A DNA stretch of 64,000 nucleotides from Enterobacter phage vB_ExiM_F4M1E: sequence record OL744216.1. One strand, written 5' to 3'. The translations under genes and the position numbers were made by a program. Below, one piece after another: positions 1-64,000 of the stretch (the first letter of the stretch is position 1; every line of letters starts with the position of its first letter). The notes below the pieces were generated by a model. That model was not told where the DNA came from. It saw nothing but the letters and a program-made list of their open reading frames with translations, and ran no database searches.

Positions 1-151
1 TCCACACTTTATATCATGTGCATATACAAACATAATCACCCCACGCAGACTTCGTACCAGCCGCATTTTGTGCATTCACGAACGAAAGCGTGAACGCTAC
101 CAGTGGTTACGAACTTGTGTTGACAATTCTGTTGTTTCACGGACTTTACTG

Positions 152-496
152 TCATACCACACCCCTTGGTTTTACCAGTTCCAGATCCGACTGCGGGATG
201 AAATAGAACCCGCTGCGATAGAACCACTCGTACCCATCGCTGCCTTCCTGCACCTCGGCATCGCTCACATAAAACGACTTCCCGTTGAACTTATCACGTA
301 CAAAGTCCCCACGGGTAAAGCCCGGGATACCGCATTTACGGACGTGATAAAGCTCATGACGAACTCCCTCAAACGCCCCACGGAGATCCATAACCTCACG
401 AAGTTCGAACTCCACGTCCTCTTCGTCGTTACCGATCCCGTGGATCTTGGCATCAATCCGGGTCAGCAGGTCCTCTACTGTATCCCAATCTGTCAT
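152..496 (-). CDS. hypothetical protein with HExxH motif (possible Zn-metallopeptidase-like)
   Basis: 114-aa ORF; HELYH motif; 4-nt overlap with upstream gene in leftward block. Confidence 0.45.
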   Translation of the reverse strand: MTDWDTVEDLLTRIDAKIHGIGNDEEDVEFELREVMDLRGAFEGVRHELYHVRKCGIPGFTRGDFVRDKFNGKSFYVSDAEVQEGSDGYEWFYRSGFYFIPQSDLELVKPRGVV

Positions 497-1224
497 CCTT
501 TGTCCTCCAACTCCAGAGGCTTCATACCCAGAGCCTTGATCCCGGTACGCTGGATCAGGCTGTTCAGGGACGCTTCAATCTCTGCGTTGGCACGAGCCAT
601 CACCGTCTCTGAATGCTCAGTGAAGGTATGGAGTGCATAGGCCGTTACTTCTGGCAGCTTGGCATGAATGGTCTGGAACTTCTCCATCGCCGCCTGCAAC
701 TCACCCTTATTGGCTTTACCTTTGGCAATCAACGCCGACAGGGCTTCAAGGCCCTCTGCATGGCGTTTCATCATGATTTTGAGGGATGCCTCAATCTCAC
801 GATTAGCCTGCTCGGTACTGGTGTTCTGCCCATCGATCAGAGGAAGGTTGCCCTGCCCATGAGGGGTAATGTAACGCAAGGTACACGGTACACCATTCCC
901 GCTGTGGGATGCAACCAAACCTGCCCACTGGTAAGCTGTCAGTTCCAGTTCCAGCACACGCCCTCCACGGCTCTGTGGCTGGCTGCGGTAATTAGGAATA
1001 CCGTAGGCCGTCTCTTCATACGCCAGGTCAATACGAAGCGCTATGCGCTCATTATGGACGATGTCTGAACCAAACATCTCAGTATTGCCACCTGACGGAT
1101 GGGTCAGTGTGATTCGACCATATGCCGGGTGTTCCTGAATAATACGATCACAACCTGAACCCGTCATTTCGGAACGGATCGTTGGTCGCTCCTTCGGATA
1201 CGGTTTGCCTTCTTCTCTGCTCAT
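493..1224 (-). CDS. hypothetical protein (243 aa)
   Basis: long ORF, co-directional packing, overlapping stop/start with neighbours. Confidence 0.5.
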   Translation of the reverse strand: MSREEGKPYPKERPTIRSEMTGSGCDRIIQEHPAYGRITLTHPSGGNTEMFGSDIVHNERIALRIDLAYEETAYGIPNYRSQPQSRGGRVLELELTAYQWAGLVASHSGNGVPCTLRYITPHGQGNLPLIDGQNTSTEQANREIEASLKIMMKRHAEGLEALSALIAKGKANKGELQAAMEKFQTIHAKLPEVTAYALHTFTEHSETVMARANAEIEASLNSLIQRTGIKALGMKPLELEDKG

Positions 1225-1445
1225 TTCACCACCTTCACTACATAGCCCGAAGTTTTCTTTGTCTTGCGAACAGAACCACCATCTGTGGTGTACTCAATGC
1301 TCGCCATATTCAAAGCCTTCGAGAAGCCAATAATCTTGCCACGAGACATCCCGTGACGGTTGTACTCAGTAAACACCACTTCATCACCGATTGCAAGTGC
1401 GTTTCCGACAAAATCATTCATTTCCATTCGCTCGCTGCTCCTCAA
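1221..1445 (-). CDS. hypothetical protein (74 aa)
   Basis: ORF with ATGA-type overlap to upstream gene. Confidence 0.4.
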   Translation of the reverse strand: MRSSERMEMNDFVGNALAIGDEVVFTEYNRHGMSRGKIIGFSKALNMASIEYTTDGGSVRKTKKTSGYVVKVVK

Positions 1446-1650
1446 AAAACAGTTCGTCTGCCATGTCGTTTAAGACTTGGGCCAGTTCCCGTGCCTTCTC
1501 CCGAGAAAGGTACATAAACTCCTCTCCGAGGCAACAAGGCCCACCAGTCCGGCGGACAGCCAAAACTATTTGGCGATACCCTCGTGGTTCAACCACCGCC
1601 GTGGTCGAAGAGTATTTATCCTCACGATCACCATCAATATACTTTCTCAT
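1414..1650 (-). CDS. hypothetical protein (78 aa)
   Basis: ORF in operon context; overlaps neighbour by 32 nt. Confidence 0.4.
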   Translation of the reverse strand: MRKYIDGDREDKYSSTTAVVEPRGYRQIVLAVRRTGGPCCLGEEFMYLSREKARELAQVLNDMADELFFEEQRANGNE

Positions 1651-2681
1651 TTCTTCCCCTTACGCTTAAATTTGTTGTGACCCTTACCACGGCGGAGCTT
1701 AGTGTGCTCCCAATCACGTGCTGGTTTCTCGACCTTAGCGATAGCTGCAAGCTCGTTAAGGTTCCACGTATCGAAAGAATGACCAATTACAGCCAACTCT
1801 TCTTTTCGGAACCCGGTAAGTGCAGCGGCGAGAGAAGCACCAATCCCAGTGCCGCCAACTATAGCTACTTTACGCTGCTTGTCAAGAAATTCTTTGGCCT
1901 TTTCCACAGAGATCTCTTCCACCTCTGAAAGGTCGAGATCCTTTTTACGTGCGCCGTACATCCACGCCCACATAACAGGTTTCAAAGCCTGCTTGGTGCC
2001 AAAGTAAACATCCACATTGAACTCCCGGCAGAGCTTCATCAGTTCCCTCATGGTTTCATCGGCAGTGCGGACCAAGATGTTTGCATCTGGGATGGCCTCC
2101 ACAAAGATCGGATGTTTACGAACACCCATGAACTGATAAACCTCGTCAGATCGTTCCAATCGGGCGCGGAGTCGCTTGAACTCTTCCGGGTCCTCCACCA
2201 AGTCCGTGATTTTGAACATCAGCGGATGCTTCGGTTTCGGAACGTCCTGTAAACACATCTCCTCCAGCTTGGCAAAGTCCCCTTCCAATTGGAGGGTGAA
2301 CTCAGTATTCTTGTCGATGGGGCGCATCTTTCCTCCCGGCATCTGCCATTCCATAACCAGACGGGCTGGAATACGGCGTCCTGTTGGGCTGGTCACAACC
2401 TTCAAATCGTGTTTACGGACGAGTTCACGAACCTCTTCCACGACCTTGGCGATTGCCGGATCGTCACCGGAGAAATTAATATCCGGGCGAGCCGCCAGAA
2501 ATTGATCCATATCTACCATTACCGTGCGGGCCTTTTCCATGTCGATTTCAAATCCCTCTGCACGTTGCTTTCTGAGGTTTTTCAAGTGGTCCTTGAAGAA
2601 CGGGTCTTCGATAAAAATACCTTCGTCCAAAGTTACACGGGCTTCTTCGAAAGTCTGACCTTGGGATTTGAAATTGTTCAT
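1647..2681 (-). CDS. hypothetical protein (344 aa) with C-terminal GGTGIGAS glycine-rich loop and Lys-rich tail
   Basis: long ORF; GxGxxG-like motif VAIVGGTGIGAS near C-terminus; function not recognised. Confidence 0.55.
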   Translation of the reverse strand: MNNFKSQGQTFEEARVTLDEGIFIEDPFFKDHLKNLRKQRAEGFEIDMEKARTVMVDMDQFLAARPDINFSGDDPAIAKVVEEVRELVRKHDLKVVTSPTGRRIPARLVMEWQMPGGKMRPIDKNTEFTLQLEGDFAKLEEMCLQDVPKPKHPLMFKITDLVEDPEEFKRLRARLERSDEVYQFMGVRKHPIFVEAIPDANILVRTADETMRELMKLCREFNVDVYFGTKQALKPVMWAWMYGARKKDLDLSEVEEISVEKAKEFLDKQRKVAIVGGTGIGASLAAALTGFRKEELAVIGHSFDTWNLNELAAIAKVEKPARDWEHTKLRRGKGHNKFKRKGKK

Positions 2682-2738
2682 GTTTACTTCCTCATTTGTG
2701 TTGGTATGGGGCCATATTACAGGCCCCGATCTCTACTG

Positions 2739-3002
2739 TCAACCGAATTTTAATACTTCAGTGAAAAACTGGAAGAGAACCTGCGGAAGGATGATGATGA
2801 CGAACAGGCGCACAGGCATCCAGACCGCAGTGTGCCAGGTGAACAGGCCACGGGTAGCCGGGCTGAACAGGTAGCGAATACGACGAGCGGTCGCAAACAC
2901 TTCGTTAACCCAACCATAGATGATCCAGAACACACCAAAGAACAGCACAAAAATCAGAGCTTCCGGTGGGGTTACGGTGAAGAAATTAATTAGCGCTTGC
3001 AT
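2739..3002 (-). CDS. small membrane protein (87 aa)
   Basis: two hydrophobic helices (FVLFFGVFWIIYGW; VRLFVIIILPQVLF). Confidence 0.45.
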   Translation of the reverse strand: MQALINFFTVTPPEALIFVLFFGVFWIIYGWVNEVFATARRIRYLFSPATRGLFTWHTAVWMPVRLFVIIILPQVLFQFFTEVLKFG

Positions 3003-3267
3003 AAGTCTCCCTTAAATCAGATTCACATTGATAGAAATTATATGTCGGGACATAGTACACCCAAGAGTGCAATAAATCCGACCAGAACATCCCTTGCACT
3101 ACAAACTCATGACCCTCTGTCGAAGAGTCCCCGCCACAGATAGCCACTGGCGTACCGCAACGGTATTTCGGCATCCCGAAATTCTTTATCGCCCAACGGT
3201 CATGCTGGCACAAATCTTTACCGAAGTAAAGTCCCAGTGTGTCCAGTTCAACTTCATTAGTACCCAT
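2986..3267 (-). CDS. hypothetical protein (93 aa; start chosen at internal ATG 3267)
   Basis: ORF 2986-3315; internal start preceded by GGGGG RBS avoids 59-nt overlap. Confidence 0.4.
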   Translation of the reverse strand: MGTNEVELDTLGLYFGKDLCQHDRWAIKNFGMPKYRCGTPVAICGGDSSTEGHEFVVQGMFWSDLLHSWVYYVPTYNFYQCESDLRETYASAN

Positions 3268-3529
3268 AATCAACCCCCTCGTCAATCGTGGTGACTGTTC
3301 TCGACTGTTTCCCACTTCTATATTCTGAGGTGACGGTCGCCCCTGGGCAGTAAACCACGTTCAAAGTGCTGGCGTTTTTCCCCTCCATGTAATAGATTTT
3401 ACAACCCTTTTCTGCCAACTCTTTCGGCAGAATGTAGCTGTCTGTGGATTCAGTTGTACTGGCATCACAACCAACCAAGACCCCGGCGGTAAGAACTGCC
3501 GCCACCAACATCCAAATTTTAGCCTTCAT
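3257..3529 (-). CDS. putative lipoprotein (90 aa)
   Basis: signal peptide MKAKIWMLVAAVLTAGVLVGC with lipobox LVGC. Confidence 0.5.
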   Translation of the reverse strand: MKAKIWMLVAAVLTAGVLVGCDASTTESTDSYILPKELAEKGCKIYYMEGKNASTLNVVYCPGATVTSEYRSGKQSRTVTTIDEGVDYGY

Positions 3530-3758
3530 ATTTGCTCTCCAAAGTTAAACGATCGTTCACTTCTTTCTTTTCGACCTTGTAGCCACGGGACTGTAGCAGC
3601 AACACACAGTATTGCTCCAATGTTTCAGAGAACCACCCCATACTTGGGAGTTCGTCCTTGTCAATCACAAAGCCGATAAGGCGTTTGTCCGGCTCGTTGG
3701 TTTTTGGCGCATTGGACAGGCGCAGATTGATACGTTCTGGCTCGTTAATTTTCATCAT
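3519..3758 (-). CDS. hypothetical protein (79 aa)
   Basis: ORF in co-directional array. Confidence 0.4.
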   Translation of the reverse strand: MMKINEPERINLRLSNAPKTNEPDKRLIGFVIDKDELPSMGWFSETLEQYCVLLLQSRGYKVEKKEVNDRLTLESKYEG

Positions 3759-4081
3759 ACCTCCGAGTATGAATAAAAGGCCCTTATAATCACGATCTCC
3801 AGTTTAAGACCGGGATTATCTCTTGTCAATGAATTTTTCTTTCTCTGTGCATTCTCCAAATCACAAAAGACTTGAAATTTTTTATTAATGTCGGGAAGAG
3901 TATCGCACCCTTTTATTTTTACAGCATAGTAAACGTCACCGCCCTTCAGTTGCTGCCCCAGCTTATGCTGGAACCAAGCGTTAAAGTGGTCGGGTGTTGT
4001 GTCAATTGGTTCCGGGAACAGCCTCAGCCACCAACCTTTTAGCATCTTCTTCATCCGTGGCACTCCACGCGATAGTGCCAT
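3755..4081 (-). CDS. hypothetical protein (108 aa)
   Basis: ORF with 4-nt overlap to downstream gene. Confidence 0.45.
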   Translation of the reverse strand: MALSRGVPRMKKMLKGWWLRLFPEPIDTTPDHFNAWFQHKLGQQLKGGDVYYAVKIKGCDTLPDINKKFQVFCDLENAQRKKNSLTRDNPGLKLEIVIIRAFYSYSEV

Positions 4082-4281
4082 TCTTCAGACCAATGGCGTG
4101 TCTCGTCCGAAGAGTACACATACAAAACCGAATTTTTGCTCGTCGAAAAGAACTTCTGGATCGATTTTTCATTTACCGGGGTCCCATCTTCAAGAAAGAA
4201 ACCATCCAGAAGAATTGCCAAGCCTTTTCTGGTCTTGGATACAGAAACGTTGTAACCTTCATCAACGGTGGTGTAGATCAT
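4051..4281 (-). CDS. hypothetical protein (76 aa)
   Basis: ORF in array. Confidence 0.4.
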   Translation of the reverse strand: MIYTTVDEGYNVSVSKTRKGLAILLDGFFLEDGTPVNEKSIQKFFSTSKNSVLYVYSSDETRHWSEEWHYRVECHG

Positions 4282-4808
4282 TATTCGTCATCCTCATTTT
4301 TGTATCGGCTTCCCTTGACATTAAAACCAACATCAGCCAAGGCATGAGCAGGCAGTCTGCCATCATCTGTCCAGAAACTCAAGGACTTTTTCTTCTCTTC
4401 CAATTCCTTATCCATCAGGGCCAATAAGACTGCCGGATTAGTCTTCGGCATAGCCTGCTGGCATTTAGAAAGCGCGGCATTGAACTGGCGGGTAATGATA
4501 TCGATCTGGTCCACCATGTCAAGTTCATCCATCGCTTCTTTACACACACAGCAGTGACCAATGTTTTTGTATTCATCCTGCCCGGTGCGGTGGCTGTACT
4601 GCTTCTTCTGGATAGGGAGCGCCCGGCGACCACAGTAAGCACACGCCCGCATTCGATCACCCTTGCCGAGGGTGGCTGTTGGGCGGAGACCTTCTTTGGT
4701 GCTGTCCCAACCTTTATGGTTTCCATTACGCCCGTACATCCAAGAGAAGAACTTTTGTGCTCTCTCATCGACATGATCTTCGCCTGCGTGTTCTGTGTGT
4801 TCAAACAT
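4281..4808 (-). CDS. Cys-rich putative zinc-binding protein (175 aa)
   Basis: CAYCGRR ... HCCVCKEAMDELD cysteine pairs. Confidence 0.5.
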   Translation of the reverse strand: MFEHTEHAGEDHVDERAQKFFSWMYGRNGNHKGWDSTKEGLRPTATLGKGDRMRACAYCGRRALPIQKKQYSHRTGQDEYKNIGHCCVCKEAMDELDMVDQIDIITRQFNAALSKCQQAMPKTNPAVLLALMDKELEEKKKSLSFWTDDGRLPAHALADVGFNVKGSRYKNEDDE

Positions 4809-5007
4809 TCCCCTCTCCTTTCATAAATTGAGCGAATGCCAACAAGTCCGCCGGAGACATGTGCTTTACATACGCCCCGTACTCACCATACAAGTTCTCC
4901 AAGACTTCCGGGCATTTGCCGGGGTGGAAGCCGAGGTTCTGGAGATTCTCGATAGTGGTGGCGATCAGCAGTAATTTTTTGAAGTCTTCTTCTTTCATTC
5001 TTAACAT
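4801..5007 (-). CDS. hypothetical protein (68 aa)
   Basis: first gene of leftward block next to divergent intergenic region. Confidence 0.4.
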   Translation of the reverse strand: MLRMKEEDFKKLLLIATTIENLQNLGFHPGKCPEVLENLYGEYGAYVKHMSPADLLAFAQFMKGEGNV

Positions 5008-5045
5008 TTATCGTTCCTCGTCTGTGTTTGATGAGAGTAATATAC

Positions 5046-5084
5046 AGGGTCTCGATCGAGAAATCAATACTTGAATCGTATTTT
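5046..5084. repeat. isolated copy of bipartite iteron GGGTCTCGATCGA-N15-ATCGTATT
   Basis: same bipartite motif as the three tandem copies at 16.40-16.58 kb; lies in divergent promoter region. Confidence 0.6.
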
Positions 5085-5130
5085 TGTTCATGCTACCTTA
5101 TTGTTCACTAAACATGAACAGGAGAGCACC

Positions 5131-5694
5131 ATGAACAAAGTCTTATCCCCGGCAGAGCAGCTTGCCATGATGATCAAGCTGGCAGCAACCCACCATATGA
5201 AGCAATTCGATAAGGGTGGTCGCCCTTACGTCCTGCACGTCCTGAAGGTGATGCATTACCTTAAAGACAAGGATGATGACGAACTAAACTGTATCGCAGT
5301 TGGTCACGATCTGATCGAAGACACTCCGGTTCAACAGTGCGACCTGGAACGCTTAGGTATCTCCGATCGTGTCATCGACGGGATCACCCGCTTAACCAAG
5401 GTCCAGTTCCAGTCTCATGATGAATATCTGAAGGATATTCTGAAGAGCCATGACGCCTGCCGTGTTAAGCTGGCTGACCTGCGCCACAACACAGATATCC
5501 GCCGTCTGAAAGGTTTGCGTCAAAAAGACTTGCAGAGAATCCAAAAGTACCATAAAATGCACATGCAGATTAAGGACATGATTGCATGGTACGAAGACAA
5601 CCATTTGAGCATGTTCTCTTTCCCGGGTGATTACTTTGATGCCCGCAACGAGCAGGTAAAATCAATCATGGAGAAAGAATACGATGCGAATTAA
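5131..5694 (+). CDS. HD-domain phosphohydrolase, (p)ppGpp hydrolase-like (SpoT/Mesh1 hydrolase family)
   Basis: H..H, HDLIEDT and later conserved residues typical of RelA/SpoT HD hydrolase; RBS AGGAGAG 6 nt before ATG 5131. Confidence 0.65.
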   Translation: MNKVLSPAEQLAMMIKLAATHHMKQFDKGGRPYVLHVLKVMHYLKDKDDDELNCIAVGHDLIEDTPVQQCDLERLGISDRVIDGITRLTKVQFQSHDEYLKDILKSHDACRVKLADLRHNTDIRRLKGLRQKDLQRIQKYHKMHMQIKDMIAWYEDNHLSMFSFPGDYFDARNEQVKSIMEKEYDAN

Positions 5695-5851
5695 AGTTTT
5701 AGATGCCCCGCTGGGGCATAAGTTTGACCCGGACACTCACTATCGGGTGTTCCGTCCGACAGAACCGGGCAAGGCTTTCGTTGTTGATGATGACTGCGAG
5801 GCTTGCTTCTTGAATGATATGGAGTGGGAGGAGGTGACAAGTGAAATTTGA
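5684..5851 (+). CDS. small hypothetical protein (~55 aa)
   Basis: ATG overlaps stop of the HD gene; RBS-like GAGAAAG; below ORF-track length cutoff. Confidence 0.3.
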   Translation: MRIKVLDAPLGHKFDPDTHYRVFRPTEPGKAFVVDDDCEACFLNDMEWEEVTSEI

Positions 5852-6029
5852 GATCGTAAAAGGTATTAATGAAATCCAGCTATACACTGGGCGAGTCAAT
5901 GCAACCTTCGTATGCCCTCGCAAAAATGAAACGGTTGTGGTCAATGGAAAACGACACTTTGTCAGGGAAGTTGTTCACCAGTACGATCGTATTGAGGATG
6001 TCCTGAAGATTTTTGTGGAGGAAGAATGA
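5841..6029 (+). CDS. hypothetical protein (62 aa, GTG start)
   Basis: GGAGGAGG RBS 6 nt upstream of GTG. Confidence 0.4.
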   Translation: MKFEIVKGINEIQLYTGRVNATFVCPRKNETVVVNGKRHFVREVVHQYDRIEDVLKIFVEEE

Positions 6030-6556
6030 AAAAGACCCTGAGCATTGAACCAGTTGTTTCTACGTACCTCGGTCGCCCCTATGGTATGGGTGACGATTCT
6101 GTACTTGACGATGGTGACTGGCTGGATCTGGAGGATGACAAGCAGTATACGATCACCCGACTCGGATGCCGGATCAACAAGGTGGAACCGTCGGAAACGT
6201 ACTGCATGTATTACTTCCTTCACGCCATGAAGCCTGGCTGGAAGGGTGATTACCAGAAAGGTTGGACGTGGGATTCTTTCTTCACCTGTTCCTGTGGACA
6301 CGGCGGCTGTGCCGGGTATCACGAGAACGTCCGTATCCATCGCAAGAAGGCCACTGTCCGGGTAATGGGTAAGGTATCAGACGGGTACAAGGACGGAGTT
6401 GTCGGGACCGGGCAGGATGTTGTATACTTCGACAAGAAGCAGTGGGACGGTGTACGGGAATATTATCTCGACCTGTTCCGCAAGAACCCGGAAGGTATCT
6501 TCCAGGATAACGAAATGTTCTTCACCGGGCGATTTGGCCTGGCAACATGGGGTTGA
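6026..6556 (+). CDS. hypothetical protein (176 aa)
   Basis: ATGA overlap with upstream gene; several Cys/His (CSCGHGGCAGYH). Confidence 0.5.
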   Translation: MKKTLSIEPVVSTYLGRPYGMGDDSVLDDGDWLDLEDDKQYTITRLGCRINKVEPSETYCMYYFLHAMKPGWKGDYQKGWTWDSFFTCSCGHGGCAGYHENVRIHRKKATVRVMGKVSDGYKDGVVGTGQDVVYFDKKQWDGVREYYLDLFRKNPEGIFQDNEMFFTGRFGLATWG

Positions 6557-7173
6557 GAATGAAGCGTACCAAAGTAATGAACAAAGCGCGATTCCGCAAA
6601 TCCTTTTTGGGCTTTGCTGTCGCGGCTGTTGTAACCTTCACCCTGTCCGGCTGTGAGCAGGCTGACGAAACGGTGAAGCTGTACATGAACTCTGAGCAGT
6701 GTGCCAAAGAAAGTGGCAATACTCTCGAACAGTGCCAAACTGCGGAGAAAGAAGCCCAAAAGGTTGCCGCAGAAACGGCACCGAAGTTTGGGACGTATGC
6801 GGAGTGCTACGAAGAGTTTGGCAGTATGTGTCAGCACAACACAGCGGCTGCTGCCAGCACGGGCGGAGAATCGCCTTGGATGCCCCTGATGATGGGCTAC
6901 ATGCTGGGCAATATGATGGGGTCAAGTAACTCTTATCATGCGGCACCGATGTATCAGAGCCGTTCTGGTAAGTGGGTGGATAACAAGGCCCGGTCTTACG
7001 ATGTGAAGCCGGGCAAATCGTTCAAAGTAACGAAGTCTGCCATTAAGCCAAAGGTTGAGGCACCGCGATCCACTTGGTCCGGTTCCAAATCCAGCTTCTC
7101 CTCGTCAAAGACAACCACCCGTGGCGGGTTCGGTTCCTCTGTGGGGCGTAGTAGCAGTTCTTTTGGTGGATAA
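6547..7173 (+). CDS. putative lipoprotein (start may be 6559 or 6574)
   Basis: signal peptide ...FAVAAVVTFTLSGC with lipobox LSGC; Ser/Gly-rich C-terminus. Confidence 0.55.
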   Translation: MGLRMKRTKVMNKARFRKSFLGFAVAAVVTFTLSGCEQADETVKLYMNSEQCAKESGNTLEQCQTAEKEAQKVAAETAPKFGTYAECYEEFGSMCQHNTAAAASTGGESPWMPLMMGYMLGNMMGSSNSYHAAPMYQSRSGKWVDNKARSYDVKPGKSFKVTKSAIKPKVEAPRSTWSGSKSSFSSSKTTTRGGFGSSVGRSSSSFGG

Positions 7174-7238
7174 AAGTATTGACTTATCAGATGGCCCATA
7201 TATAATGGGCCTTATTGACAACAAAGAGGAGAAATTCA

Positions 7239-8477
7239 ATGCAGCAGACTTACAAACGTACTGACCAGACGATGTTCAAGAAACGTATTTCCATTCGTCA
7301 AATGGAAGATCTGATCCGTCTCGGTGCCCGTATCGGTAAAACCACCTTCTTCTTCGGCGGCGCGGGCCTCGGTAAGTCCCAGAAAGTGTTGCAGATTGCA
7401 AATAGTATGTTCCCCCATCGTGTTGGGGACAATCTTTGTGACGTGCGTCTGTCTGACAAAGAACCACAGGATATCGCAGGTATCCCGGTCCCGGTAACCT
7501 ATTTCGATCCGGTTCAAGGCAAAGAAGTTACCCGTACTGTGTACGCATGTCCGAGTTTCTGGCCTACTGACCCAAACTGGGAAGGTATCGTGTTCTTGGA
7601 TGAACTGCCGAACGCAATGCTGGGCACTCAGCACTCTGCGTATCAGGTCATTCTGGATCACGTTGCAGGTGACCACCGATTCCCGAAAGGCTGTGTGTTC
7701 GTTGGCGCAGGCAACCGTGACACAGACAACGCAGGCACTACCGAGATGCCGGGGCCGCTGGTTAACCGTATGATCATGGCGGAGGTTGAGTACAACTTGG
7801 ATGTTTGGATCGAGGACTATGCTGTTCCGTTCAAACTTCACCCGCACGTGATCGGTTTCCTGAAACAGTTCCCTGAGCATTTTTACACAGGTGACGTAGA
7901 GAAGCGCTCTACCCCTGTGTTTGCATCACCTCGCCAGTGGAAAACTGTTTCTGATATCCTGTACGATTACGAAGTAGAGAAGAACGAGTACATCACTGAG
8001 ATCGCGATCGCGGGTTCTGTCGGTGAAGGTCTGGAAACCGCTGTTCTGGCGTACCATTTACGTGCCGCCGAACTGCCGAAAGTAGAAGACATCTTCTCCG
8101 GTAAAGTTAAGAAGCACGAACTATCTCGTGAGAAGAACGACCTGGTTTACGTACTGGCGCAGACCTGCTTACGTCAACTGGAAAAAGAAGTGATGGATAA
8201 TAACATGAACGATGAAGATTTCATCGAACGTGCCAGCAATTTCCTGAACTTCATGTTCAATAACTACTACAAGGCGAATAAAGATACCATGATCGCACTC
8301 ATGATTGGCATCTTCCGTGCATCCAATACGGATCAGCAGGCGATTCTGAGCATGAACCCGAAACGTACCAAGATGATCCCGGCCCTGCGTAAAAATTGCG
8401 AAGCAGTCATGACTATCGTAATGGAATACCAGACCCGTTACGGTAAAATCATGGAAGATTTCAACGCGAAGGCTTGA
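7239..8477 (+). CDS. MoxR-like AAA+ ATPase (CobS/NorQ-like)
   Basis: Walker A GGAGLGKS, Walker B VFLDELP, sensor/arginine-finger region; RBS AAGAGGAG before ATG 7239. Confidence 0.75.
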   Translation: MQQTYKRTDQTMFKKRISIRQMEDLIRLGARIGKTTFFFGGAGLGKSQKVLQIANSMFPHRVGDNLCDVRLSDKEPQDIAGIPVPVTYFDPVQGKEVTRTVYACPSFWPTDPNWEGIVFLDELPNAMLGTQHSAYQVILDHVAGDHRFPKGCVFVGAGNRDTDNAGTTEMPGPLVNRMIMAEVEYNLDVWIEDYAVPFKLHPHVIGFLKQFPEHFYTGDVEKRSTPVFASPRQWKTVSDILYDYEVEKNEYITEIAIAGSVGEGLETAVLAYHLRAAELPKVEDIFSGKVKKHELSREKNDLVYVLAQTCLRQLEKEVMDNNMNDEDFIERASNFLNFMFNNYYKANKDTMIALMIGIFRASNTDQQAILSMNPKRTKMIPALRKNCEAVMTIVMEYQTRYGKIMEDFNAKA

Positions 8478-8543
8478 CATCACAACCTGAACTGATAAAA
8501 TTGGGTCATCTTTCGAGATGGCCCTTTTTCTTTTGGAGGAAAT

Positions 8544-10100
8544 ATGTTCGACAATATTATGAGTGCCGAGGAGCTTGAACTTGCCAACGCAAATACCGAA
8601 GAGGCAGAGAAACTCCTTGAGGCGGCAAGTCTTCAATTGATGCGCTACAAGCCCTTCTATGGGGTAATGCTGGCATCAATGCCGATCACCCGTGCCACAG
8701 AGACCATCAATACGATGGCTACCAACGGGCGTGACCTGTTTTATTCTCCGGAGTTCGTCGCCGGGATGTGTGACAAGCGCAAGGCGCTGGTAAAACAGCG
8801 TATTGACCAGCAGATCACGGACAAGAAAAAGAACGCAGAGATGAAGTTGATGATCGATGTGTTTTATCGTCGCAAGACTGCCCGTGAGGTGGCCTTGGTG
8901 CTGGAGCACGAATGCGATCACGTCGTTTCTGAGCACATGTACCGTGGGAAAGGATACAACTTCGCGCTGTTCAACATTGCAGCCGACCACCGTATCAATA
9001 CGAACGCTGTTCTCAACCACACGACGAATAATGAGATGGGTACAGCTTGGTTCCCTATGGGTGCCAAAACGGTGTTCGACCCAGACAAAGAATTTGGCTT
9101 CATGAAGTGGGCATACTGTGATTTCCAGTACGCAGATATGTATGCGGAACAGATCTATGAGCTTCTCGTTAAGCAGACCCCTCCCCCTCCGCCGAGCGGT
9201 GGTGGCGGTGGTGCATCGGGAAGCGGAGAGGAAGGTCAAGGTGATTCCGGTGGTCAGGGTAATGGCCCGATGGGTACTGACCAACACCCAAATGCAGACG
9301 GGACCTTCAGTGAGCAGGATGGGGAAGACGATCTGTCCAAAGCAATGGGCACTGACCCGGGGGCTATGAAGCCGCTGACCCAGGATCAAAAGAACTATAA
9401 CGACACGGTAATGCGCCGGGCCATCGAAAACGCTGTTCAGGCAGCGGGCAAGGGAGCGCCAGCAGATGCCCGTAAGTTTGTGGAAGAGGCCGGAAAGCCG
9501 AAGGTTAACTACCTGCGCCTGTTACGTCGGACAATTGAGCGTCTGTTCAAAGACAACGTTTCATACCGCCGTTTAAACCGCCGCAGTTACTCCCTGACGC
9601 GATCTTTACGCCAGGCGGGGTATCTGACCTCTCGACAGACGATCGGCCTTCCTTCGTACACCAAGGCCAAGACAATCCGTGCCCACGTGTTCTTCGACGT
9701 GTCTGGATCGTTCACCGATGATCTTCTGGGGCCGACCAAACGGGAAATCAAGGGGCTGTGCAATCAGTATGAGGACTTTGAGGTCACAATGGCGGCTTGG
9801 TCCACAAAGGTTGGTAACATTTGCACGTACACGAAGAAGAACCTGAAGGAGATTGATAACTATAAGATCAAGACGACTTACGGGACGGATGTGAAGTGCG
9901 TGTTCGAATGTCTTGATGAACTTGACAAAGAGCCGGACCAGATTGTAATCTATACAGATGGTTACTTCTCCGATGTATCTCAGACCAAAAACTGGGCAGA
10001 GAAGTATGGCAAGAAGACTCTGTGGATCATTTTGGGCCGTCATGGGCCGGAATGGACGCCACCGTTTGGAACTGCAATTGACTTTGACAAATACCTGTAA
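8544..10100 (+). CDS. von Willebrand factor A domain protein (CobT-like partner of the MoxR ATPase)
   Basis: MIDAS-like motif FDVSGSF in C-terminal third; Gly/Pro-rich linker; immediately downstream of the AAA+ ATPase. Confidence 0.7.
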   Translation: MFDNIMSAEELELANANTEEAEKLLEAASLQLMRYKPFYGVMLASMPITRATETINTMATNGRDLFYSPEFVAGMCDKRKALVKQRIDQQITDKKKNAEMKLMIDVFYRRKTAREVALVLEHECDHVVSEHMYRGKGYNFALFNIAADHRINTNAVLNHTTNNEMGTAWFPMGAKTVFDPDKEFGFMKWAYCDFQYADMYAEQIYELLVKQTPPPPPSGGGGGASGSGEEGQGDSGGQGNGPMGTDQHPNADGTFSEQDGEDDLSKAMGTDPGAMKPLTQDQKNYNDTVMRRAIENAVQAAGKGAPADARKFVEEAGKPKVNYLRLLRRTIERLFKDNVSYRRLNRRSYSLTRSLRQAGYLTSRQTIGLPSYTKAKTIRAHVFFDVSGSFTDDLLGPTKREIKGLCNQYEDFEVTMAAWSTKVGNICTYTKKNLKEIDNYKIKTTYGTDVKCVFECLDELDKEPDQIVIYTDGYFSDVSQTKNWAEKYGKKTLWIILGRHGPEWTPPFGTAIDFDKYL

Positions 10101-10108
10101 GGAGAATT

Positions 10109-10486
10109 ATGTCACAGTACGGTTATCAATTGGAGTGTGGTCGCCGGGGGGCGACTCTCTCTGTCTTCCGCCTGGATGCATCCGGCGGCGTGGAGTACAC
10201 TTGGAAAGCGATTTTTAACAGCCGGGGCATGGAAGTGGTAAGGTCCACAGGGGAGGGTATTGAAACTCAACTGGCGCACTTTGAGACATTCCTGTACCCA
10301 GATCGTGTTGAAGAGGATGAACTGGCATTCGTGGATCTTCTTTCGATGTCTCCTGTGGAGGAGGATCATGATTTTATCCGGTTGTGTTCCTTCTTGGTTG
10401 CCAAGTGGGCAGCGGGCCACAATGAAGAGATGTTGCACGATGTGATCCGATCCACAATCAAAAGGTGGTCAGAAAAGACAACATGA
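10109..10486 (+). CDS. hypothetical protein (125 aa)
   Basis: RBS AAGGAGAA upstream. Confidence 0.5.
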   Translation: MSQYGYQLECGRRGATLSVFRLDASGGVEYTWKAIFNSRGMEVVRSTGEGIETQLAHFETFLYPDRVEEDELAFVDLLSMSPVEEDHDFIRLCSFLVAKWAAGHNEEMLHDVIRSTIKRWSEKTT

Positions 10487-10645
10487 CCCTATGTGCCCCG
10501 GAAGGCACACAAAACAATAATAGATCTAACACCTTCGCTACGCTCACCCATCCGGGCCTACGGGGTGTTGATCTGATCTTATAATAAAACTTCCCCACTC
10601 ACATTCGTTCGGGGTCAGTTTTATTAAATTTCTTCGAAATTGTCA

Positions 10646-10674
10646 TTGACAACAACATTCCCTTCATGTATCTT
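10646..10674 (+). promoter_or_regulatory. sigma70-like promoter (TTGACA-N17-TATCTT)
   Basis: consensus -35, 17-nt spacer, upstream of gene 10728. Confidence 0.35.
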
Positions 10675-10727
10675 TATGTTTAAGGGAGATTACTCCCACA
10701 CAACAAATAACATGAAGGAGAGACAAT

Positions 10728-10970
10728 ATGAGAGTACGTCAGCATCGTGGTTCATTGGTGGAAAGCCTGAAGACAGTTAAGCAGATCCCTGCCACCAAAG
10801 AAGCATTGGCAGATCACATCAACATGGTGATGGATTTCCCTGTTAAGTTTGGACCTGGCTCCATCAGTCTGATTCATCAGGGTATGGATGATCGAATCGG
10901 TTGGGATACTTATCTCATCACGGTTTCAGGTTTGGGTGTGTTTGGTTATTGTGATGAGGAGGTCAAATGA
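10728..10970 (+). CDS. hypothetical protein (80 aa)
   Basis: RBS AAGGAGAGA upstream. Confidence 0.5.
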   Translation: MRVRQHRGSLVESLKTVKQIPATKEALADHINMVMDFPVKFGPGSISLIHQGMDDRIGWDTYLITVSGLGVFGYCDEEVK

Positions 10971-11059
10971 ACATCCTGTTTGCAGGTATTGTATTGATCC
11001 TCGTTGTGGATTTCTTCTATTCAAAATATCGAAGGAATCCGTATGGAACTTGGGGATAA
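10967..11059 (+). CDS. small membrane peptide (~30 aa)
   Basis: ATGA overlap; hydrophobic FAGIVLILVVDFF. Confidence 0.25.
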   Translation: MNILFAGIVLILVVDFFYSKYRRNPYGTWG

Positions 11060-11165
11060 GATCTCAATAGGTCTTGTGCTCCTTGGTGGATCTATGCTAC
11101 TGTTTGGACTGATCGGAAAGATCATTATGTTCTTCATAACACTCTGTGGAGGTTTCAGTGGGTAA
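11043..11165 (+). CDS. small membrane peptide (~40 aa)
   Basis: two hydrophobic segments; overlaps previous peptide. Confidence 0.25.
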   Translation: MELGDKISIGLVLLGGSMLLFGLIGKIIMFFITLCGGFSG

Positions 11166-11279
11166 TATCAAATGGTGGGCACTAATGCCTGCGGCAAATG
11201 AGAACGAAGGTGGCGACGGGAAACGTGCTGTGGCACAACAGTATTTTTGGTGGCCTTCTAACATTAATCCGGGGGCGTA

Positions 11280-11630
11280 ATGGAAAACATCGTATTTTAT
11301 TCCCTTTGGGCACTGTCCTCAGTTGTCGGGGTATGGCGTATGATCAACCTGATGTCCATGTCAGGTCGCGTGGGTAACGACGATCGTGTGATGGTCCTCT
11401 TCATCCTCACGCCAGCCAGTTTACTGATGACTCCGGTCATACTGGTTGTGGAACTTCTGTTCTGGGCGGGGAAGAAGATTGACAATTTCCGAGAATCTCC
11501 CGGCTACGTGACTTGGAAGATCCAACGTCAGATCCGTAAACGTCGCCGGGGGCCTCTGGTTCGTGTTGTTGAGCATTTGTACAATAAGCGTAAGGAGAGG
11601 GCACGTGAAAAAGACGTATCTGAAGTATAA
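11280..11630 (+). CDS. membrane protein (116 aa)
   Basis: two TM-like helices; basic C-terminus. Confidence 0.45.
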   Translation: MENIVFYSLWALSSVVGVWRMINLMSMSGRVGNDDRVMVLFILTPASLLMTPVILVVELLFWAGKKIDNFRESPGYVTWKIQRQIRKRRRGPLVRVVEHLYNKRKERAREKDVSEV

Positions 11631-11763
11631 ATGGCGCTTCTGGGAGCATACTCTGGTCTTTACTGGGTGGCTCTTCGGATACGGTCATGATGTCTACTAC
11701 GGCGTCAAGGATAGCCGCAACAAGGCATACTTCGCCTATACTTTCCACAAGGAGCGAGTATGA
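11605..11763 (+). CDS. small hypothetical protein (GTG start)
   Basis: AAGGAGAGGG just upstream of GTG; aromatic-rich. Confidence 0.3.
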   Translation: MKKTYLKYKWRFWEHTLVFTGWLFGYGHDVYYGVKDSRNKAYFAYTFHKERV

Positions 11764-12017
11764 AGCTCGGAAGTGTTCAAATCAGTGTGTTGCATGTCTT
11801 GGCAACCCGGGATCGTGGGTGGGTTGACCACCCCTACGGACCAGGGTGGGTTTGGGATAGTGTTGGCGGGACCCGGAGAACCTTGGAAGCCTTGGTTAAA
11901 CGCGGACTGGTTGACAAAGGGGAGTATGTTTCACCAGACACCGGGCATAAGTGTCCCCAGTATAGAATCTCACAGGCCGGAAAGGTATTCCTTCTGGGGC
12001 GTCCCTACGGGAAATAG
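11760..12017 (+). CDS. hypothetical protein (85 aa)
   Basis: ATGA overlap with upstream. Confidence 0.45.
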   Translation: MKLGSVQISVLHVLATRDRGWVDHPYGPGWVWDSVGGTRRTLEALVKRGLVDKGEYVSPDTGHKCPQYRISQAGKVFLLGRPYGK

Positions 12018-12059
12018 TGGGAAGACCCTCCGAGAATCCTATTGATAAAGAGGTAAATA

Positions 12060-12257
12060 ATGGCTAAACTAACTAAACCCCAGCAAAAGTTTCTGCTGGC
12101 TGCACTGGGCGGCGACCACAACCGTGACCTAAAGGGCAAAGTTCAGGACAACCTTGCTTCGCAAGGGCTGATTCGTTATCTTCCGCCGTTTGGCTGGGTT
12201 CTCACTTCAGAAGGTGGGGAAATTGCCCGTGAACTGGAGGCCCGCCGTGCAGATTAA
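12060..12257 (+). CDS. hypothetical protein (65 aa)
   Basis: RBS; possible HTH-like. Confidence 0.45.
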   Translation: MAKLTKPQQKFLLAALGGDHNRDLKGKVQDNLASQGLIRYLPPFGWVLTSEGGEIARELEARRAD

Positions 12258-12786
12258 GCGTTCCACAATCGAAAAGATCCGTATCGAAGACATTCAGGAT
12301 TCACATCGCCTTGACCCGGTTGAGGTTATTGTGGAGAACTTTGAACCCGGCGCAGGCAAGATTACCATCTCTTGCTACGGTCAGGTCTGGACAGGCTTCT
12401 GGGGAAGCATGGGCGGCACAGTGGAGGAGTTCTTCCAGCGTGTCTCTAATGACTACCTGATCGATAAGATGTCTGACTACCGGGCAACGGAGCCGGACCC
12501 AGATAAGGACCCGGAGTATCTGAAGTCTTTGATCCTGAAACACCGCCGTTCCCGAGACATCACCAAAGACCAAGCGAAGCAGGCGTGGTACTACGTTGAT
12601 AGCTACGGGCCGGATCGTAACTCTCTTTGTTACGGCTACGTTCCGGAGGAGTTGCAGGTTATCGAGGGTATGTGTGAACCTTGGTACTTTGACTGGCCTC
12701 AAATTCCAAGCACTAACTACGCATATCTGGAGCGTATTCTTGATCTCGTTCGTGAAGTTATAAAACCCGGAGGAAACAATGAATAA
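12247..12786 (+). CDS. hypothetical protein (GTG start preferred over upstream ATG 12190)
   Basis: GGAGG 8 nt upstream of GTG; avoids 68-nt overlap. Confidence 0.45.
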   Translation: MQIKRSTIEKIRIEDIQDSHRLDPVEVIVENFEPGAGKITISCYGQVWTGFWGSMGGTVEEFFQRVSNDYLIDKMSDYRATEPDPDKDPEYLKSLILKHRRSRDITKDQAKQAWYYVDSYGPDRNSLCYGYVPEELQVIEGMCEPWYFDWPQIPSTNYAYLERILDLVREVIKPGGNNE

Positions 12787-12988
12787 GGTACGCTGTACGT
12801 ATGTCGAAGAGGATATGGAATGCCACTTCACCGTTGGTAAAGAATATGCCTGCAAGGTTGACGAATCGGCAGCAGATCCTAACTCGATGATTGTCATTGG
12901 GGAGGATAAGGAGCCGTGGTACGCCGAACGCTTAGATGACAATAACGTATCTCTGTTGGGCATTTTCGTAAAATTTGAATTTATTTAA
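12779..12988 (+). CDS. hypothetical protein (69 aa)
   Basis: overlapping start; followed by terminator. Confidence 0.4.
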   Translation: MNKVRCTYVEEDMECHFTVGKEYACKVDESAADPNSMIVIGEDKEPWYAERLDDNNVSLLGIFVKFEFI

Positions 12989-12990
12989 TG

Positions 12991-13020
12991 AAAAGGGGTT
13001 GACTTCGGTCAGCCCCTTTT
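12991..13020. terminator. intrinsic terminator (AAAAGGGGTTGAC-TTCG-GTCAGCCCCTTTT)
   Basis: perfect GC stem with A-run and T-run on either side (bidirectional). Confidence 0.7.
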
Positions 13021-13066
13021 GCTATTCTTACCTAATCGAAACGAAACAGACGAAAGGAACAACAAA

Positions 13067-13297
13067 ATGAGCATGAAGAAAAAAGCAAACGACCTGGCAC
13101 GTGTAGCAGTACAGAAAGGCCACATCGAAGCAGTTCGTCGCTTGCAGCAGGCTTTCGAACTTGAACTCCGCGCCGCTGGCGTGAAGGGAGAGGAAGTGAA
13201 CAAGGCTCTCGCAGTTATCAATGCCAACATCGGTTTCTACGAAGACAAGATTGGCGGTGAGTATGACAACGCACTGTTCGAGATGGAGGACCTGTAA
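13067..13297 (+). CDS. hypothetical protein (76 aa)
   Basis: RBS GAAAGGAA before ATG 13067. Confidence 0.5.
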   Translation: MSMKKKANDLARVAVQKGHIEAVRRLQQAFELELRAAGVKGEEVNKALAVINANIGFYEDKIGGEYDNALFEMEDL

Positions 13298-13491
13298 TGG
13301 CTAAAGCAACTGTACGCCTGAGCCAAGGTGCTGAATGGGTGGTTGACAGGATGCCAAACGTTCTGTACCCTCAGTTTCAGAAAGACCTCGAAGAGGCCAT
13401 TACTGCAATAATGCACCAGTATGGCTACGACAACGGGATCGCAATGGCGTTCCATGAATCTACCCCGGTATACGTGGAGAGAAGCAAATGA
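13297..13491 (+). CDS. hypothetical protein (64 aa)
   Basis: ATG overlaps upstream stop. Confidence 0.45.
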   Translation: MAKATVRLSQGAEWVVDRMPNVLYPQFQKDLEEAITAIMHQYGYDNGIAMAFHESTPVYVERSK

Positions 13492-13850
13492 ATATCAAAA
13501 CAATCGTCCCACAATACATGGTTCGCCAGGGTCTTGGTGACTGTGAGTGCCACATCAACGACTCCTGCGACTGTATGCCGGAGTTAGTCCTGACCAAAAA
13601 CGGTCTTGGCGGTCAGGGTGTGGCGTACTGGACATACACCGACGATACTTGCCCGGCGGATATCGACGATGCAGGAAAGGCGTATTGGTGTGAGTTCCTT
13701 GGTCTGCCGGGTTTCTGGGCAATGGGTGAGGACGATGCAGCAGAAACTTTGCTGGCACGTCTTGACTCTATGGGTCAGTGTGCTACAGTTAACTTCCGAA
13801 ACACGAAACAGGCGAGCGAAGTCATCGCCGAACTGGAGAAAAATAAATGA
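13488..13850 (+). CDS. Cys-rich hypothetical protein (120 aa)
   Basis: CECHINDSCDC and CPADIDD motifs. Confidence 0.5.
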   Translation: MNIKTIVPQYMVRQGLGDCECHINDSCDCMPELVLTKNGLGGQGVAYWTYTDDTCPADIDDAGKAYWCEFLGLPGFWAMGEDDAAETLLARLDSMGQCATVNFRNTKQASEVIAELEKNK

Positions 13851-14188
13851 GCATCTTTGAAAATATCCGCACACTCGAAGCATCAGCAGAAATTTGCGTG
13901 AAAGACACCCGTCAGTACATCGCTATGCGAGAAGGTGACGCTGAACGTTGGGAACTGGACGCTTTCATCCCACGCATGGATGACAACTGCTTCCACTTTA
14001 CTGAAGCGGTGGAGAAGCTGAACCTGGACAACCCAGTCAATATGCTTCGTTTCATCAAGGCTATCAAGGCGCTGGGTGCGGTTGAGACACTGGAACGTAT
14101 GCAGGAGAGCGAAGAGTTCTCCACCTTCGTAAACATCCGCCTTGAAGGCTGGGTAAACCGTATCACCTCGGAGGCCACAGATGACTAA
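13847..14188 (+). CDS. hypothetical protein (113 aa)
   Basis: ATGA overlap. Confidence 0.5.
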   Translation: MSIFENIRTLEASAEICVKDTRQYIAMREGDAERWELDAFIPRMDDNCFHFTEAVEKLNLDNPVNMLRFIKAIKALGAVETLERMQESEEFSTFVNIRLEGWVNRITSEATDD

Positions 14189-14408
14189 GTTGATCAGTCA
14201 CAAAGAAGCTGGTAAACTCATCAACCGTGCATATGAGTTGACCCGGGCGCACCCTCAGTTACGTGTGGGCCAGAATCTCTGGAACTACGTTAACGAGGAT
14301 TACCCGGACGTGGCAGCGTTGTTTCATGGTGGGGAGCATGACTTCTTCTATCAGCCAAATGCGGCAGTAGCCGTTGAAACATTCCTTATCTATTACGTGG
14401 AGAAATAA
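14181..14408 (+). CDS. hypothetical protein (75 aa)
   Basis: operon context. Confidence 0.45.
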   Translation: MTKLISHKEAGKLINRAYELTRAHPQLRVGQNLWNYVNEDYPDVAALFHGGEHDFFYQPNAAVAVETFLIYYVEK

Positions 14409-14409
14409 A

Positions 14410-14685
14410 ATGAGCATCGACCTGAAAATCACACGCACTATCAGTACCGGGGTAATGTTCTTCGTCCCCCATGACGAAGACCGTTATGACGAAATTGAAA
14501 CCACGATCCTGAATGAGTTTATCGATCTGGATTGCGGGTCTGTCGCGCTTCACGCCGATGATGCTGAGTTCTGTCAGTATTACCTAACTGCCGACATCGA
14601 GGATGAGGAAGAGTTCCACAAGGTGTGCCAGTGGCTCCTGAAGCGCATGGAAGAACTGGGCACCACACTGGATTTCGTATCATGA
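14410..14685 (+). CDS. hypothetical protein (91 aa)
   Basis: ATG 14410 right after upstream stop. Confidence 0.45.
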   Translation: MSIDLKITRTISTGVMFFVPHDEDRYDEIETTILNEFIDLDCGSVALHADDAEFCQYYLTADIEDEEEFHKVCQWLLKRMEELGTTLDFVS

Positions 14686-14909
14686 CAAAGTACGTTTTCT
14701 TGTCCAACATCATGTACAACAGCATGGCTATCCGCCGGGTTCGTTGGTGGCATAAGCTGTTCGGTCATGCAGGAGAGGTTGTCCTTGATTACGTATATGT
14801 AAATCAGGTTGACAATGAGGACGGGTTCCGCAAGGCGGTCATCTACTTCCGTAATCGGGGCCTGGAGGCCCAAGTTATGGGTATGAAAATGCACGAGGGT
14901 ATCGTATGA
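14682..14909 (+). CDS. hypothetical protein (75 aa)
   Basis: ATGA overlap start at 14682. Confidence 0.45.
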   Translation: MTKYVFLSNIMYNSMAIRRVRWWHKLFGHAGEVVLDYVYVNQVDNEDGFRKAVIYFRNRGLEAQVMGMKMHEGIV

Positions 14910-15178
14910 TCTGCTACGACAAATATGGTAAGATGACGCCAGAGTTTCAGGCTTACCAACAAGAGGCTTGGGACAAGCTGCGGGCCATTGCCGGGCAACT
15001 GACGAAGCAAGCCATTGCCAGTGGTGTTTGTCCCAATGCAATGCGGGATACAATGGTCAAGGCTATCGAGTGCGGATGTGTTGTTGCCTGTGCAGAGGTC
15101 TTCGTTGAAGAGAACAAGAAGGATGTGCCCCAGAAAGGCTCTCCTGAGTGGCACATGGGGTTCGTGAACGGACTTTGA
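14906..15178 (+). CDS. hypothetical protein (90 aa)
   Basis: ATGA overlap. Confidence 0.45.
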   Translation: MICYDKYGKMTPEFQAYQQEAWDKLRAIAGQLTKQAIASGVCPNAMRDTMVKAIECGCVVACAEVFVEENKKDVPQKGSPEWHMGFVNGL

Positions 15179-15236
15179 TAAATCATACCGGGAGAGGCTT
15201 GCGCCTCTCCTGATGCGTTACAGGAGCAAATAGAGC

Positions 15237-16097
15237 ATGTCCTCATTTGATGCGGTTTTCTTACACGGTGTTGCTGACTATTCCAAAGGCACCAGCCCAA
15301 CACCCGAGATCCCGGACTGGAAAAATTTACAGCGCCGCCTGTCCGACGTGGAGAGCACCGCCAGGTCAGAGTGGCAGAATAATGATTCAATAGCATCTGA
15401 CATTAAAGATATCGCCAGCGACTTTGATTTCGACTCCTCGCTTGAGGATTTCGTAATCAGGGCAAATGACAAGATAGATCATCTCCACCAAGGTATCCGC
15501 GATGCCAGCTATGATCTCGATACCAACTGGGACCCTGACGCGATGACCCGTGATCAAATGGTGATTTTTGTCGAGAACCTTAAAGATCACCTCCAAGAAT
15601 ACCTTCCCAACTCCCGGCAAATGAAAGAGGTGGCTATGGGTTGGTATGGTTACAACGTTGCCCGGTTTGTTGAGGAGTATCATCCACTGGGCCAAGTGTG
15701 GCTCTGCTACACCCATGATGACACATACATGGGGGATTTGCACGACTCCAAGTTGGGCGACCTTACCATAAAGGCTTGTGCCAATGGTATCTTGAGATTC
15801 ACGACTCAGTGGGTCCCTGGGTATCTTCACTTTACCAGCGACAATAAGATTGTCATGGGTGAACGTGAAGGTAAAGGCAATATCGTCATTAAGGTGGATG
15901 AGTTCAAGACATACTTCGAAGACTGGAGGCGTCCAACAGAAGAGGAGATAGGCTTGTTTGATGTCCTCCACCCGGGGGCGAACTGGTCCGTATTCCGATA
16001 CTTGCGAGACTACGAAGGGAAGAACTACATCTCAAACAAGAAGGTCATCACCACCATACCGACCAGCAGTTTGATATCGGTGAGCACAGCACTGTGA
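15237..16097 (+). CDS. hypothetical protein (286 aa)
   Basis: long ORF, last gene before origin-like region. Confidence 0.55.
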   Translation: MSSFDAVFLHGVADYSKGTSPTPEIPDWKNLQRRLSDVESTARSEWQNNDSIASDIKDIASDFDFDSSLEDFVIRANDKIDHLHQGIRDASYDLDTNWDPDAMTRDQMVIFVENLKDHLQEYLPNSRQMKEVAMGWYGYNVARFVEEYHPLGQVWLCYTHDDTYMGDLHDSKLGDLTIKACANGILRFTTQWVPGYLHFTSDNKIVMGEREGKGNIVIKVDEFKTYFEDWRRPTEEEIGLFDVLHPGANWSVFRYLRDYEGKNYISNKKVITTIPTSSLISVSTAL

Positions 16098-16099
16098 TA

Positions 16100-16360
16100 T
16101 TTGTGAGCTAAGGACGGCTCAGATTTCAGATCGGTTTTCGATTTGATATTTTCGCCTGATATTTGCGTAGATATTTGAAATCAGATTTCAATTCGAAATT
16201 CAATTTGAGATTTGATTTGGGATGGGGCTGCTGACCGGAACCCAGATCTGATTTCTTTTTCAGATTTACTGACCAGTGTATCAAACCGTCTGACCTGTGG
16301 TCAATACCTAATGCATCATAAATGTTACATTAAGGGACTTATGCACCACTAATGGTACAT
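16100..16360. repeat. AT-rich region with reiterated GATTT/AGATTTC short repeats
   Basis: gatttc, gatattt, agatttga repeated >15 times; no ORF. Confidence 0.6.
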
Positions 16361-16402
16361 ATATGTTACAATGCTGGAGTTATCCTCTATCAGAAAATTT
16401 GA

Positions 16403-16582
16403 GGGTCTCGATCGACTTTTCACTTTGCCAATCGTATTCTCTGCCCGGCGGGCGGGGCCGGAGTCTCGGTACAAAAACCGGGGTCTCGATCGGTTTTTCG
16501 ATTTCCAGATCGTATTCTCGATACAGGTACAGGTCTCGCGCCGGGGTCTCGATCGAAAATTCATTTTCGAAAACGTATTCTC
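16403..16582. repeat. three tandem bipartite iterons GGGTCTCGATCG(A)-N15/16-A(T/A)CGTATTCTC (approx 16403-16441, 16481-16519, 16544-16582) plus degenerate copies
   Basis: direct repeats about 70 bp apart; fourth copy at 5046-5084; adjacent to AT-rich tract. Confidence 0.65.
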
Positions 16583-16617
16583 AAAATCTATACAGAGGTT
16601 CAAATCGAAATGCAAAT

Positions 16618-16722
16618 CGTTATCATTCTCACCTCTACCGGGTCGGAGTGAGAATCGTTCTCATTTGCAAATGCAACTAATAATCATTCGCATTCAGCTT
16701 GTTGAATGATAATCATTTTCAT
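16618..16722. promoter_or_regulatory. cluster of Fur-box-like AATCATTCTCAT-type sites (best: GAATGATAATCATTTTCAT approx 16704-16722)
   Basis: 14/16 match to Fur core AATGATAATCATTATC; near-palindrome GAGAATCGTTCTCAT. Confidence 0.4.
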
Positions 16723-16998
16723 CTCCAGAATAGCGGGCAGGTCCGGTGATTGTCTCCGGGTCAATTCTCCCCGCTATGTGTATAATATAACCCAAGCCCG
16801 GCCCGGTTGCAAGCGTCTTTACAGTTCTTTACAAAACTATTTTAGGCGAACTACCGGCGATCCACCTTCCGACCTGGCCCCGGTGCCCGGTACGTTAGCC
16901 CCGCCTTTTCGCCGTGGGGTGGCGTCTCCTCTCCTGTATGTGTACATTATGCACCAGGCCCGGCGGGCCGTCAATACAAAAATCAAAATAAATTTTTC

Positions 16999-17028
16999 TT
17001 GACCTGCCAGGCAAGCCGGGCCACAATG
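16999..17028 (+). promoter_or_regulatory. promoter P1 (TTGACC-N17/18-CACAAT)
   Basis: first of the promoter array. Confidence 0.4.
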
Positions 17029-17057
17029 CAGGCACACCAACAAAAGGAGATCGACCC

Positions 17058-17390
17058 ATGCAACAGACGAAATATTTTATTGAAGGAACAGCCGCCGCCC
17101 ACGCCGGGCAGATCCGCGCCTGCCGCTACAATAAAGAAGAGAACCGCCGCGAATGGTTCGCCGGGTTCGATAGTGTGGATCGTGGTTTCGCCGTGTTTAA
17201 GATCCTCCCTGGCCCCGGCGCTGTTAAGCTGGCTGACCTGGACCCCGTTTATATTGGTGGCGTTAAACAATGCCAGGATCGCGCCGTTACCCTGCAACAG
17301 ACAGACCGCGCCGGGCGCTATGTCATTTATGATATGGCAACGGGCAAGCCGTACCAGGAAAGCACAAAATTAAATTACAAAAATATTTAA
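17058..17390 (+). CDS. hypothetical early-type protein (110 aa)
   Basis: ORF behind P1 with RBS AAAGGAGA. Confidence 0.5.
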   Translation: MQQTKYFIEGTAAAHAGQIRACRYNKEENRREWFAGFDSVDRGFAVFKILPGPGAVKLADLDPVYIGGVKQCQDRAVTLQQTDRAGRYVIYDMATGKPYQESTKLNYKNI

Positions 17391-17399
17391 AATAATGCT

Positions 17400-17428
17400 T
17401 GACGGGGCCGACGATAGGCCCCATAATT
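17400..17428 (+). promoter_or_regulatory. promoter P2 TTGACG-N17-CATAAT, spacer GGGCC..GGCCC dyad
   Basis: consensus hexamers and 17-nt spacer. Confidence 0.6.
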
Positions 17429-17479
17429 CACCACATAGCGACGCACACCGCGCCGCACTAACAAAGAGAGACCGTCATC

Positions 17480-17917
17480 ATGTTACATTCAATCAATAAA
17501 GAGCAAAAACTGTACGTCCTGAAGTGTGGCAACGGCTTTACCTGCTATGGGTTCGAAGTGCTGGACACAAACGCCCGCAAGGTTAAGCAGTGGTTAGAAT
17601 CTGAAGGTGCAACAGTTGAGGATCTGCCATATCGCAAGGGCACAAAGAAGCATTATAAAGCCTGTCAAGATATGATCGCCGCTGGTTGTGCTTATCATGC
17701 CAGAACGGGCAAACGCTGCCTTGCTGGACTCACCAAACAATTAAAGGGCCTGGAGGGTCGCCGGGTAGAAGTGATCACAATGTACGGCGAAAAGCGCCGC
17801 TTTATTGTGGGTCGCTCTACTGGCTGGATGCCTGCCCACCTGGAGATCGCCCGCGCTAACAGTAGCGGCGGCATGAGTGCAGAGCAGCAATATAAATCTG
17901 TAACCATCGTAAAATAA
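17480..17917 (+). CDS. hypothetical protein (145 aa)
   Basis: RBS AAGAGAGA; behind P2. Confidence 0.5.
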   Translation: MLHSINKEQKLYVLKCGNGFTCYGFEVLDTNARKVKQWLESEGATVEDLPYRKGTKKHYKACQDMIAAGCAYHARTGKRCLAGLTKQLKGLEGRRVEVITMYGEKRRFIVGRSTGWMPAHLEIARANSSGGMSAEQQYKSVTIVK

Positions 17918-17930
17918 TTTAAAAAGAGTA

Positions 17931-17959
17931 TTGACACCGGGGCCACCTGGCCCCATAAT
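17931..17959 (+). promoter_or_regulatory. promoter P3 TTGACA-N17-CATAAT (GGGGCC-ACCT-GGCCCC spacer)
   Basis: consensus. Confidence 0.6.
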
Positions 17960-18008
17960 ACAAACAAGCCCGGCAAATGGTGCCCGGCAAAATCAGAGAG
18001 TAAAGAAA

Positions 18009-18230
18009 ATGGCTAAAGTAACCTATAAAAAATCACGTGGCGTCTCCTCTGTTAACCTGGCGGCGGTTGTAACCCTGCCCGCATACCGTACCCGTGACGA
18101 GGCGCGCGCCGTTGCCAGTAAGATCCGCGCCGCTGGCGTGACTCCGACAACGCCAACCAAAACGGCGGACGGCTGGCGCGTTACCGCAAAGCATAACGGC
18201 GGCACACTTTCCCGCAACACTCACCGCTAA
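18009..18230 (+). CDS. hypothetical basic protein (73 aa)
   Basis: ATG 18009 with RBS AGAGAG; Ala/Arg-rich. Confidence 0.45.
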   Translation: MAKVTYKKSRGVSSVNLAAVVTLPAYRTRDEARAVASKIRAAGVTPTTPTKTADGWRVTAKHNGGTLSRNTHR

Positions 18231-18275
18231 CCAATTGCAGGCCCCGCCGGGGGCCTTTTGTGTGGAGTCAGTACC

Positions 18276-18620
18276 ATGACCAAACAGATCTACCATGTAC
18301 CGATCACGCCGCTTTTCCGTTGTCATATCTTTTATGACTGTAATGATCTTGCGGGGCAATGGATCGGCGATACCGATCAACAATATGATTTCCCGGAATG
18401 GGACGAACTAAACCGCCGTGTAAGCAACGCCGCACACAATGCCGATCCTGATAGCCTGGCGGACGTGGAACACTTCCCCGGCGGGGCCGCTTGCTTTCCT
18501 TATATTGAGATCACCGCGCCAACGTGGGCGCTATGTAAAGCGATGGGCGACGCCGTGATCCGTTGCATCCTGGACAATGGCGGGATCGTCGAACCAAAAG
18601 ACAACGGAATAAATATTTAA
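18276..18620 (+). CDS. hypothetical protein (114 aa)
   Basis: RBS GTGGAG; no own promoter, shares P3 transcript. Confidence 0.45.
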   Translation: MTKQIYHVPITPLFRCHIFYDCNDLAGQWIGDTDQQYDFPEWDELNRRVSNAAHNADPDSLADVEHFPGGAACFPYIEITAPTWALCKAMGDAVIRCILDNGGIVEPKDNGINI

Positions 18621-18639
18621 ATTATTTTCGTTTTAGGGG

Positions 18640-18668
18640 TTGACGCCGCCCGGGGTTACCCTCATAAT
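18640..18668 (+). promoter_or_regulatory. promoter P4 TTGACG-N17-CATAAT
   Basis: consensus. Confidence 0.55.
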
Positions 18669-18720
18669 GTACCACATAGGGCGACGGAATAACCCGCCGC
18701 CAAAACCAAAAGGTAACAGT

Positions 18721-18960
18721 ATGCAAACCGTAATGATTAGCCACCCGGATCACGCTTCAGACTTCTACGCCCCGATCTACGCCCCGCTTGATTGGCAACG
18801 CCAGGGCCTGCAAAAAACCGCCACGGGCTATGGCACAAAGATCCCAACGTCCTATATGTTGGACTATCAAGGCAAGCGCCGTCGGATCTACGTTGACCAG
18901 TACAGCAACAGCGGCCACACTTACATCATGATCAAAGGCGAAAAAATTACGGTCTGCTAA
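18721..18960 (+). CDS. hypothetical protein (79 aa)
   Basis: ATG 18721 with RBS AAAGGT. Confidence 0.45.
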   Translation: MQTVMISHPDHASDFYAPIYAPLDWQRQGLQKTATGYGTKIPTSYMLDYQGKRRRIYVDQYSNSGHTYIMIKGEKITVC

Positions 18961-18969
18961 AAATAATTG

Positions 18970-18998
18970 TTGACCGGGGGCCGGAAAGGCCCCATAAT
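18970..18998 (+). promoter_or_regulatory. promoter P5 TTGACC-N17-CATAAT (GGGGCC..GGCCCC)
   Basis: consensus. Confidence 0.6.
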
Positions 18999-19030
18999 AC
19001 CAGACATACCAAACAAACGAGGCTTTACAA

Positions 19031-19261
19031 ATGAATCTGACTACTATCGGCGCTAACCAAACTATGATCACCCTGGCAAATGGCGCACAGGTTTTCTTTT
19101 CCTACAATACCCCGGTTGCGGCATACCTGCCCGGAGAGGGCTACTTGGTGACCGCCACAAAGCACAGCGCCACCACCTCAAAGCATGTTAATGCTTGGGC
19201 TGGCAAAGGTTGCGAGACCCGCCCACAGGAATTTTTTGATAATCTTATCAAATCCGCTTGA
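19031..19261 (+). CDS. hypothetical protein (76 aa)
   Basis: RBS ACGAGG. Confidence 0.5.
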   Translation: MNLTTIGANQTMITLANGAQVFFSYNTPVAAYLPGEGYLVTATKHSATTSKHVNAWAGKGCETRPQEFFDNLIKSA

Positions 19262-19287
19262 CGCTGGTTTCTGCCGGGGTATATAAT
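19258..19287 (+). promoter_or_regulatory. promoter P6 TTGACG-N18-TATAAT
   Basis: consensus; overlaps stop of previous gene. Confidence 0.55.
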
Positions 19288-19339
19288 CCCCGGCATAGGC
19301 AAGCGAAAGCAAACAACCAAACCGAAAGGATACCAAACG

Positions 19340-19720
19340 ATGAATATTTTCAACACTGTAAACGCCGCCGACATCAAAGAAATTTCCGTAACTGGCAAAC
19401 GTTGGTTTCAGCGTAGCTATGGCAACACGTATCACAGCGTAAGCGTCGCCGCCGTGGTATCACGTGAGACAGCCGAAAACTTGGGGGCTAATCCATCCCC
19501 GGCGGGATCTGGCGACGTGTGGATCGACCTGGGTTATGTTGGGTTCGCTTATGGTTATGATCGCGGGTTCGAACAAACCGCCCTGGCTATCCTGATCGAG
19601 GCTGTAAGCGATGCGCCGCAGGACTGGAAACAAAATTCATACGCTTGCCAGGTGGCAACGGCTTTAAATGTGCCTTACTCCGAAAACGTTTATGATGTTA
19701 GCCGCAAAAAGGATTTATAA
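19340..19720 (+). CDS. hypothetical protein (126 aa)
   Basis: RBS GAAAGGA. Confidence 0.5.
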   Translation: MNIFNTVNAADIKEISVTGKRWFQRSYGNTYHSVSVAAVVSRETAENLGANPSPAGSGDVWIDLGYVGFAYGYDRGFEQTALAILIEAVSDAPQDWKQNSYACQVATALNVPYSENVYDVSRKKDL

Positions 19721-19726
19721 TTTAGG

Positions 19727-19756
19727 TTGACACGGGGCCGGGTTAGGCCCCATAAT
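19727..19756 (+). promoter_or_regulatory. promoter P7 TTGACA-N18-CATAAT (GGGGCC..GGCCCC)
   Basis: consensus. Confidence 0.6.
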
Positions 19757-19788
19757 ACCCACAGACCCAAACAAAAGAGTAAAACGCG

Positions 19789-19998
19789 ATGATTAACGAG
19801 CAGCAAGTAAACGACGTAAAACATGAGGCTTATCAGGTGGCGATCCGTAGTGGTTCCCGCGCCGCCTTCAATCTGGTTGTTGAGTTGTACCCTGAACAGG
19901 CGGAAAATATTTTAATGCAGGTTTCCGTATTACTGGAAGCAACAAAGCACACCAAATTAAGCGCCGGGATCGATAAGCTGGCAAAAAGTTTAAAATAG
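19789..19998 (+). CDS. hypothetical protein (69 aa)
   Basis: RBS AAGAGTAA. Confidence 0.45.
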   Translation: MINEQQVNDVKHEAYQVAIRSGSRAAFNLVVELYPEQAENILMQVSVLLEATKHTKLSAGIDKLAKSLK

Positions 19999-20001
19999 TT
20001 G

Positions 20002-20031
20002 TTGACTCTTACCCCGTCCCGCTGGCATAAT
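20002..20031 (+). promoter_or_regulatory. promoter P8 TTGACT-N18-CATAAT
   Basis: consensus. Confidence 0.5.
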
Positions 20032-20086
20032 AGCGGGACTGATTAAGAGAAACACCACACAAACCAAACTAAAGAGAGTAAACATT

Positions 20087-20476
20087 ATGAACGCTAATTA
20101 TGACTTTTCCCAAATGGTTGTCGCATCCTCTACCGATCTGCGTAACTTCCGCAAAGAAAATAACTTTTACAAGGCCGTTCACCTGGTCGGGCTGGTAGAC
20201 GGGGAGATCAAAGATCTGGCGGAGGTTTCATTCTACGGCACCGGGAAAACCAACACGGCTATTTTGTGGATTCACTCCCCGATCCTGTCTCTCTATGGTT
20301 CAAGCGCTGGCAAGGCTGGCGGCTACGGTTACAACCGTGAGGACGCCGCTTTTCAAAGCGCCTTGCGGGGAATGGGGATCAAAAGTACAGGTTACGAATT
20401 GCCACGTGATTTTTTCCCGGCGCTTGCAAAGCATTTAGGGGTTGATGTATACTCAATCATCGAATCACACGGTTAA
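20087..20476 (+). CDS. hypothetical protein (129 aa)
   Basis: RBS AAGAGAG. Confidence 0.5.
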   Translation: MNANYDFSQMVVASSTDLRNFRKENNFYKAVHLVGLVDGEIKDLAEVSFYGTGKTNTAILWIHSPILSLYGSSAGKAGGYGYNREDAAFQSALRGMGIKSTGYELPRDFFPALAKHLGVDVYSIIESHG

Positions 20477-20481
20477 TATGA

Positions 20482-20796
20482 ATGATAACTATTCTCACAA
20501 TGCTGGGACTTGCGGCGGCGGCGATTTACTGCGTCGCTACTTATAAAGCGTCTGTATGGCGAAAGGGTCAAAAAATGTACGGCTATTTTGAATATGAGTA
20601 CAAAGGGGAGAAGGGATCAAGCCGGGACTATGGCGCGATGTTAGAGATCGATATGGTTGGCGCGATGAACTACCGCCAGGAGTTGGGCGCGGTGATCACG
20701 TATGAAGTTTACAAGTCATCTGAGGATGAGATCGGGCAGATAATTGATCAACGTTACTATATGGAACAGCAACAAAACAAACGCCGGAGAAAATGA
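20482..20796 (+). CDS. membrane-anchored hypothetical protein (104 aa)
   Basis: N-terminal TM helix ITILTMLGLAAAAIYCVA. Confidence 0.45.
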   Translation: MITILTMLGLAAAAIYCVATYKASVWRKGQKMYGYFEYEYKGEKGSSRDYGAMLEIDMVGAMNYRQELGAVITYEVYKSSEDEIGQIIDQRYYMEQQQNKRRRK

Positions 20797-20933
20797 GAAT
20801 GATTCACACTAACGAGAACCGCCAAAAGGCACGACCCCGCGCCCGCCTGTCATATGCTGAAGCCGAGGACCGCCTACAGCGTGAAAAGAGCAACAAACAA
20901 CAGCGCCGCAAAACGCGCTATAACTGGGAGTAA
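20793..20933 (+). CDS. small basic protein starting MRMI (46 aa)
   Basis: ATGA overlap; ATGAGAATGATT start shared with ORFs 25938 and 27043. Confidence 0.3.
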   Translation: MRMIHTNENRQKARPRARLSYAEAEDRLQREKSNKQQRRKTRYNWE

Positions 20934-20975
20934 GCGCCCCGGCAGGGAAACACTAGGCCAAACCGTTTAAACCGC

Positions 20976-21006
20976 ACAGGGGGCCTTACAGGCCCCTTAT
21001 TTTTGA
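20976..21006 (+). terminator. intrinsic terminator (AGGGGGCC-TTACA-GGCCCCTTATTTTTG)
   Basis: GC stem plus T-run. Confidence 0.6.
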
Positions 21007-21009
21007 TCT

Positions 21010-21249
21010 ATGGGGTACACAATGCAAAACCTTTACAGCATGACAGAATTTATCCGCCTCCTGGCGGGCCGTCCGATGGGCTTTACCTGCCTTTACTTGG
21101 TAAACGACGGCAAAGGCTACCGGATAACCTCAAAGTCATTAGCCGCCATTGCAGCGCGGGAAGGGGTGAAGATCTCCACCTCTCAGGCGCTCATTGTTGA
21201 CCCGGCGACCGTGGCGACGATTGAGGCGATCCGAGTCACCGTAAAATAA
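21010..21249 (+). CDS. hypothetical protein (79 aa)
   Basis: ORF after terminator; weak RBS. Confidence 0.4.
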   Translation: MGYTMQNLYSMTEFIRLLAGRPMGFTCLYLVNDGKGYRITSKSLAAIAAREGVKISTSQALIVDPATVATIEAIRVTVK

Positions 21250-21272
21250 TTCAAATATTTTCATTCCGGGGC

Positions 21273-21301
21273 TTGACGCCCGGCCCCGGTTCCCCCATAA
21301 T
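21273..21301 (+). promoter_or_regulatory. promoter P9 TTGACG-N17-CATAAT
   Basis: consensus. Confidence 0.55.
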
Positions 21302-21352
21302 ACACCACATAGCGACGCACACCGCGACGCACCAAACAAAAGAGAGTCCGTA

Positions 21353-21772
21353 ATGTCTACTAAAAATCCTTTCCGCATCAAATCAGGTTTATCCGTTTAC
21401 GCACTGGCTTGCGGCTACGTTCAGCAAATCGACACCGAAGTAACCGGGGAAAGTATCCGGGTACAATTGAGAATGGAACACGGCGCGTTTCACGTGCAGG
21501 CGTACAACTTCACCGAACACGGGCGGATCGAATGGGTAGTAGAGGACATGATCGGCGACGCTCGCACACAATGGCAACGCCTTGTAAATCAGATTTTTGG
21601 CGACACCATAAAGGCGACCAAAAAGGATCGCCGCTATACGGTAAATCGTGAGTATCGCGGGGAGAGTGACCCGGCGTATGTGACCCGCTTTTGTGGGGAG
21701 TATGTAGACTACAGCGACACCGCCGCCGCTGGCTGGATTAAGGCCGCAGAACACAAGGCCGGAAAACTTTAA
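21353..21772 (+). CDS. hypothetical protein (139 aa)
   Basis: RBS AAGAGAG. Confidence 0.5.
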   Translation: MSTKNPFRIKSGLSVYALACGYVQQIDTEVTGESIRVQLRMEHGAFHVQAYNFTEHGRIEWVVEDMIGDARTQWQRLVNQIFGDTIKATKKDRRYTVNREYRGESDPAYVTRFCGEYVDYSDTAAAGWIKAAEHKAGKL

Positions 21773-21780
21773 AATAGTTG

Positions 21781-21810
21781 TTGACGCCGGGCACCGTCCC
21801 GGCTTACAAT
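21781..21810 (+). promoter_or_regulatory. promoter P10 TTGACG-N18-TACAAT (CCGGGCACCGTCCCGG dyad)
   Basis: consensus. Confidence 0.55.
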
Positions 21811-21841
21811 ACCCAAACACAAACAAAAGAGAGTCAACACC

Positions 21842-21994
21842 ATGAAACATTATTTAGTAAACATCCCTGGCGTGGCTGGCCCGCTGAAAGTTTACGGCTA
21901 CGACGAACAGGACGCAAGAAAGCGCCTACGTGATCGGGAAGGGTACGGATCACGCCTCCCACGTGGCACAAAACTTTATTTGCAAAACGCTTGA
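21842..21994 (+). CDS. small hypothetical protein (50 aa)
   Basis: RBS AAGAGAG; stop overlaps next promoter -35. Confidence 0.35.
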   Translation: MKHYLVNIPGVAGPLKVYGYDEQDARKRLRDREGYGSRLPRGTKLYLQNA

Positions 21995-22020
21995 CGTGTG
22001 GTTATGCCGTCGCCTACAAT
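21991..22020 (+). promoter_or_regulatory. promoter P11 TTGACG-N18-TACAAT
   Basis: consensus. Confidence 0.5.
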
Positions 22021-22066
22021 TACGGCATAGACAAACGAAAGCAGACAACCAAACGAGGGTTAAATT

Positions 22067-22360
22067 ATGTTTGAAGTATTCGCCGGAATGTGCTTTTATG
22101 CCGCCGCCGCTTTAAAGCAGTGTGATGATTTTGTTGTGGAGTCCTACGACGATCCGCTGACGTGTGAGATCGTGGCGACCGATTACCGCCAGGACACCCG
22201 CTGGATTAACCCGGCTTGTATTCCATCGCCAGAAGTCGAACCGATGCCAGAAGGCGAAGAGATTCAAGATCCTGCCGTGGCTGTTACCTCGTTTTTTGTG
22301 GATAATCTGGACGCCGCCGCGCTGGTCCAAATGTACGCAAGCCAGGAGGCCGCACAATGA
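22067..22360 (+). CDS. acidic hypothetical protein (97 aa)
   Basis: RBS ACGAGGG. Confidence 0.5.
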   Translation: MFEVFAGMCFYAAAALKQCDDFVVESYDDPLTCEIVATDYRQDTRWINPACIPSPEVEPMPEGEEIQDPAVAVTSFFVDNLDAAALVQMYASQEAAQ

Positions 22361-22500
22361 ACCACAGCCGCAACATTGCAAAGCGCCGCCGCCCTAATTC
22401 CAGCGCCGCCAATGATGAGCGCCGGATCGCTGGTTTCATCGCTTGCGGCTACACCGTACAGCAGGCCCGGCAAATGGTAAAAGCAAAAGGCAGAAAATAA
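22357..22500 (+). CDS. small basic protein (47 aa)
   Basis: ATGA overlap; Arg-rich. Confidence 0.3.
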   Translation: MNHSRNIAKRRRPNSSAANDERRIAGFIACGYTVQQARQMVKAKGRK

Positions 22501-22503
22501 TTG

Positions 22504-22533
22504 TTGACACCGGGCACCGTCCCGGCTTATAAT
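22504..22533 (+). promoter_or_regulatory. promoter P12 TTGACA-N18-TATAAT
   Basis: near-identical to P10 and P13. Confidence 0.6.
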
Positions 22534-22571
22534 TCAGCTACACCAAACAAAACAGGCAAACGAGGCCACAA

Positions 22572-22751
22572 ATGAAATCATCCTTACTTTTCGCCCTGGT
22601 AGACATAGTGATCGGCAATGGTTGCGGTCAACATACCTTCATTGCAAACCGTCCCTATCCGCTCAAATCGTTGCAGGCCGACGCCCGCCTAACCGCCGGG
22701 CAGATCCGCCGCTACTTTCGTGAACCACACCCGGCAAAAACTGCAAAATAA
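22572..22751 (+). CDS. small hypothetical protein (59 aa)
   Basis: RBS ACGAGG. Confidence 0.35.
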   Translation: MKSSLLFALVDIVIGNGCGQHTFIANRPYPLKSLQADARLTAGQIRRYFREPHPAKTAK

Positions 22752-22754
22752 TTG

Positions 22755-22784
22755 TTGACGCCGGGCACCGCCCCGGCTTATAAT
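22755..22784 (+). promoter_or_regulatory. promoter P13 TTGACG-N18-TATAAT
   Basis: consensus. Confidence 0.6.
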
Positions 22785-22814
22785 TACCGAACACAAACAA
22801 ACGAGGCTACAAAA

Positions 22815-23114
22815 ATGCAACAGGCAAACACTCTTTTCATTCTGGCAAACGTAGCGGATCACGTTGTGGCGTCACTGTCCAACGTGGCGGGCACCGTGCA
22901 GATCATTTGCCGCCATATGGATGACACCGCGCCGAACCGCCTACAAATCAACGTAGACCGTAAAGGGGCCGACTTTGTGATCTCTTATGATGCCATTTAC
23001 AACGGGCGGCGCTTTATGCAGGCCAAAAGCGACCCGATCCCGGCTAACTACATTCAGGAGGCGATCGCCGTCCTGGTAAACGACACTATCCCGGCGGGGG
23101 CTATGTTACCATGA
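22815..23114 (+). CDS. hypothetical protein (99 aa)
   Basis: ATG 22815 with RBS ACGAGG. Confidence 0.5.
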   Translation: MQQANTLFILANVADHVVASLSNVAGTVQIICRHMDDTAPNRLQINVDRKGADFVISYDAIYNGRRFMQAKSDPIPANYIQEAIAVLVNDTIPAGAMLP

Positions 23115-23266
23115 ATCCGCATAAACTTTTAATCACCGCCTACCCAAACAAGGCGGATCGCCGTGAAACTTTGGACCGCTTAACCCTGTATTATCAGGAG
23201 GCCGGGCACAGTAAAGCGACGGCCCGCGCCTTGGCTAAAAAACGTTTACGTTTTGGTAAAAATTAG
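23111..23266 (+). CDS. small hypothetical protein (51 aa)
   Basis: ATGA overlap. Confidence 0.3.
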   Translation: MNPHKLLITAYPNKADRRETLDRLTLYYQEAGHSKATARALAKKRLRFGKN

Positions 23267-23267
23267 C

Positions 23268-23296
23268 TTGACGCCCGGCCCGAAAGGGCCGATAAT
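23268..23296 (+). promoter_or_regulatory. promoter P14 TTGACG-N17-GATAAT (GGCCC-GAAA-GGGCC)
   Basis: consensus. Confidence 0.55.
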
Positions 23297-23342
23297 CTCT
23301 CACATAGGGCGGGGAATGGTTCCCCGCATTATCTAAGAGGTT

Positions 23343-23501
23343 ATGAATATGTTTACTTTGATGACTTGGGAACACGAATCAAGCGCCCCTGTCCGCCGGA
23401 CCTTTGAAAACTTATGCGCCGCTTATCGCCTGGCGCAAGGCGGTTACTATAAAGCCCAAATCATCGACGAAAATAATATTGTAATGTACGAATTTAAATG
23501 A
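23343..23501 (+). CDS. small hypothetical protein (52 aa)
   Basis: RBS AAGAGG. Confidence 0.35.
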   Translation: MNMFTLMTWEHESSAPVRRTFENLCAAYRLAQGGYYKAQIIDENNIVMYEFK

Positions 23502-23530
23502 TTGACATCCGGCCCGAAAGGGCCGATAAT
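23502..23530 (+). promoter_or_regulatory. promoter P15 TTGACA-N17-GATAAT
   Basis: consensus. Confidence 0.55.
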
Positions 23531-23566
23531 GACCCCACACCAAACAAAAGAGAGAGAGACCGTAAA

Positions 23567-23773
23567 ATGATTACTATGATTCTTCAAAAGTCCCGCCTGA
23601 TTGATGTTACCGTTACCCTGTCCGCTTGCGGTGACACGTCCCGCCGGGCCGATCATTACCAGGTGACCGCTGTTAGTGATCGCGGCGCTGTCCTGCTGTC
23701 TGAAGTAACAGAGCATTTGCACGAGGCTTTTAAAACCTATTCAAAGTGGAAAGGCGACGAAGAAATAAAATAA
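23567..23773 (+). CDS. hypothetical protein (68 aa)
   Basis: RBS AAGAGAGAGAG. Confidence 0.45.
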   Translation: MITMILQKSRLIDVTVTLSACGDTSRRADHYQVTAVSDRGAVLLSEVTEHLHEAFKTYSKWKGDEEIK

Positions 23774-23781
23774 AAATCCGC

Positions 23782-23811
23782 TTGACGCCGGGGCCACGTT
23801 GGCCCCATAAT
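23782..23811 (+). promoter_or_regulatory. promoter P16 TTGACG-N18-CATAAT
   Basis: consensus. Confidence 0.6.
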
Positions 23812-23845
23812 GCCACCACACCAAACGAATAAAGAGAATCACAAA

Positions 23846-24100
23846 ATGTTAAAATTCATCAAATCACTTTTCACCCGCACCACCCCGGCTTGCAAGTTGC
23901 CACCCCTGGAGGCTAAAGGCGTGATCGCTCGCAAAGTCTCAGAATTGTTTATCATTTCATTGGTTCACAACGGCGGAGACTGTTACGAAATCATCGAAAT
24001 GGGCCGCTACACTAAAACAGGGTCAAGCCGTGTCCGTTACGGTGAACACCGCGCCCGGAATCATTTTGATTCTGTATGCTGTATGGTGGGTGCAAAATAA
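23846..24100 (+). CDS. hypothetical protein (84 aa)
   Basis: RBS AAAGAGAA. Confidence 0.45.
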   Translation: MLKFIKSLFTRTTPACKLPPLEAKGVIARKVSELFIISLVHNGGDCYEIIEMGRYTKTGSSRVRYGEHRARNHFDSVCCMVGAK

Positions 24101-24103
24101 ACC

Positions 24104-24132
24104 TTGACGGGGCCAACGTTAGGCCCCATAAT
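24104..24132 (+). promoter_or_regulatory. promoter P17 TTGACG-N17-CATAAT
   Basis: consensus. Confidence 0.6.
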
Positions 24133-24184
24133 GTAACACATAGGGCGACACAACGCCGCCCACAAACAGAAAAGAGATCGTAAA

Positions 24185-24544
24185 ATGAGCAAATACACCC
24201 CGTGGGAACCAATGTACAAAATCACCCTGTCCGAGTGCAGCAAAAACGAACTGGATGGAATTGTCCGCGCCGCTACTGCCGTGATCCGTGGGCTTAACTT
24301 CAAACGTTTAACCTTCAAAGAAGTAAAACAAATTTTTGAAATGCCGGATCACAAGGCCGCTTCCCGCTTGGGGCTTACTGTAACATCGCAAGGGCTTTAC
24401 AAAGATCACGACCTTAAAGGGCCGCACGTGTGGCTTTTAGCTTGCGCCGTGGGCCGCACCATTGCCGACACTATCAAAGAGATGAAAGCGCTACGCGATG
24501 ACGCAAAAGCCCGCCGGGCCGCGCTGGAAGTGGCACAAAAATAA
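24185..24544 (+). CDS. hypothetical protein (119 aa)
   Basis: RBS AAAGAGA. Confidence 0.5.
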   Translation: MSKYTPWEPMYKITLSECSKNELDGIVRAATAVIRGLNFKRLTFKEVKQIFEMPDHKAASRLGLTVTSQGLYKDHDLKGPHVWLLACAVGRTIADTIKEMKALRDDAKARRAALEVAQK

Positions 24545-24557
24545 TTTAAAAATAAAG

Positions 24558-24587
24558 TTGACGCCGGGAAGCGTTACGGGCTATACT
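24558..24587 (+). promoter_or_regulatory. promoter P18 TTGACG-N18-TATACT
   Basis: consensus. Confidence 0.5.
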
Positions 24588-24635
24588 CTTTTCATCGGGT
24601 CACAACAGACCAAAACAAACAAAGAGAGAAACAAA

Positions 24636-24713
24636 ATGAGCGTAATCTTCCTGGTATCTGTTTTCGTAGCTATCGCATCTTCTACCGCAATTTGTATCAA
24701 ACTGGGATACTAA
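24636..24713 (+). CDS. small hydrophobic peptide (25 aa)
   Basis: RBS AAGAGAGA; single TM helix; leader-like. Confidence 0.3.
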   Translation: MSVIFLVSVFVAIASSTAICIKLGY

Positions 24714-24717
24714 TAAA

Positions 24718-25110
24718 ATGACTACTTTCAACGTTTTAAACTTAAACGCTTTTATCGCGGGTTACATTGAGGCAATGTTTTTTGCAGAGTCCGCCACCGA
24801 TAGCGACGGCGAAGAAATCGAAAGTTTAGCCGGGTATGAGTTAAGCGCTGAAGCCCTGGACGCTGCCCGCATGGATTGCGCCCGCTTTATGGATGTTGCG
24901 CCGCTGTTACTCAAAGGGGCAATGTTGGCAGGGGTTGACTACGACCACACCCAGGCAGGCCGGGATCTATGGTTTAGCCGTCAAGGTCACGGCGTAGGAT
25001 TCTGGGATCGCGGACTTGGGACGATCGGTGATAAACTTCACGACGTGGCGCAGACTTTCGGATCAAAAAATCTGTTTATCAATGATGCTGGATTTATTGA
25101 GGTAGAATAA
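24718..25110 (+). CDS. hypothetical protein (130 aa)
   Basis: ORF in array. Confidence 0.5.
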   Translation: MTTFNVLNLNAFIAGYIEAMFFAESATDSDGEEIESLAGYELSAEALDAARMDCARFMDVAPLLLKGAMLAGVDYDHTQAGRDLWFSRQGHGVGFWDRGLGTIGDKLHDVAQTFGSKNLFINDAGFIEVE

Positions 25111-25571
25111 TGAACCTTACAGATCTGAAGTATTACGATGAATTAACCCCAGCGGCGCAAGCTGAAGCCCGGCGCAACGTTGCCGCCAGTGTGCAGACTC
25201 ACCACGGGCGGGAAATCGGAAAGGCGTTTTTTAAATTCCAGCGGGACCCAAACAAGGCGATCAATGACCCGCTACACATCCGCCGGATCGTCAACGGCGG
25301 CGAAGCGTGGCGCAAGATCCGCCAGGAGGGCGACGCCTATCTAATCCGCTTTATCCGGTCCAATAAAGTGATCTTTACTGATTGCGGTGCGTATGTGGCG
25401 TATGTGGACGCCTTCACAATGTTTATTGATGGGTTGGAATACATACCCACAGCCGAACAGCAAAAGACGCTTAGAACGCCTTACATCGACGTTAACGGGC
25501 GCGGCCCGGCGTTTCATAATTGGCTATACCGTATGCACCACAAAATAAAGTTTTTCATGATCCGGGGTTGA
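25110..25571 (+). CDS. hypothetical protein (153 aa)
   Basis: TAATG overlap with upstream. Confidence 0.5.
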   Translation: MNLTDLKYYDELTPAAQAEARRNVAASVQTHHGREIGKAFFKFQRDPNKAINDPLHIRRIVNGGEAWRKIRQEGDAYLIRFIRSNKVIFTDCGAYVAYVDAFTMFIDGLEYIPTAEQQKTLRTPYIDVNGRGPAFHNWLYRMHHKIKFFMIRG

Positions 25572-25596
25572 CACCCGGCGGAATAGGGCCGATAAT
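25568..25596 (+). promoter_or_regulatory. promoter P19 TTGACA-N17-GATAAT
   Basis: consensus. Confidence 0.5.
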
Positions 25597-25649
25597 GTCT
25601 CTCATAGGGCGGGGAATGGTCCCCGGCCCAATGACCTGGAGTCAGTACA

Positions 25650-25901
25650 ATGGAAATCAAACACGTAATTTCTGCAAACGTCGCCGTTTTAGGTTCTGTA
25701 AGTGAAACCCGTGTGAGTCTCGCTAAATGGTGCGCCGCTCAAACTTTCGGGAGTTACGGCGAAAAGGTAACAGAGGTTAAGCGCTTGCTTTCCTTTGGTA
25801 ACGTGGGCCGCAAGTTGTTAACAGAGGATATCGCCCGCCGGGTTGAGATCCATTATTCACTTGCTCAAATCATCGTAAAAGAGATCGAAAGCGTAATTTA
25901 A
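25650..25901 (+). CDS. hypothetical protein (83 aa)
   Basis: RBS GGAG. Confidence 0.45.
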   Translation: MEIKHVISANVAVLGSVSETRVSLAKWCAAQTFGSYGEKVTEVKRLLSFGNVGRKLLTEDIARRVEIHYSLAQIIVKEIESVI

Positions 25902-25937
25902 CCCGGCCCGGCCCCGCAAGGGGCCAACAGAGGACAA

Positions 25938-26162
25938 ATGAGAATGATTATCAAAAACACTTTGGGCAAAACTGATTTTCTGCGCTCGCTGGAGATCGGC
26001 AAGCCGCAAGCCTGGTATTGTAAAAAGCTGGCGCATGATGAAATGAAAGATTTTACAGCCACGTTAACCCGCGTTAAAATCAGCATTACCCAAAAGAAAG
26101 CGCTTTTAGTGATTGAGGGGCAGATCCCGCAAACCGTGATCATTGTTGAGAGGACCGCATAA
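25938..26162 (+). CDS. hypothetical protein starting MRMI (74 aa)
   Basis: Fur-like ATGAGAATGATTATC spans start codon. Confidence 0.45.
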   Translation: MRMIIKNTLGKTDFLRSLEIGKPQAWYCKKLAHDEMKDFTATLTRVKISITQKKALLVIEGQIPQTVIIVERTA

Positions 26163-26163
26163 A

Positions 26164-26388
26164 ATGGGGGCCAATACTCGCAACCGCTACGGCATAACGC
26201 GCCGTTTCGGGGTCTGCTATATGCTGGCAGATGATCCACAATATCGGGCCTTGCTGGAGGCTTACCAGGTCACCAAACTGGACGCCCAAAAGGGCCGGGC
26301 CGAACACGACGCCCACACCGCCAACATTAAAGCGCTTCACGACTTTTTAGCCGTCGCGGAAAAGCGTCACGACATCCGCCACAATTGA
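26164..26388 (+). CDS. hypothetical protein (74 aa)
   Basis: ATG 26164 2 nt after upstream stop. Confidence 0.45.
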   Translation: MGANTRNRYGITRRFGVCYMLADDPQYRALLEAYQVTKLDAQKGRAEHDAHTANIKALHDFLAVAEKRHDIRHN

Positions 26389-26398
26389 GGGCCGAACC

Positions 26399-26593
26399 AT
26401 GATCACAGCTTCAGAGATCCGCCAAACGTTAGCCGCCTTGCGTTACCTCCACGCCTTACGCCGGGAAAGTGATCCGACTTATGCCGGGTCATGCCTGGCT
26501 AACGATGCCGAAAACGGGATCGCCACACTGAAAGAATTAAATGATCGCATGAGCGACAGCGACCGATCCGACTTTATCGGGGGCGAAATATGA
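26399..26593 (+). CDS. hypothetical protein (64 aa)
   Basis: ORF in array. Confidence 0.4.
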   Translation: MITASEIRQTLAALRYLHALRRESDPTYAGSCLANDAENGIATLKELNDRMSDSDRSDFIGGEI

Positions 26594-26898
26594 TCGCCAT
26601 TACGCCAACCGTTTTAGATTGGTATCGCCAGCAGATCGCGCCGCCGCTGGCTATCTTCAAACAGGCCGAAAGCAAACAGCGCCGGATCTCCATTCATGAG
26701 ATCATTACGCTTAACGCTGGGCAGAAAATGAATGTTTCCCGGTCCCATATGGGCAACACGTTAGCGCTTTTAAGTTTACGCCGCAAGCGTCAACGGTTAA
26801 CCCTGGAATCACTCCGCATGATGGGACAGCCGCACCAGGTCACCGGGGACAGGATCGCCAGGGCATGGAACCGGGCAAACAGTCGAAAGGCTGGATGA
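26590..26898 (+). CDS. hypothetical protein (102 aa)
   Basis: ATGA overlap. Confidence 0.45.
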   Translation: MIAITPTVLDWYRQQIAPPLAIFKQAESKQRRISIHEIITLNAGQKMNVSRSHMGNTLALLSLRRKRQRLTLESLRMMGQPHQVTGDRIARAWNRANSRKAG

Positions 26899-27307
26899 AT
26901 TAACAGTGTTCACAGGGGTTGACTTGTTCGCCCCTTTTTTGTTATCCTTTTGTCATGCGATGGCACCTGATGCAGGGGGAGACAAACACCGGACCTGCCC
27001 GCTATTCAGGGAGGCGGACCGGACCTGGGCCGCGCCGGGCAAATGAGAATGGTTATCATTCCCAACAAAATCAAATACATACTTTAAAACCGTTGTCAAA
27101 TTTATTTCTTACCCCTGTATAAATGTACATGCCCGCCAAACGCTCTAAAACGCGTTTTAAGCCGTTTTGCCCTTCCCCGGTATCCTACACCATAAAAATA
27201 TAGATCGCCCGAAATCGGACTTTCGCACTTTTTGTCCTTGCAAACGTGAAATTTTTATGTTAGGCCTGAAGGGCTGAAAGCCGGGTGTACGTTGACAAAA
27301 CTTTACA

Positions 27308-27336
27308 AAACTCCCTATTGACGCCCGGCCCGTTAT
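27308..27336 (+). promoter_or_regulatory. promoter P20 TTGACG-N17-GATAAT
   Basis: consensus; preceded by CTTTACAAAACT motif also found at 16.82 kb. Confidence 0.55.
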
Positions 27337-27398
27337 CCCTGATAATGTATCTCGTAGGGCGGCAATGATGCGACGGCCCACAAAGAGGGGACAGTAAA

Positions 27399-27638
27399 AT
27401 GAAAGAAATCATGACCTTGGTAAAATCCCGTATGTTACGTGGCGGATTCAACGCATACGCCGACGGCAATATCATTGCCACGGTCGCAAAAGTTACAAAA
27501 AATGATAATGATTCTCAGTTCGCCGGGCAGTATCGGATCTGTTTTACCCGTGGAAAGTTGCAAGGTAAAACGGCATACGCACCAGATTTTCAAGAGCTTA
27601 ATGATCGTATTTGCGCCGTTTTAGATTTTGCAAAATAA
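27399..27638 (+). CDS. hypothetical protein (79 aa)
   Basis: RBS AAGAGGGGA. Confidence 0.5.
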   Translation: MKEIMTLVKSRMLRGGFNAYADGNIIATVAKVTKNDNDSQFAGQYRICFTRGKLQGKTAYAPDFQELNDRICAVLDFAK

Positions 27639-27641
27639 ATG

Positions 27642-27670
27642 TTGACGCTGGGGCCGAAAGGCCCCATAAT
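27642..27670 (+). promoter_or_regulatory. promoter P21 TTGACG-N17-CATAAT (GGGGCC-GAAA-GGCCCC)
   Basis: consensus. Confidence 0.6.
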
Positions 27671-27715
27671 ACCCACTCAAGCAACAAACCACTAAAAACA
27701 CTGGAGACCGTAAAA

Positions 27716-28030
27716 ATGACCAAATCTAAATTTTTCGAAATGCTGGATCGCTACCTGTCAAGCCATAACGAGTGGGCCAAACTGGGCAACGGGTACGACT
27801 CATACAAGGCCGAACAGTTAAAACCTTATGTTTTCCATGAGGACCCGGCGAACCTGGAGAAGTGGAAAGCGAAAGATCCGTCCTATCCTTGGACCGCTCA
27901 CGCTTCAGGCTTTACCCTGGCTGATTGTTGGCATGTTGAGGTAATGCAACATAAAACCGCTGAAGCCGCCGAAAAACAGCACGTAATTTTCACCCGCTGG
28001 ATCGCAGACTATCAAAAGGCCCGCGCTTAA
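27716..28030 (+). CDS. hypothetical protein (104 aa)
   Basis: ATG 27716 with RBS GGAGAC. Confidence 0.5.
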   Translation: MTKSKFFEMLDRYLSSHNEWAKLGNGYDSYKAEQLKPYVFHEDPANLEKWKAKDPSYPWTAHASGFTLADCWHVEVMQHKTAEAAEKQHVIFTRWIADYQKARA

Positions 28031-28275
28031 TGTCCCGGCTTTTTAAAATCAATCTTCCATTGTGGGCCGCTTTAGCGGTCCTCATTGCCTTTTCTGGCGA
28101 TACGGTCAACAATTGGATTTTGTCCGCTGTACTTGGACCCGATCAAATGGTCACAACATTTTTAAACGCTTTCGGCGCTACACTGGCAACGGCCCGCCTT
28201 GCCTATCGTGGCAAATCAATAAACCGTTATGATCTGGCGCTATCACTGCCCGCCCTGGTTACCTGCCTAAACTGA
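28030..28275 (+). CDS. membrane protein (81 aa)
   Basis: two TM helices; TAATG overlap. Confidence 0.45.
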   Translation: MSRLFKINLPLWAALAVLIAFSGDTVNNWILSAVLGPDQMVTTFLNAFGATLATARLAYRGKSINRYDLALSLPALVTCLN

Positions 28276-28278
28276 AGA

Positions 28279-28310
28279 GGCCCGCCACCCCGGCGGGCTT
28301 TTCTTTTGTC
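28279..28310 (+). terminator. intrinsic terminator (GCCCGCC-ACC-CCGGCGGGCTTTTCTTTTG)
   Basis: GC stem plus T-run; ends the rightward block. Confidence 0.7.
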
Positions 28311-28599
28311 CCAAACGTGGCAAGCCTGGAGGCCCGGCCCGGTATCGGTCCGACTCCCCCAGTCAATCCCCTTATCACTTCCATTTGTGGAAATCAACAC
28401 TTAATTTTATTCACTTTAAAGCGCATAATTGAATAAACGAGGAGCTAACCCACTAACCAGGGTTGAGAGTAGCGGCCCGCATAGGGCCTTACAGCGCGTT
28501 TTAGCCCCTATTGACTTCTATCTGCAAACGTGTATCAAGCCGGATCGGTGAATCATCCATTTTCTTTACATAACTTGACACTATTTATTCATTTATCTG

Positions 28600-29225
28600 C
28601 ATAATGCTAGAATGATTCTCATTTACTATCAATAACTTAACTTTTTATTGACTTCTGACAAAACACGGTTTTACGTTCCCACGGATCAAGGGAGGGCGCG
28701 CCGTAGGCGCGACCAATAGAAAACAGGTAACGGATCACCCCCTTTGCTAACTCGCAAAGGATTGTGCTCACGTTCCCACGGTCAAGGGATGACCGCTATC
28801 ACCTGTTTTCTATTGGTCATTACGTAGTAATAAAACCGCTATTGTCAAGGGCTTTTTAGTGCCTACAGGCACAAATACGAATTATTCTCATCTGCATAAA
28901 GATTGGTTTTATCTGCATAAGTACGTAAACAGGCGGACCCGTACAGCGTAGCGGGGGCCGCATAGGCCCTACCGGGCAAGGGCCTTTATTGCTCACAAAA
29001 CAGCCGAAAGCGTAGTATTTGCCTGGCAAAATTCGCTCTTCGTGTCAAGCGAAAAATAATTTTTTTTTCTTTTTGCGTAAACGATAATGATTCTCATCCG
29101 AGAACCATTCTCAAAGGGCTAATGCGAATCATTCTCATTATCATGCCACAAGGTGAGTGAGACTCATTCTCATCCAGGCCAGTGCTGGCGGGCCTCTCCA
29201 CGTGTTGGGAATGATTATCATTCAC
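28600..29225. promoter_or_regulatory. cluster of at least 7 AATCATTCTCAT / ATGAGAATGATT (Fur-box-like) sites, including palindrome GAATGATTATCATTC (approx 29209-29223)
   Basis: approx sites 28609, 28879, 29083, 29100, 29126, 29159, 29208; resembles Fur consensus GATAATGATAATCATTATC. Confidence 0.45.
28700..28820. repeat. 16-bp perfect inverted repeat CCAATAGAAAACAGGT / ACCTGTTTTCTATTGG enclosing an internal hairpin (CCTTTGC-TAACTC-GCAAAGG)
   Basis: read directly from sequence; flanked by duplicated CGTTCCCACGG(A/T)TCAAGGGA. Confidence 0.55.
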
Positions 29226-29809
29226 GTCAGTGCGTATAAGGTGTATTATGTTAAATGGGGAAATGTTGGGGGAGGCACACCACGGCCCGGCTGTCAATAA
29301 GAGAAGTGTAAAGATGGGCAAGATGGTAGACATTTTGTGACTTTGATCGCGTAAAGTTAGGGGCTACCGATCTGGATTCAAGATTGAGAGGGAGAGGCTA
29401 AGTGATTGATTATTAAGGATATTTGGGAAAAATAACAGGTGCCCCTCCCCACCCCTGTTCGCCATGCCTGGCAGCTATATCCACACACTGAGATATTTTT
29501 CTGGTTTCTGGGCAAGAAGGGCCACCCCTGATCGCGTTCTAAAAATTTTGGCGGGAGGGTATTTTGACATAAAAAGAGGGCACAGCGCCTTACAGGTGAG
29601 CCTCTTCAGGCGTCCCTTGATATTTGGGCAATGTGGGAATACAGACGGGTACGTCTCTGTGGGAACAGGTATACCCGGCGGGAGAGGGCCTCCCGGACGG
29701 GGTATGGCGCTCGCAGAGTTATCAACAGGTCTGCCTCTTTAGGCAGTGGGTACAAGACAGGTTAGGCTCTTCAGGTCTACCAGTGTGGGAAACAAAATTG
29801 TGGAGGGAG

Positions 29810-29838
29810 ATACAAAAATACCGCCCGAAGGCGGTTTA
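29810..29838 (-). terminator. intrinsic terminator for leftward block (CCGCC-TTCG-GGCGG then T-run on minus strand)
   Basis: hairpin AAAATACCGCCCGAAGGCGGTTTAT read on the reverse strand. Confidence 0.55.
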
Positions 29839-30273
29839 TGGTTGGTATGGATCGTGGTAGTAATCCAGGTGGGACAGAGAGTTTCTGAGCACGGTCATAT
29901 GGATACCTGTCCATTCCGACTGTGTGGTGGGGTAATTGGCAACCCAATCCTGAAGACGTGCTTTCAGGACCGGATACTCAACACCGACCTTACCGTGTTT
30001 GGTTCGACACATCACAATACTGTGGCACAGTTGTCGATAGGCGGTCTCCCGCTCCAACCTGGCGACATACTCCTCGTTGCCTCTCTTCATACGGGCAATC
30101 TCCGCATTGAGTTTACGGCGCTCCCGGAGGTCAGCGCTCCACAGGTGAGCCACGGTAGGCGCAGTTTGGATGTAAGTGATGTGCCTCTTTGGCGTGGGTC
30201 CGTACATAGGTGTTCCTCTTTGGTATGTTTTGGAATATGTGGGGAGTATACGGGAGTTTTGGGAAGAGGTCAA
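29836..30273 (-). CDS. hypothetical protein (145 aa)
   Basis: last gene of leftward block. Confidence 0.45.
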   Translation of the reverse strand: MTSSQNSRILPTYSKTYQRGTPMYGPTPKRHITYIQTAPTVAHLWSADLRERRKLNAEIARMKRGNEEYVARLERETAYRQLCHSIVMCRTKHGKVGVEYPVLKARLQDWVANYPTTQSEWTGIHMTVLRNSLSHLDYYHDPYQP

Positions 30274-30289
30274 GGGCCTTTCGGCCCTT

Positions 30290-30625
30290 TTATACGATTT
30301 CGAAGGATTTTCGGAACAGGTTCATGTGGTCATTGAGGAATACCCATGTGGCACTGTCTCCCTGCTCATAATCGTCGTTGTACACAACCACGACATCATA
30401 TGGTGGGAATTTCTCAGCGTATGTGGTGGTCCGGAACCTGTAGACCTGCCCAACCTGGAATCCATGCCCGTTGTGCTCAAGGCACCGGGCAACCCCGAAC
30501 TCCGGCACCGGGAAGTAGAGTTGCCTCCACTCGGGCCTCCTGGGCCGGGCCTTCAGGTTCCACCGGGTAGCAAGTTTGCACGGGATTCGACTCATAGGTA
30601 GTCCTCTAAAATTTGGAGATACCAT
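30290..30625 (-). CDS. hypothetical protein (111 aa; alt start 30595)
   Basis: ORF in array. Confidence 0.45.
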   Translation of the reverse strand: MVSPNFRGLPMSRIPCKLATRWNLKARPRRPEWRQLYFPVPEFGVARCLEHNGHGFQVGQVYRFRTTTYAEKFPPYDVVVVYNDDYEQGDSATWVFLNDHMNLFRKSFEIV

Positions 30626-30849
30626 CCAGACAGGTCCGGGCGTAACGGGTTTATTGGGCCATCATCGTGGATAAGGTAGATGACACCATCTGTGCCCTCG
30701 AAGATACGTAGGCCACAGTCTACCGCCAGATAGCGGATCTCCTTTTGGGTGTACCCATATTGTGGATAGAGCACACCAGTTTTTGGGCAGACCTCCTTAC
30801 TCATTGGATTCGGCCCCCGCCTGATAAGCGTCCCACAAATCCTCGACAT
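30592..30849 (-). CDS. hypothetical protein (85 aa; alt start 30806)
   Basis: ORF in array. Confidence 0.4.
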   Translation of the reverse strand: MSRICGTLIRRGPNPMSKEVCPKTGVLYPQYGYTQKEIRYLAVDCGLRIFEGTDGVIYLIHDDGPINPLRPDLSGWYLQILEDYL

Positions 30850-31036
30850 ACTGCTTGTCCGGGTGGTCAGACGGCTCGTACCCGGTAAGGTCCTCGAAGA
30901 AGTCGTTGAACTTGTCTCGCAGGGTCCGGGGCGACCAATCAGGAACCCCGGTATAGTCTAAATCATAAGACATAAAAACTCCTATAGGTTTCGGAAACCG
31001 TTGATGACGTGATCTCCCAATGCCCCGCCAACCCAC
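30797..31036 (-). CDS. hypothetical protein (79 aa)
   Basis: ORF in array. Confidence 0.4.
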   Translation of the reverse strand: MGWRGIGRSRHQRFPKPIGVFMSYDLDYTGVPDWSPRTLRDKFNDFFEDLTGYEPSDHPDKQYVEDLWDAYQAGAESNE

Positions 31037-31302
31037 AGTCGATAGAGGTTGTGCTCTCGACGCAGGACCTTTCCGTACACCGACATTCCCGGTTTGAACT
31101 CGTCGTACTTGTAGCCGTCCTCATCCTGATACCAGACACGGATAGTCAGACCCTTTTCCCAGCAGCGGTCCAAGAGGGCCATCTGGTAGGTATGAACATC
31201 ATTGAGGCCCTCCTTGAAGATGAGGTAATCGGTATACGAAAACGACGAATGCACGTTGAACCGGGTCGGCGCATCCGACGGATGAAAGTTTACAATATTC
31301 AC
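30982..31302 (-). CDS. hypothetical protein (106 aa)
   Basis: ORF in array. Confidence 0.45.
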   Translation of the reverse strand: MNIVNFHPSDAPTRFNVHSSFSYTDYLIFKEGLNDVHTYQMALLDRCWEKGLTIRVWYQDEDGYKYDEFKPGMSVYGKVLRREHNLYRLWVGGALGDHVINGFRNL

Positions 31303-31338
31303 AGGAACTCCTTAGTTATCAACAGGTTCGCCACATTT

Positions 31339-31530
31339 CTACAACACCGACGGGGGTGTGTAGTCGCATTCCAGCAAGGCCAAAAGCTGGTTCAGCTTCA
31401 GGTGCCCAGTGATTACGTGTTTCTCTTCCGACAAATCTTCTTTTGAAGTCAGGAAGACAACGGTGATCGGCAGCGAACGCTCACAGGACTGATAGAAGTG
31501 AGTCAGCACTTTGTCATTTCTCATCAGCAA
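31339..31530 (-). CDS. hypothetical protein (63 aa)
   Basis: ORF in array. Confidence 0.35.
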   Translation of the reverse strand: MLMRNDKVLTHFYQSCERSLPITVVFLTSKEDLSEEKHVITGHLKLNQLLALLECDYTPPSVL

Positions 31531-31730
31531 TCCCCCAGACGACGCATGAAGCTGGCTACATCATCTTCGTCCGCCGGGCGGACCGTGCAGGTCACCGGAA
31601 GGCTGCGGTTCCAGAAGCGAGCCGCCAGTGCCGCCGTGCGGTGGTTAAATGACAGCAACATAACGTCGCCATTACTGTCAACAACCACGTGGGGTAAGTT
31701 GAAAGTTTCTTCGCTTGGTGTGTAACTCAT
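31524..31730 (-). CDS. hypothetical protein (68 aa)
   Basis: ORF in array. Confidence 0.4.
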   Translation of the reverse strand: MSYTPSEETFNLPHVVVDSNGDVMLLSFNHRTAALAARFWNRSLPVTCTVRPADEDDVASFMRRLGDC

Positions 31731-31939
31731 TGTTTATCCTCCAATTCCGCCAATCGGGCGGTGTCTCGTGCGATACGTTCTTTGAGCAGGGCAATCTCCC
31801 GATCGCGGTGCTCCTCGTCTGTTGCCAGAGGGTACTCCACAACCAGTCCGGTAGACAGGATCTTCAGTTCGGTACGGTGCCCGTTAGCGTAGTGAATGAT
31901 GCGGGTCCCAGCCTTGTACATCTTCTCTAAATCCTTCAT
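31727..31939 (-). CDS. hypothetical protein (70 aa; start at MKDLEK)
   Basis: GGAGGG RBS 3 nt before internal ATG; coiled-coil C-terminus. Confidence 0.45.
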   Translation of the reverse strand: MKDLEKMYKAGTRIIHYANGHRTELKILSTGLVVEYPLATDEEHRDREIALLKERIARDTARLAELEDKQ

Positions 31940-32073
31940 AGACCCTCCACAATGGTGCAGTACCCGGCGAAGATGAAGATCGACGCCAGCAGTGCCCAAG
32001 ACAGCCATGCGTACCACGCAGGCCACAGCAGGTAGTCGCAGTTTTCCCATGCGGCGTTAGGGTTGTCTTTCAT
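31936..32073 (-). CDS. small membrane protein (45 aa)
   Basis: RBS GGAGAGAGGAA; Trp-rich TM helix; ATGA overlaps both neighbours. Confidence 0.35.
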   Translation of the reverse strand: MKDNPNAAWENCDYLLWPAWYAWLSWALLASIFIFAGYCTIVEGL

Positions 32074-32255
32074 TCTTGTATTCCTCTCTCCTCCGCTTCC
32101 CGCAGAAGCTCTGCCAGTACGCTTTCCGGACCACCGTCTGACCCCTTACGCTGCCAAGTAACGCTCACCTTAGTAAGCTGGATGTACAGGCAAAGTTGTT
32201 CGTCAGACAGGGCCTTGATCCTTCCCTTCAGTAGTTCCAGTTCTTCGTTTGTCAT
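32070..32255 (-). CDS. hypothetical protein (61 aa)
   Basis: ORF after internal promoter. Confidence 0.4.
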   Translation of the reverse strand: MTNEELELLKGRIKALSDEQLCLYIQLTKVSVTWQRKGSDGGPESVLAELLREAEERGIQE

Positions 32256-32274
32256 AGTTGCTCCCCTCTTCAGT

Positions 32275-32310
32275 CAATATGCTCAATATACACCCATATG
32301 TTTATGCTGT
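32275..32310 (-). promoter_or_regulatory. possible internal promoter (TTTACA-N17-TATATT on minus strand)
   Basis: read on reverse strand in 120-nt gap upstream of gene 32070-32255. Confidence 0.3.
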
Positions 32311-32359
32311 AAACATGTTTTGAGGTATTTGTCGAAAAAAGTGCATTTCTTAAACATAA

Positions 32360-32390
32360 AAACCGCCCGAAGGCGGCTTATTTGCGGAAG
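32360..32390 (-). terminator. intrinsic terminator (GCCGCC-TTCG-GGCGGTTTTTAT on minus strand)
   Basis: abuts stop codon of gene 32378-32590. Confidence 0.55.
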
Positions 32391-32590
32391 ATTTCCACCT
32401 TTGTCGGGATGTAGTGGCCCGGCGGGTTCAGCGGGTGTCGGTAGCAGTCGAAGTCCTCCGGGTTGTCGTTCGACTTCAGGATCGCTTCACGAACAAACGG
32501 CAGGCTGCTGAACATGCCCCAGTCCACGTCAGTCTGCCCCATCTCTTCTCGCATACTGACGTGGAACAACTGGTAAACGTATGCTTTCAT
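32378..32590 (-). CDS. hypothetical protein (70 aa; start at MKAYVYQ)
   Basis: GGGGAGTG RBS before internal ATG. Confidence 0.45.
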   Translation of the reverse strand: MKAYVYQLFHVSMREEMGQTDVDWGMFSSLPFVREAILKSNDNPEDFDCYRHPLNPPGHYIPTKVEIFRK

Positions 32591-32591
32591 A

Positions 32592-33062
32592 TCACTCCCC
32601 GTATTTCGCTTTGAGGCGGGCCAACTGGGCGCGTTCCTCGATCTCCCGACGTTCAGCCGCCTGCTGCTCTGCCTTCTCTGCACGAAGGCGCTGTGCCTCC
32701 CGATGGTCTACCAAACGAGCGTCGTACTTGCGCTTGGCGATGATCTCAGCATCCTCCAGCATCAACTGACGTTCGGCAGAATATTTCTCGTAGTCTTCGT
32801 CAGAGATTTCATCCACCGCATAAGAAGACCCGAAGTAGCCGTTAATGCCCAGAGTTATGTCCGCCCCGGCGGTAAACTCGTAGTCCTTGTTCAGGCTACG
32901 ATCCTGGGCCACAGTGTCCAGATAGATGGCATGGGCCAGTAACTCAATTGCCTGTTCCCGAGACTGAGTTGACTGAAGAGTCATGTCACTGTCAGTGCGG
33001 CCTTCACAGTAGCCGCCACGGTAGACGGCATCGTTTTCACGGTAAGAAATAATTGTGTACAT
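32592..33062 (-). CDS. hypothetical protein with Glu/Arg-rich coiled-coil C-terminus (156 aa)
   Basis: GGAGGT RBS before ATG 33062. Confidence 0.5.
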   Translation of the reverse strand: MYTIISYRENDAVYRGGYCEGRTDSDMTLQSTQSREQAIELLAHAIYLDTVAQDRSLNKDYEFTAGADITLGINGYFGSSYAVDEISDEDYEKYSAERQLMLEDAEIIAKRKYDARLVDHREAQRLRAEKAEQQAAERREIEERAQLARLKAKYGE

Positions 33063-33063
33063 A

Positions 33064-33339
33064 TTAACCTCCGCAGTATTTGTTAACTGGTTCACCGTTG
33101 ATGTCCAAATCGGTGATTACGTGTTGAGGGCCAGTATAGTCCTCTGCCAGTTTCTTTGCAACCCTTTTCGCCTCTTCCAAGGTTTCAAAATCCTTGATGT
33201 CTGGGTCGCCATGGGCATAATTCTGTTGAACGTACTGCCAGAAAGGCCACCAGAATCCACGATTATACTTCACCCGGAAATACTCAACCACCCGCCCGTT
33301 GGCGAAGGTCTTCACGTTCTTCTCGATCAGGATCTTCAT
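33064..33339 (-). CDS. hypothetical protein (91 aa; start at MKILIEK)
   Basis: GGGAGAC RBS before internal ATG. Confidence 0.45.
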   Translation of the reverse strand: MKILIEKNVKTFANGRVVEYFRVKYNRGFWWPFWQYVQQNYAHGDPDIKDFETLEEAKRVAKKLAEDYTGPQHVITDLDINGEPVNKYCGG

Positions 33340-33474
33340 TTCTGTCTCCCACGTGTAAATATTTTGAAGTTTTGTGCAGAAAAGTCCCGGAATTTTGACT
33401 TTTACGTGCAAAAACGGCACATTTTTACCCGATTTGTGCAGAGTACATGAAAATAGGGTTGAAATCAACCCTTT

Positions 33475-33690
33475 TCACAGTTTTATGCCTGTCTTGGCCT
33501 GCCAAGAGACCTGGAGGTTGATCTGCTCGATTACGTACTCCAATTGTTCCGGAAATAGCATCGAGAAGAAATCCCTCTCCTCTGGGTCGTCGAGGAAGTC
33601 CGGCTCCATGTCTTCGATGTACTGAACCACCTCTTCCATCGCCAAAAAGGCCACTTTGAAACCTTTGTATTGCAATTCTACCAGCTTCAT
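33475..33690 (-). CDS. hypothetical acidic protein (71 aa)
   Basis: ORF in array. Confidence 0.4.
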   Translation of the reverse strand: MKLVELQYKGFKVAFLAMEEVVQYIEDMEPDFLDDPEERDFFSMLFPEQLEYVIEQINLQVSWQAKTGIKL

Positions 33691-33974
33691 ACCGCCACAA
33701 ACCCATCTTCGTTCATAAGCACGTGATTCGGTGCCCAGAAGTTGTGCCGGGACTCAAGCCACAGGTAGAACCGCCGCTTACTTGACAGCGGATGCGGATC
33801 TGTCTCGTAGGAAACGAGGGCCGTTCGGCCCTTATTCTTCCCACGCAGAATACGCACACGCTGATCCTTTTTCCACTGGCACGGCACCCGTGGAGAGTCG
33901 TAGCATTTAGGCAGACATTCCATGATATGGCCCCTTTCCGCAGAACTTTTCCCAGAGTGCAGAGTCAACACCAT
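33687..33974 (-). CDS. hypothetical protein (95 aa)
   Basis: ORF in array. Confidence 0.4.
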   Translation of the reverse strand: MVLTLHSGKSSAERGHIMECLPKCYDSPRVPCQWKKDQRVRILRGKNKGRTALVSYETDPHPLSSKRRFYLWLESRHNFWAPNHVLMNEDGFVAV

Positions 33975-34419
33975 GCAGGCCCGGCAGCAGTTCCGTGATT
34001 TGTGATGTAATGCCGGGGTACAGAAACTCCAGCATCTCCAGTTCTTCGTTCTGAATGTCTCGGCAATCCATGAAGAACTCTGTCATCTTTATCGGCGGTT
34101 GCCACACCTTCCCGATCCTGCGTTTCAGGAATACATCACCACCCGGCATAGCCATCCATGTGATTCTGTCCAGCTTCCCCGTTGTGGAAATACTGAAGTG
34201 TGTTGGGACCGATGTGACTGTGCCACCCAAGTACGGACCAACATCGAAGCGGAACTTAATGGCAGGTTTGCCGACGTTCTGCACGACACGGTTATCCTTG
34301 CGGTAGCCTCCATTGCCTGTAAAGATCAGATTCCCGACGTATTTACGCCGGGTGAGGTCTCTCCATGTCCACTCCTTAAACAGCTTGTGCAGAGTGGTTT
34401 TAGTCATCCGTGGAATCAT
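33907..34419 (-). CDS. hypothetical protein (170 aa; start at MIPRMTK)
   Basis: GGAGGAAA RBS before internal ATG. Confidence 0.45.
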   Translation of the reverse strand: MIPRMTKTTLHKLFKEWTWRDLTRRKYVGNLIFTGNGGYRKDNRVVQNVGKPAIKFRFDVGPYLGGTVTSVPTHFSISTTGKLDRITWMAMPGGDVFLKRRIGKVWQPPIKMTEFFMDCRDIQNEELEMLEFLYPGITSQITELLPGLHGVDSALWEKFCGKGPYHGMSA

Positions 34420-34630
34420 CACTTTCCTCCGGCAGGATCTCAAATTTTGCCACACCCAGCACCACCACGTGACCCAGCGACAGGACCCCGGTCCACGGAG
34501 ATCCGTCACGCTTAGGGCGGGTCCCTTCAACGTCGCAGAAGCCGTTTTTAAGCTCGGTTGAAGTGAAAACCTGCCCCTTTGGAAACACTTTGTTGAAGTC
34601 CGTGATCACGTTCGTACATTTCAGCTTCAC
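34400..34630 (-). CDS. hypothetical protein (76 aa, GTG start inside upstream gene)
   Basis: 82-nt overlap with 34548-34880; uncertain. Confidence 0.25.
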   Translation of the reverse strand: MKLKCTNVITDFNKVFPKGQVFTSTELKNGFCDVEGTRPKRDGSPWTGVLSLGHVVVLGVAKFEILPEESDDSTDD

Positions 34631-34880
34631 GATTCATCTCCTCATATTCAATAGCCACGGCTTTCTGCCACTCTTTTACGTGCGGGGTCAGTGCCTCTGC
34701 CACAAGGCAGGCCCGCTGACGCAGAACTTCAGAAAACTTACCGGAGTTCTGTGTTTCCTGCGTGATGGCAGACACCTCAATGTCCAAGCCTTTGCTGACA
34801 AAACCTTTGTAGTACATGTCGTGCGCCTGCACGGCGATGGCCTCCCAAAGGTGCCAGTGCATATCTTCTACTTGCATCAA
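34548..34880 (-). CDS. hypothetical protein (110 aa)
   Basis: ORF in array. Confidence 0.45.
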   Translation of the reverse strand: MMQVEDMHWHLWEAIAVQAHDMYYKGFVSKGLDIEVSAITQETQNSGKFSEVLRQRACLVAEALTPHVKEWQKAVAIEYEEMNREAEMYERDHGLQQSVSKGAGFHFNRA

Positions 34881-35110
34881 TAAACCCTCCTTCCGGTTTC
34901 CAAAGACATTTCGATCGCCTCGATATCGTGAGAGGCGGCAGTTAGCTCCGCAGAGTGCTCAACACGCTGCCACGGGGTGTACTCGTCAGTGTAGACATTT
35001 ACCTTGCTTGCCTTGCCGAGCCAATCTTTTAAGAGCAAAAGCTCCAGTTTCAACTGCTGGCGCTCGTAATTATCCAGCACCTTCCCATCAGGGATATTAC
35101 TGTTCGACAT
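34877..35110 (-). CDS. hypothetical protein (77 aa)
   Basis: ORF in array. Confidence 0.4.
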   Translation of the reverse strand: MSNSNIPDGKVLDNYERQQLKLELLLLKDWLGKASKVNVYTDEYTPWQRVEHSAELTAASHDIEAIEMSLETGRRVY

Positions 35111-35204
35111 AACCCTCCCGTATCCCCTTCAGAGGATAATCAATGACTTATCCCCTCCGGGGGATAACCTACACAACCAGTATACACGAGCAGACTCAGA
35201 TTGC

Positions 35205-35233
35205 AAGCAATAAAAAACCGCCCGAAGGCGGTT
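35205..35233 (-). terminator. intrinsic terminator after RCC1-like gene (CCGCC-TTCG-GGCGGTTTTTT on minus strand)
   Basis: hairpin plus 6-T run. Confidence 0.65.
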
Positions 35234-36402
35234 TAAATAACAAGGCTTGTGTCCAAAGGCACATAGGTATCAACCCTTGTCCCTCCCACACCGGGAAGAG
35301 TTCCTGCTGTCCCTCCTGAGTCCTGCCCTGTTCCGTAGAGGTTTCCGTCAATCAGCAGGTAAGATACTGAGTAATTTGATCTCATGGAGTGATAATCACC
35401 CTGTAAGGTGCTCGAAGGCATCGCCGTAAAAGAGTACCTCTGTGCCTGGGAAGGTCCCGTCCCTTGACTTTGACCACTGTTTGTCCCTGTGTAGTAAAGC
35501 ACCCCTGTGACCGGATGGGTTACCCTTGCCGAGTAAAGACCTGTATAAATTACAGGCACGCCCTTGCTCCGATCGGATATGTTCTGCCACACCGCCGTCG
35601 GGTTTCGGTAACTTGCATCACCAGTGGAACCTGTCCCCAGACTTCCTCCAAAGTGACGACCTTGGACATAAGTGGCATAAACAGACCCTGTATCCACAAT
35701 CATAAAGACCCCAGTGTGTCCCGGGAAGAAGTCTTTTGTGATGAGGGATTGCAGTGCCCATGTACTAACTGCACCGCTGATAGACCCAGCCTGTCCGTAG
35801 TCAGACGACCCTGCCACATAAAAATGGCCACTTTTTCTGAGGAGGTAGGAGGTATCTGTGGAACCTTGGTCAAATGCAATTTTCTCAACGTCAGTGAAGT
35901 CATTCCTCATGGTCAGGGTTCTGACTTGATCGGCATTACCTTGTCCCAAACCTCCACTGTTATTCCTTCCACACATGGCGTACTGCCCATCTGTAAAGAC
36001 CACAGCAAGAGACCTGAACCCCAGAGAAACCTCTTTGATAGACAACCCTTCCGGATAGGTCATGTACTCAGAGACATCAGTCAGCCCTTGTATAACGGAG
36101 CCAAGGGCAGTGGGGAACATCTCGTTTGAACCCACGAACATCCACCTGCCGTCCTTCATCCTCATCAGCACTTGACGGTGAGCCATCCAAAAGTCTTCAA
36201 CCCCTCCGGCGAGGAGGGTCCAAGTCTTGACAGCACCTCCAGTACCGCTGATATACAGGTCACCAATAACGTACAAATTGCCAGAATTTGCAAGTGCCCC
36301 TATTCCTGTCGAGGATGTCCCGATCTTTAGGATATTCCCCCCGGGGACAGGAGTTTTACCCCCTGCCAGCATAAGTTCAATCATGTCATCCTCCGATATC
36401 AA
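35233..36402 (-). CDS. RCC1-like repeat (beta-propeller) protein, paralog A
   Basis: repeated G-x-N/S-x-x-G-Q-L/A-G blades (GRNNSGGLGQG, SSDYGQAGS); N-terminus MIELMLAGGKTPVPG shared with paralog B. Confidence 0.55.
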   Translation of the reverse strand: MISEDDMIELMLAGGKTPVPGGNILKIGTSSTGIGALANSGNLYVIGDLYISGTGGAVKTWTLLAGGVEDFWMAHRQVLMRMKDGRWMFVGSNEMFPTALGSVIQGLTDVSEYMTYPEGLSIKEVSLGFRSLAVVFTDGQYAMCGRNNSGGLGQGNADQVRTLTMRNDFTDVEKIAFDQGSTDTSYLLRKSGHFYVAGSSDYGQAGSISGAVSTWALQSLITKDFFPGHTGVFMIVDTGSVYATYVQGRHFGGSLGTGSTGDASYRNPTAVWQNISDRSKGVPVIYTGLYSARVTHPVTGVLYYTGTNSGQSQGTGPSQAQRYSFTAMPSSTLQGDYHSMRSNYSVSYLLIDGNLYGTGQDSGGTAGTLPGVGGTRVDTYVPLDTSLVI

Positions 36403-37562
36403 ACCAGCGCAGACGTATCAAGTTCTTGGAACTCCCTGAGTTGCCCGGGAGGATGTCCCGGCAGAAGGCCGTCAGAAGTATTACCTGCCCCGTACAGCCG
36501 CCCATCGTCAATATAATACGACTGGTAGAAAGACCCACGAGAGCACGTCCAGTTTTTTGTTGGGTTCTGGGTTGCAACAGGCATCTCTGTGAATACCCCT
36601 AAGTATGCCCCGGAGTTCCAGTTTGGTGCTCCGTTTGCCGCAGAGTTATTCCCTGTGTGGTTCCAGAGACCATTTGTACCCCACACTTTTGCCATATACA
36701 CCCCCATCACAAACGGGGAATCTTCAATCGCCACAGAAGGTGCCGCCACTAAGGCCGATTGGGGGTACGCCGAGTTCGATCCGTTACCCCTTCCGATTGA
36801 CCCTTGCGACTGGAATCCGTTGGACCAGATCTGGTGGTAATTCGGTATTGTTGCGTGACGACGACGGACAAAGAGGGCTTGGTTACCGCCAATAATTTCC
36901 GCATTCAGTGTGTGGGTGACAGTCGATATGAATGTCAGGGCGGTATTGTTGGCAAGAGTCCCTCCAAGCTGACCTTGGCTCCCGTTTCCCCATCCCCCAA
37001 CCCTGCCATCCTCCAGCAACACATAAGTAGTATCGATGGTGGAATAATCCAGTGCAAACTGAACTATTGGAGATGGCCCATTTATCGCGCTCCAATAGTT
37101 CTTCCCTGTGGAGGTTGAGCCGAGACCACATCCACCGTTGGAGTTCAAACCCCGAAGCCTGAGCATACCAGAAGTGTATAGAACACCAATGGTCGTATGT
37201 GAGATGTCCCACTGTTTAATTTCCAGCGCCCCGAGGATCTCCATTAGGCTTGTTACATCCGTTGGGGTGTACAGGTTTGTCGCCAAGGAGGCAAAATAGT
37301 TATTGACCCCCACGAACATCCACCTGTCAAAGGAAGTCCTCCACAGGATGGCCCTGTAACCACATCGGAAATCGGCGACACCTGTTGCCAAAAGCGTCCA
37401 CTCAGTGACTTTGGCTCCGGTCCCGCTGGTGTACAGGTTAGAGATTGTGTACATGTTCCCCGTGTCTGTCAGGGCAACAATCCCGCCATCCACTGTGCCA
37501 ATCTTGGCTATTTTCCCCGGCGGTGCCGGGACCTTACCCCCGGTCATCATCAATTCGATCAT
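36399..37562 (-). CDS. RCC1-like repeat (beta-propeller) protein, paralog B
   Basis: GNGSQGQLGG-type blades; same N-terminal motif; ATGA overlap with paralog A. Confidence 0.55.
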   Translation of the reverse strand: MIELMMTGGKVPAPPGKIAKIGTVDGGIVALTDTGNMYTISNLYTSGTGAKVTEWTLLATGVADFRCGYRAILWRTSFDRWMFVGVNNYFASLATNLYTPTDVTSLMEILGALEIKQWDISHTTIGVLYTSGMLRLRGLNSNGGCGLGSTSTGKNYWSAINGPSPIVQFALDYSTIDTTYVLLEDGRVGGWGNGSQGQLGGTLANNTALTFISTVTHTLNAEIIGGNQALFVRRRHATIPNYHQIWSNGFQSQGSIGRGNGSNSAYPQSALVAAPSVAIEDSPFVMGVYMAKVWGTNGLWNHTGNNSAANGAPNWNSGAYLGVFTEMPVATQNPTKNWTCSRGSFYQSYYIDDGRLYGAGNTSDGLLPGHPPGQLREFQELDTSALV

Positions 37563-37613
37563 AAATCCTCCTGTGAAAAGGTAATTTTATCACACATCCC
37601 TGTGAAATTCACC

Positions 37614-37784
37614 TTACAGGGGTGCAATATCTGACTCAGGCACTTCCTGAATCACAGGTCGCCCACCGATATTTACCTCAACATACCAGTTCTCTGTATC
37701 AATAACCGCAGAAAGAGTCTTCCCGGTCAGACCTTCAAATGGGCCGGAGATGAATCGGATTTGTTGATATTCACTAAGTGACAT
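37614..37784 (-). CDS. small KOW-domain-like protein (56 aa, NusG C-terminal-like)
   Basis: FISGPFEGLTGKT...VEVNIGGRPV pattern; RBS GAGGAAG; 58-nt overlap with upstream gene lowers confidence. Confidence 0.3.
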   Translation of the reverse strand: MSLSEYQQIRFISGPFEGLTGKTLSAVIDTENWYVEVNIGGRPVIQEVPESDIAPL

Positions 37785-38227
37785 TTATCTTCCTCGTTAA
37801 TAAACAAAGACATATCTGTCTTAAAGTCGTATTCTCTACGCCAAAAGACAGCCATAGTTTCGATGATTTGCGTCCCGTACATCGTACTGATGAACGAAAT
37901 ATCACCGTAGGTTAATTCCTTGCCAACAGGCAAGGAATCATAGAAGTGCCTCGGGACCGGAGACCAGAACTCAATACCCTTCCAGAAGAACTGGGCCTTT
38001 TGGTGCGTTCTCTCGTCGAAGGCATATTTATCCCAAGCATCTCTCCCTGCCATCCCGTCTCTTCCAGTCATGCCCATAGGGCCAGTTGGGCCGGGAGGTC
38101 CGGGTCTGGTAGCAATCTCAGCGGCAGCTATGTCCCGGATGCCAGTAAAGATCTCCCCTATGGTAACTTTGTACCCCTCCTTGTTAAGCACCTCAGAAAG
38201 GGCATCACAAAGATTAAAGTTATCCAA
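37727..38227 (-). CDS. collagen-like (Gly-X-Y) repeat protein, member of paralog family
   Basis: PGPPGPTGPMGMTGRDGMAGRD triplets. Confidence 0.5.
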   Translation of the reverse strand: MDNFNLCDALSEVLNKEGYKVTIGEIFTGIRDIAAAEIATRPGPPGPTGPMGMTGRDGMAGRDAWDKYAFDERTHQKAQFFWKGIEFWSPVPRHFYDSLPVGKELTYGDISFISTMYGTQIIETMAVFWRREYDFKTDMSLFINEEDKCHLVNINKSDSSPAHLKV

Positions 38228-38423
38228 AGATCATCCCCCCGAAGAAGAATACCAATGTATAATAGATTGGAAGCCCCACCAGTATGAATCCGAAGAGGCC
38301 CAAGAGTCCTACGATCACACTCTCCGCCTTATCGAGGCTCCAATAGATCGTAAAAACCAACCCAAAGCCGGGGATTACCCCGCCAAAAACCCACATGTAC
38401 ACCATCATCAACGTAGGCATCAT
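38220..38423 (-). CDS. small membrane protein (67 aa)
   Basis: three hydrophobic helices. Confidence 0.45.
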   Translation of the reverse strand: MMPTLMMVYMWVFGGVIPGFGLVFTIYWSLDKAESVIVGLLGLFGFILVGLPIYYTLVFFFGGMIFG

Positions 38424-38758
38424 TTAATCCCCTTCACGCCATCAAGTCGGTCGATCTCCTCACGTACCGCATCTGCGTAGTCCTTGTCAACAGTGACGAC
38501 GATCACCTCGGTGGTTTGGATCTTCTTCCATCGACGGAAGAACGTTGCCAAGGACAGGTCATGACGACTTGACGGGAAGTCGTCGTCGGTCTTGTACACA
38601 TAGCCTGATTCTACCTTCACCACAGCATCATCTGCCGGGTTGTCGTAGTCTTCCTGCTCAACGCCGTCGAACGTGATCAGAACGTCATCATGGTAATGAC
38701 CTTTCCAGTATTCTTCGTCGTTGTAAAACTGTTTCCAGAGGGCACCTTGTACTTTCAT
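38420..38758 (-). CDS. hypothetical protein (112 aa; start at MKVQG)
   Basis: GGAGAA RBS before internal ATG. Confidence 0.45.
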   Translation of the reverse strand: MKVQGALWKQFYNDEEYWKGHYHDDVLITFDGVEQEDYDNPADDAVVKVESGYVYKTDDDFPSSRHDLSLATFFRRWKKIQTTEVIVVTVDKDYADAVREEIDRLDGVKGIK

Positions 38759-38893
38759 TTGAGTTCTCCGATAAAGTTTGCGACGGGAATGCCCGTCAGG
38801 ATTCACCAGTCCGATTCTGAGAGGTTTTCTGGCAGAAGATGATAAATCACCTTACCTCGGTGCAAAACCTCTTAGAATGCGTTACAGAGCGTT

Positions 38894-39100
38894 TTACGGA
38901 ACCTGTGTGCAACTAGCATTGGGACTGCCTTGCATCAATCGGCAGATCATTGTCTTTTCAGATGTCTTCGTGACGATGTAATCCGGACAGGCAATGATCG
39001 TTGCACCACCACCGTGGTCATGTATGGTACACTTATTCAGGTCCTTTTCCGCATTGACCCCGAAGGCCAGAACTGCCAACAAAATAATCAACTTTTTCAT
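38894..39100 (-). CDS. small secreted Cys-containing protein (68 aa)
   Basis: signal peptide MKKLIILLAVLAFGVNA; 4 Cys. Confidence 0.45.
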   Translation of the reverse strand: MKKLIILLAVLAFGVNAEKDLNKCTIHDHGGGATIIACPDYIVTKTSEKTMICRLMQGSPNASCTQVP

Positions 39101-39149
39101 AGCTTTTTACCCAACATGCATCCGATCCAAAAACAACACCCGATCCAAA

Positions 39150-39464
39150 CTACTGAGAAGATTGCTGCTGCGATGTACGGTCCAACCATTCATCATACTC
39201 CTTCTGCAAACCATCAAGGGTTGAGTTCACGATAAGAGGCTCTCCCTCCACCGGATCAATAACATACAGAGCGCCGGATACGTTGTCAACCTCTTCCATC
39301 ATCTTTTTGATTTCCGGGCGGTTGAAAACATCATACGGCAAGCCGTGGTAGGCTGTCTGCAACATTGTTTTGCAGTCTCGCGCCCAACCTGTATGCCAAG
39401 CATCCCCGTTTTGATCCACAATAAACATCTGGACAGTGACGAATTTACTCATCAGTTTTCCCAC
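39150..39464 (-). CDS. hypothetical protein (104 aa)
   Basis: ORF in array. Confidence 0.45.
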   Translation of the reverse strand: MGKLMSKFVTVQMFIVDQNGDAWHTGWARDCKTMLQTAYHGLPYDVFNRPEIKKMMEEVDNVSGALYVIDPVEGEPLIVNSTLDGLQKEYDEWLDRTSQQQSSQ

Positions 39465-39712
39465 CCAATCTTTTTGGATTCAACAACTTCCATGTTTTTA
39501 TAGTTCACAATCTGGTATCCTCCCAGAACCGTCCCGTGATCCGCAACCATCGCACGGGCTTGGTTCAGTGATAGAGCCATACCGATGAAGTCGTTGAACC
39601 CACCCGCCGGGTAGTACGTATCAAACGCAAACACCAAGAACATCCCAACCTCGTTGTGGTTAGCCGCTGCGGTAAGTGCTTGCGGGGTGATTTCTTTAGT
39701 CATTTCGAGCAT
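39452..39712 (-). CDS. hypothetical protein (86 aa)
   Basis: ORF in array. Confidence 0.45.
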   Translation of the reverse strand: MLEMTKEITPQALTAAANHNEVGMFLVFAFDTYYPAGGFNDFIGMALSLNQARAMVADHGTVLGGYQIVNYKNMEVVESKKIGWEN

Positions 39713-39715
39713 AAT

Positions 39716-40015
39716 TTAGTCCTCGTCCCAGTTAATCTTGCTGGCCCGGTGGCAAATTAACAACCGGGTCGCCTCTGTTTGTTTACCTTCGCCCAAGAGT
39801 GTATTGTAATCTCGGCTGAACTGCAAGTCTTTTATGACCTCTTCCAACTTTGGTTGCAGGACTTCCATCAGGATGTCCGCCTTTTCGGGATACAACGTCT
39901 CAAAAAGGTTCCACCCTGCGTCGGTGTCTTCCTCCCCCTCGCTGAAGAACTCCTCTCGGAGTTCAGGAGACATGGCATGAACCAGGAGAGAAGAGTATCT
40001 GGTGTATTTTCCCAT
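39716..40015 (-). CDS. hypothetical protein (99 aa)
   Basis: ORF in array. Confidence 0.45.
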   Translation of the reverse strand: MGKYTRYSSLLVHAMSPELREEFFSEGEEDTDAGWNLFETLYPEKADILMEVLQPKLEEVIKDLQFSRDYNTLLGEGKQTEATRLLICHRASKINWDED

Positions 40016-40188
40016 CAGCTACGCGCCTTGTGCAAAAGGCCGATGATAAAAGCGCCAACAAGGCCAAAGAACAGGCCGTTAACTACTGCCTGTGGCGTCG
40101 TCATTTGGCCCAAATACGCACCAAGCCCGCCAATCAGGGATACCATGCCAATGATAAATGCTTTCTCTGCGGTGGATACCTTTTTCAT
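40015..40188 (-). CDS. small two-TM membrane protein (57 aa)
   Basis: RBS AGGAGATAGAG; ATGA overlap; below ORF-track cutoff. Confidence 0.4.
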   Translation of the reverse strand: MKKVSTAEKAFIIGMVSLIGGLGAYLGQMTTPQAVVNGLFFGLVGAFIIGLLHKARS

Positions 40189-40242
40189 CTCTATCTCCTG
40201 TTTTGTTTGATAGGACCCATCATACAGGGTCCTGAGTGGATG

Positions 40243-40701
40243 TCAATCGTTTTCGAAAGCATTTAATGCCTGAAGTTCTTTCCAGGCTGTCATCCATGCC
40301 TGCTTGATCCGAGAATGCTCTTTAGGGTGTGCGATCTCCAACAAACGAAGCTCATCCCGGGTAATATTTCGCTCATCCTCAAAAAACTCCATAGCCTCGT
40401 CAGAAAGGTAAGCCGTAAAGACGATCTCTTTGAACTTTATCGTCCTGTTCCTCGACGTCGGAGGATCTACGATGACTTGGGTTCCAGTTGTTGTGATAGT
40501 TGGGGACGGAGTTTTCATCAAGTCCCTCATGATCTTTTCCCACTCCCTCGCCTTAATGTCCGAAGGGGGAGGTGTCCACGGTTGATGGATATTCGGAGAT
40601 GTGTGCCCGTCCCCAACTCTCCACGGCCCTCCGATCCCAATTGTTCCATTACCCATCAATGAAGAATTGATTTGGTCCTTCAGGTTCTTAGATTCACTCA
40701 T
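40243..40701 (-). CDS. paralog family member (Gly-rich N-terminus, conserved acidic C-terminal module)
   Basis: C-terminal ITRDELRLLEI...W..W module shared with 4 neighbours. Confidence 0.5.
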   Translation of the reverse strand: MSESKNLKDQINSSLMGNGTIGIGGPWRVGDGHTSPNIHQPWTPPPSDIKAREWEKIMRDLMKTPSPTITTTGTQVIVDPPTSRNRTIKFKEIVFTAYLSDEAMEFFEDERNITRDELRLLEIAHPKEHSRIKQAWMTAWKELQALNAFEND

Positions 40702-41098
40702 CTGGCATCATCTCCCCAAGTTCAAATGCCCGGTATGCCCGGCGATTGTTCCACTCTTCCGCCCACGACTCTCGGATCGATTTCCACTCTTGCTCATCCA
40801 CCATCTTGATAAATGCCAGTTCATCACCATTAAGCTCTGTAGCATCCTCAATCATGGCGAAGGTTTCTGGTTTCAACCGGACCTTAAATGGAAGCCCGGC
40901 ATACGATAAAACATAAAGCTCCGTGTGGACACCCATAGGGCCGGGGGTCCCGGACACCCCTGCATCCCCTCTTGGACCCGACGTCCCATTTACCCTTGTC
41001 ACAACCCCTGTTGTCGCATCGTAGCGAAGGTGACCCGCCTGTAATTCCCGACGAATCCTATCCGCTGCGCTGGGGCTAATATTTCGCTTTTGGCCCAT
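40694..41098 (-). CDS. paralog family member with collagen-like tract (start at MGQKRNI)
   Basis: GTSGPRGDAGVSGTPGPMG; C-terminal LNGDELAFIKM module; GGAGAAA RBS. Confidence 0.5.
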   Translation of the reverse strand: MGQKRNISPSAADRIRRELQAGHLRYDATTGVVTRVNGTSGPRGDAGVSGTPGPMGVHTELYVLSYAGLPFKVRLKPETFAMIEDATELNGDELAFIKMVDEQEWKSIRESWAEEWNNRRAYRAFELGEMMPDE

Positions 41099-41549
41099 TA
41101 TATTTCTCCAGTAAAAGACGATCAGCTTCATCCAAAGCCCCGGCAAACAGGGGCACCATCGGGGCAAGATCTGCGTACAAGACCTCGAACATTGCCACCT
41201 CTCCTTCGTCCACATTATGGGTGTCCAAGAAGATTTCTTCGATCGATAATCGCTCCGTGTCGTTCCGTCCAAAGGCATGATAAACCAAACGATCACCTTT
41301 CTCCGGGCAGGTTCTCCATTGGAGAAGGCCACTCATACTCTTGGTCCACAGCCGGAGATCTCCGTTCTTCATCTCGTGACGCATGGTAAACTCACGGTTG
41401 GTATTAGGTCCGGTAGGAACCTCCAAGGTCAATCCCCGGAACTTACCTTCCAGCCTGGTTACGATCTGCCTTCTAACCGGATCGCCCATAACCGCCTTCC
41501 AACTCCAGTCTCGTGCCAGTCTTTCTATCACATCTTTGATTTCACTCAT
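41076..41549 (-). CDS. paralog family member (157 aa)
   Basis: C-terminal VDEGEVAMFEV module. Confidence 0.5.
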   Translation of the reverse strand: MSEIKDVIERLARDWSWKAVMGDPVRRQIVTRLEGKFRGLTLEVPTGPNTNREFTMRHEMKNGDLRLWTKSMSGLLQWRTCPEKGDRLVYHAFGRNDTERLSIEEIFLDTHNVDEGEVAMFEVLYADLAPMVPLFAGALDEADRLLLEKYNGPKAKY

Positions 41550-41551
41550 TA

Positions 41552-42067
41552 TCAGTCCTTCAGTGGGAAAAATACAGACAGGGTATTAGAACCCGCCGCC
41601 TTATCGAGTTTCCGGATAACACCGAAGAACTCTCGGTTCATATCTATCAACATCTGCTCGTCACCATAAAGCATCTGGAACATATCCAACTCTTCAAATG
41701 TCGGACGCCAAGGATCGTTAAACATCTCCGACATGTGGGTTTTCAATCCTGCCCCGTTATCGTAGATGCAGGAGTTCCCCGTTACTGTTAAACGAGACCG
41801 GGATAGCATCAGCCCGGGAATCTCCAGGCTCACCAATTCACCGGACGCTGGGTCGATATTCGCCTTTACCATCTTCTCGATATCCCAAGAGGAATCAGTC
41901 TTGGTCTTCAGGTAGAACGATGCTCGGCTATCGACATCTATTCCGCGCTCCACCCGGTACTCCAAGAACTTGAAGAAAATCTGGTGCTTCAGCCAGTGGC
42001 TCCAGCCGATCCACCTGGCACCCTGTCCAAATACCTCACGGGTTATCTCCTCTGATGTCTTTCGCAT
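41552..42067 (-). CDS. paralog family member (171 aa; start at MRKTSEE)
   Basis: C-terminal FEELDMFQMLYGDEQMLIDM module; GGAGAG RBS. Confidence 0.5.
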   Translation of the reverse strand: MRKTSEEITREVFGQGARWIGWSHWLKHQIFFKFLEYRVERGIDVDSRASFYLKTKTDSSWDIEKMVKANIDPASGELVSLEIPGLMLSRSRLTVTGNSCIYDNGAGLKTHMSEMFNDPWRPTFEELDMFQMLYGDEQMLIDMNREFFGVIRKLDKAAGSNTLSVFFPLKD

Positions 42068-42461
42068 ATTTGTCTCTCCACTCATTTAGCTCGTTGCTCG
42101 CCAACTGCTTCGCCCTGAGATCTGACCACAGGTCCTCAAATGCCTTGTAATCTTCAGGGTATGTTGTCTCGAATATCGCCAAATCATCCATGTCCAGATT
42201 ATCGGGGTCGGGGAACAATTCAGTGATATCGTGTTCAGACCACAGTGTAACCTCAACACCCTTGTAAGTCAACGTGTATTGATTCTTCCTTACGAAAGGT
42301 CCCTGTGGGCCAGTCATAGACCCCAACCCATTCCATTGCCTGCCGTCCCATGAGTACAGGTCTGACCCGACAATATAAGTGTCCCCGGCTGAAACCGCCT
42401 GCGGGGGACAGGGGAGTTCATGGACCCCGGACAAATAACCTTTTATCACCAACCCGTTCAT
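42036..42461 (-). CDS. paralog family member with short Gly-X-Y tract (141 aa)
   Basis: GSMTGPQGP; C-terminal LDMDDLAIFET module. Confidence 0.5.
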   Translation of the reverse strand: MNGLVIKGYLSGVHELPCPPQAVSAGDTYIVGSDLYSWDGRQWNGLGSMTGPQGPFVRKNQYTLTYKGVEVTLWSEHDITELFPDPDNLDMDDLAIFETTYPEDYKAFEDLWSDLRAKQLASNELNEWRDKYAKDIRGDNP

Positions 42462-42508
42462 ACCACCCCCAAAAAGAAAGGCCGATCGCCTTTCGACGAT
42501 CGACCCGA

Positions 42509-42952
42509 TTATCCAAAGAACAGCACGATGACTGTGACAATGGTGTAGACAACAGCCCCGGCAATCAGAATCATGCCGAATGGCTTGCGTGTGAAACGCC
42601 GCAGGCGGGCAAACAAGGAGTTCCTTTTCTTATGCTCCACAACAAAATTATTGCAGAGTGTCAGGAAAGCATTGATCTCCCCAGCATGTCCCGTCATAGC
42701 GAATGGAGTGTGCTTCAACTCTCCGGGGTTCGGGACTGCAATCGGACCGGAAGGTGTTTCTACCACCATACCGTGCTGATTTACCCGGTAAGTAACCCCT
42801 CGGACCTTATCTTCAAGGACGTATGCCCTGAATCCCCAAGTGTCCGCCTTGGCCCTGCGGATTGACCCGCACGAGTATTCCAAGCGATCGCCTCGGATCA
42901 GGTCGAGGTTACCCTCTACCATCGGAAGTTGACGAACGTATGCGTAAAACAT
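42509..42952 (-). CDS. hypothetical protein with C-terminal TM anchor (147 aa)
   Basis: C-terminus GMILIAGAVVYTIVTVIVLFFG. Confidence 0.45.
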   Translation of the reverse strand: MFYAYVRQLPMVEGNLDLIRGDRLEYSCGSIRRAKADTWGFRAYVLEDKVRGVTYRVNQHGMVVETPSGPIAVPNPGELKHTPFAMTGHAGEINAFLTLCNNFVVEHKKRNSLFARLRRFTRKPFGMILIAGAVVYTIVTVIVLFFG

Positions 42953-43157
42953 AGTCTTCCTCCCGTTGTAAGATTCCGCACACTCATTTTATCATGTTAT
43001 GCAAAAATACAACAGGAGACTCTTGGCAAAGTTAGCATGTTGTCATTTTACACAACAATTTCTCCGTTTCACATTTAAATTGCTAAAATACATTTTAATA
43101 CATCGAAAATGCCTATCGTCGGGATCTGGTCAATAGGCATAACCTTACAGTGAATTT

Positions 43158-43751
43158 TTAGTCAAAAGTGCTTTCGCATTTTTGTTGGAATCTCTCCAGT
43201 GCGATCGACGTCCTTGGTTCTGCCAATCCGGTGCCGTAAACATAGGAATTTCCCCGTAGGGTTTTACGAACTCCGTATGACCCGAGTTCCAAATCTTCGT
43301 ACATCACATCGAACCCATCTGGAGTTTCAACCACTGATGTGGGCAAGGCATAAAATTCCATCAGGAACTTCTTCATCTTCGTTGCGATCCACAGTGCATC
43401 GGTACGGGTATAAAAGTTTCTTTCGTCACTGAGCTTGATCAGTTCCAGCTTGAGGAACACAGGGAGATGTGTCTCATCAAGGATCGGCTCATCCCGGTAA
43501 CAAGGGGTCAAAGCCATCCAACGGCCCGGCTTCAGTTTACCTTCTTTCTCTAACTGGAGGAAAGACTGCTCCGCAGATGCCACGACGGTATCATCACCTG
43601 CACCATACAATCGGCTGTCGTGTACGCCCGGCGGGCAGGTGTGAGACATTACATCTGGGTCCACAAGTGCCGGGACCTTCTTGGTCTCGAACCAAAGACC
43701 CCACCAATTGGTGGCGTCCTTGATTAATTGCAGATTCATAGGATATTTCAT
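43158..43751 (-). CDS. hypothetical protein (197 aa)
   Basis: long ORF after AT-rich 200-nt intergenic region. Confidence 0.5.
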   Translation of the reverse strand: MKYPMNLQLIKDATNWWGLWFETKKVPALVDPDVMSHTCPPGVHDSRLYGAGDDTVVASAEQSFLQLEKEGKLKPGRWMALTPCYRDEPILDETHLPVFLKLELIKLSDERNFYTRTDALWIATKMKKFLMEFYALPTSVVETPDGFDVMYEDLELGSYGVRKTLRGNSYVYGTGLAEPRTSIALERFQQKCESTFD

Positions 43752-43752
43752 A

Positions 43753-44013
43753 TCACCCCCGATATCCGTTTTTGAATGCCCGCTGGGTAATCCCGGAGAA
43801 CTTCTTTAGGTCCTCCATCTTAAAGCCGGGGTAGTTTTCTTCCAAGAAGCCCTGCATGGCCCCATAGAGATCAGACATCTCGACAAGAATCATGACGTGG
43901 CTACCCTGACGGTGTGCATCCAGCAGTTCCTCGACCTCCTCTTGAATCTTGCCGAGAGATCCGAAACGGCGTTTTTCTATTTTATCCAAGTGATAACCTG
44001 GTTTATTTTCCAC
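43753..44013 (-). CDS. hypothetical protein (86 aa)
   Basis: ORF in array. Confidence 0.45.
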   Translation of the reverse strand: MENKPGYHLDKIEKRRFGSLGKIQEEVEELLDAHRQGSHVMILVEMSDLYGAMQGFLEENYPGFKMEDLKKFSGITQRAFKNGYRG

Positions 44014-44025
44014 AATGTGCCCTCC

Positions 44026-44517
44026 TCACGGACAACAGCGGTCTGACCCGCCGCAGTAATATGACCAGTTCTTACCGTCATAGTAATTTACTGATCCGAC
44101 TCTTTCACATCTCTCGCAGCGTTCCTCTCTTACGTAGTAGTCGATGCTGCACGAGTGTGGTCTGTTGAAAGCCTCGATTAGGTCAAAGCATAAGGTTCTT
44201 AACCACTGCATCTGATTATGGTCACAAACCTCCAGCAAGTCAATCTCTTCTTTTCTCGGACGGGCAGGATCTTCGAAATATGGTGTCACAACCGACCCGA
44301 GTGCGAGACTGGTTACCTCACCATCCACCACGTTGTACACAATATCCTCTATGTGGCGGACAGTAACTTCTTCGATTACTTCCTTGCAGGCTTTTCCACC
44401 AATGCTTACTTTCCCATTCCGGATGTTGTCCTCAATCCAACGAATCACCGGGAATTTCTCCCGGTGTGTTTTCATTGACAACAGGTAAGCCATTCTTCCG
44501 TTGTTCATTGTTACCAT
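44026..44517 (-). CDS. Cys-rich hypothetical protein (163 aa)
   Basis: CERCERVGS...CGGSDRCC cysteine clusters. Confidence 0.45.
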   Translation of the reverse strand: MVTMNNGRMAYLLSMKTHREKFPVIRWIEDNIRNGKVSIGGKACKEVIEEVTVRHIEDIVYNVVDGEVTSLALGSVVTPYFEDPARPRKEEIDLLEVCDHNQMQWLRTLCFDLIEAFNRPHSCSIDYYVREERCERCERVGSVNYYDGKNWSYYCGGSDRCCP

Positions 44518-45629
44518 ACGGAATCCTGAACTTTGAGGATCAGTTCTTCAGCCAAGCGTTTGTTGCTGTTCTTTGGCAACTTACTCTCATGGTACAGAAC
44601 TTCACGAATCAGTTTATCCTTGTCTTCCGCCCACTCAACGATATCCTCATAGCTGTGGGTTCCGTTACGGATGCCGAGCAGTTCCTCTGCGTCCGGACGG
44701 CGAACGATAACCTGACCAGTTTCCAAGATTTCCTGTCCCATACGGAGAAGGCGCACCAAGTGCATGGCATGTTTGGTGTCGTAACCGAACTTCTCTTCCA
44801 GTTCGTGCCGGGCGGCGTTACGGTTCTTCACCCACTGCCAGTAGTTGTGATGCTTATCCTTTGCCACCATATGGTCCTGCCGCAGATACTTCACGATGAA
44901 CAGCGGCGGTTGCTTCTTCACAGATTCCGGGATCTCGTCGTACTGCAATTTACGGATCGATCCATCCGGGTTGAACATTGGGCCAACATCTTCCCGATGG
45001 TCTGGAACGACACCGTAGATGTCTGCACCGAATGGCACCAGTGTGCAAACGCCTTCCATGTTGTTCAGCTTACGCATGAAGTCTTCGTGCTTCAACACCT
45101 TCACGTCGAGGTAGCTCTGGACCAAACGGAAGAACTCCAGTTGGGTAGGCTTGGCCTCCGGCATCGGGTTATTGATGTGCTTGTTGTGACCACGAATACG
45201 TTTCAACTGGGCCATTGCATAACCGCCGAAGCGGTAGGCTACGTTTTTGTTCAGCAACTCCGGCAGGAAAGATTTGAGGTAGTCCCACGCCGGGTGCTTG
45301 TACAGGGTTGCCTGATCATCGGTGAAGCCAAGCTCGATGATGTTGGGATTCATGTCGCAGAACAATTCCATGAAGTTGTTCAGTTCATAAACCTTACCAT
45401 CCTCTTCGTCCTCAATCCCCATTTCACGGAGAGTGCGGAACGGTGCCCGGATGACTCCCGGGCGGGCAACGATAATGCCACGGATATCGGTATCGCTAGT
45501 CGGAGTCGCCGTCCCATACGCATGAGATCCGGCGAGACATAACATCAGCACCTTCGACACGTCTTTGTGACTTTCCAGTTTCTCGACGATGCTTTTTACC
45601 CTTCCATTTGTCACAATGGTATTTTCCAT
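44511..45629 (-). CDS. Pol-beta superfamily nucleotidyltransferase (possibly RlaP-like RNA-repair-associated NTase; start at MENTIV)
   Basis: hGS-x9-13-DxD signature AGSHAYGTATPTSDTDIRG; GGAGGA RBS; possible Rx4H (RNAARH) in C-terminal helical part. Confidence 0.55.
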   Translation of the reverse strand: MENTIVTNGRVKSIVEKLESHKDVSKVLMLCLAGSHAYGTATPTSDTDIRGIIVARPGVIRAPFRTLREMGIEDEEDGKVYELNNFMELFCDMNPNIIELGFTDDQATLYKHPAWDYLKSFLPELLNKNVAYRFGGYAMAQLKRIRGHNKHINNPMPEAKPTQLEFFRLVQSYLDVKVLKHEDFMRKLNNMEGVCTLVPFGADIYGVVPDHREDVGPMFNPDGSIRKLQYDEIPESVKKQPPLFIVKYLRQDHMVAKDKHHNYWQWVKNRNAARHELEEKFGYDTKHAMHLVRLLRMGQEILETGQVIVRRPDAEELLGIRNGTHSYEDIVEWAEDKDKLIREVLYHESKLPKNSNKRLAEELILKVQDSVW

Positions 45630-45726
45630 TAATCCTCCAGTCGTGCAAATCACAGAGACCAACCCACCCGGGCTTCTTCACCCGGATGAAATTGTTGCAG
45701 TTCGTACAGTCTTTGGTTAGAGACAT
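45496..45726 (-). CDS. possible zinc-ribbon protein (76 aa); overlaps NTase N-terminus in another frame
   Basis: CTNCNN...CDLHDW...HCDKW pattern; 134-nt overlap makes it doubtful. Confidence 0.2.
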   Translation of the reverse strand: MSLTKDCTNCNNFIRVKKPGWVGLCDLHDWRINGKYHCDKWKGKKHRRETGKSQRRVEGADVMSRRISCVWDGDSD

Positions 45727-46118
45727 TTTACCCCGTAGACAATTAGCGCGATCACCATCCCACTTGTGTAGATTGCACCGAAGACATGTTGACCGTAAGT
45801 GAACGTTTTGGTCTTACCTGCATTGGCGATCCCCAGAATGTATCCCACGATGATCGATGCCCAGTGAACAATCAGGATGCCAAGGCTCAGTGCGCCAGGA
45901 GACCAAATGTACAGCGAGTACGAAAGGTACGCTGCAAAGATACCCATCAAGGTCTTAAAGAGAAGAGACCCGGCACCCAGCGTCCGCTGTTCGAACTTCA
46001 ATGCTTCCGGCTTAATGCTTTCTAAGAAGAGCATCAGACCCAAGCTGATTACATTCAGGCTCGCGCCCAAGCAGAAGATTACCATAAGAACGATGTACTG
46101 CCAAGTTGGTGCCAACAT
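45717..46118 (-). CDS. integral membrane protein (133 aa)
   Basis: four hydrophobic helices. Confidence 0.45.
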   Translation of the reverse strand: MLAPTWQYIVLMVIFCLGASLNVISLGLMLFLESIKPEALKFEQRTLGAGSLLFKTLMGIFAAYLSYSLYIWSPGALSLGILIVHWASIIVGYILGIANAGKTKTFTYGQHVFGAIYTSGMVIALIVYGVKCL

Positions 46119-46519
46119 TATAATTGCTCCTCATAAATATCAGTGATGAGGTCAGAGACCTCGAAAGGTTCTAACTCTTCGACGTTAATCAGGCGTTTCA
46201 GGCGCTCAATAACGAAGTCCTTCTTCACAAACACATCCGACAGGTGTGCAATGTCCTGCTTCCCACGCATCCCGCTGACCAACTGCTTGTACCGGATGTG
46301 CTCATAATACTCTTCCCGGGTGATGTCTGTCAACATGTTTCCATCTTCCAGTCGCAGAAAGACGATGCCGTGGTCCCAGTCGAATCCGCTGTGGGCAGAG
46401 TCTACACCGACACGTGGTGTTCCGCCAATGGTCACGAAACCTTTGTCGATCTGTACCGCCACTTTGTCTTCCGGGTTGCATTTCTGCAACTGCTCAATCA
46501 ACTCTTTAACTTTTATCAT
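46118..46519 (-). CDS. hypothetical protein (133 aa)
   Basis: ORF in array. Confidence 0.45.
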   Translation of the reverse strand: MIKVKELIEQLQKCNPEDKVAVQIDKGFVTIGGTPRVGVDSAHSGFDWDHGIVFLRLEDGNMLTDITREEYYEHIRYKQLVSGMRGKQDIAHLSDVFVKKDFVIERLKRLINVEELEPFEVSDLITDIYEEQL

Positions 46520-46815
46520 TTGCCAACCTTACAGAAATGTGCCAAGGCCAAGCCGATCAGGGACAGAACTGCCGCTGCCAAGATGAACGGTAAAAAGAAC
46601 GGCAGTATTGTCAGCAGTACCGGGGTGATGAAGCCAAGAACGGCACCAACCAACGATCCCAGCATGGCCCCATTTTCACGATTGTAACTCGGTTCCCCGG
46701 CAAGGGCCAAGAGTACCACCCCCAACCATACCAAGACGCCGATTATCGCCCATACCCACCCGATCATCACGACACTACCGATGGCGTTCGAGGCCGCAAC
46801 CATTAAATCAAACAT
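46516..46815 (-). CDS. integral membrane protein (99 aa)
   Basis: three TM helices. Confidence 0.45.
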   Translation of the reverse strand: MFDLMVAASNAIGSVVMIGWVWAIIGVLVWLGVVLLALAGEPSYNRENGAMLGSLVGAVLGFITPVLLTILPFFLPFILAAAVLSLIGLALAHFCKVGK

Positions 46816-46816
46816 A

Positions 46817-47272
46817 TTAACCCCTTTTAAGATGGAACTTTTTCAGTTCGACGATGAAATTACGTTCTGTTTCCGTAAAGTCTACCCAGCGGCAGTAATC
46901 GCCCTCGGCAAAGTACCCCGCCGGGGCCTTCCCGTCCTCATCCAACTTCACGTCGTAGAAGTGATCCGGGAGAACAAAGGCCACTGCGGTCAGCGCTCCG
47001 TTCAGTGCATCCTCTTCCTCGTGGAAGTAGGCATAAGGGATGGAATTTGGAATCTTGTCCGCAAATTCATACATACGCTGCTGGTATCCACCATCCAGTA
47101 CGATGAAGGTTTTGTCCTTTTTGAGCCATTGCTCAATCATCTTCATCTTCGGATTGTCCCGAGGCTCATCCCAATATTCAGCCATCAGTTCGCAAGCTGC
47201 GTGTCCGGCCTGGATACCCGATTGGATACCCATGATATACTGATTCACCAAGAAATACATGCGGGTCTTCAC
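46817..47272 (-). CDS. hypothetical protein (151 aa)
   Basis: ORF in array. Confidence 0.5.
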   Translation of the reverse strand: MKTRMYFLVNQYIMGIQSGIQAGHAACELMAEYWDEPRDNPKMKMIEQWLKKDKTFIVLDGGYQQRMYEFADKIPNSIPYAYFHEEEDALNGALTAVAFVLPDHFYDVKLDEDGKAPAGYFAEGDYCRWVDFTETERNFIVELKKFHLKRG

Positions 47273-47592
47273 TCTTTACCTCCGAAAATTTTACGGGCCA
47301 ATTCCTCATTGCCGATTGTGTGGTTCCAAATCCAGCAGACGATTTCGATAATCCAAGCCACAACATAAAACAGAATCAGCAGGCCCCAACCTAGAGGCCA
47401 CAACACCGCCATCAGGACCCATCCAAGCATCAGTAGGCTCCAGTCCACATTTTTGTGGTTCAGCGGATCAAGCAGATTCCCGTCAAATTTACGAGGCATC
47501 TGGATATACCACCCACGCTGGCGGAGTTTGATGCCTAAAAACCAAAGCACGGCACTAATACAGACGCCAAGTAGGTAAATTTGAATCGTCAT
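47269..47592 (-). CDS. membrane protein (107 aa)
   Basis: Trp-rich TM helices. Confidence 0.45.
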   Translation of the reverse strand: MTIQIYLLGVCISAVLWFLGIKLRQRGWYIQMPRKFDGNLLDPLNHKNVDWSLLMLGWVLMAVLWPLGWGLLILFYVVAWIIEIVCWIWNHTIGNEELARKIFGGKE

Positions 47593-48874
47593 ATCCTTCC
47601 TCCTCTCTTAATTTTTTGATTTCTGCCTTAACCCGGGTCAGGGCACGGGCGACGTATTTAACTTTCATCGCTCGGATCTCAGAAGAGATTAATTCACGAC
47701 GACCTGCCAATCTCGTGGAGATCTCTTTACTCTTTTCGGAGATTTCCAGTCGATTCTTGTGCAACTCAACAGCACAGGCCCATAATACATGAGGCTGGTC
47801 GTAGATGTCAAACATTTTCTCCGGCCCACGGCCCCGTGCGTCGCACATACAAGCCTCGATGAACTTCAGTGCGAACTGATTTTCCTGCGGTTTGTGCGCC
47901 TTGATGCGTTCAATCAGGTCGAATACCTTGCGGGGCTTCAGGTCCATGATCCGGTGCAGTCGTGTGTGGTCGGCACAAACGCGATGGGCGAGGTCTGCCC
48001 ATTTGTTTGGTACGCCAAAGCGATCACTCAGTTGTGCAACGAACCCAAGGCCAAACTCTTCGTGTCCGTGCAGGTTCCCGTACTCAAAATACTGGACCTT
48101 TCCCAAGTCGTGACACAGGACTGCCCATTTCACCTCCGGTGATGACATGATGCGCTGGGCATAGTCCAAACACAGCAGCGTGTGAACGTATGCATCACCC
48201 TCGGGATGGTGGGCTTTCGGCTGCAATGCACCTCTCAGGTTTGCCACCTCCGGCATTTCCCCAAGATTGCAGAGCATGTCGATCATTAATGATGGTCGGT
48301 TATCATTACTCTGGTCCTCGAAGCATTTGCGGATCTCTGCCATCTTACGCTCTTTCGGCAGCGCTGCCAAGGTCGCCTTTGCACTCTCGCAAATGAACAT
48401 CGTTGAGTGGTCCACGACGAACTTCCCTCCGAAACGGGCCAAGAAGCGGGCCAGTCGGTAGATGCGGAGAGGGTCTTCACGCATCGCTGCCGCTGACACG
48501 TTCCGAAGCACACCCTTTTGTATATCACGGATACCACCGTATGGGTCGATGTATTCCCCGGTCTCCAGATCCTTTGCGATCGCGTTGATTGTCAGGTCCC
48601 GACGGGCCAAGTCCTCTTCGATGGTCACATCCGGGCTGAACATCACTTCGAAATCGTGGTATCCGTCCCCGGTGGAGCGCTCCTTGCGGGCCAAGGCGTA
48701 CTCTTCCTTGGTCTCCGGGTGCAGGTACACAGGGAAAGCCGCACCGTGAGGCATACCGAACCCGAGGGACAGCATTTCTTCATGGGTTGAGCCAACAACC
48801 ACGTAGTCACGGTCTTTGCTCGGAACACCCATCAGTTCATCGCGGACCGCTCCGCCGACCAGATAGATTTTCAT
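47555..48874 (-). CDS. cca: CCA-adding tRNA nucleotidyltransferase with HD domain
   Basis: N-terminal MKIYLVGGAVRDELMG...DRDYVV head motif; HDLGK HD motif. Confidence 0.8.
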   Translation of the reverse strand: MKIYLVGGAVRDELMGVPSKDRDYVVVGSTHEEMLSLGFGMPHGAAFPVYLHPETKEEYALARKERSTGDGYHDFEVMFSPDVTIEEDLARRDLTINAIAKDLETGEYIDPYGGIRDIQKGVLRNVSAAAMREDPLRIYRLARFLARFGGKFVVDHSTMFICESAKATLAALPKERKMAEIRKCFEDQSNDNRPSLMIDMLCNLGEMPEVANLRGALQPKAHHPEGDAYVHTLLCLDYAQRIMSSPEVKWAVLCHDLGKVQYFEYGNLHGHEEFGLGFVAQLSDRFGVPNKWADLAHRVCADHTRLHRIMDLKPRKVFDLIERIKAHKPQENQFALKFIEACMCDARGRGPEKMFDIYDQPHVLWACAVELHKNRLEISEKSKEISTRLAGRRELISSEIRAMKVKYVARALTRVKAEIKKLREEEGYDDSNLPTWRLY

Positions 48875-49092
48875 TTTTTGATGTTCCCTTCCCAGTTGTA
48901 CAGATAATCATCGAAGGTCTCTTCACAATCGGCAGAGACCACCACTTCCGTATCATCACCCCAGTTGGTGACTCCAGACTCAACAACCTTCAGATGCTTT
49001 GCACCCCACGAAGGGTTGTACACATCATCGAAAAACTTGCCCGGCACCGTGCCGCCCTCAAACAAATAGGTTCTTTCTACGTATCCGCTCAC
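48871..49092 (-). CDS. hypothetical protein (73 aa)
   Basis: ATGA overlap. Confidence 0.4.
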   Translation of the reverse strand: MSGYVERTYLFEGGTVPGKFFDDVYNPSWGAKHLKVVESGVTNWGDDTEVVVSADCEETFDDYLYNWEGNIKK

Positions 49093-49421
49093 ACTCTTTC
49101 TCCTCGTAAGTTTACAGACCAGCGATCAATATCCTTCTCCCAGTCCATCGTTCGTTTCTGGGTCTCTTTCTCACCACGCAGGTATCTTATGATATTCAGC
49201 GGGTGCTTGTCAACAAAAGAAACGTCGCTGAACGGATCATGCTCACCACGGAGCATGTTCTCGAAGCGGGTGAACTCGTTTTCCGCCTTCGGCTCGATAG
49301 TCATGACGTCAAAATCGCCATGTGGGCGAGAAGGATCATGAGGATACACAATCATTTCGTACCCGGACAGGGTTTTTGCTTTCTTTGTAAACACCGGACG
49401 GTAAAAAATGTCGTATTTCAT
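49089..49421 (-). CDS. hypothetical protein (110 aa; start at MKYDIF)
   Basis: GAGGAG RBS 6 nt before ATG. Confidence 0.45.
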   Translation of the reverse strand: MKYDIFYRPVFTKKAKTLSGYEMIVYPHDPSRPHGDFDVMTIEPKAENEFTRFENMLRGEHDPFSDVSFVDKHPLNIIRYLRGEKETQKRTMDWEKDIDRWSVNLRGERV

Positions 49422-49467
49422 GGTCATCTCCTCTTCAATGATGGTCATTATACACAGACCTGAACGC

Positions 49468-49508
49468 AATGCAATAAAAAAGGCCACCCGAAGGTGACCT
49501 TTTTGTTA
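49468..49508. terminator. bidirectional intrinsic terminator (AAAAAAGGCCACCCGAAGGTGACCTTTTTTG)
   Basis: hairpin with A-run and T-run on both sides. Confidence 0.6.
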
Positions 49509-50018
49509 TTTTGGAGAAACCCAGTAGAAAGGCTTCTCCAGATTCAGCTTTTTCTTCGGGTCCCAGATGAAAAATGCGTACCCGGCACCGTCTGTCTTAC
49601 CGTCATCTGTGAATGATGGCCTTTTGGACAGCGTAATCAGGTTGTCAAGAGGGTACTGTTTCCAGAACTCCTCTCGACGCATACTCTCCAAGAACCCCAA
49701 GCGAAGCAGCATGATTACGACATCGGCATCCTTGTGAGCCTTCTCCACGAACTCCTGCGCCAGTGAGTACGGGGGGTTGGTGATAATGCAATCCACACGA
49801 TCATAAGAGGTATTAAGATAATCAACACCTTCTCGGATCTCTCCCCACGCCGAACCAATCGGCAGTTCGTTGTAAAAGCGCCCGGAGGCGCGGCATGGCT
49901 CCATGTAGGTCCAGCCCTTTCGGATTGGAATCAGGTCGAACAGACATTTAACAGCCCATTCCGGGGTTTCGTACACGTCGAAAGCCTTACGTTCGCCCTT
50001 TGGCTTCAATGCCGCCAT
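49506..50018 (-). CDS. DNA N6-adenine methyltransferase (small Dam-like)
   Basis: motif IV CIITNPPY; size typical of phage Dam family. Confidence 0.6.
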   Translation of the reverse strand: MAALKPKGERKAFDVYETPEWAVKCLFDLIPIRKGWTYMEPCRASGRFYNELPIGSAWGEIREGVDYLNTSYDRVDCIITNPPYSLAQEFVEKAHKDADVVIMLLRLGFLESMRREEFWKQYPLDNLITLSKRPSFTDDGKTDGAGYAFFIWDPKKKLNLEKPFYWVSPK

Positions 50019-51031
50019 TAATCTTCCTCTCCAACATAGAACTGACTGCCTGCCAAGATCTCTTCAATCAAGCACTCCAGTGCCTGCTGACGAGTATTCT
50101 GTGAAGGGTCGAGGTCAATACCAAAGGCAACTCCGATCTCCTCGATCTCGTCCATATTGTACTCATCGAAATCTTTCGGGCACAAGGTGCTCAGGCGGAA
50201 CACTTTTTTGTAACCGTCGTCCAGAGTGATGTCGAACTCGTCTCCCTGCGGGAAGTCTTCCGCTGACTTCACTTTTGTTTCTGGGAACGGCATGGATACA
50301 ACCTCCGTGGTTGGCTTACCTTGCCCTTTGACCACCAAATCCCACCACTCTTTTGGTGATAAATCACCACGTGCCTCTTCACAAGTGGTTGCGCCATATC
50401 CCACCAACCCTCCGTCGGGGGTCTTCATCAAAACCCCAGGCTTTCCATTATCATTGACAATGGCGATTTCAGGTTGATTAGGTGCAGCCTTCTCCAGCCT
50501 TTCACGCATCTCTTCTGCGGTCAGGTAGATTTCCCCTGCACGTTCGAACAACTCAGCCAGTTCAATAGGTGTCAGGACCTCAGCCATCATCCCGTAGAAC
50601 TTCTCTTTGAAGAGACGTTCATAAAACTTGCTACGGGCGATCACGTGGGCACTATCACCACCAGACCCCAACTGAACGTTGTGGAACATGAAATAACAAC
50701 CGTCTTCGCAAATACGCTCGTCACCTGCCAGGAAGATCGTGGTTGCTGCACTGGCGCACTCACCGATAGCACGAGTAATGATCTTCGCCTTGCTGTCACG
50801 GAAAGCAGCGAGGTACATGTCGGCAATGTCTACGCGCCCGCCCGGGGACGTAATCAGGATTTCAATAACATCCTCTTCCTCTGCGGTCCGAATCATGTCC
50901 AAACCCTCGAAGTGGTTTCGCGGATCGTTGTCCAGTTCGGTCACATAGAGACGCCAGTCACGGCGCTCTTGAGGGGTACACCACAGATTACCACGGTAAG
51001 TCTGGTCAACGGTATCAAATTGCTCTTCCAT
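50018..51031 (-). CDS. ClpP-like serine protease (S14 family) with C-terminal extension
   Basis: ILITSPGG active-site Ser motif and downstream FMFHNVQ His region. Confidence 0.5.
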   Translation of the reverse strand: MEEQFDTVDQTYRGNLWCTPQERRDWRLYVTELDNDPRNHFEGLDMIRTAEEEDVIEILITSPGGRVDIADMYLAAFRDSKAKIITRAIGECASAATTIFLAGDERICEDGCYFMFHNVQLGSGGDSAHVIARSKFYERLFKEKFYGMMAEVLTPIELAELFERAGEIYLTAEEMRERLEKAAPNQPEIAIVNDNGKPGVLMKTPDGGLVGYGATTCEEARGDLSPKEWWDLVVKGQGKPTTEVVSMPFPETKVKSAEDFPQGDEFDITLDDGYKKVFRLSTLCPKDFDEYNMDEIEEIGVAFGIDLDPSQNTRQQALECLIEEILAGSQFYVGEED

Positions 51032-51507
51032 CAGGCCCCCTTGTTCAGTTCAGTACGGACACGAATGTGGTTCTGGAGAATCCACTCGATAACCTGCGAG
51101 CGGTCAGAGTCCACGATCACTTCATGGTGACGCTTAAACATATCGAGAATCTTCTGTGCCTCTACGGCGTATCGCGCCGCCCGGTCGATAAACAGCAAAC
51201 GATCCTTTGCTTCGCTGGTCACCGGACAGAGTTCACTCGGGACCTCAATGTCCGACAGGTGGTCAACAATTTCCTGGCGTTCAGAGAACATCAGGTTCAC
51301 CTCTTGGTCGATCGGCATAGAGAGGTTGAACAGTTTGTACCAAAAGCCTGTTTTAACATTCTGCTTACGGATGGCGATGATCTCTTCCTTCATATTGAGA
51401 AAGAGGAGTTCTGCCAGATCCTCAAGGCGTTCGGCATCCACCGCGCCACAGTTTTTAAGCTCCATCAGCTTACGATGTTCAACCGTAGCGAAAATACCCT
51501 TATCCAT
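51031..51507 (-). CDS. hypothetical protein (158 aa; start at MDKGIF)
   Basis: AAGGGAGAG RBS before internal ATG. Confidence 0.45.
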   Translation of the reverse strand: MDKGIFATVEHRKLMELKNCGAVDAERLEDLAELLFLNMKEEIIAIRKQNVKTGFWYKLFNLSMPIDQEVNLMFSERQEIVDHLSDIEVPSELCPVTSEAKDRLLFIDRAARYAVEAQKILDMFKRHHEVIVDSDRSQVIEWILQNHIRVRTELNKGA

Positions 51508-51517
51508 AAACTCTCCC

Positions 51518-51832
51518 TTAGATACCGACGAGGTAGTGAAATTTTCCGTCATCTGACGTAATTTTGTCAATAACGTAGTACCACTCATTGATACCTCGCT
51601 TAACAGGAATGCTTACCCGGTCTCCCGGTGACAACTGCACGTCCGACACGTGCTCAATCGCCTCTCGGAAATAACGCCAGAACGTCATCTCCTTGAAAGC
51701 ACAGATCCGCTTGTTGGACCCATCCACTGTCCAAAGCGCTTGGTTGGCCCACTGGCCCACTGACCACTTTCCGGTCTTCTTATCCTTACCCAGTGCAAAA
51801 GCACTGTTAAGGTTATTACGATTTAATGCCAC
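51518..51832 (-). CDS. hypothetical protein (104 aa, GTG start)
   Basis: GGAGGAAAAAC before GTG. Confidence 0.4.
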   Translation of the reverse strand: MALNRNNLNSAFALGKDKKTGKWSVGQWANQALWTVDGSNKRICAFKEMTFWRYFREAIEHVSDVQLSPGDRVSIPVKRGINEWYYVIDKITSDDGKFHYLVGI

Positions 51833-52412
51833 GTTTTTCCTCCATACTTACCAAAAACTTCTCAAGGACTTCGTGGTTTTTATCGTGCAGAAGGTTCAAG
51901 GTACGAATACCCTGCTTCTTCGCAAGATTGACCGCCGTCGCCGTTCCACCTTTCGGGTCTCCCTTTTTGGTTTCGAGGGCGTAATATAGCACAAACTTGC
52001 TCTGGTTCAAGTAAGCATTTCCGAGATCGGCACCGAACAACTGGTGTACGTTCCGTTCATGGAGCTTGCGAGCACCTTGGGATAACCTCTCCCACCCACC
52101 ATGCACTTCCTTCACCCAATCCCAACGCATCTCTGCGTGTTCCGGGAACTGTCTGTCCACAGCGTCCAAAGTGATGTCCCACGTATTGACAAGGCCATCA
52201 CCACCTGTGAAACCTCTCCAAGGGATGAAGATCTCACATTTTGCACCTTCAAATCTCTGCGCTCCACGTTGGAACGCCGCATCTGCCCCGGCAGCTTTAC
52301 CGGAACGCAAAACAAATCCCATGCGGGCCAGTCGGTAAGCGGCGTCCTCCATGACGCCTACGACTTCAGCCGGGGTTTCACGGGAACCAATCCCGGTGTA
52401 TGCCGTCATCAT
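51816..52412 (-). CDS. Rossmann-fold SLOG/DprA-like domain protein (198 aa)
   Basis: TGIGSRETP...SGKAAGADAAFQRGA resembles Smf/DprA/LOG fold motifs; weak. Confidence 0.4.
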   Translation of the reverse strand: MMTAYTGIGSRETPAEVVGVMEDAAYRLARMGFVLRSGKAAGADAAFQRGAQRFEGAKCEIFIPWRGFTGGDGLVNTWDITLDAVDRQFPEHAEMRWDWVKEVHGGWERLSQGARKLHERNVHQLFGADLGNAYLNQSKFVLYYALETKKGDPKGGTATAVNLAKKQGIRTLNLLHDKNHEVLEKFLVSMEEKRGIKS

Positions 52413-53158
52413 TACTCCTGATTTAAGTCACGCTCCCGCGCCTTAACAACTGCCTTACAGAACGGGCTACGGACGATATCGTCACTGGAACCTTCAACAA
52501 ACTCTGCCAGATGGAAGAGATTGTGACGATCGATAAACTCAATCGCCCAGTCCAGCCCGGATTCACGGCCCTTCATGTCGTTCTGAGTGATATCTCCCAG
52601 GCAGAACATTTTGGAACCCTCACCCAGTCGTGTCATGATCGTGTATGCAGTCTCTTCGTCCGTGTTCTGGAACTCGTCGATGATAACCACAGAATCCTCA
52701 AAGGATCGACCACGCACGTACTCCAGAGGAACGAACTCAATGTTCTTGTTGTTCAACTGGGTCTCGTAGTAGTTCGCTCCGTAGCGATCCTTGACCACCT
52801 GAACCAGCGCCGCGAGGTACGGTTCAAATTTCTCTCGGATATCGCCCGGCAGCAGGCCCAAACTGTTACCCATACCCACGGTCGGGCGGGACAGGACGAT
52901 CTTTTTAATCTTCCCAGATTTGAGCCAGTCAATGACGGTACTCATCACAACGAAAGTCTTACCAGTGCCAGCGGGGCCGTTGACAAACACGGCATCCTTC
53001 TGGTTTACCGCACTCAAAAGGCTTTTCTGGAAGTGGGTACGGGTTTGGATAGCCTTAGCCAGTTCCACCTCTTCCTTGGCGCGTGGTGTTACCACACGCT
53101 CACGGCTTGCCTTCTTCTCACGGCGAGATTGACGCTCTTGACGATTGTTATGACGCAT
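52412..53158 (-). CDS. phoH: PhoH-like ATPase
   Basis: Walker A VFVNGPAGTGKTF; Walker B VVIIDEFQN; typical size. Confidence 0.8.
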   Translation of the reverse strand: MRHNNRQERQSRREKKASRERVVTPRAKEEVELAKAIQTRTHFQKSLLSAVNQKDAVFVNGPAGTGKTFVVMSTVIDWLKSGKIKKIVLSRPTVGMGNSLGLLPGDIREKFEPYLAALVQVVKDRYGANYYETQLNNKNIEFVPLEYVRGRSFEDSVVIIDEFQNTDEETAYTIMTRLGEGSKMFCLGDITQNDMKGRESGLDWAIEFIDRHNLFHLAEFVEGSSDDIVRSPFCKAVVKARERDLNQE

Positions 53159-53173
53159 AGTACCTCCTAACGA

Positions 53174-53557
53174 TTAGGGATATTGCTTAAATGGAAGCTG
53201 GAAGTGTGGACCATCCTTAAAGGTGGTCCAGTCACCGCCCCACTCAAGCGGTACGCCGAGTTCCTTCGCTGCTGCCTTCATGGCATCCGCCAGAGGATAG
53301 TAATACTTCCAATCCCAACTGACTTTGCCATCAACCAGGGGCCAAAGATCCACTGCGTGGCCTGTCAAGTGACGACTGTTCATCGTCTTGCTCTTGCCCT
53401 CGGCAACGTACTTACGCTGGGTTTCGATGGTCCGAAGACCCTCCCCAACGGTGAAGTCCCGGTCTACCTTAGTCAGTGCGAGTTTGACAACCTTAACGAG
53501 GTCCGGGTGGACCCCTTTCAGGCGCTCAAGGCTACGTTTGCCCAGTACAAATGCCAT
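53174..53557 (-). CDS. endolysin, L-alanyl-D-glutamate peptidase (M15/VanY-like)
   Basis: 127 aa; zinc-ligand pattern SRHLTGHAVDL typical of T5-type Lys. Confidence 0.65.
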   Translation of the reverse strand: MAFVLGKRSLERLKGVHPDLVKVVKLALTKVDRDFTVGEGLRTIETQRKYVAEGKSKTMNSRHLTGHAVDLWPLVDGKVSWDWKYYYPLADAMKAAAKELGVPLEWGGDWTTFKDGPHFQLPFKQYP

Positions 53558-53565
53558 ATTACTCC

Positions 53566-53979
53566 TTATTGCAGGGTTGGCTTACTTACGACGCCATAAA
53601 GAAGCTCCTGCTGCACTTCCTCAAGCGCCGGGATGATCTGGAGATTCATCTCCGAGATCGCATCCTGATACAGAAGATCAGAATGATATTGCTTCAGATA
53701 AACCGGGTTCAGCGCCGCCAAATGCTCGGTGAAGATGTTCCGCAGTTTATTGTGATAATCTTCCCCGGCAAGAAGATTGACCAGCTTTTCTTGGTCACGA
53801 ATGCGGCGAACATCATCTGCCGTCTTGTCTTCGATATCCTGAAGAAACTCCAGCGTCTCCTCAGCCACCTCAAGCTGCGGGTCGATATTCATTGCCGCCA
53901 GTCGGTCCGCCACGATGTGTACCAGATCCAGATGCGCTGCGTCCGGAGAAACTACGGTATTCTCAGCCAGTTCACTCAT
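53566..53979 (-). CDS. hypothetical protein (137 aa; start at MSELAEN)
   Basis: AAGGAGAAG RBS before internal ATG. Confidence 0.45.
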   Translation of the reverse strand: MSELAENTVVSPDAAHLDLVHIVADRLAAMNIDPQLEVAEETLEFLQDIEDKTADDVRRIRDQEKLVNLLAGEDYHNKLRNIFTEHLAALNPVYLKQYHSDLLYQDAISEMNLQIIPALEEVQQELLYGVVSKPTLQ

Positions 53980-53989
53980 TCCCTTCTCC

Positions 53990-54277
53990 TTACAGTTCGC
54001 CAATGTCGAAATCGCCAGCTTTAACGACTTCTTTTTCAGACTCAAAATGAGCCACTAACTCAGTGTACCCGCCGATGTAACGATCGTCAAGGAAAATCTG
54101 CGGCACTGTGGCAGCAGGTCGCCCCGTCGCATCTTTCACCCAAGCGTTCATTTGCATGAAGAACACTTCGTCCTCCAGAACATCCTTGTACGTGAACTCC
54201 AACAGTTTGGACTGAAGCAGTTCCTTGGCCCGCACACAGTACGGGCAGTTTTCCTTACCGAACACTGTAAAGTACAT
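53990..54277 (-). CDS. glutaredoxin (NrdH/Grx-like redoxin)
   Basis: CPYC active site; GGAGGT RBS; adjacent to nrdAB. Confidence 0.65.
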   Translation of the reverse strand: MYFTVFGKENCPYCVRAKELLQSKLLEFTYKDVLEDEVFFMQMNAWVKDATGRPAATVPQIFLDDRYIGGYTELVAHFESEKEVVKAGDFDIGEL

Positions 54278-54501
54278 CAAACCTCCACAAACATAGCCAA
54301 CACAGGCGACTTCGGATTAAAGTAATCTACGTGCGCCTCCAGCGGGCCGTGGTTCTCAAAAGTTCCCAGCGTGTGGGGGATGCCGTCATCGTCGTAGACC
54401 AAGTTCAGGTCTTTGCTGTATTTGTACACAGATCCCGGCTTAAACGGGTTATCCATGCTCTTTGCTGCTACTTTGCAATACACATCCTGCAAATCTTCCA
54501 T
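54277..54501 (-). CDS. hypothetical protein (74 aa)
   Basis: ATGA overlap. Confidence 0.4.
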   Translation of the reverse strand: MEDLQDVYCKVAAKSMDNPFKPGSVYKYSKDLNLVYDDDGIPHTLGTFENHGPLEAHVDYFNPKSPVLAMFVEV

Positions 54502-54722
54502 TATTCCTCCACGATTTCGAAAGTTGCCACAATTGCGCTGTCTTCATCGCAACAAGCGGCACGGACCGTAACCCCATCCGGCTCCAATTCCCAGTTGTGG
54601 TCAGTTTCGTCGATAGAGTCGTTGTCGGCGACACCATATTCCAAATCTGCACCGTAAACCTTGCCGACGGTGAAGAATTTTCCGTACCCATTACCAACGG
54701 TCTTGCATTTCAGCTTTGCCAT
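54501..54722 (-). CDS. hypothetical protein (73 aa)
   Basis: ORF between grx and nrdB. Confidence 0.4.
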   Translation of the reverse strand: MAKLKCKTVGNGYGKFFTVGKVYGADLEYGVADNDSIDETDHNWELEPDGVTVRAACCDEDSAIVATFEIVEE

Positions 54723-54731
54723 AAAACCCCC

Positions 54732-55829
54732 TTACAGGTCCATATTGAAGTCGGACGCACTCATTGAAGAATCAACCTGGCCGGACAGATACTGACCGTT
54801 CTCGGTTTCCTGTGGTGTTACTTGCACGTTCCCGGTATTCAGGTGACTGTTGATCCAAGGAATTGGGTTCTTGGTCGGCTTACCGATCAGTTCACCCAGA
54901 CCAACCGCTCGCATACGCTGGTCGGTGATGTAGTCGATGTAACCGTCCAGCATACCTTTGTTCAGGCCGATCATCGAACCGTCTTTGAACAGGAAGCTGC
55001 CCCAGTCTTTCTCCTGCACCGATGCGTCGATAAAGCCCTGTCGTGCCTCTTCGTAGCAATCTTCTGCCACACGTGCAAACAGGTCACCTTCGTTACCGTT
55101 CTGCATTTCTTTCAGCATATACTGAGTTCCGGACAAATGCAAGGCTTCATCACGAGCAATCAGTTCAATAATGTTGGTGTTACCCAGCATTACGCCGCGC
55201 TCACCGAAAGCGAAGGAGCAGGCGAAGCTCACGTAGAAACGGATCGCTTCCAGTGCATTGATGTTGTGCAGGCACAGATACAGCGCACGAGCGTGTTTGT
55301 ACGGATCAACCGGAAGGTTCAGGGCCTTACGGCAGTTCAGTTCGTACAGGTCATCATACATCTTCGTCACCGCCTCGGCGCGGGCGATAATCTCCGGCGA
55401 CTTCATGATATCGTCAAAGACGATCGAGGGGTCTGCCAGGATGTTGCGGATGATATGGGTGTATGAGCGGGAGTGGATTGTCTCACTGAACGCCCAAGTT
55501 TCAACCCATGTCTCCAGGGTGGTGTCGGACACGATCGGCAGAAGGACTGCGTTCGGCCCACGGCCCTGTACAGAATCCAGAAGGATCTGGTACTTCAGGT
55601 TACTGATGAAGATGTGCTTCTCGTGATCCGGCAGGTTCATGTAGTCGATTCGGTCACGAGTGACGTTCACCTCTTCAGGACGCCAGAAGAACGCCAGTTG
55701 CTTCTCAATCAGCTTCTCGAACTTGGCATGTTTCTGCTGGTCATAACGAGAAACGTTCGGTGTCTCGCCGAGGAACATCGGCTGAGTCAGGAAGTCGAAT
55801 TTGTTCTGGTTGAAAGTGCTGTAAGACAT
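54732..55829 (-). CDS. nrdB: ribonucleotide reductase class Ia small subunit
   Basis: ferritin-like di-iron motifs, C-terminal tail; AGGAGAAAACA RBS before ATG 55829. Confidence 0.85.
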
Positions 55830-55899
55830 TGTTTTCTCCTTTTCTCTAAACTTGTGGTCCATTATACAGATGCCGGACCAAGTGTCAACACCCTAAGAC

Positions 55900-55930
55900 A
55901 GAAAAACCGCCCCGAAGGGCGGTTTACTAT
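55900..55930 (-). terminator. hairpin between nrdA and nrdB (CCGCCC-TTCG-GGGCGGTTTTTCTG on minus strand)
   Basis: GC stem plus T-run; terminator or attenuator. Confidence 0.5.
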
Positions 55931-56105
55931 TTCAGGATTCTCTGCATATCCCGGTATATCGCCCGGTGATCCCTACAGGAGCACAAGTTTACACGATACC
56001 CGTTGTTGAGGACATCCTTTTTCATCCTTGCGTCGTAATCCTTGGTCCAACTAATCATCCGCCAGCGGCGGTAGATGAACCACCATAACACAGTCATACG
56101 GCCCC

Positions 56106-58364
56106 TTACAGTTTGCAAGCACCGCCGCCGCAACCATCATCATCCTGATCGTTGCCGTCTTTGGTCTCTTGGTAGTACAGAGTCTTCAGTCCATGCTTAT
56201 ACGCCCACATGATGTCTCGCAGCACGACCTTAATCGGCAGCTTACCGCCCGGGAAATCCCAAGGCTTGTAGAAGGTGTTCGCCGACGCAGCTTGGTCGAT
56301 GAACTTCTGCATGATTGCCACGAGGCCCAAGTAAGGGAGCGGAGAATCCATGTCCCACTTGTACTCGTAGACCACGCTCGGGTCTTCTACCCCCGGCACC
56401 AACACTGGTAGCATCCCAGCGGAGGATTTCTTGAAGGAAATCGCATCACGAGGAGGCTCGAACCCGTTGGTGGAGTTGGTGATTTGGCTGGAGGTCTCAC
56501 AAGGCATCATCGTGGACAGCGTAGAGTTACGCAGGCCATGAAGCGCGATGTCGAGGCGCAGCTTTTCCCAATCCATCTTCAGTTCCGCAGTGTGGAGGGC
56601 ATCCACTTCCTTCTTGTAACGGTCGATCGGCAGAATGCCTTGAGAATACGTGGTCTCGTGGAAGAGATCACATTTACCCAGTTCTTTCGCCAGGTCAACC
56701 GACGCTTCCAGCAGGTAATACTGGAATGCTTCAGCCAGTTCGTGAACAGCGTTTGCTGCACGAGGATCGCTGTACTTCAGCCCGCGCTTCGCCAGGTAGT
56801 ACGCCAAGTTGGTCCAGCCGATACCCAGTGTACGGCGCAGTTTAGTCTTCTCCGCTGCCAGTACCGGATAGTTCTGGTAGTCCAGCAGACGATCCAGAGC
56901 ACGAACCAGTGTACGGACAGGCTCACGCATGTCTTCCAGCTTCTCAATCTTACCAAGGTTAATGGCAGACAGAGTACACAGGGCCACTTCACCCGGATCT
57001 TTCGGGTCGTTAATGTCATTGATCGGGTGCGTCGGCAGCGCGATCTCCATGCACAGGTTGGACTGTTTCACCGGGGCCTGTTTAGGGTCAAACGGGCTGT
57101 TGGTGTTGCAGTGGTCAACGTGCTGAACATAAATACGACCAGTTTGTGAACGCTCCTGCCCAAAGACAGAGAATGCGTCCGCCGCAGAGATAGACTTCTT
57201 CGCCACGGAAGGATCTGCTTCCAGTTCCTCGTAAAGCTGTTGGAATTTCTCCTGGTCAGAGAAGAAATACTCATACAGCTTACCACCTGCCACGTTAGGA
57301 TGGAACAACGTGATGTTTTTGCCATGCTGAAGGCGAGTGTACAGCAGCTTGTTGATCTGGAGGCCATAGTCCACATGGCGAGCACGAGTGCTCTCGGTGC
57401 CACGGTTGTTCTTCAGAACGATCAGGCTCTCAAAATCCCAGTGCCACATCGGGTAGAAATAGTTAGCCGATGCCTTACGGACGCCGCCCTGAGAGGTCCA
57501 CCCAAGAGACTCTTGGTACATACGGACAATCGGGACGGTGCCTGCGTGTTTAACCTCGCCACCACGAATGGCTGCATCCTGACCACGAATCATACCGAAG
57601 TTCAGGCCGATCCCTGCACGTTGCGCCGCATACTTACCTTGTGCGGTGTTGGCATTAAAGATCTGGTTGATATCGTCACCAGACTCGATCAGTACGCAAG
57701 AGCTAAACTGACGGGTCGGGGTACGAACACCTGCCATGATCGGTGTCGGTAAGGACACCTTCATCAGGGACACGTTCTCGTACAGATCAACAATTCGATC
57801 CAGACGGGTCTTTTTATCTTCCTTAGACAAGAGGCCCATAGCGATCAACATCAGCGCCATCTGAGGAGATTCGTAAATCTCCCCGGTAACACGGTTCTTG
57901 ACCAGATACTTGTCTTCGTACTGGCGCATGGCGGCATAGGTGTAATCGAAGTCGCGGTCGTGAACGATCTTATCATTCAGGAAAGCAATCTCATCACGGG
58001 TGTAATCGTCCAGCAGATGACGATCGTACTTGCCGTTGCCCACGTTAAGATAAATCTGATGGAACAGGTCGAACGGCTGGAAATCACCATATGCCTCTTT
58101 ACGGATCTTGAACAGCAGCAGTCGTGCAGCAGCGTACTGATAATCCGGGTTCTGAACACTAATCAGGTCAGATGCGGCCTTGATCAGTGTTTCGTGAATG
58201 GCCTTTGTTGTTACGCCATCGAACATTTGGATCTGGGCTTTCATAAGGATCTCTGATGCACACACATCGAGACCTTCACATGCCCACTCTACCACACGGT
58301 TAGCCTTCTCGGCATCGAACTTCTCTGTCGAACCGGAATTTTTTACAACATTAATGCTGGTCAA
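56106..58364 (-). CDS. nrdA: ribonucleotide reductase class Ia large subunit (TTG start)
   Basis: N-terminal ATP-cone, catalytic Cys region, C-terminal CGGGACKL tail; AAGGAG RBS 6 nt before TTG. Confidence 0.9.
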   Translation of the reverse strand: MTSINVVKNSGSTEKFDAEKANRVVEWACEGLDVCASEILMKAQIQMFDGVTTKAIHETLIKAASDLISVQNPDYQYAAARLLLFKIRKEAYGDFQPFDLFHQIYLNVGNGKYDRHLLDDYTRDEIAFLNDKIVHDRDFDYTYAAMRQYEDKYLVKNRVTGEIYESPQMALMLIAMGLLSKEDKKTRLDRIVDLYENVSLMKVSLPTPIMAGVRTPTRQFSSCVLIESGDDINQIFNANTAQGKYAAQRAGIGLNFGMIRGQDAAIRGGEVKHAGTVPIVRMYQESLGWTSQGGVRKASANYFYPMWHWDFESLIVLKNNRGTESTRARHVDYGLQINKLLYTRLQHGKNITLFHPNVAGGKLYEYFFSDQEKFQQLYEELEADPSVAKKSISAADAFSVFGQERSQTGRIYVQHVDHCNTNSPFDPKQAPVKQSNLCMEIALPTHPINDINDPKDPGEVALCTLSAINLGKIEKLEDMREPVRTLVRALDRLLDYQNYPVLAAEKTKLRRTLGIGWTNLAYYLAKRGLKYSDPRAANAVHELAEAFQYYLLEASVDLAKELGKCDLFHETTYSQGILPIDRYKKEVDALHTAELKMDWEKLRLDIALHGLRNSTLSTMMPCETSSQITNSTNGFEPPRDAISFKKSSAGMLPVLVPGVEDPSVVYEYKWDMDSPLPYLGLVAIMQKFIDQAASANTFYKPWDFPGGKLPIKVVLRDIMWAYKHGLKTLYYQETKDGNDQDDDGCGGGACKL

Positions 58365-58382
58365 GCGGATCTCCTTATTGAA

Positions 58383-58613
58383 TTACTTAGCTTCAGGCTT
58401 TTTGACTTCGTACTGCTCAACATCTTCCTCGGAAGCCGCACCGAGGCGGATTGTTTTACCGGAGTACGGGTCGTGGTACGTGTCGTCGTAACCCATCGAC
58501 TCATCACACAGGTCGTTGAACTGCAACCAGCCAATATACTCGGCTTTGCTTTGGAAGCCACGTTTGAACCACTTAGTCTGCTCATCCGGAACAGCATTGT
58601 TTTTCTTCGCCAT
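58383..58613 (-). CDS. hypothetical protein (76 aa)
   Basis: ORF upstream of nrdA. Confidence 0.4.
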   Translation of the reverse strand: MAKKNNAVPDEQTKWFKRGFQSKAEYIGWLQFNDLCDESMGYDDTYHDPYSGKTIRLGAASEEDVEQYEVKKPEAK

Positions 58614-58615
58614 GA

Positions 58616-59110
58616 TTATGCTCCTTTCACCAGGTTGAAAATGTCATCCATGTCATCGAACTCTGGCAAGTCCATGACGATCACGTCGCTACGATCCTCG
58701 CGTTTGGTATACTTGCGGGTGTTGACCTTTTCCACAGATGGGATGTCGAACGCCAGAGAGTTCACCAGTGCAGCGCCGACGGCACTGTTCACGTCGAGGA
58801 CATCTACTTTATCATAAATTCCCACGAACGGGAAGTCACGTTCATCACGCAGACGACCTGAGAAAATGGTTGTCGTGCGGAACATGTAAGGCTTATCAGC
58901 ACATCGGACATTTACGCCGTCCATGCGATCAATCTTGCATGGGACGTACAGACCAGTCTCTTCATTCAGGACAGAGACCTCAAATCCAATCAGGTGCAAC
59001 ACTTGGCGAAGGGTTTCCTTTTTCTTCATGTCCTTTCCAAGAAACTTTGCACACTCGACGATGAAATCCAGAGTCACAGAGCCATATTTAATATTTTTAC
59101 CGAAAGCCAT
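58616..59110 (-). CDS. hypothetical protein (164 aa; start at MAFGKN)
   Basis: GAGGAG RBS before internal ATG. Confidence 0.45.
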   Translation of the reverse strand: MAFGKNIKYGSVTLDFIVECAKFLGKDMKKKETLRQVLHLIGFEVSVLNEETGLYVPCKIDRMDGVNVRCADKPYMFRTTTIFSGRLRDERDFPFVGIYDKVDVLDVNSAVGAALVNSLAFDIPSVEKVNTRKYTKREDRSDVIVMDLPEFDDMDDIFNLVKGA

Positions 59111-59191
59111 TTTACATCTCCTCGTACACAAATTCCGGGGCCAATGCCCCGGTCATAACAGAATAGGGTAAGGTTACTTCTTTGTCAAACT

Positions 59192-60205
59192 TTATTTTGC
59201 AACATGGCCCGGAATTAACTGACGGTGCTGGATGAACCCCTTGAAGTTACCCGACCAGAAGTTACCGTCACGATCAACATGAGTGATCCCCTCTTCCCAT
59301 GTCTCAACGCACCAGAAGACGTTTACTTGCTGCTGTCCATACTCGACGTCATCCCAAGTCTCTTCGATCTCTCGCGCCTGATGTTCGAAAGGAGAAGCAT
59401 GGACCTTCTTCCCAGCAACCAGTCGGGTGTAGATGTCCAGTGCCTTGTCCTTGGTACTGTCCAGACGGCGGTAGCTCACCTGACCACAGCAAGAGGCAGA
59501 GATACGCAGAGCCTCTTCCTCGGTCAGCATTACCGGGCGATCATTTTCGTCCAGAACGCAGTAACCTTCGAAGATGTGTGCGTCGCCCTCCGGCCCGAAA
59601 CCGTACACGTGGTCAACATACGGTGTGTGCCATACGCCCGGCTGGAGTAACTCCGGCTCCGAGTTTTCCATCGCCTCTTTCATGAGATTTGCCAGCACTT
59701 CGATCGTAGGGTCTGCATCCGCATCGACACGAAGCCACAGGAAGTTTTCCATTTCCGTTGCGGTCATGACCGTCTTCATCATCTGGAACGGTTCGATCAG
59801 GCGATTGGCGATCTGTTTGTGATAGCCCGCCTCTTCAAAGCTCAAAGCCATGTCACAAGCCCGACGGGCGGCAATGGCCCATGCGGCACGTCCAGTCACT
59901 TTACGGCATAATCCGGAGACATCAACCATACCATCATGCTCGGCCCCCTTGTCCTGCATACCCGGCTGGTTTGAACCGAATCGAACGGGCATTGCCATGT
60001 TGGTACGGATCAACTCAACCATCTTTTTGATCGGCACGGCGCGGGATGACATCGCGTTTCGGCTGAACAGTCGGTGAGTCATAAACTCGCTGTGGATGAT
60101 ACGGGGGTACGTCAGTTCAAACGTCGTGATACGCCCGCCGCGCTGGCCCACCGAGTCTGCGATAATCTGAACTTCGATGTTGCCTTTGCTAAATACCTGA
60201 CCCAT
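59192..60205 (-). CDS. thyX: flavin-dependent thymidylate synthase-like (ThyX family), unusually long (337 aa)
   Basis: HSEFMTHRLFSRNAMSSRA resembles ThyX RHRx7S motif; nucleotide-metabolism neighbourhood. Confidence 0.5.
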   Translation of the reverse strand: MGQVFSKGNIEVQIIADSVGQRGGRITTFELTYPRIIHSEFMTHRLFSRNAMSSRAVPIKKMVELIRTNMAMPVRFGSNQPGMQDKGAEHDGMVDVSGLCRKVTGRAAWAIAARRACDMALSFEEAGYHKQIANRLIEPFQMMKTVMTATEMENFLWLRVDADADPTIEVLANLMKEAMENSEPELLQPGVWHTPYVDHVYGFGPEGDAHIFEGYCVLDENDRPVMLTEEEALRISASCCGQVSYRRLDSTKDKALDIYTRLVAGKKVHASPFEHQAREIEETWDDVEYGQQQVNVFWCVETWEEGITHVDRDGNFWSGNFKGFIQHRQLIPGHVAK

Positions 60206-60220
60206 TAAAATCTCCTCTAA

Positions 60221-60442
60221 TTACTTCAACTTACGCAATCGGTAAGGACCAACAATATTGTGCCGGACAGCAAGGTAGATGTCAAACATTTCCTTACACA
60301 TGTCCTGAGTTACTCGGAAAGAGGTGAGGAGGTCTCCCTCCTCAGATCTCACCTCAACATGTTCGCCATAGCGAACGATGTATCGACCTTTCCCGCACCG
60401 CATTACAGGGTTTCCAGCAGCCACTCGGCGATCACGTTCCAA
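60221..60442 (-). CDS. hypothetical protein (73 aa)
   Basis: ORF in array. Confidence 0.4.
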   Translation of the reverse strand: MERDRRVAAGNPVMRCGKGRYIVRYGEHVEVRSEEGDLLTSFRVTQDMCKEMFDIYLAVRHNIVGPYRLRKLK

Positions 60443-61014
60443 TCACTGGATACCAAATCGTATTGGGTACGAGGGGCTTCTTCCTGAGTGAACGGGGTGT
60501 CAAATTTTACCTTGATCACCTCATCCGGGAACTGGTTCAGGAACTGGTGACGATCGTCGATGATTACGCCACCAGCCACGCCTGCTTTTACTTTTGTCGC
60601 ATAAAACCCGCTGCCGTCAGAACCACCGTCCAGATCCAAAAATGGGCACTGGCGCTTCAGGAAGCGTACTTTGCTGCTGAAGTGGCCCTTCTTGCAGTAA
60701 GATACGAACCGAATCGGGTGACCTGCCTCATGGAGGCGACGGACGGCATCAACTGCCCCCGGCAAAGGCTTCAATTTGTCGTAAAGATGCGGATCTTCCC
60801 AGAACTCATAAGGTTCAATGGCTTCCTTGCAGCGATTAGGGAAATACTTGGACAGGTTGTAATTATACAACCCATTCTCGTAACGATCGCGCTGCATAGC
60901 GTCGCTATCTGGGTCACACTGATACACATCCGTCATCCAGTCAAGCCAAGGCCAGCCAGAATCAACAAAGGTCAGGTCCACATCGATCAGGATCGGGGTC
61001 TTAGTGAATGACAT
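60403..61014 (-). CDS. HAD-superfamily 5'(3')-deoxyribonucleotidase-like (start at MSFTK)
   Basis: DxDxT motif LIDVDLTFVD; AAGGGAG RBS. Confidence 0.5.
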   Translation of the reverse strand: MSFTKTPILIDVDLTFVDSGWPWLDWMTDVYQCDPDSDAMQRDRYENGLYNYNLSKYFPNRCKEAIEPYEFWEDPHLYDKLKPLPGAVDAVRRLHEAGHPIRFVSYCKKGHFSSKVRFLKRQCPFLDLDGGSDGSGFYATKVKAGVAGGVIIDDRHQFLNQFPDEVIKVKFDTPFTQEEAPRTQYDLVSSDWNVIAEWLLETL

Positions 61015-61660
61015 ACAGGTCGCTCCCTTTACAGTCTTGCACAAACTCACAAATCTTACGGACCGTTCCGTTAAGATCGCCTTCTTCGTTCAGAATATCA
61101 GTCTCGTACATCCGGAGATGTTCAGGAAACTCTTTCGCATAGATATATCGGCGAGAATCCCCATCGAAGTTGTACTCCGTACCATCTTTCTTGAGTCGGT
61201 GGATTCGGACAAGGAAATAATTGTCCGGTCCGACCACATTCACAACCGGAATGGACTCCTCCAGGAACCCTCCGTCGCTAACCACAACTACCAGTTGCAC
61301 ATCTGCCGGGGTTTCATCCTTCAGTTTTTGCAACTTGGCGGCGAAAGCCTTGCCAAACACATCGTTGCCGAAGGTTGGCTTCATGATATTCTCAGAGCAG
61401 TGGATCATCCAGTCACGAGGACTGACGTTCACTCCGTTGATCTGGAGATACGGGCACGGCTTCTCTTTGTACTCACGCTCATACAGGGCGAACCACAGCT
61501 TACGGCTCAGGCCGGATGCCCGGATGGCGATATCGAACAGAAGCTCCTTGAACTCCATGTGGACGACCTCAAACCCCGGGGTGTTGATGTAACTGTGGAG
61601 ACCTTCGCACAATGCATCTTTGCCAGCGCCCGCTGGGGCGTTCAAATTAATCAGGATCAT
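61001..61660 (-). CDS. deoxynucleoside monophosphate kinase-like
   Basis: P-loop NAPAGAGKD at N-terminus, T4 gp1-like size. Confidence 0.5.
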   Translation of the reverse strand: MILINLNAPAGAGKDALCEGLHSYINTPGFEVVHMEFKELLFDIAIRASGLSRKLWFALYEREYKEKPCPYLQINGVNVSPRDWMIHCSENIMKPTFGNDVFGKAFAAKLQKLKDETPADVQLVVVVSDGGFLEESIPVVNVVGPDNYFLVRIHRLKKDGTEYNFDGDSRRYIYAKEFPEHLRMYETDILNEEGDLNGTVRKICEFVQDCKGSDLYVIH

Positions 61661-61965
61661 TAGTTCTCAAACTCCTCTCTGTACCAAGATGGCTTTTTAG
61701 CCAAATAACCATTAATCCGCTCAAGTTCATCAAGGACCGCACGGGCCTTTCCTTCACTGGTGAATTTTCGGATTGTTTTCCAACCCTTCCTGTGAAGAGG
61801 ACTACCAACATAAGGTTCACTTTCCACATACCGGAACTCCTGAACCTTATACTTAAAGAAGTAGGAAGTTGGGTCATAGAAGACACGATACTTGAACTGG
61901 TCCCCATTTTCCCTGTGCGCCTGCTTCTTGTCAAGCGCAGCTTTCATCTCTGCCGTAATAAACAT
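61660..61965 (-). CDS. hypothetical protein (101 aa)
   Basis: ATGA overlap. Confidence 0.4.
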   Translation of the reverse strand: MFITAEMKAALDKKQAHRENGDQFKYRVFYDPTSYFFKYKVQEFRYVESEPYVGSPLHRKGWKTIRKFTSEGKARAVLDELERINGYLAKKPSWYREEFEN

Positions 61966-61985
61966 GATCGTTTCTCCCTTTCCAA

Positions 61986-62015
61986 AAAGAAAACCGCCCC
62001 GAAGGGCGGCTTTGA
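61986..62015 (-). terminator. intrinsic terminator after exonuclease gene (CCGCCC-TTCG-GGGCGGTTTTCTTTTTG on minus strand)
   Basis: hairpin plus T-run. Confidence 0.6.
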
Positions 62016-63098
62016 TTACAGAATGTTCGCCAGCGTTTTCTTCATCGCTGCCTTCTCACGAACGTTCTGGCGGTCACGGGCACAAGACCCGCATTCCTGA
62101 CAACGGTACACCTTGAATTTGGACAGGAATGTGTGGGCAGATTTGCCTTTTTCTTCCACCAAATCGTCGGAACCGCAGCGTACACATCGCATCACAGACT
62201 GATCCGGGTGGAACAGGGCAATGTTAGGGTGCTTACGCATAAACGGACGAACGGTCAGGTACAGTTCCTCCAGTGTCGGGATATCCCCGATGTTGTACTC
62301 TTCCATTTCGTCGAATGCCGTAGGATCACCTTCCACACAGCGACGCCACAGACCGAATCCTTCGTGAGACAACTTACGGCTGTCCAGTTCGAAGTAGTTA
62401 CACGCCGCTTCCAGTGCATTGGAAGGCAGAGAGAACGACTCCTTCAGTGCCGCCAGTGTGTCGATCGTGATGTATGGGCTTGGCGGTTGCATACCGTAAT
62501 ATGCGAAACGCTGGTTGGCCCAACCACGGTCGAAACGGGCGTTGTGTGCAATGAAGATATCACACTCGTCAAGGACTTGCCAGAGATCCTGAATCAGTTT
62601 TTTATCCGATTGATGATCTCGTGCAAACTCTTCCGGGTAGTCGGTCAGTTTACGACTGAAGATGGACGGGTTGTGCAGCCACTTCCCGGCGAACGTCAGC
62701 ATGTACGGCTCTTGAATAACCTGCTTCGGCGCGATGAATTGCTTGAAGCGACCAAACGAATAGGCGATGCTCGGAGATGTCTCGACATCACCAAGGAACA
62801 CTTTGGCACCCGGGTTATTTTCCTTCACCTTTTCAATGAAGGTCTTCTGGATCTCGGCGACAGTCTTGCCGCTATTGACCTGTTGCTGCATGAAATCCGC
62901 ATACTCGTCCGGAGTTGGGATGCTATCGATCAGTTCCTGAACAGTGTCCAGATTACGTGCTTCCAGTTCACGCTTCAGCATGTTGCGTACAGTTGACTCT
63001 TGAGATTCCTTGCCCAGTTGACGGGCCACCTCACGTTGGGACAACCCACCCTTCATCAGAGCCATAACCTGTTCAACAGTAAAAGTCACATTAGCCAA
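62016..63098 (-). CDS. DnaQ-like 3'-5' exonuclease with N-terminal HTH and C-terminal zinc ribbon
   Basis: DEDD motifs (FLGDVETS, FIAHNARFD); CVRCGS...CQECGSC ribbon. Confidence 0.65.
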   Translation of the reverse strand: MANVTFTVEQVMALMKGGLSQREVARQLGKESQESTVRNMLKRELEARNLDTVQELIDSIPTPDEYADFMQQQVNSGKTVAEIQKTFIEKVKENNPGAKVFLGDVETSPSIAYSFGRFKQFIAPKQVIQEPYMLTFAGKWLHNPSIFSRKLTDYPEEFARDHQSDKKLIQDLWQVLDECDIFIAHNARFDRGWANQRFAYYGMQPPSPYITIDTLAALKESFSLPSNALEAACNYFELDSRKLSHEGFGLWRRCVEGDPTAFDEMEEYNIGDIPTLEELYLTVRPFMRKHPNIALFHPDQSVMRCVRCGSDDLVEEKGKSAHTFLSKFKVYRCQECGSCARDRQNVREKAAMKKTLANIL

Positions 63099-63112
63099 AA
63101 TTAATCTCCCGA

Positions 63113-63346
63113 TTACTTACAAAATTCGATAATGTCTACCACGGCGAAGTCACGAACATCGTCTTTATCGACATCGTGCGCCTTGATGAACCACTGAGCG
63201 CCTTTATGGTACTCACTTTCCCCGTACCAGAACATTGGGGCACCCTTGATGGTTCGATAACCGCATTCACCTCTCCAGTTACGGTAGAAGAACCGAATGT
63301 TCGGGGCATCCAACCCCGCATACAGACTTCGATCGATCTTACTCAT
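63113..63346 (-). CDS. hypothetical protein (77 aa; start at MSKIDR)
   Basis: GGAGGAAG RBS. Confidence 0.4.
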   Translation of the reverse strand: MSKIDRSLYAGLDAPNIRFFYRNWRGECGYRTIKGAPMFWYGESEYHKGAQWFIKAHDVDKDDVRDFAVVDIIEFCK

Positions 63347-63908
63347 AAAGATAGTCTTCCTCCAATTTCCGGACAAACTCAGTGACGTAGATGGTGATCA
63401 TTACGCCCTTGTCCAGGTTCTCGTCAATAACGATACCGAAGTTCAGGTAGGCGTTACGGGCGATAGTTTCCTTTGTCCACCTCTTGAGTGACTTCTTCAA
63501 GTCGGCGACAATCTCTCCGTGGAACTTATGGTGGAGATAGTCCCTTTCAAGATAGTCTGCCAGTCTACGCAGAGTTTCACTCATTGTCAACCCTGTTTTT
63601 CCTTCCATGTGCTTAGACCACAACTTCTGGACTCCGCCCTCGAAAAGATTAAGAGTTGACCCAATGACCCCACGGCATTTTCCGTCGTAATGGTCATGGT
63701 CCAAACATGGGTCTGTCATCGGCTCCCGCAGGATAGCACAAAGGCCACCCTGCTCCAAAAGGAGTTGATCCCTATAGGCCGCAATACTCTTCGACCCAGA
63801 CACCCACTTATCCTTGCTCAAAGGTACACGAATCGGCGTTGTAGCCTTCACTTTAGCAGTGAAGCTGGGCTTCCTCGATCGCCTTCTTCTCCCTGTCCGT
63901 ATTGCCAC
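63339..63908 (-). CDS. endonuclease VII-like (T4 gp49 family) with C-terminal extension; GTG start
   Basis: C..C...CLDHDHYDGKCRGVI matches Endo VII zinc/HNH-like core; GGAGGG RBS before GTG. Confidence 0.5.
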   Translation of the reverse strand: MAIRTGRRRRSRKPSFTAKVKATTPIRVPLSKDKWVSGSKSIAAYRDQLLLEQGGLCAILREPMTDPCLDHDHYDGKCRGVIGSTLNLFEGGVQKLWSKHMEGKTGLTMSETLRRLADYLERDYLHHKFHGEIVADLKKSLKRWTKETIARNAYLNFGIVIDENLDKGVMITIYVTEFVRKLEEDYLYE

Positions 63909-64000
63909 TAATACCCTCCATCGTCAGAGCGAAAAGGAACTCCTCCCGGGTCGGGTTTTTGAAGTCCTCAAAATATCCCAGCATGGTCCGGCGGAATAGC
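63853..64000 (-). CDS. 3' end of an upstream gene truncated by the window edge
   Basis: open frame running off the window, stop near 63853. Confidence 0.25.
   Translation of the reverse strand, partial: LFRRTMLGYFEDFKNPTREEFLFALTMEGISGNTDREKKAIEEAQLHC

What the first reader, a model, noticed from the sequence alone, without database searches (positions are those of the whole stretch)
37727..42461. Lineage-specific expansion: five or six consecutive paralogs sharing an acidic C-terminal module, several with collagen-like Gly-X-Y tracts
The genes at 37727, 40243, 40694, 41076, 41552 and 42036 are unrelated at their N-termini. All but the first end in an alignable helical module (for example ITRDELRLLEI, LNGDELAFIKM, LDMDDLAIFET, VDEGEVAMFEV, YGDEQMLIDMN), with two conserved Trp in three of them. 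Three carry short collagen-like triplet runs (PGPPGPTGPMGMTGRDG; GTSGPRGDAGVSGTPGPMG; GPQGP). Tandem paralog families with hypervariable N-termini are typical of arms-race functions such as receptor binding, host-factor decoys or anti-defense. They sit here among non-structural genes and next to two RCC1-like propeller genes.
Basis: seen in the sequence. Interest (0 to 1): 0.7.

Follow-up and report, generated by a model that had tools for sequence, protein, structure and literature searches.

The report
Phage mini-collagen paralog family
A group of small genes in this Enterobacter/Klebsiella-type phage really is one lineage-restricted family: its members share a previously undescribed C-terminal domain that usually sits right after a short collagen-like stretch, and what they do is still unknown.

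Summary
The window is a Certrevirus (Vequintavirinae) phage; all genes concerned are on the minus strand.

- **Core family.** B (40243-40701), C (40694-41098) and F (42036-42461) share a gap-free C-terminal domain of about 70 aa (profile-profile probability about 97%, E about 1e-10).
- **Peripheral members.** D, E and A share only its first 30-45 aa, weakly but above chance.
- **No known relative.** The domain matches nothing in Pfam, NCBIfam, PADLOC or PDB. An exhaustive search of 1.8 billion proteins found only small proteins; the two more distant ones I traced lie at the same locus on Certrevirus-like contigs.
- **Collagen junction.** In 69 of 148 members, 3-10 Gly-X-Y triplets directly abut the domain.
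- **Fibre link.** The N-terminal half of F is one copy of the "beta-knob + collagen" unit that builds the phage's own 1,093-aa collagen fibre.
- **Selection and turnover.** All six genes evolve under purifying selection (dN/dS 0.02-0.45). N-termini evolve faster than the domain. Copy number varies and paralogs recombine.
- **Not seen in virions.** Published virion proteomics and cryo-EM do not list these proteins.

Best reading: non-virion, probably trimeric "mini-fibres" whose shared domain nucleates a short collagen stalk under variable heads. The target is unknown and an arms-race role is not shown.

The parts
42036..42461 (-). Gene F (141 aa): N-terminal beta-knob, vestigial Gly-X-Y, full C-terminal module
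   Evidence: ORF. phrog_13666, E 7e-68. Family profile E 2e-27. AF2 model mean pLDDT 78.
42318..42461 (-). F residues 1-48: four-stranded beta-knob, homologous to the repeat unit of the Certrevirus collagen fibre
   Evidence: Matches tail-fibre PHROGs at E 4e-7 to 3e-3. tblastn hits annotated tail fibres including CR3_008. A profile of this domain hits CR3_008 seven times, full-sequence E 1.6e-61. Strands at 5-10, 27-31, 34-38 and 43-48 in the model.
42294..42311 (-). F residues 51-56, GPQGPF: two-triplet remnant of a collagen run
   Evidence: Read from the sequence. F-type homologues carry up to about 6 triplets here. The W-x3-G-x3-GPxG junction is the same as in CR3_008.
42039..42293 (-). 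F module (residues 57-141)
   Evidence: Alignment A2. Model: strands 60-66 and 69-75, helices 79-82, 91-100 and 102-137; the ten-residue blocks covering residues 61-130 average pLDDT 81-90.
41552..42085 (-). Gene E (177-aa ORF; probable start 42067, giving 171 aa): peripheral member
   Evidence: phrog_12009. Motif match at ORF residues 114-143, E 3e-3. Real score above all 2,000 shuffles. dN/dS 0.06-0.13.
41657..41746 (-). E partial module motif (LKTHMSEMFNDPWRPTFEELDMFQMLYGDE)
41076..41549 (-). Gene D (157 aa): peripheral member, a compact alpha/beta domain whose C-terminal third follows the same secondary-structure order as the module
   Evidence: phrog_12686. Family profile E 8e-5. AF2 model pLDDT 86.8, pTM 0.83, strand 87-92 then helices 103-106, 115-124 and 134-150. 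dN/dS 0.02-0.03.
41169..41243 (-). D partial module motif (IEEIFLDTHNVDEGEVAMFEVLYAD)
40694..41098 (-). Gene C (134 aa): N-terminal region, 6 Gly-X-Y triplets, full module
   Evidence: Orthologue annotations. phrog_19834. Family profile E 2e-30.
40931..40987 (-). C collagen-like run (residues 38-56, GTSGPRGDAGVSGTPGPMG)
   Evidence: Read from the sequence. Pfam Collagen E 0.014, below the curated cut-off. The run ends at the start of the module.
40697..40930 (-). C module (residues 57-134)
40243..40701 (-). Gene B (152 aa): N-terminal region with a Pro/Thr-rich stretch, no collagen run, full module (residues 81-152 = 40246-40461)
   Evidence: phrog_21419. Family profile E 8e-29. Alignment A2.
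37727..38227 (-). Gene A (166 aa): N-terminal region, 7 Gly-X-Y triplets (38039-38101), partial module motif (37868-37990), own C-terminal tail
   Evidence: phrog_16086. Pfam Collagen E 0.004. hhalign A-C 90%. Family profile E 8e-3. Real score above all shuffles.
33907..34419 (-).
   Evidence: BLASTP against D E 7e-7 over 164 columns. phrog_12307 with cross-hits to D's phrog_12686. Family profile E 1.7e-4. Start codon checked. A fold search with the D model finds a 162-aa CR9 protein at TM 0.66; I take it to be the CR9 counterpart of this gene because the length matches CL97_gp192.
33475..33690 (-).
   Evidence: Family profile E 4.7e-4, profile positions 2-49. Real score above all shuffles, though narrowly: 16.9 bits against a best shuffle of 16.6.
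44026..44517 (-). Possible further carrier of the partial motif (YFEDPARPRKEEIDLLEV); 163 aa
   Evidence: Family profile E 0.018. Real score above all shuffles. Weakest of the candidates.
42479..42506 (-). Terminator-like hairpin (12-bp stem plus T-run) directly upstream of F's ribosome-binding site
   Evidence: A terminator is annotated at the same place in phiTE. Sequence.
40219..40246 (-). Sigma-70-like promoter match (TTGACA-16-TATGAT) at the 3' end of B, marking the end of the F-E-D-C-B block
   Evidence: a consensus match only

Best explanation
Genes F-E-D-C-B form a tightly packed, same-strand block, with overlaps of 8-32 nt or a 2-nt gap. Together with the outlying genes A, 33907-34419 and 33475-33690, they are a paralog family restricted to Certrevirus-type phages.

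**Shown**
- B, C and F share a self-contained C-terminal domain of about 70 aa. Its order is beta-hairpin, short helix, acidic loop, helix, then a long Trp-bearing helix. It has no described relative.
- The other members keep only its first half.
- In about half of all family members, 3-10 Gly-X-Y triplets end within 0-3 residues of the domain.
- The piece in front of that in F is one 'beta-knob + collagen' unit copied from the phage's own beaded collagen fibre.
- The genes are under purifying selection, with faster-evolving N-termini.

**Inferred**
- The shared domain is the trimerisation and chain-registration unit that a collagen triple helix needs next to it. The proteins would then be small homotrimeric 'mini-fibres': a constant base, a short collagen stalk and a variable N-terminal head.
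- They are made inside the infected cell from the non-structural arm of the genome and are not built into the virion.
- The heads probably bind different host or phage partners. The partners and the biological role (host takeover, superinfection control or help with fibre assembly) are not known.
For: **Family and domain**
- hhalign gives 96-97% for B-C, B-F and C-F. Alignments are gap-free.
- PHROG profiles cross-hit.
- The word-indexed search found 109 homologues, and the named ones are all Certrevirus phages or phage contigs in host assemblies. The exhaustive search found 69 representatives, all 85-177 aa with the domain C-terminal, apart from one false positive.
- The locus is the same in distant contigs.

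**Fold**
- In the F model the module region averages pLDDT 81-90 per ten-residue block.
- D has the same order of secondary-structure elements in its C-terminal third.

**Collagen junction**
- 69 of 148 members carry 3 or more triplets and 61 carry 5 or more. The run ends within 3 residues of the domain start in 62 of the 69.
- Shuffled N-termini reach 5 triplets in 5 of 2,960 trials.

**Precedent.** In prophage EPclA, a C-terminal PfC fragment of 64 residues that follows the collagen region is an experimentally shown trimerisation domain (PMC3368898).

**Real genes:** dN/dS 0.02-0.45, lower in the module than in the N-terminus for B and C.

**Non-virion**
- The genes lie among small non-structural-arm genes, near RlaP- and tRNA-nucleotidyltransferase-type genes.
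- The CB7 paper places the virion-morphogenesis ORFs mostly in gene region 1, with CB7_55 as the named exception. The one family gene I can number, CB7_170, falls in the CB7_144-240 range the paper calls region 4 (PMC7344957).
- The phiTE whole-virion cryo-EM paper never mentions a pTE1xx product (PMC11972413).
Against: - No multimer prediction or experiment was possible, so trimerisation is an inference from the adjacency to Gly-X-Y.
- The module folds confidently as a monomer in the model.
- B-type members mostly lack Gly-X-Y, and this window's F has only two triplets.
- PfC is reported to have little helix, whereas this module is helix-rich, so the analogy is architectural only.
- D, E and the D-like paralog have no collagen and a different overall fold, so the trimer model may not apply to them.
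- Virion proteomics can miss low-copy proteins. I did not see the full CB7 protein table, and the phiTE supplementary table was not readable here.
Confidence: 0.45

Rival explanations
1. The shared module is a common docking domain rather than an oligomerisation domain. Each paralog would be a monomeric adaptor that brings a different N-terminal piece to one common partner, a host or phage protein. The Gly-X-Y runs would then be only flexible or extended linkers.
For: - The module is more conserved than the N-termini and is acidic.
- It folds as a stand-alone unit in the monomer model.
- The most widely kept part is a short helix-loop-helix motif present in at least nine neighbouring genes. 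That pattern would suit a shared interaction surface.
- B-type members lack collagen.
Against: - Runs of 5-10 uninterrupted Gly-X-Y triplets, which differ in length between members and are placed exactly at the domain border, are hard to explain as mere linkers.
- In the phage's own fibre the same knob-plus-Gly-X-Y unit is repeated seven times, as expected for a trimeric collagen-type fibre.
Confidence: 0.25
2. They are minor virion parts or fibre-assembly factors: small fibres or adaptors attached through the common module, or chaperone-like helpers that template trimerisation of the 1,093-aa collagen fibre.
For: - F's N-terminal half is homologous to the fibre repeat unit, including its junction with the collagen run.
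- A and C orthologues are annotated 'tail fiber protein' in PcCB7V.
- The best structural match is the GVE2 ORF18 protein, deposited as a putative pectin lyase.
- phiTE has a third, unmodelled fibre (PMC11972413).
Against: - The genes sit outside the part of the genome where the CB7 paper places the virion-morphogenesis ORFs, on the arm that carries nucleotide-metabolism-type and many small genes.
- No pTE1xx product appears in the phiTE virion study.
- B and C are deleted in phiTE, and B is split in PcCB7V, without loss of viability.
- The 'tail fiber' annotations most likely rest on the Gly-X-Y runs alone.
- D, E and B have no fibre-like part.
Confidence: 0.2
3. The similarity is debris: decayed fragments of tail-fibre genes or chance acidic helical similarity, without function.
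For: - Some homologues are truncated or split (P0082, P0106 and P0108; PcCB7V gene B).
- The D, E and A matches are short.
Against: - Intact ORFs persist across phages whose modules have diverged to about 20% identity.
- dN/dS is 0.02-0.45.
- Profile E-values for B, C and F reach 1e-10 to 1e-30.
- The module is absent from the fibre gene.
- Real scores exceed all shuffles.
Confidence: 0.05

Closest known systems
Prophage collagen-like proteins of E. coli O157 (EPclA/B: PfN - PCoil - collagen - PfC; PMC3368898)
   Same: These are phage-borne proteins in which a Gly-X-Y run is directly followed by a small non-collagenous C-terminal domain. That domain (PfC, cloned as residues 363-426, 64 residues) was shown to trimerise. 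Collagen length differs between members in multiples of three residues.
   Different: - EPcl proteins in the paper's table are roughly 400-670 aa, against 100-180 aa here.
- No Pfam match to any phage-fibre domain.
- PfC has little helix, whereas this module is helix-rich.
- The genes here lie on the non-structural arm and form a multi-copy family.
Certrevirus collagen-repeat protein (CR3_008, 1,093 aa; probably the counterpart of the collagen-domain virion protein CB7_10)
   Same: F's N-terminal 50 residues plus the Gly-X-Y junction equal one of its seven 'beta-knob + collagen' units (42-45% identity to Certrevirus fibres; profile E 1.6e-61).
   Different: - The fibre has seven such units and a beta-rich C-terminal end, and its gene lies near the major capsid protein gene.
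- It lacks the family's C-terminal module.
- F has a single unit. B, C, D, E and A have none of the knob.
Trimerisation domains of multiplexin collagens XV and XVIII (PDB 3n3f, 9bnb)
   Different: - The scores are weak and there is no sequence similarity.
- The matched part of F is unknown and is probably the N-terminal knob, not the shared module.
- From my own knowledge of the multiplexins, not tested here: their trimerisation domain lies C-terminal to the triple helix, whereas the knob in F lies N-terminal to the Gly-X-Y.
PHROG families of unknown function: 21419 (B), 19834 (C), 13666 (F), 12686 (D), 12009 (E), 16086 (A), 12307, 25810
   Same: Each gene is a full-length member of one of these families, with E from 2e-9 to 1e-106.
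   Different: PHROGs keeps them as separate, unannotated families. The shared C-terminal domain, the fixed collagen junction and the link to the fibre repeat are not recorded there.

Membership tests
Collagen triple-helix repeat (Pfam PF01391) | Score at or above the curated gathering cut-off (27.2 bits) | tested here: not met
   A scores 17.4 bits (E 0.004) and C 15.6 bits (E 0.014). F has no hit.
Collagen triple-helix repeat (Pfam PF01391) | Uninterrupted Gly-X-Y periodicity beyond chance | tested here: met
   A has 7 triplets and C has 6. Family-wide, 61 of 148 members have 5 or more, against 5 of 2,960 shuffles. Whether runs this short form a triple helix was not testable here.
Phage tail-fibre proteins with knob-collagen repeats (CR3_008 type; phrog_15437, phrog_3904) | Homology to the beta-knob repeat unit | tested here: met
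   Met for F only: PHROG E 4e-7 to 9e-7, tblastn E 5e-5 to 1e-4 against Certrevirus fibres, seven repeat hits in CR3_008. No other copy of this domain in the window.
Phage tail-fibre proteins with knob-collagen repeats (CR3_008 type; phrog_15437, phrog_3904) | Long multi-repeat chain encoded in the structural module | tested here: not met
   F is 141 aa with one unit. It lies about 2 kb downstream, in the direction of transcription, of an RlaP-type nucleotidyltransferase gene, among small genes.
Phage tail-fibre proteins with knob-collagen repeats (CR3_008 type; phrog_15437, phrog_3904) | Presence in the virion | not testable with these tools
   Literature only. The CB7 paper lists 26 virion proteins, places the morphogenesis ORFs mostly in gene region 1, and none of those it names in the text is a family gene (PMC7344957). 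No pTE1xx product appears in the phiTE virion study (PMC11972413). Supplementary tables were not readable.
EPclA-type prophage collagen-like proteins | PfN and PfC flanking domains | tested here: not met
   No Pfam domain other than weak Collagen hits in A and C. NCBIfam gives none.
Multiplexin-type collagen trimerisation domain | Fold match to 3n3f or 9bnb | tested here: inconclusive
The Certrevirus C-terminal module family itself (B/C/F type) | Full-length match to the profile of about 70 positions | tested here: met
   B, C and F score E 8e-29, 2e-30 and 2e-27. D, E, A, 33907-34419 and 33475-33690 match only part of it, at E 8e-5 to 8e-3.
Known anti-phage defence proteins (PADLOC) | Any profile match | tested here: not met
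   No family at E up to 0.1 for eight proteins. This library covers defence systems, not phage counter-defence proteins.

The most novel reading that the evidence does not exclude
The shared domain of about 70 aa is a new, compact collagen-nucleating trimerisation domain. It lets a virulent phage make intracellular 'mini-collagens' with swappable heads, including a copy of its own fibre's knob. These would act as effectors or decoys during infection. For example, they could mask the flagellar receptor, or titrate a host factor or immune sensor that recognises the fibre. Paralog recombination would supply new head-base combinations.
Probability: 0.15. Interest if true: 0.75.

Novelty: new variant of a known kind. 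Interest (0 to 1): 0.45.

Why it matters
- **A new building block, if the inference holds.** If the module trimerises, it is a new small domain that sets up very short collagen helices. That would be of practical use for engineered collagen-like materials, as foldon and the bacterial collagen-like protein domains are.
- **An unusual location.** As far as I know, collagen-like sequence in phages is described only in virion fibres. A conserved multi-copy set of tiny collagen-bearing proteins on the non-structural arm, one of which copies a unit of the phage's own fibre, would be a new use of that element.
- **Annotation.** The result ties together at least eight 'hypothetical' PHROG families. 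It also corrects 'tail fiber protein' annotations that probably rest only on Gly-X-Y runs.

Tried and rejected
- **Curated libraries.** Pfam, NCBIfam and PADLOC give nothing for the module.
- **PDB by sequence.** No significant match for F alone or for the module profile. The best hits are yeast AFT2 at E 0.19 and the DSR2 defence protein at E 0.3-0.7, which I treat as chance.
- **False positive.** P0151, a 3,076-aa protein of acidic tandem repeats, came up in the exhaustive search through 11 weak stretches. It is compositional, not a homologue.
- **Knob profile against PDB.** Only weak hits: phiKZ inner-capsid gp184 at E 0.014 and the JBD30 DUF2793 protein at E 0.11. Neither is informative.
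- **Wasted search.** The third homologous-protein run, with the 53-aa knob profile, returned one hit because the word index is too coarse for so short a query.
- **Unavailable library.** afdb50 was not on the machine.
- **Structural link from D to B/C/F.** The D model searched against BFVD found only D-type proteins.
- **Weak candidates.** Genes 39150-39464 and 39716-40015 were considered as further members. Their shuffle p-values are only about 0.001-0.003 and their profile E-values 0.3-0.4, so I did not count them.
- **RNA elements.** No tRNA or Rfam element in the window that could re-interpret the region.
- **Early promoter.** The CB7 early-promoter consensus does not occur next to the block.

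Full report
**Origin and layout**

The window is a Certrevirus (subfamily Vequintavirinae). The 6-kb stretch around the finding is 89% identical to Klebsiella phage KaOmega and 78-85% identical to the CR3, phiTE and POP15 group. The RlaP-type nucleotidyltransferase gene is 100% identical to a fragment named Enterobacter phage SS-2025.

All genes concerned lie on the minus strand. I call them:
- A: 37727-38227
- B: 40243-40701
- C: 40694-41098
- D: 41076-41549
- E: 41552-42085, with 42067 the probable start
- F: 42036-42461

C is the 134-aa ATG ORF annotated in the related phages, not the 212-aa GTG ORF. F to B are packed with overlaps of 8-32 nt or a 2-nt gap. A terminator-like hairpin sits directly before F's ribosome-binding site. 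A promoter-like match sits at the end of B. A is separated from B by seven unrelated small genes.

**Is the shared module real?**

For B, C and F the answer is yes.
- Single-sequence BLASTP already gives 35 and 30 bits.
- Profiles built from orthologues in seven phages align at 96-97% probability, E 2e-10 to 1e-9, over 68-71 columns.
- The multiple alignment has no gaps across about 70 columns.
- PHROG models built by others cross-hit between the three families.

For D and E the match is confined to about 30-45 residues, with the pattern F-x-D-x3-L-x2-[DE][DE]-[LMV]-x-[LMF]-[FLI]-x3-Y.
- hhalign gives D-F 87%, D-E 73% and E-F 62%.
- With a profile built from 165 family sequences, the six-frame ORFs of the window rank as follows: C, B and F at 1e-27 to 1e-30; D at 8e-5; 33907-34605 at 1.7e-4; 33478-33753 at 4.7e-4; E at 3e-3; A at 8e-3; 44029-44547 at 0.018. 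Noise begins at 0.16.
- Each of these weak matches beats all 2,000 composition-preserving shuffles of the same protein.

- 33907-34419 is a full-length paralog of D (BLASTP 7e-7; reciprocal PHROG hits).
- 33475-33690 is a 71-aa protein consisting of little more than the first two thirds of the module.

**Structure**

The AF2 model of F has mean pLDDT 78. It shows:
- an N-terminal four-stranded knob (residues 5-48);
- a disordered Gly-X-Y linker;
- the module: hairpin 60-75, short helix 79-82, loop, helix 91-100 and long helix 102-137. The ten-residue blocks covering residues 61-130 average pLDDT 81-90.

The model of D (pLDDT 86.8, pTM 0.83) is one compact domain. Its last third has the same order of elements: strand, short helix, loop, helix, long helix.

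A fold search with D against viral models retrieved only the D orthologue and D-like paralogs, not B, C or F. D, the D-like paralog and probably E therefore form a sub-group that shares only the half-module.

**Distribution**

- The word-indexed search found 109 homologues. Those that carry a source name are Certrevirus phages or host-genome assemblies holding phage-sized contigs, and the longest contigs are about 140-155 kb.
- The exhaustive HMMER search of 1.84 billion representatives found 69. All are 85-177 aa with the module at the C-terminus, except one compositional false positive.
- Even the most distant members sit at the same locus, downstream of the tRNA-nucleotidyltransferase-type and RlaP-type genes and a 152-aa protein, in tandem sets of 3-4 full copies plus partial ones.
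- The syntenic 13-kb flanks in SSBI34, a Seunavirus, an Avunavirus, a Mydovirus and a Vibrio phage have none.

Copy number varies:
- CR9 has two F-type genes.
- phiTE lacks B and most of C. A deletion there fused C's N-terminus and collagen run to the tail of the 39150-type gene.
- PcCB7V has a split B.
- DU_PP_I has fragments.

Metagenomic chimeras show recombination between paralogs. P0001 combines the two F types, P0091 and P0093 combine C and B parts, and P0121 switches from F-type to C-type at the conserved Trp motif.

"Lineage-specific expansion" is confirmed.

**Collagen-like tracts**

The window has 7 triplets in A, 6 in C and 2 in F. All are below the Pfam cut-off.

Family-wide the pattern is strong. 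Of 148 members with an N-terminal region, 69 have 3 or more triplets, 61 have 5 or more, and the longest has 10. The run ends within 3 residues of the module's first position in 62 of the 69. Shuffled N-termini reach 5 triplets in 5 of 2,960 trials. Run lengths also differ between otherwise similar members.

**Origin of F's head**

- F residues 3-55 hit tail-fibre PHROGs.
- tblastn with an F-type head finds annotated tail fibres in 272 phage records, including the Certreviruses' own collagen-repeat protein.
- That protein, CR3_008 (1,093 aa), lies near the major capsid protein gene. It consists of seven 'beta-knob + Gly-X-Y run' units. The family's head profile hits all seven (full-sequence E 1.6e-61), and the W-x3-G-x3-GPxG junction is the same as in F.
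- The C-terminal module does not occur in it, and no second knob occurs in the window.

**Selection**

Against KaOmega, CR3 and P7, every gene for which a ratio could be computed has dN/dS below 1:
- D: 0.02-0.03
- E: 0.06-0.13
- B: 0.09-0.22
- C: 0.21-0.24
- A: 0.24-0.45

For F, synonymous sites are saturated, so no ratio could be computed. For B and C the N-terminal parts (0.11-0.41) are less constrained than the modules (0.05-0.20).

Across the family, pairs with modules 95% identical have N-termini only 65% identical. These are functional genes with faster-evolving heads. There is no gene-wide signal of positive selection.

**Virion or not?**

The CB7 study identified 26 virion proteins by ESI-MS/MS. 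It places the morphogenesis ORFs mostly in gene region 1, with CB7_55 in region 2 as the named exception, and it also mentions CB7_251 as a structural protein. None of the proteins it names in the text is a family gene. The one family gene I can number, CB7_170, falls in the CB7_144-240 range the paper calls region 4 (PMC7344957).

The phiTE whole-virion cryo-EM and mass-spectrometry paper never mentions a pTE1xx product. The family genes there are phiTE_119 and phiTE_123-125 (PMC11972413). Its supplementary abundance table could not be read, so low-copy presence is not excluded.

**Explanation**

A collagen triple helix needs an adjacent non-collagenous domain that brings three chains together in register. 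The prophage protein EPclA shows this arrangement in phage-derived proteins: a 64-residue C-terminal PfC fragment following the collagen region trimerises (PMC3368898).

Here, the only constant element next to the Gly-X-Y runs is the shared module, and the junction is fixed. I therefore propose that the module is the trimerisation and registration domain of small 'mini-fibres' with variable heads, made in the infected cell and not built into the virion.

- Shown: the family, the domain, the junction, the fibre origin of F's head, purifying selection and copy-number variation.
- Inferred: trimerisation, intracellular action and any role in host interaction.

The main rival is that the module is a common docking domain of monomeric adaptors. 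A second rival is a virion or fibre-assembly role. The debris hypothesis is essentially excluded.

**Novelty and score**

Each gene is already catalogued as a separate unknown-function PHROG. What the libraries searched here do not record is the unifying C-terminal domain without known relatives, its fixed junction with short collagen runs, the extended membership, and the derivation of one member's head from the phage's own collagen fibre.

It is a new variant of a known kind: phage collagen-like proteins with a flanking non-collagenous domain. The finding is real and moderately interesting. The arms-race interpretation remains unproven.

Noticed in passing
window 35233-36402 and 36399-37562 (minus strand): Two tandem RCC1-like beta-propeller genes (Pfam RLD, E 1e-14 and 2e-10, both below the curated cut-off). 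By annotated gene length, KaOmega and POP15 carry one gene of this size at the same place, while CR3, phiTE, P7 and CR9 carry none. This is a second variable-copy family next to the one studied.
   Followed up: partly
L003 (phiTE) 4290-4610, compared with window 39150-39464 and 40694-41098: phiTE gp122 is a fusion of the C-type N-terminus and collagen run with the C-terminal 40 residues of the 39150-type gene. It arose by a deletion of roughly 1.5 kb, judged from the window's coordinates, at a shared 'LYV' site, which removed B and four small genes. A metagenomic protein (P0017) keeps the same N-terminus on an intact C-type module.
   Followed up: partly
window 22502-22533 and 22753-22784 (+), 55861-55890 (-): Three exact matches to the Certrevirus early-promoter consensus reported for CB7 (TGTTGAC-N-TATAAT; 0.02 expected by chance). 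The two plus-strand copies have a G+C-rich inverted repeat (CCGGG...CCCGG) inside the spacer.
   Followed up: no
window 16000-29700: No ORF of 180 aa or more on either strand across about 13 kb, with strongly positive AT skew. No tRNA gene or Rfam element anywhere in the 64 kb, although Certreviruses are reported to carry 1-18 tRNA genes.
   Followed up: no
window 44026-44517 (minus strand): This 163-aa gene, directly downstream of the RlaP-type nucleotidyltransferase gene, carries the family's partial motif. It ends in a Cys-rich, zinc-ribbon-like tail (CERCERVGSVNYYDGKNWSYYCGGSDRCCP).
   Followed up: partly
L016 (CR3) 1251-4532: The Certrevirus collagen-repeat protein is a regular 'beads on a string' chain: seven beta-knobs of about 47 aa, each followed by a Gly-X-Y run (eight runs of 7-23 triplets in all). 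The word 'collagen' does not occur in the phiTE cryo-EM paper, which leaves a third fibre unmodelled.
   Followed up: partly
P0121, P0001, P0091 and P0093 (metagenomic homologues): Chimeric family members whose crossover lies inside the module. P0121 switches from F-type to C-type right after the conserved W-x3-W. This indicates homologous recombination between tandem paralogs, with loss of the genes in between.
   Followed up: partly
L001 (KaOmega) 7350-7829 compared with window 42036-42506: KaOmega's annotation starts the F orthologue 18 codons further upstream. By comparison with the window, that places the start inside the terminator-like hairpin, so it is probably a mis-called start.
   Followed up: partly
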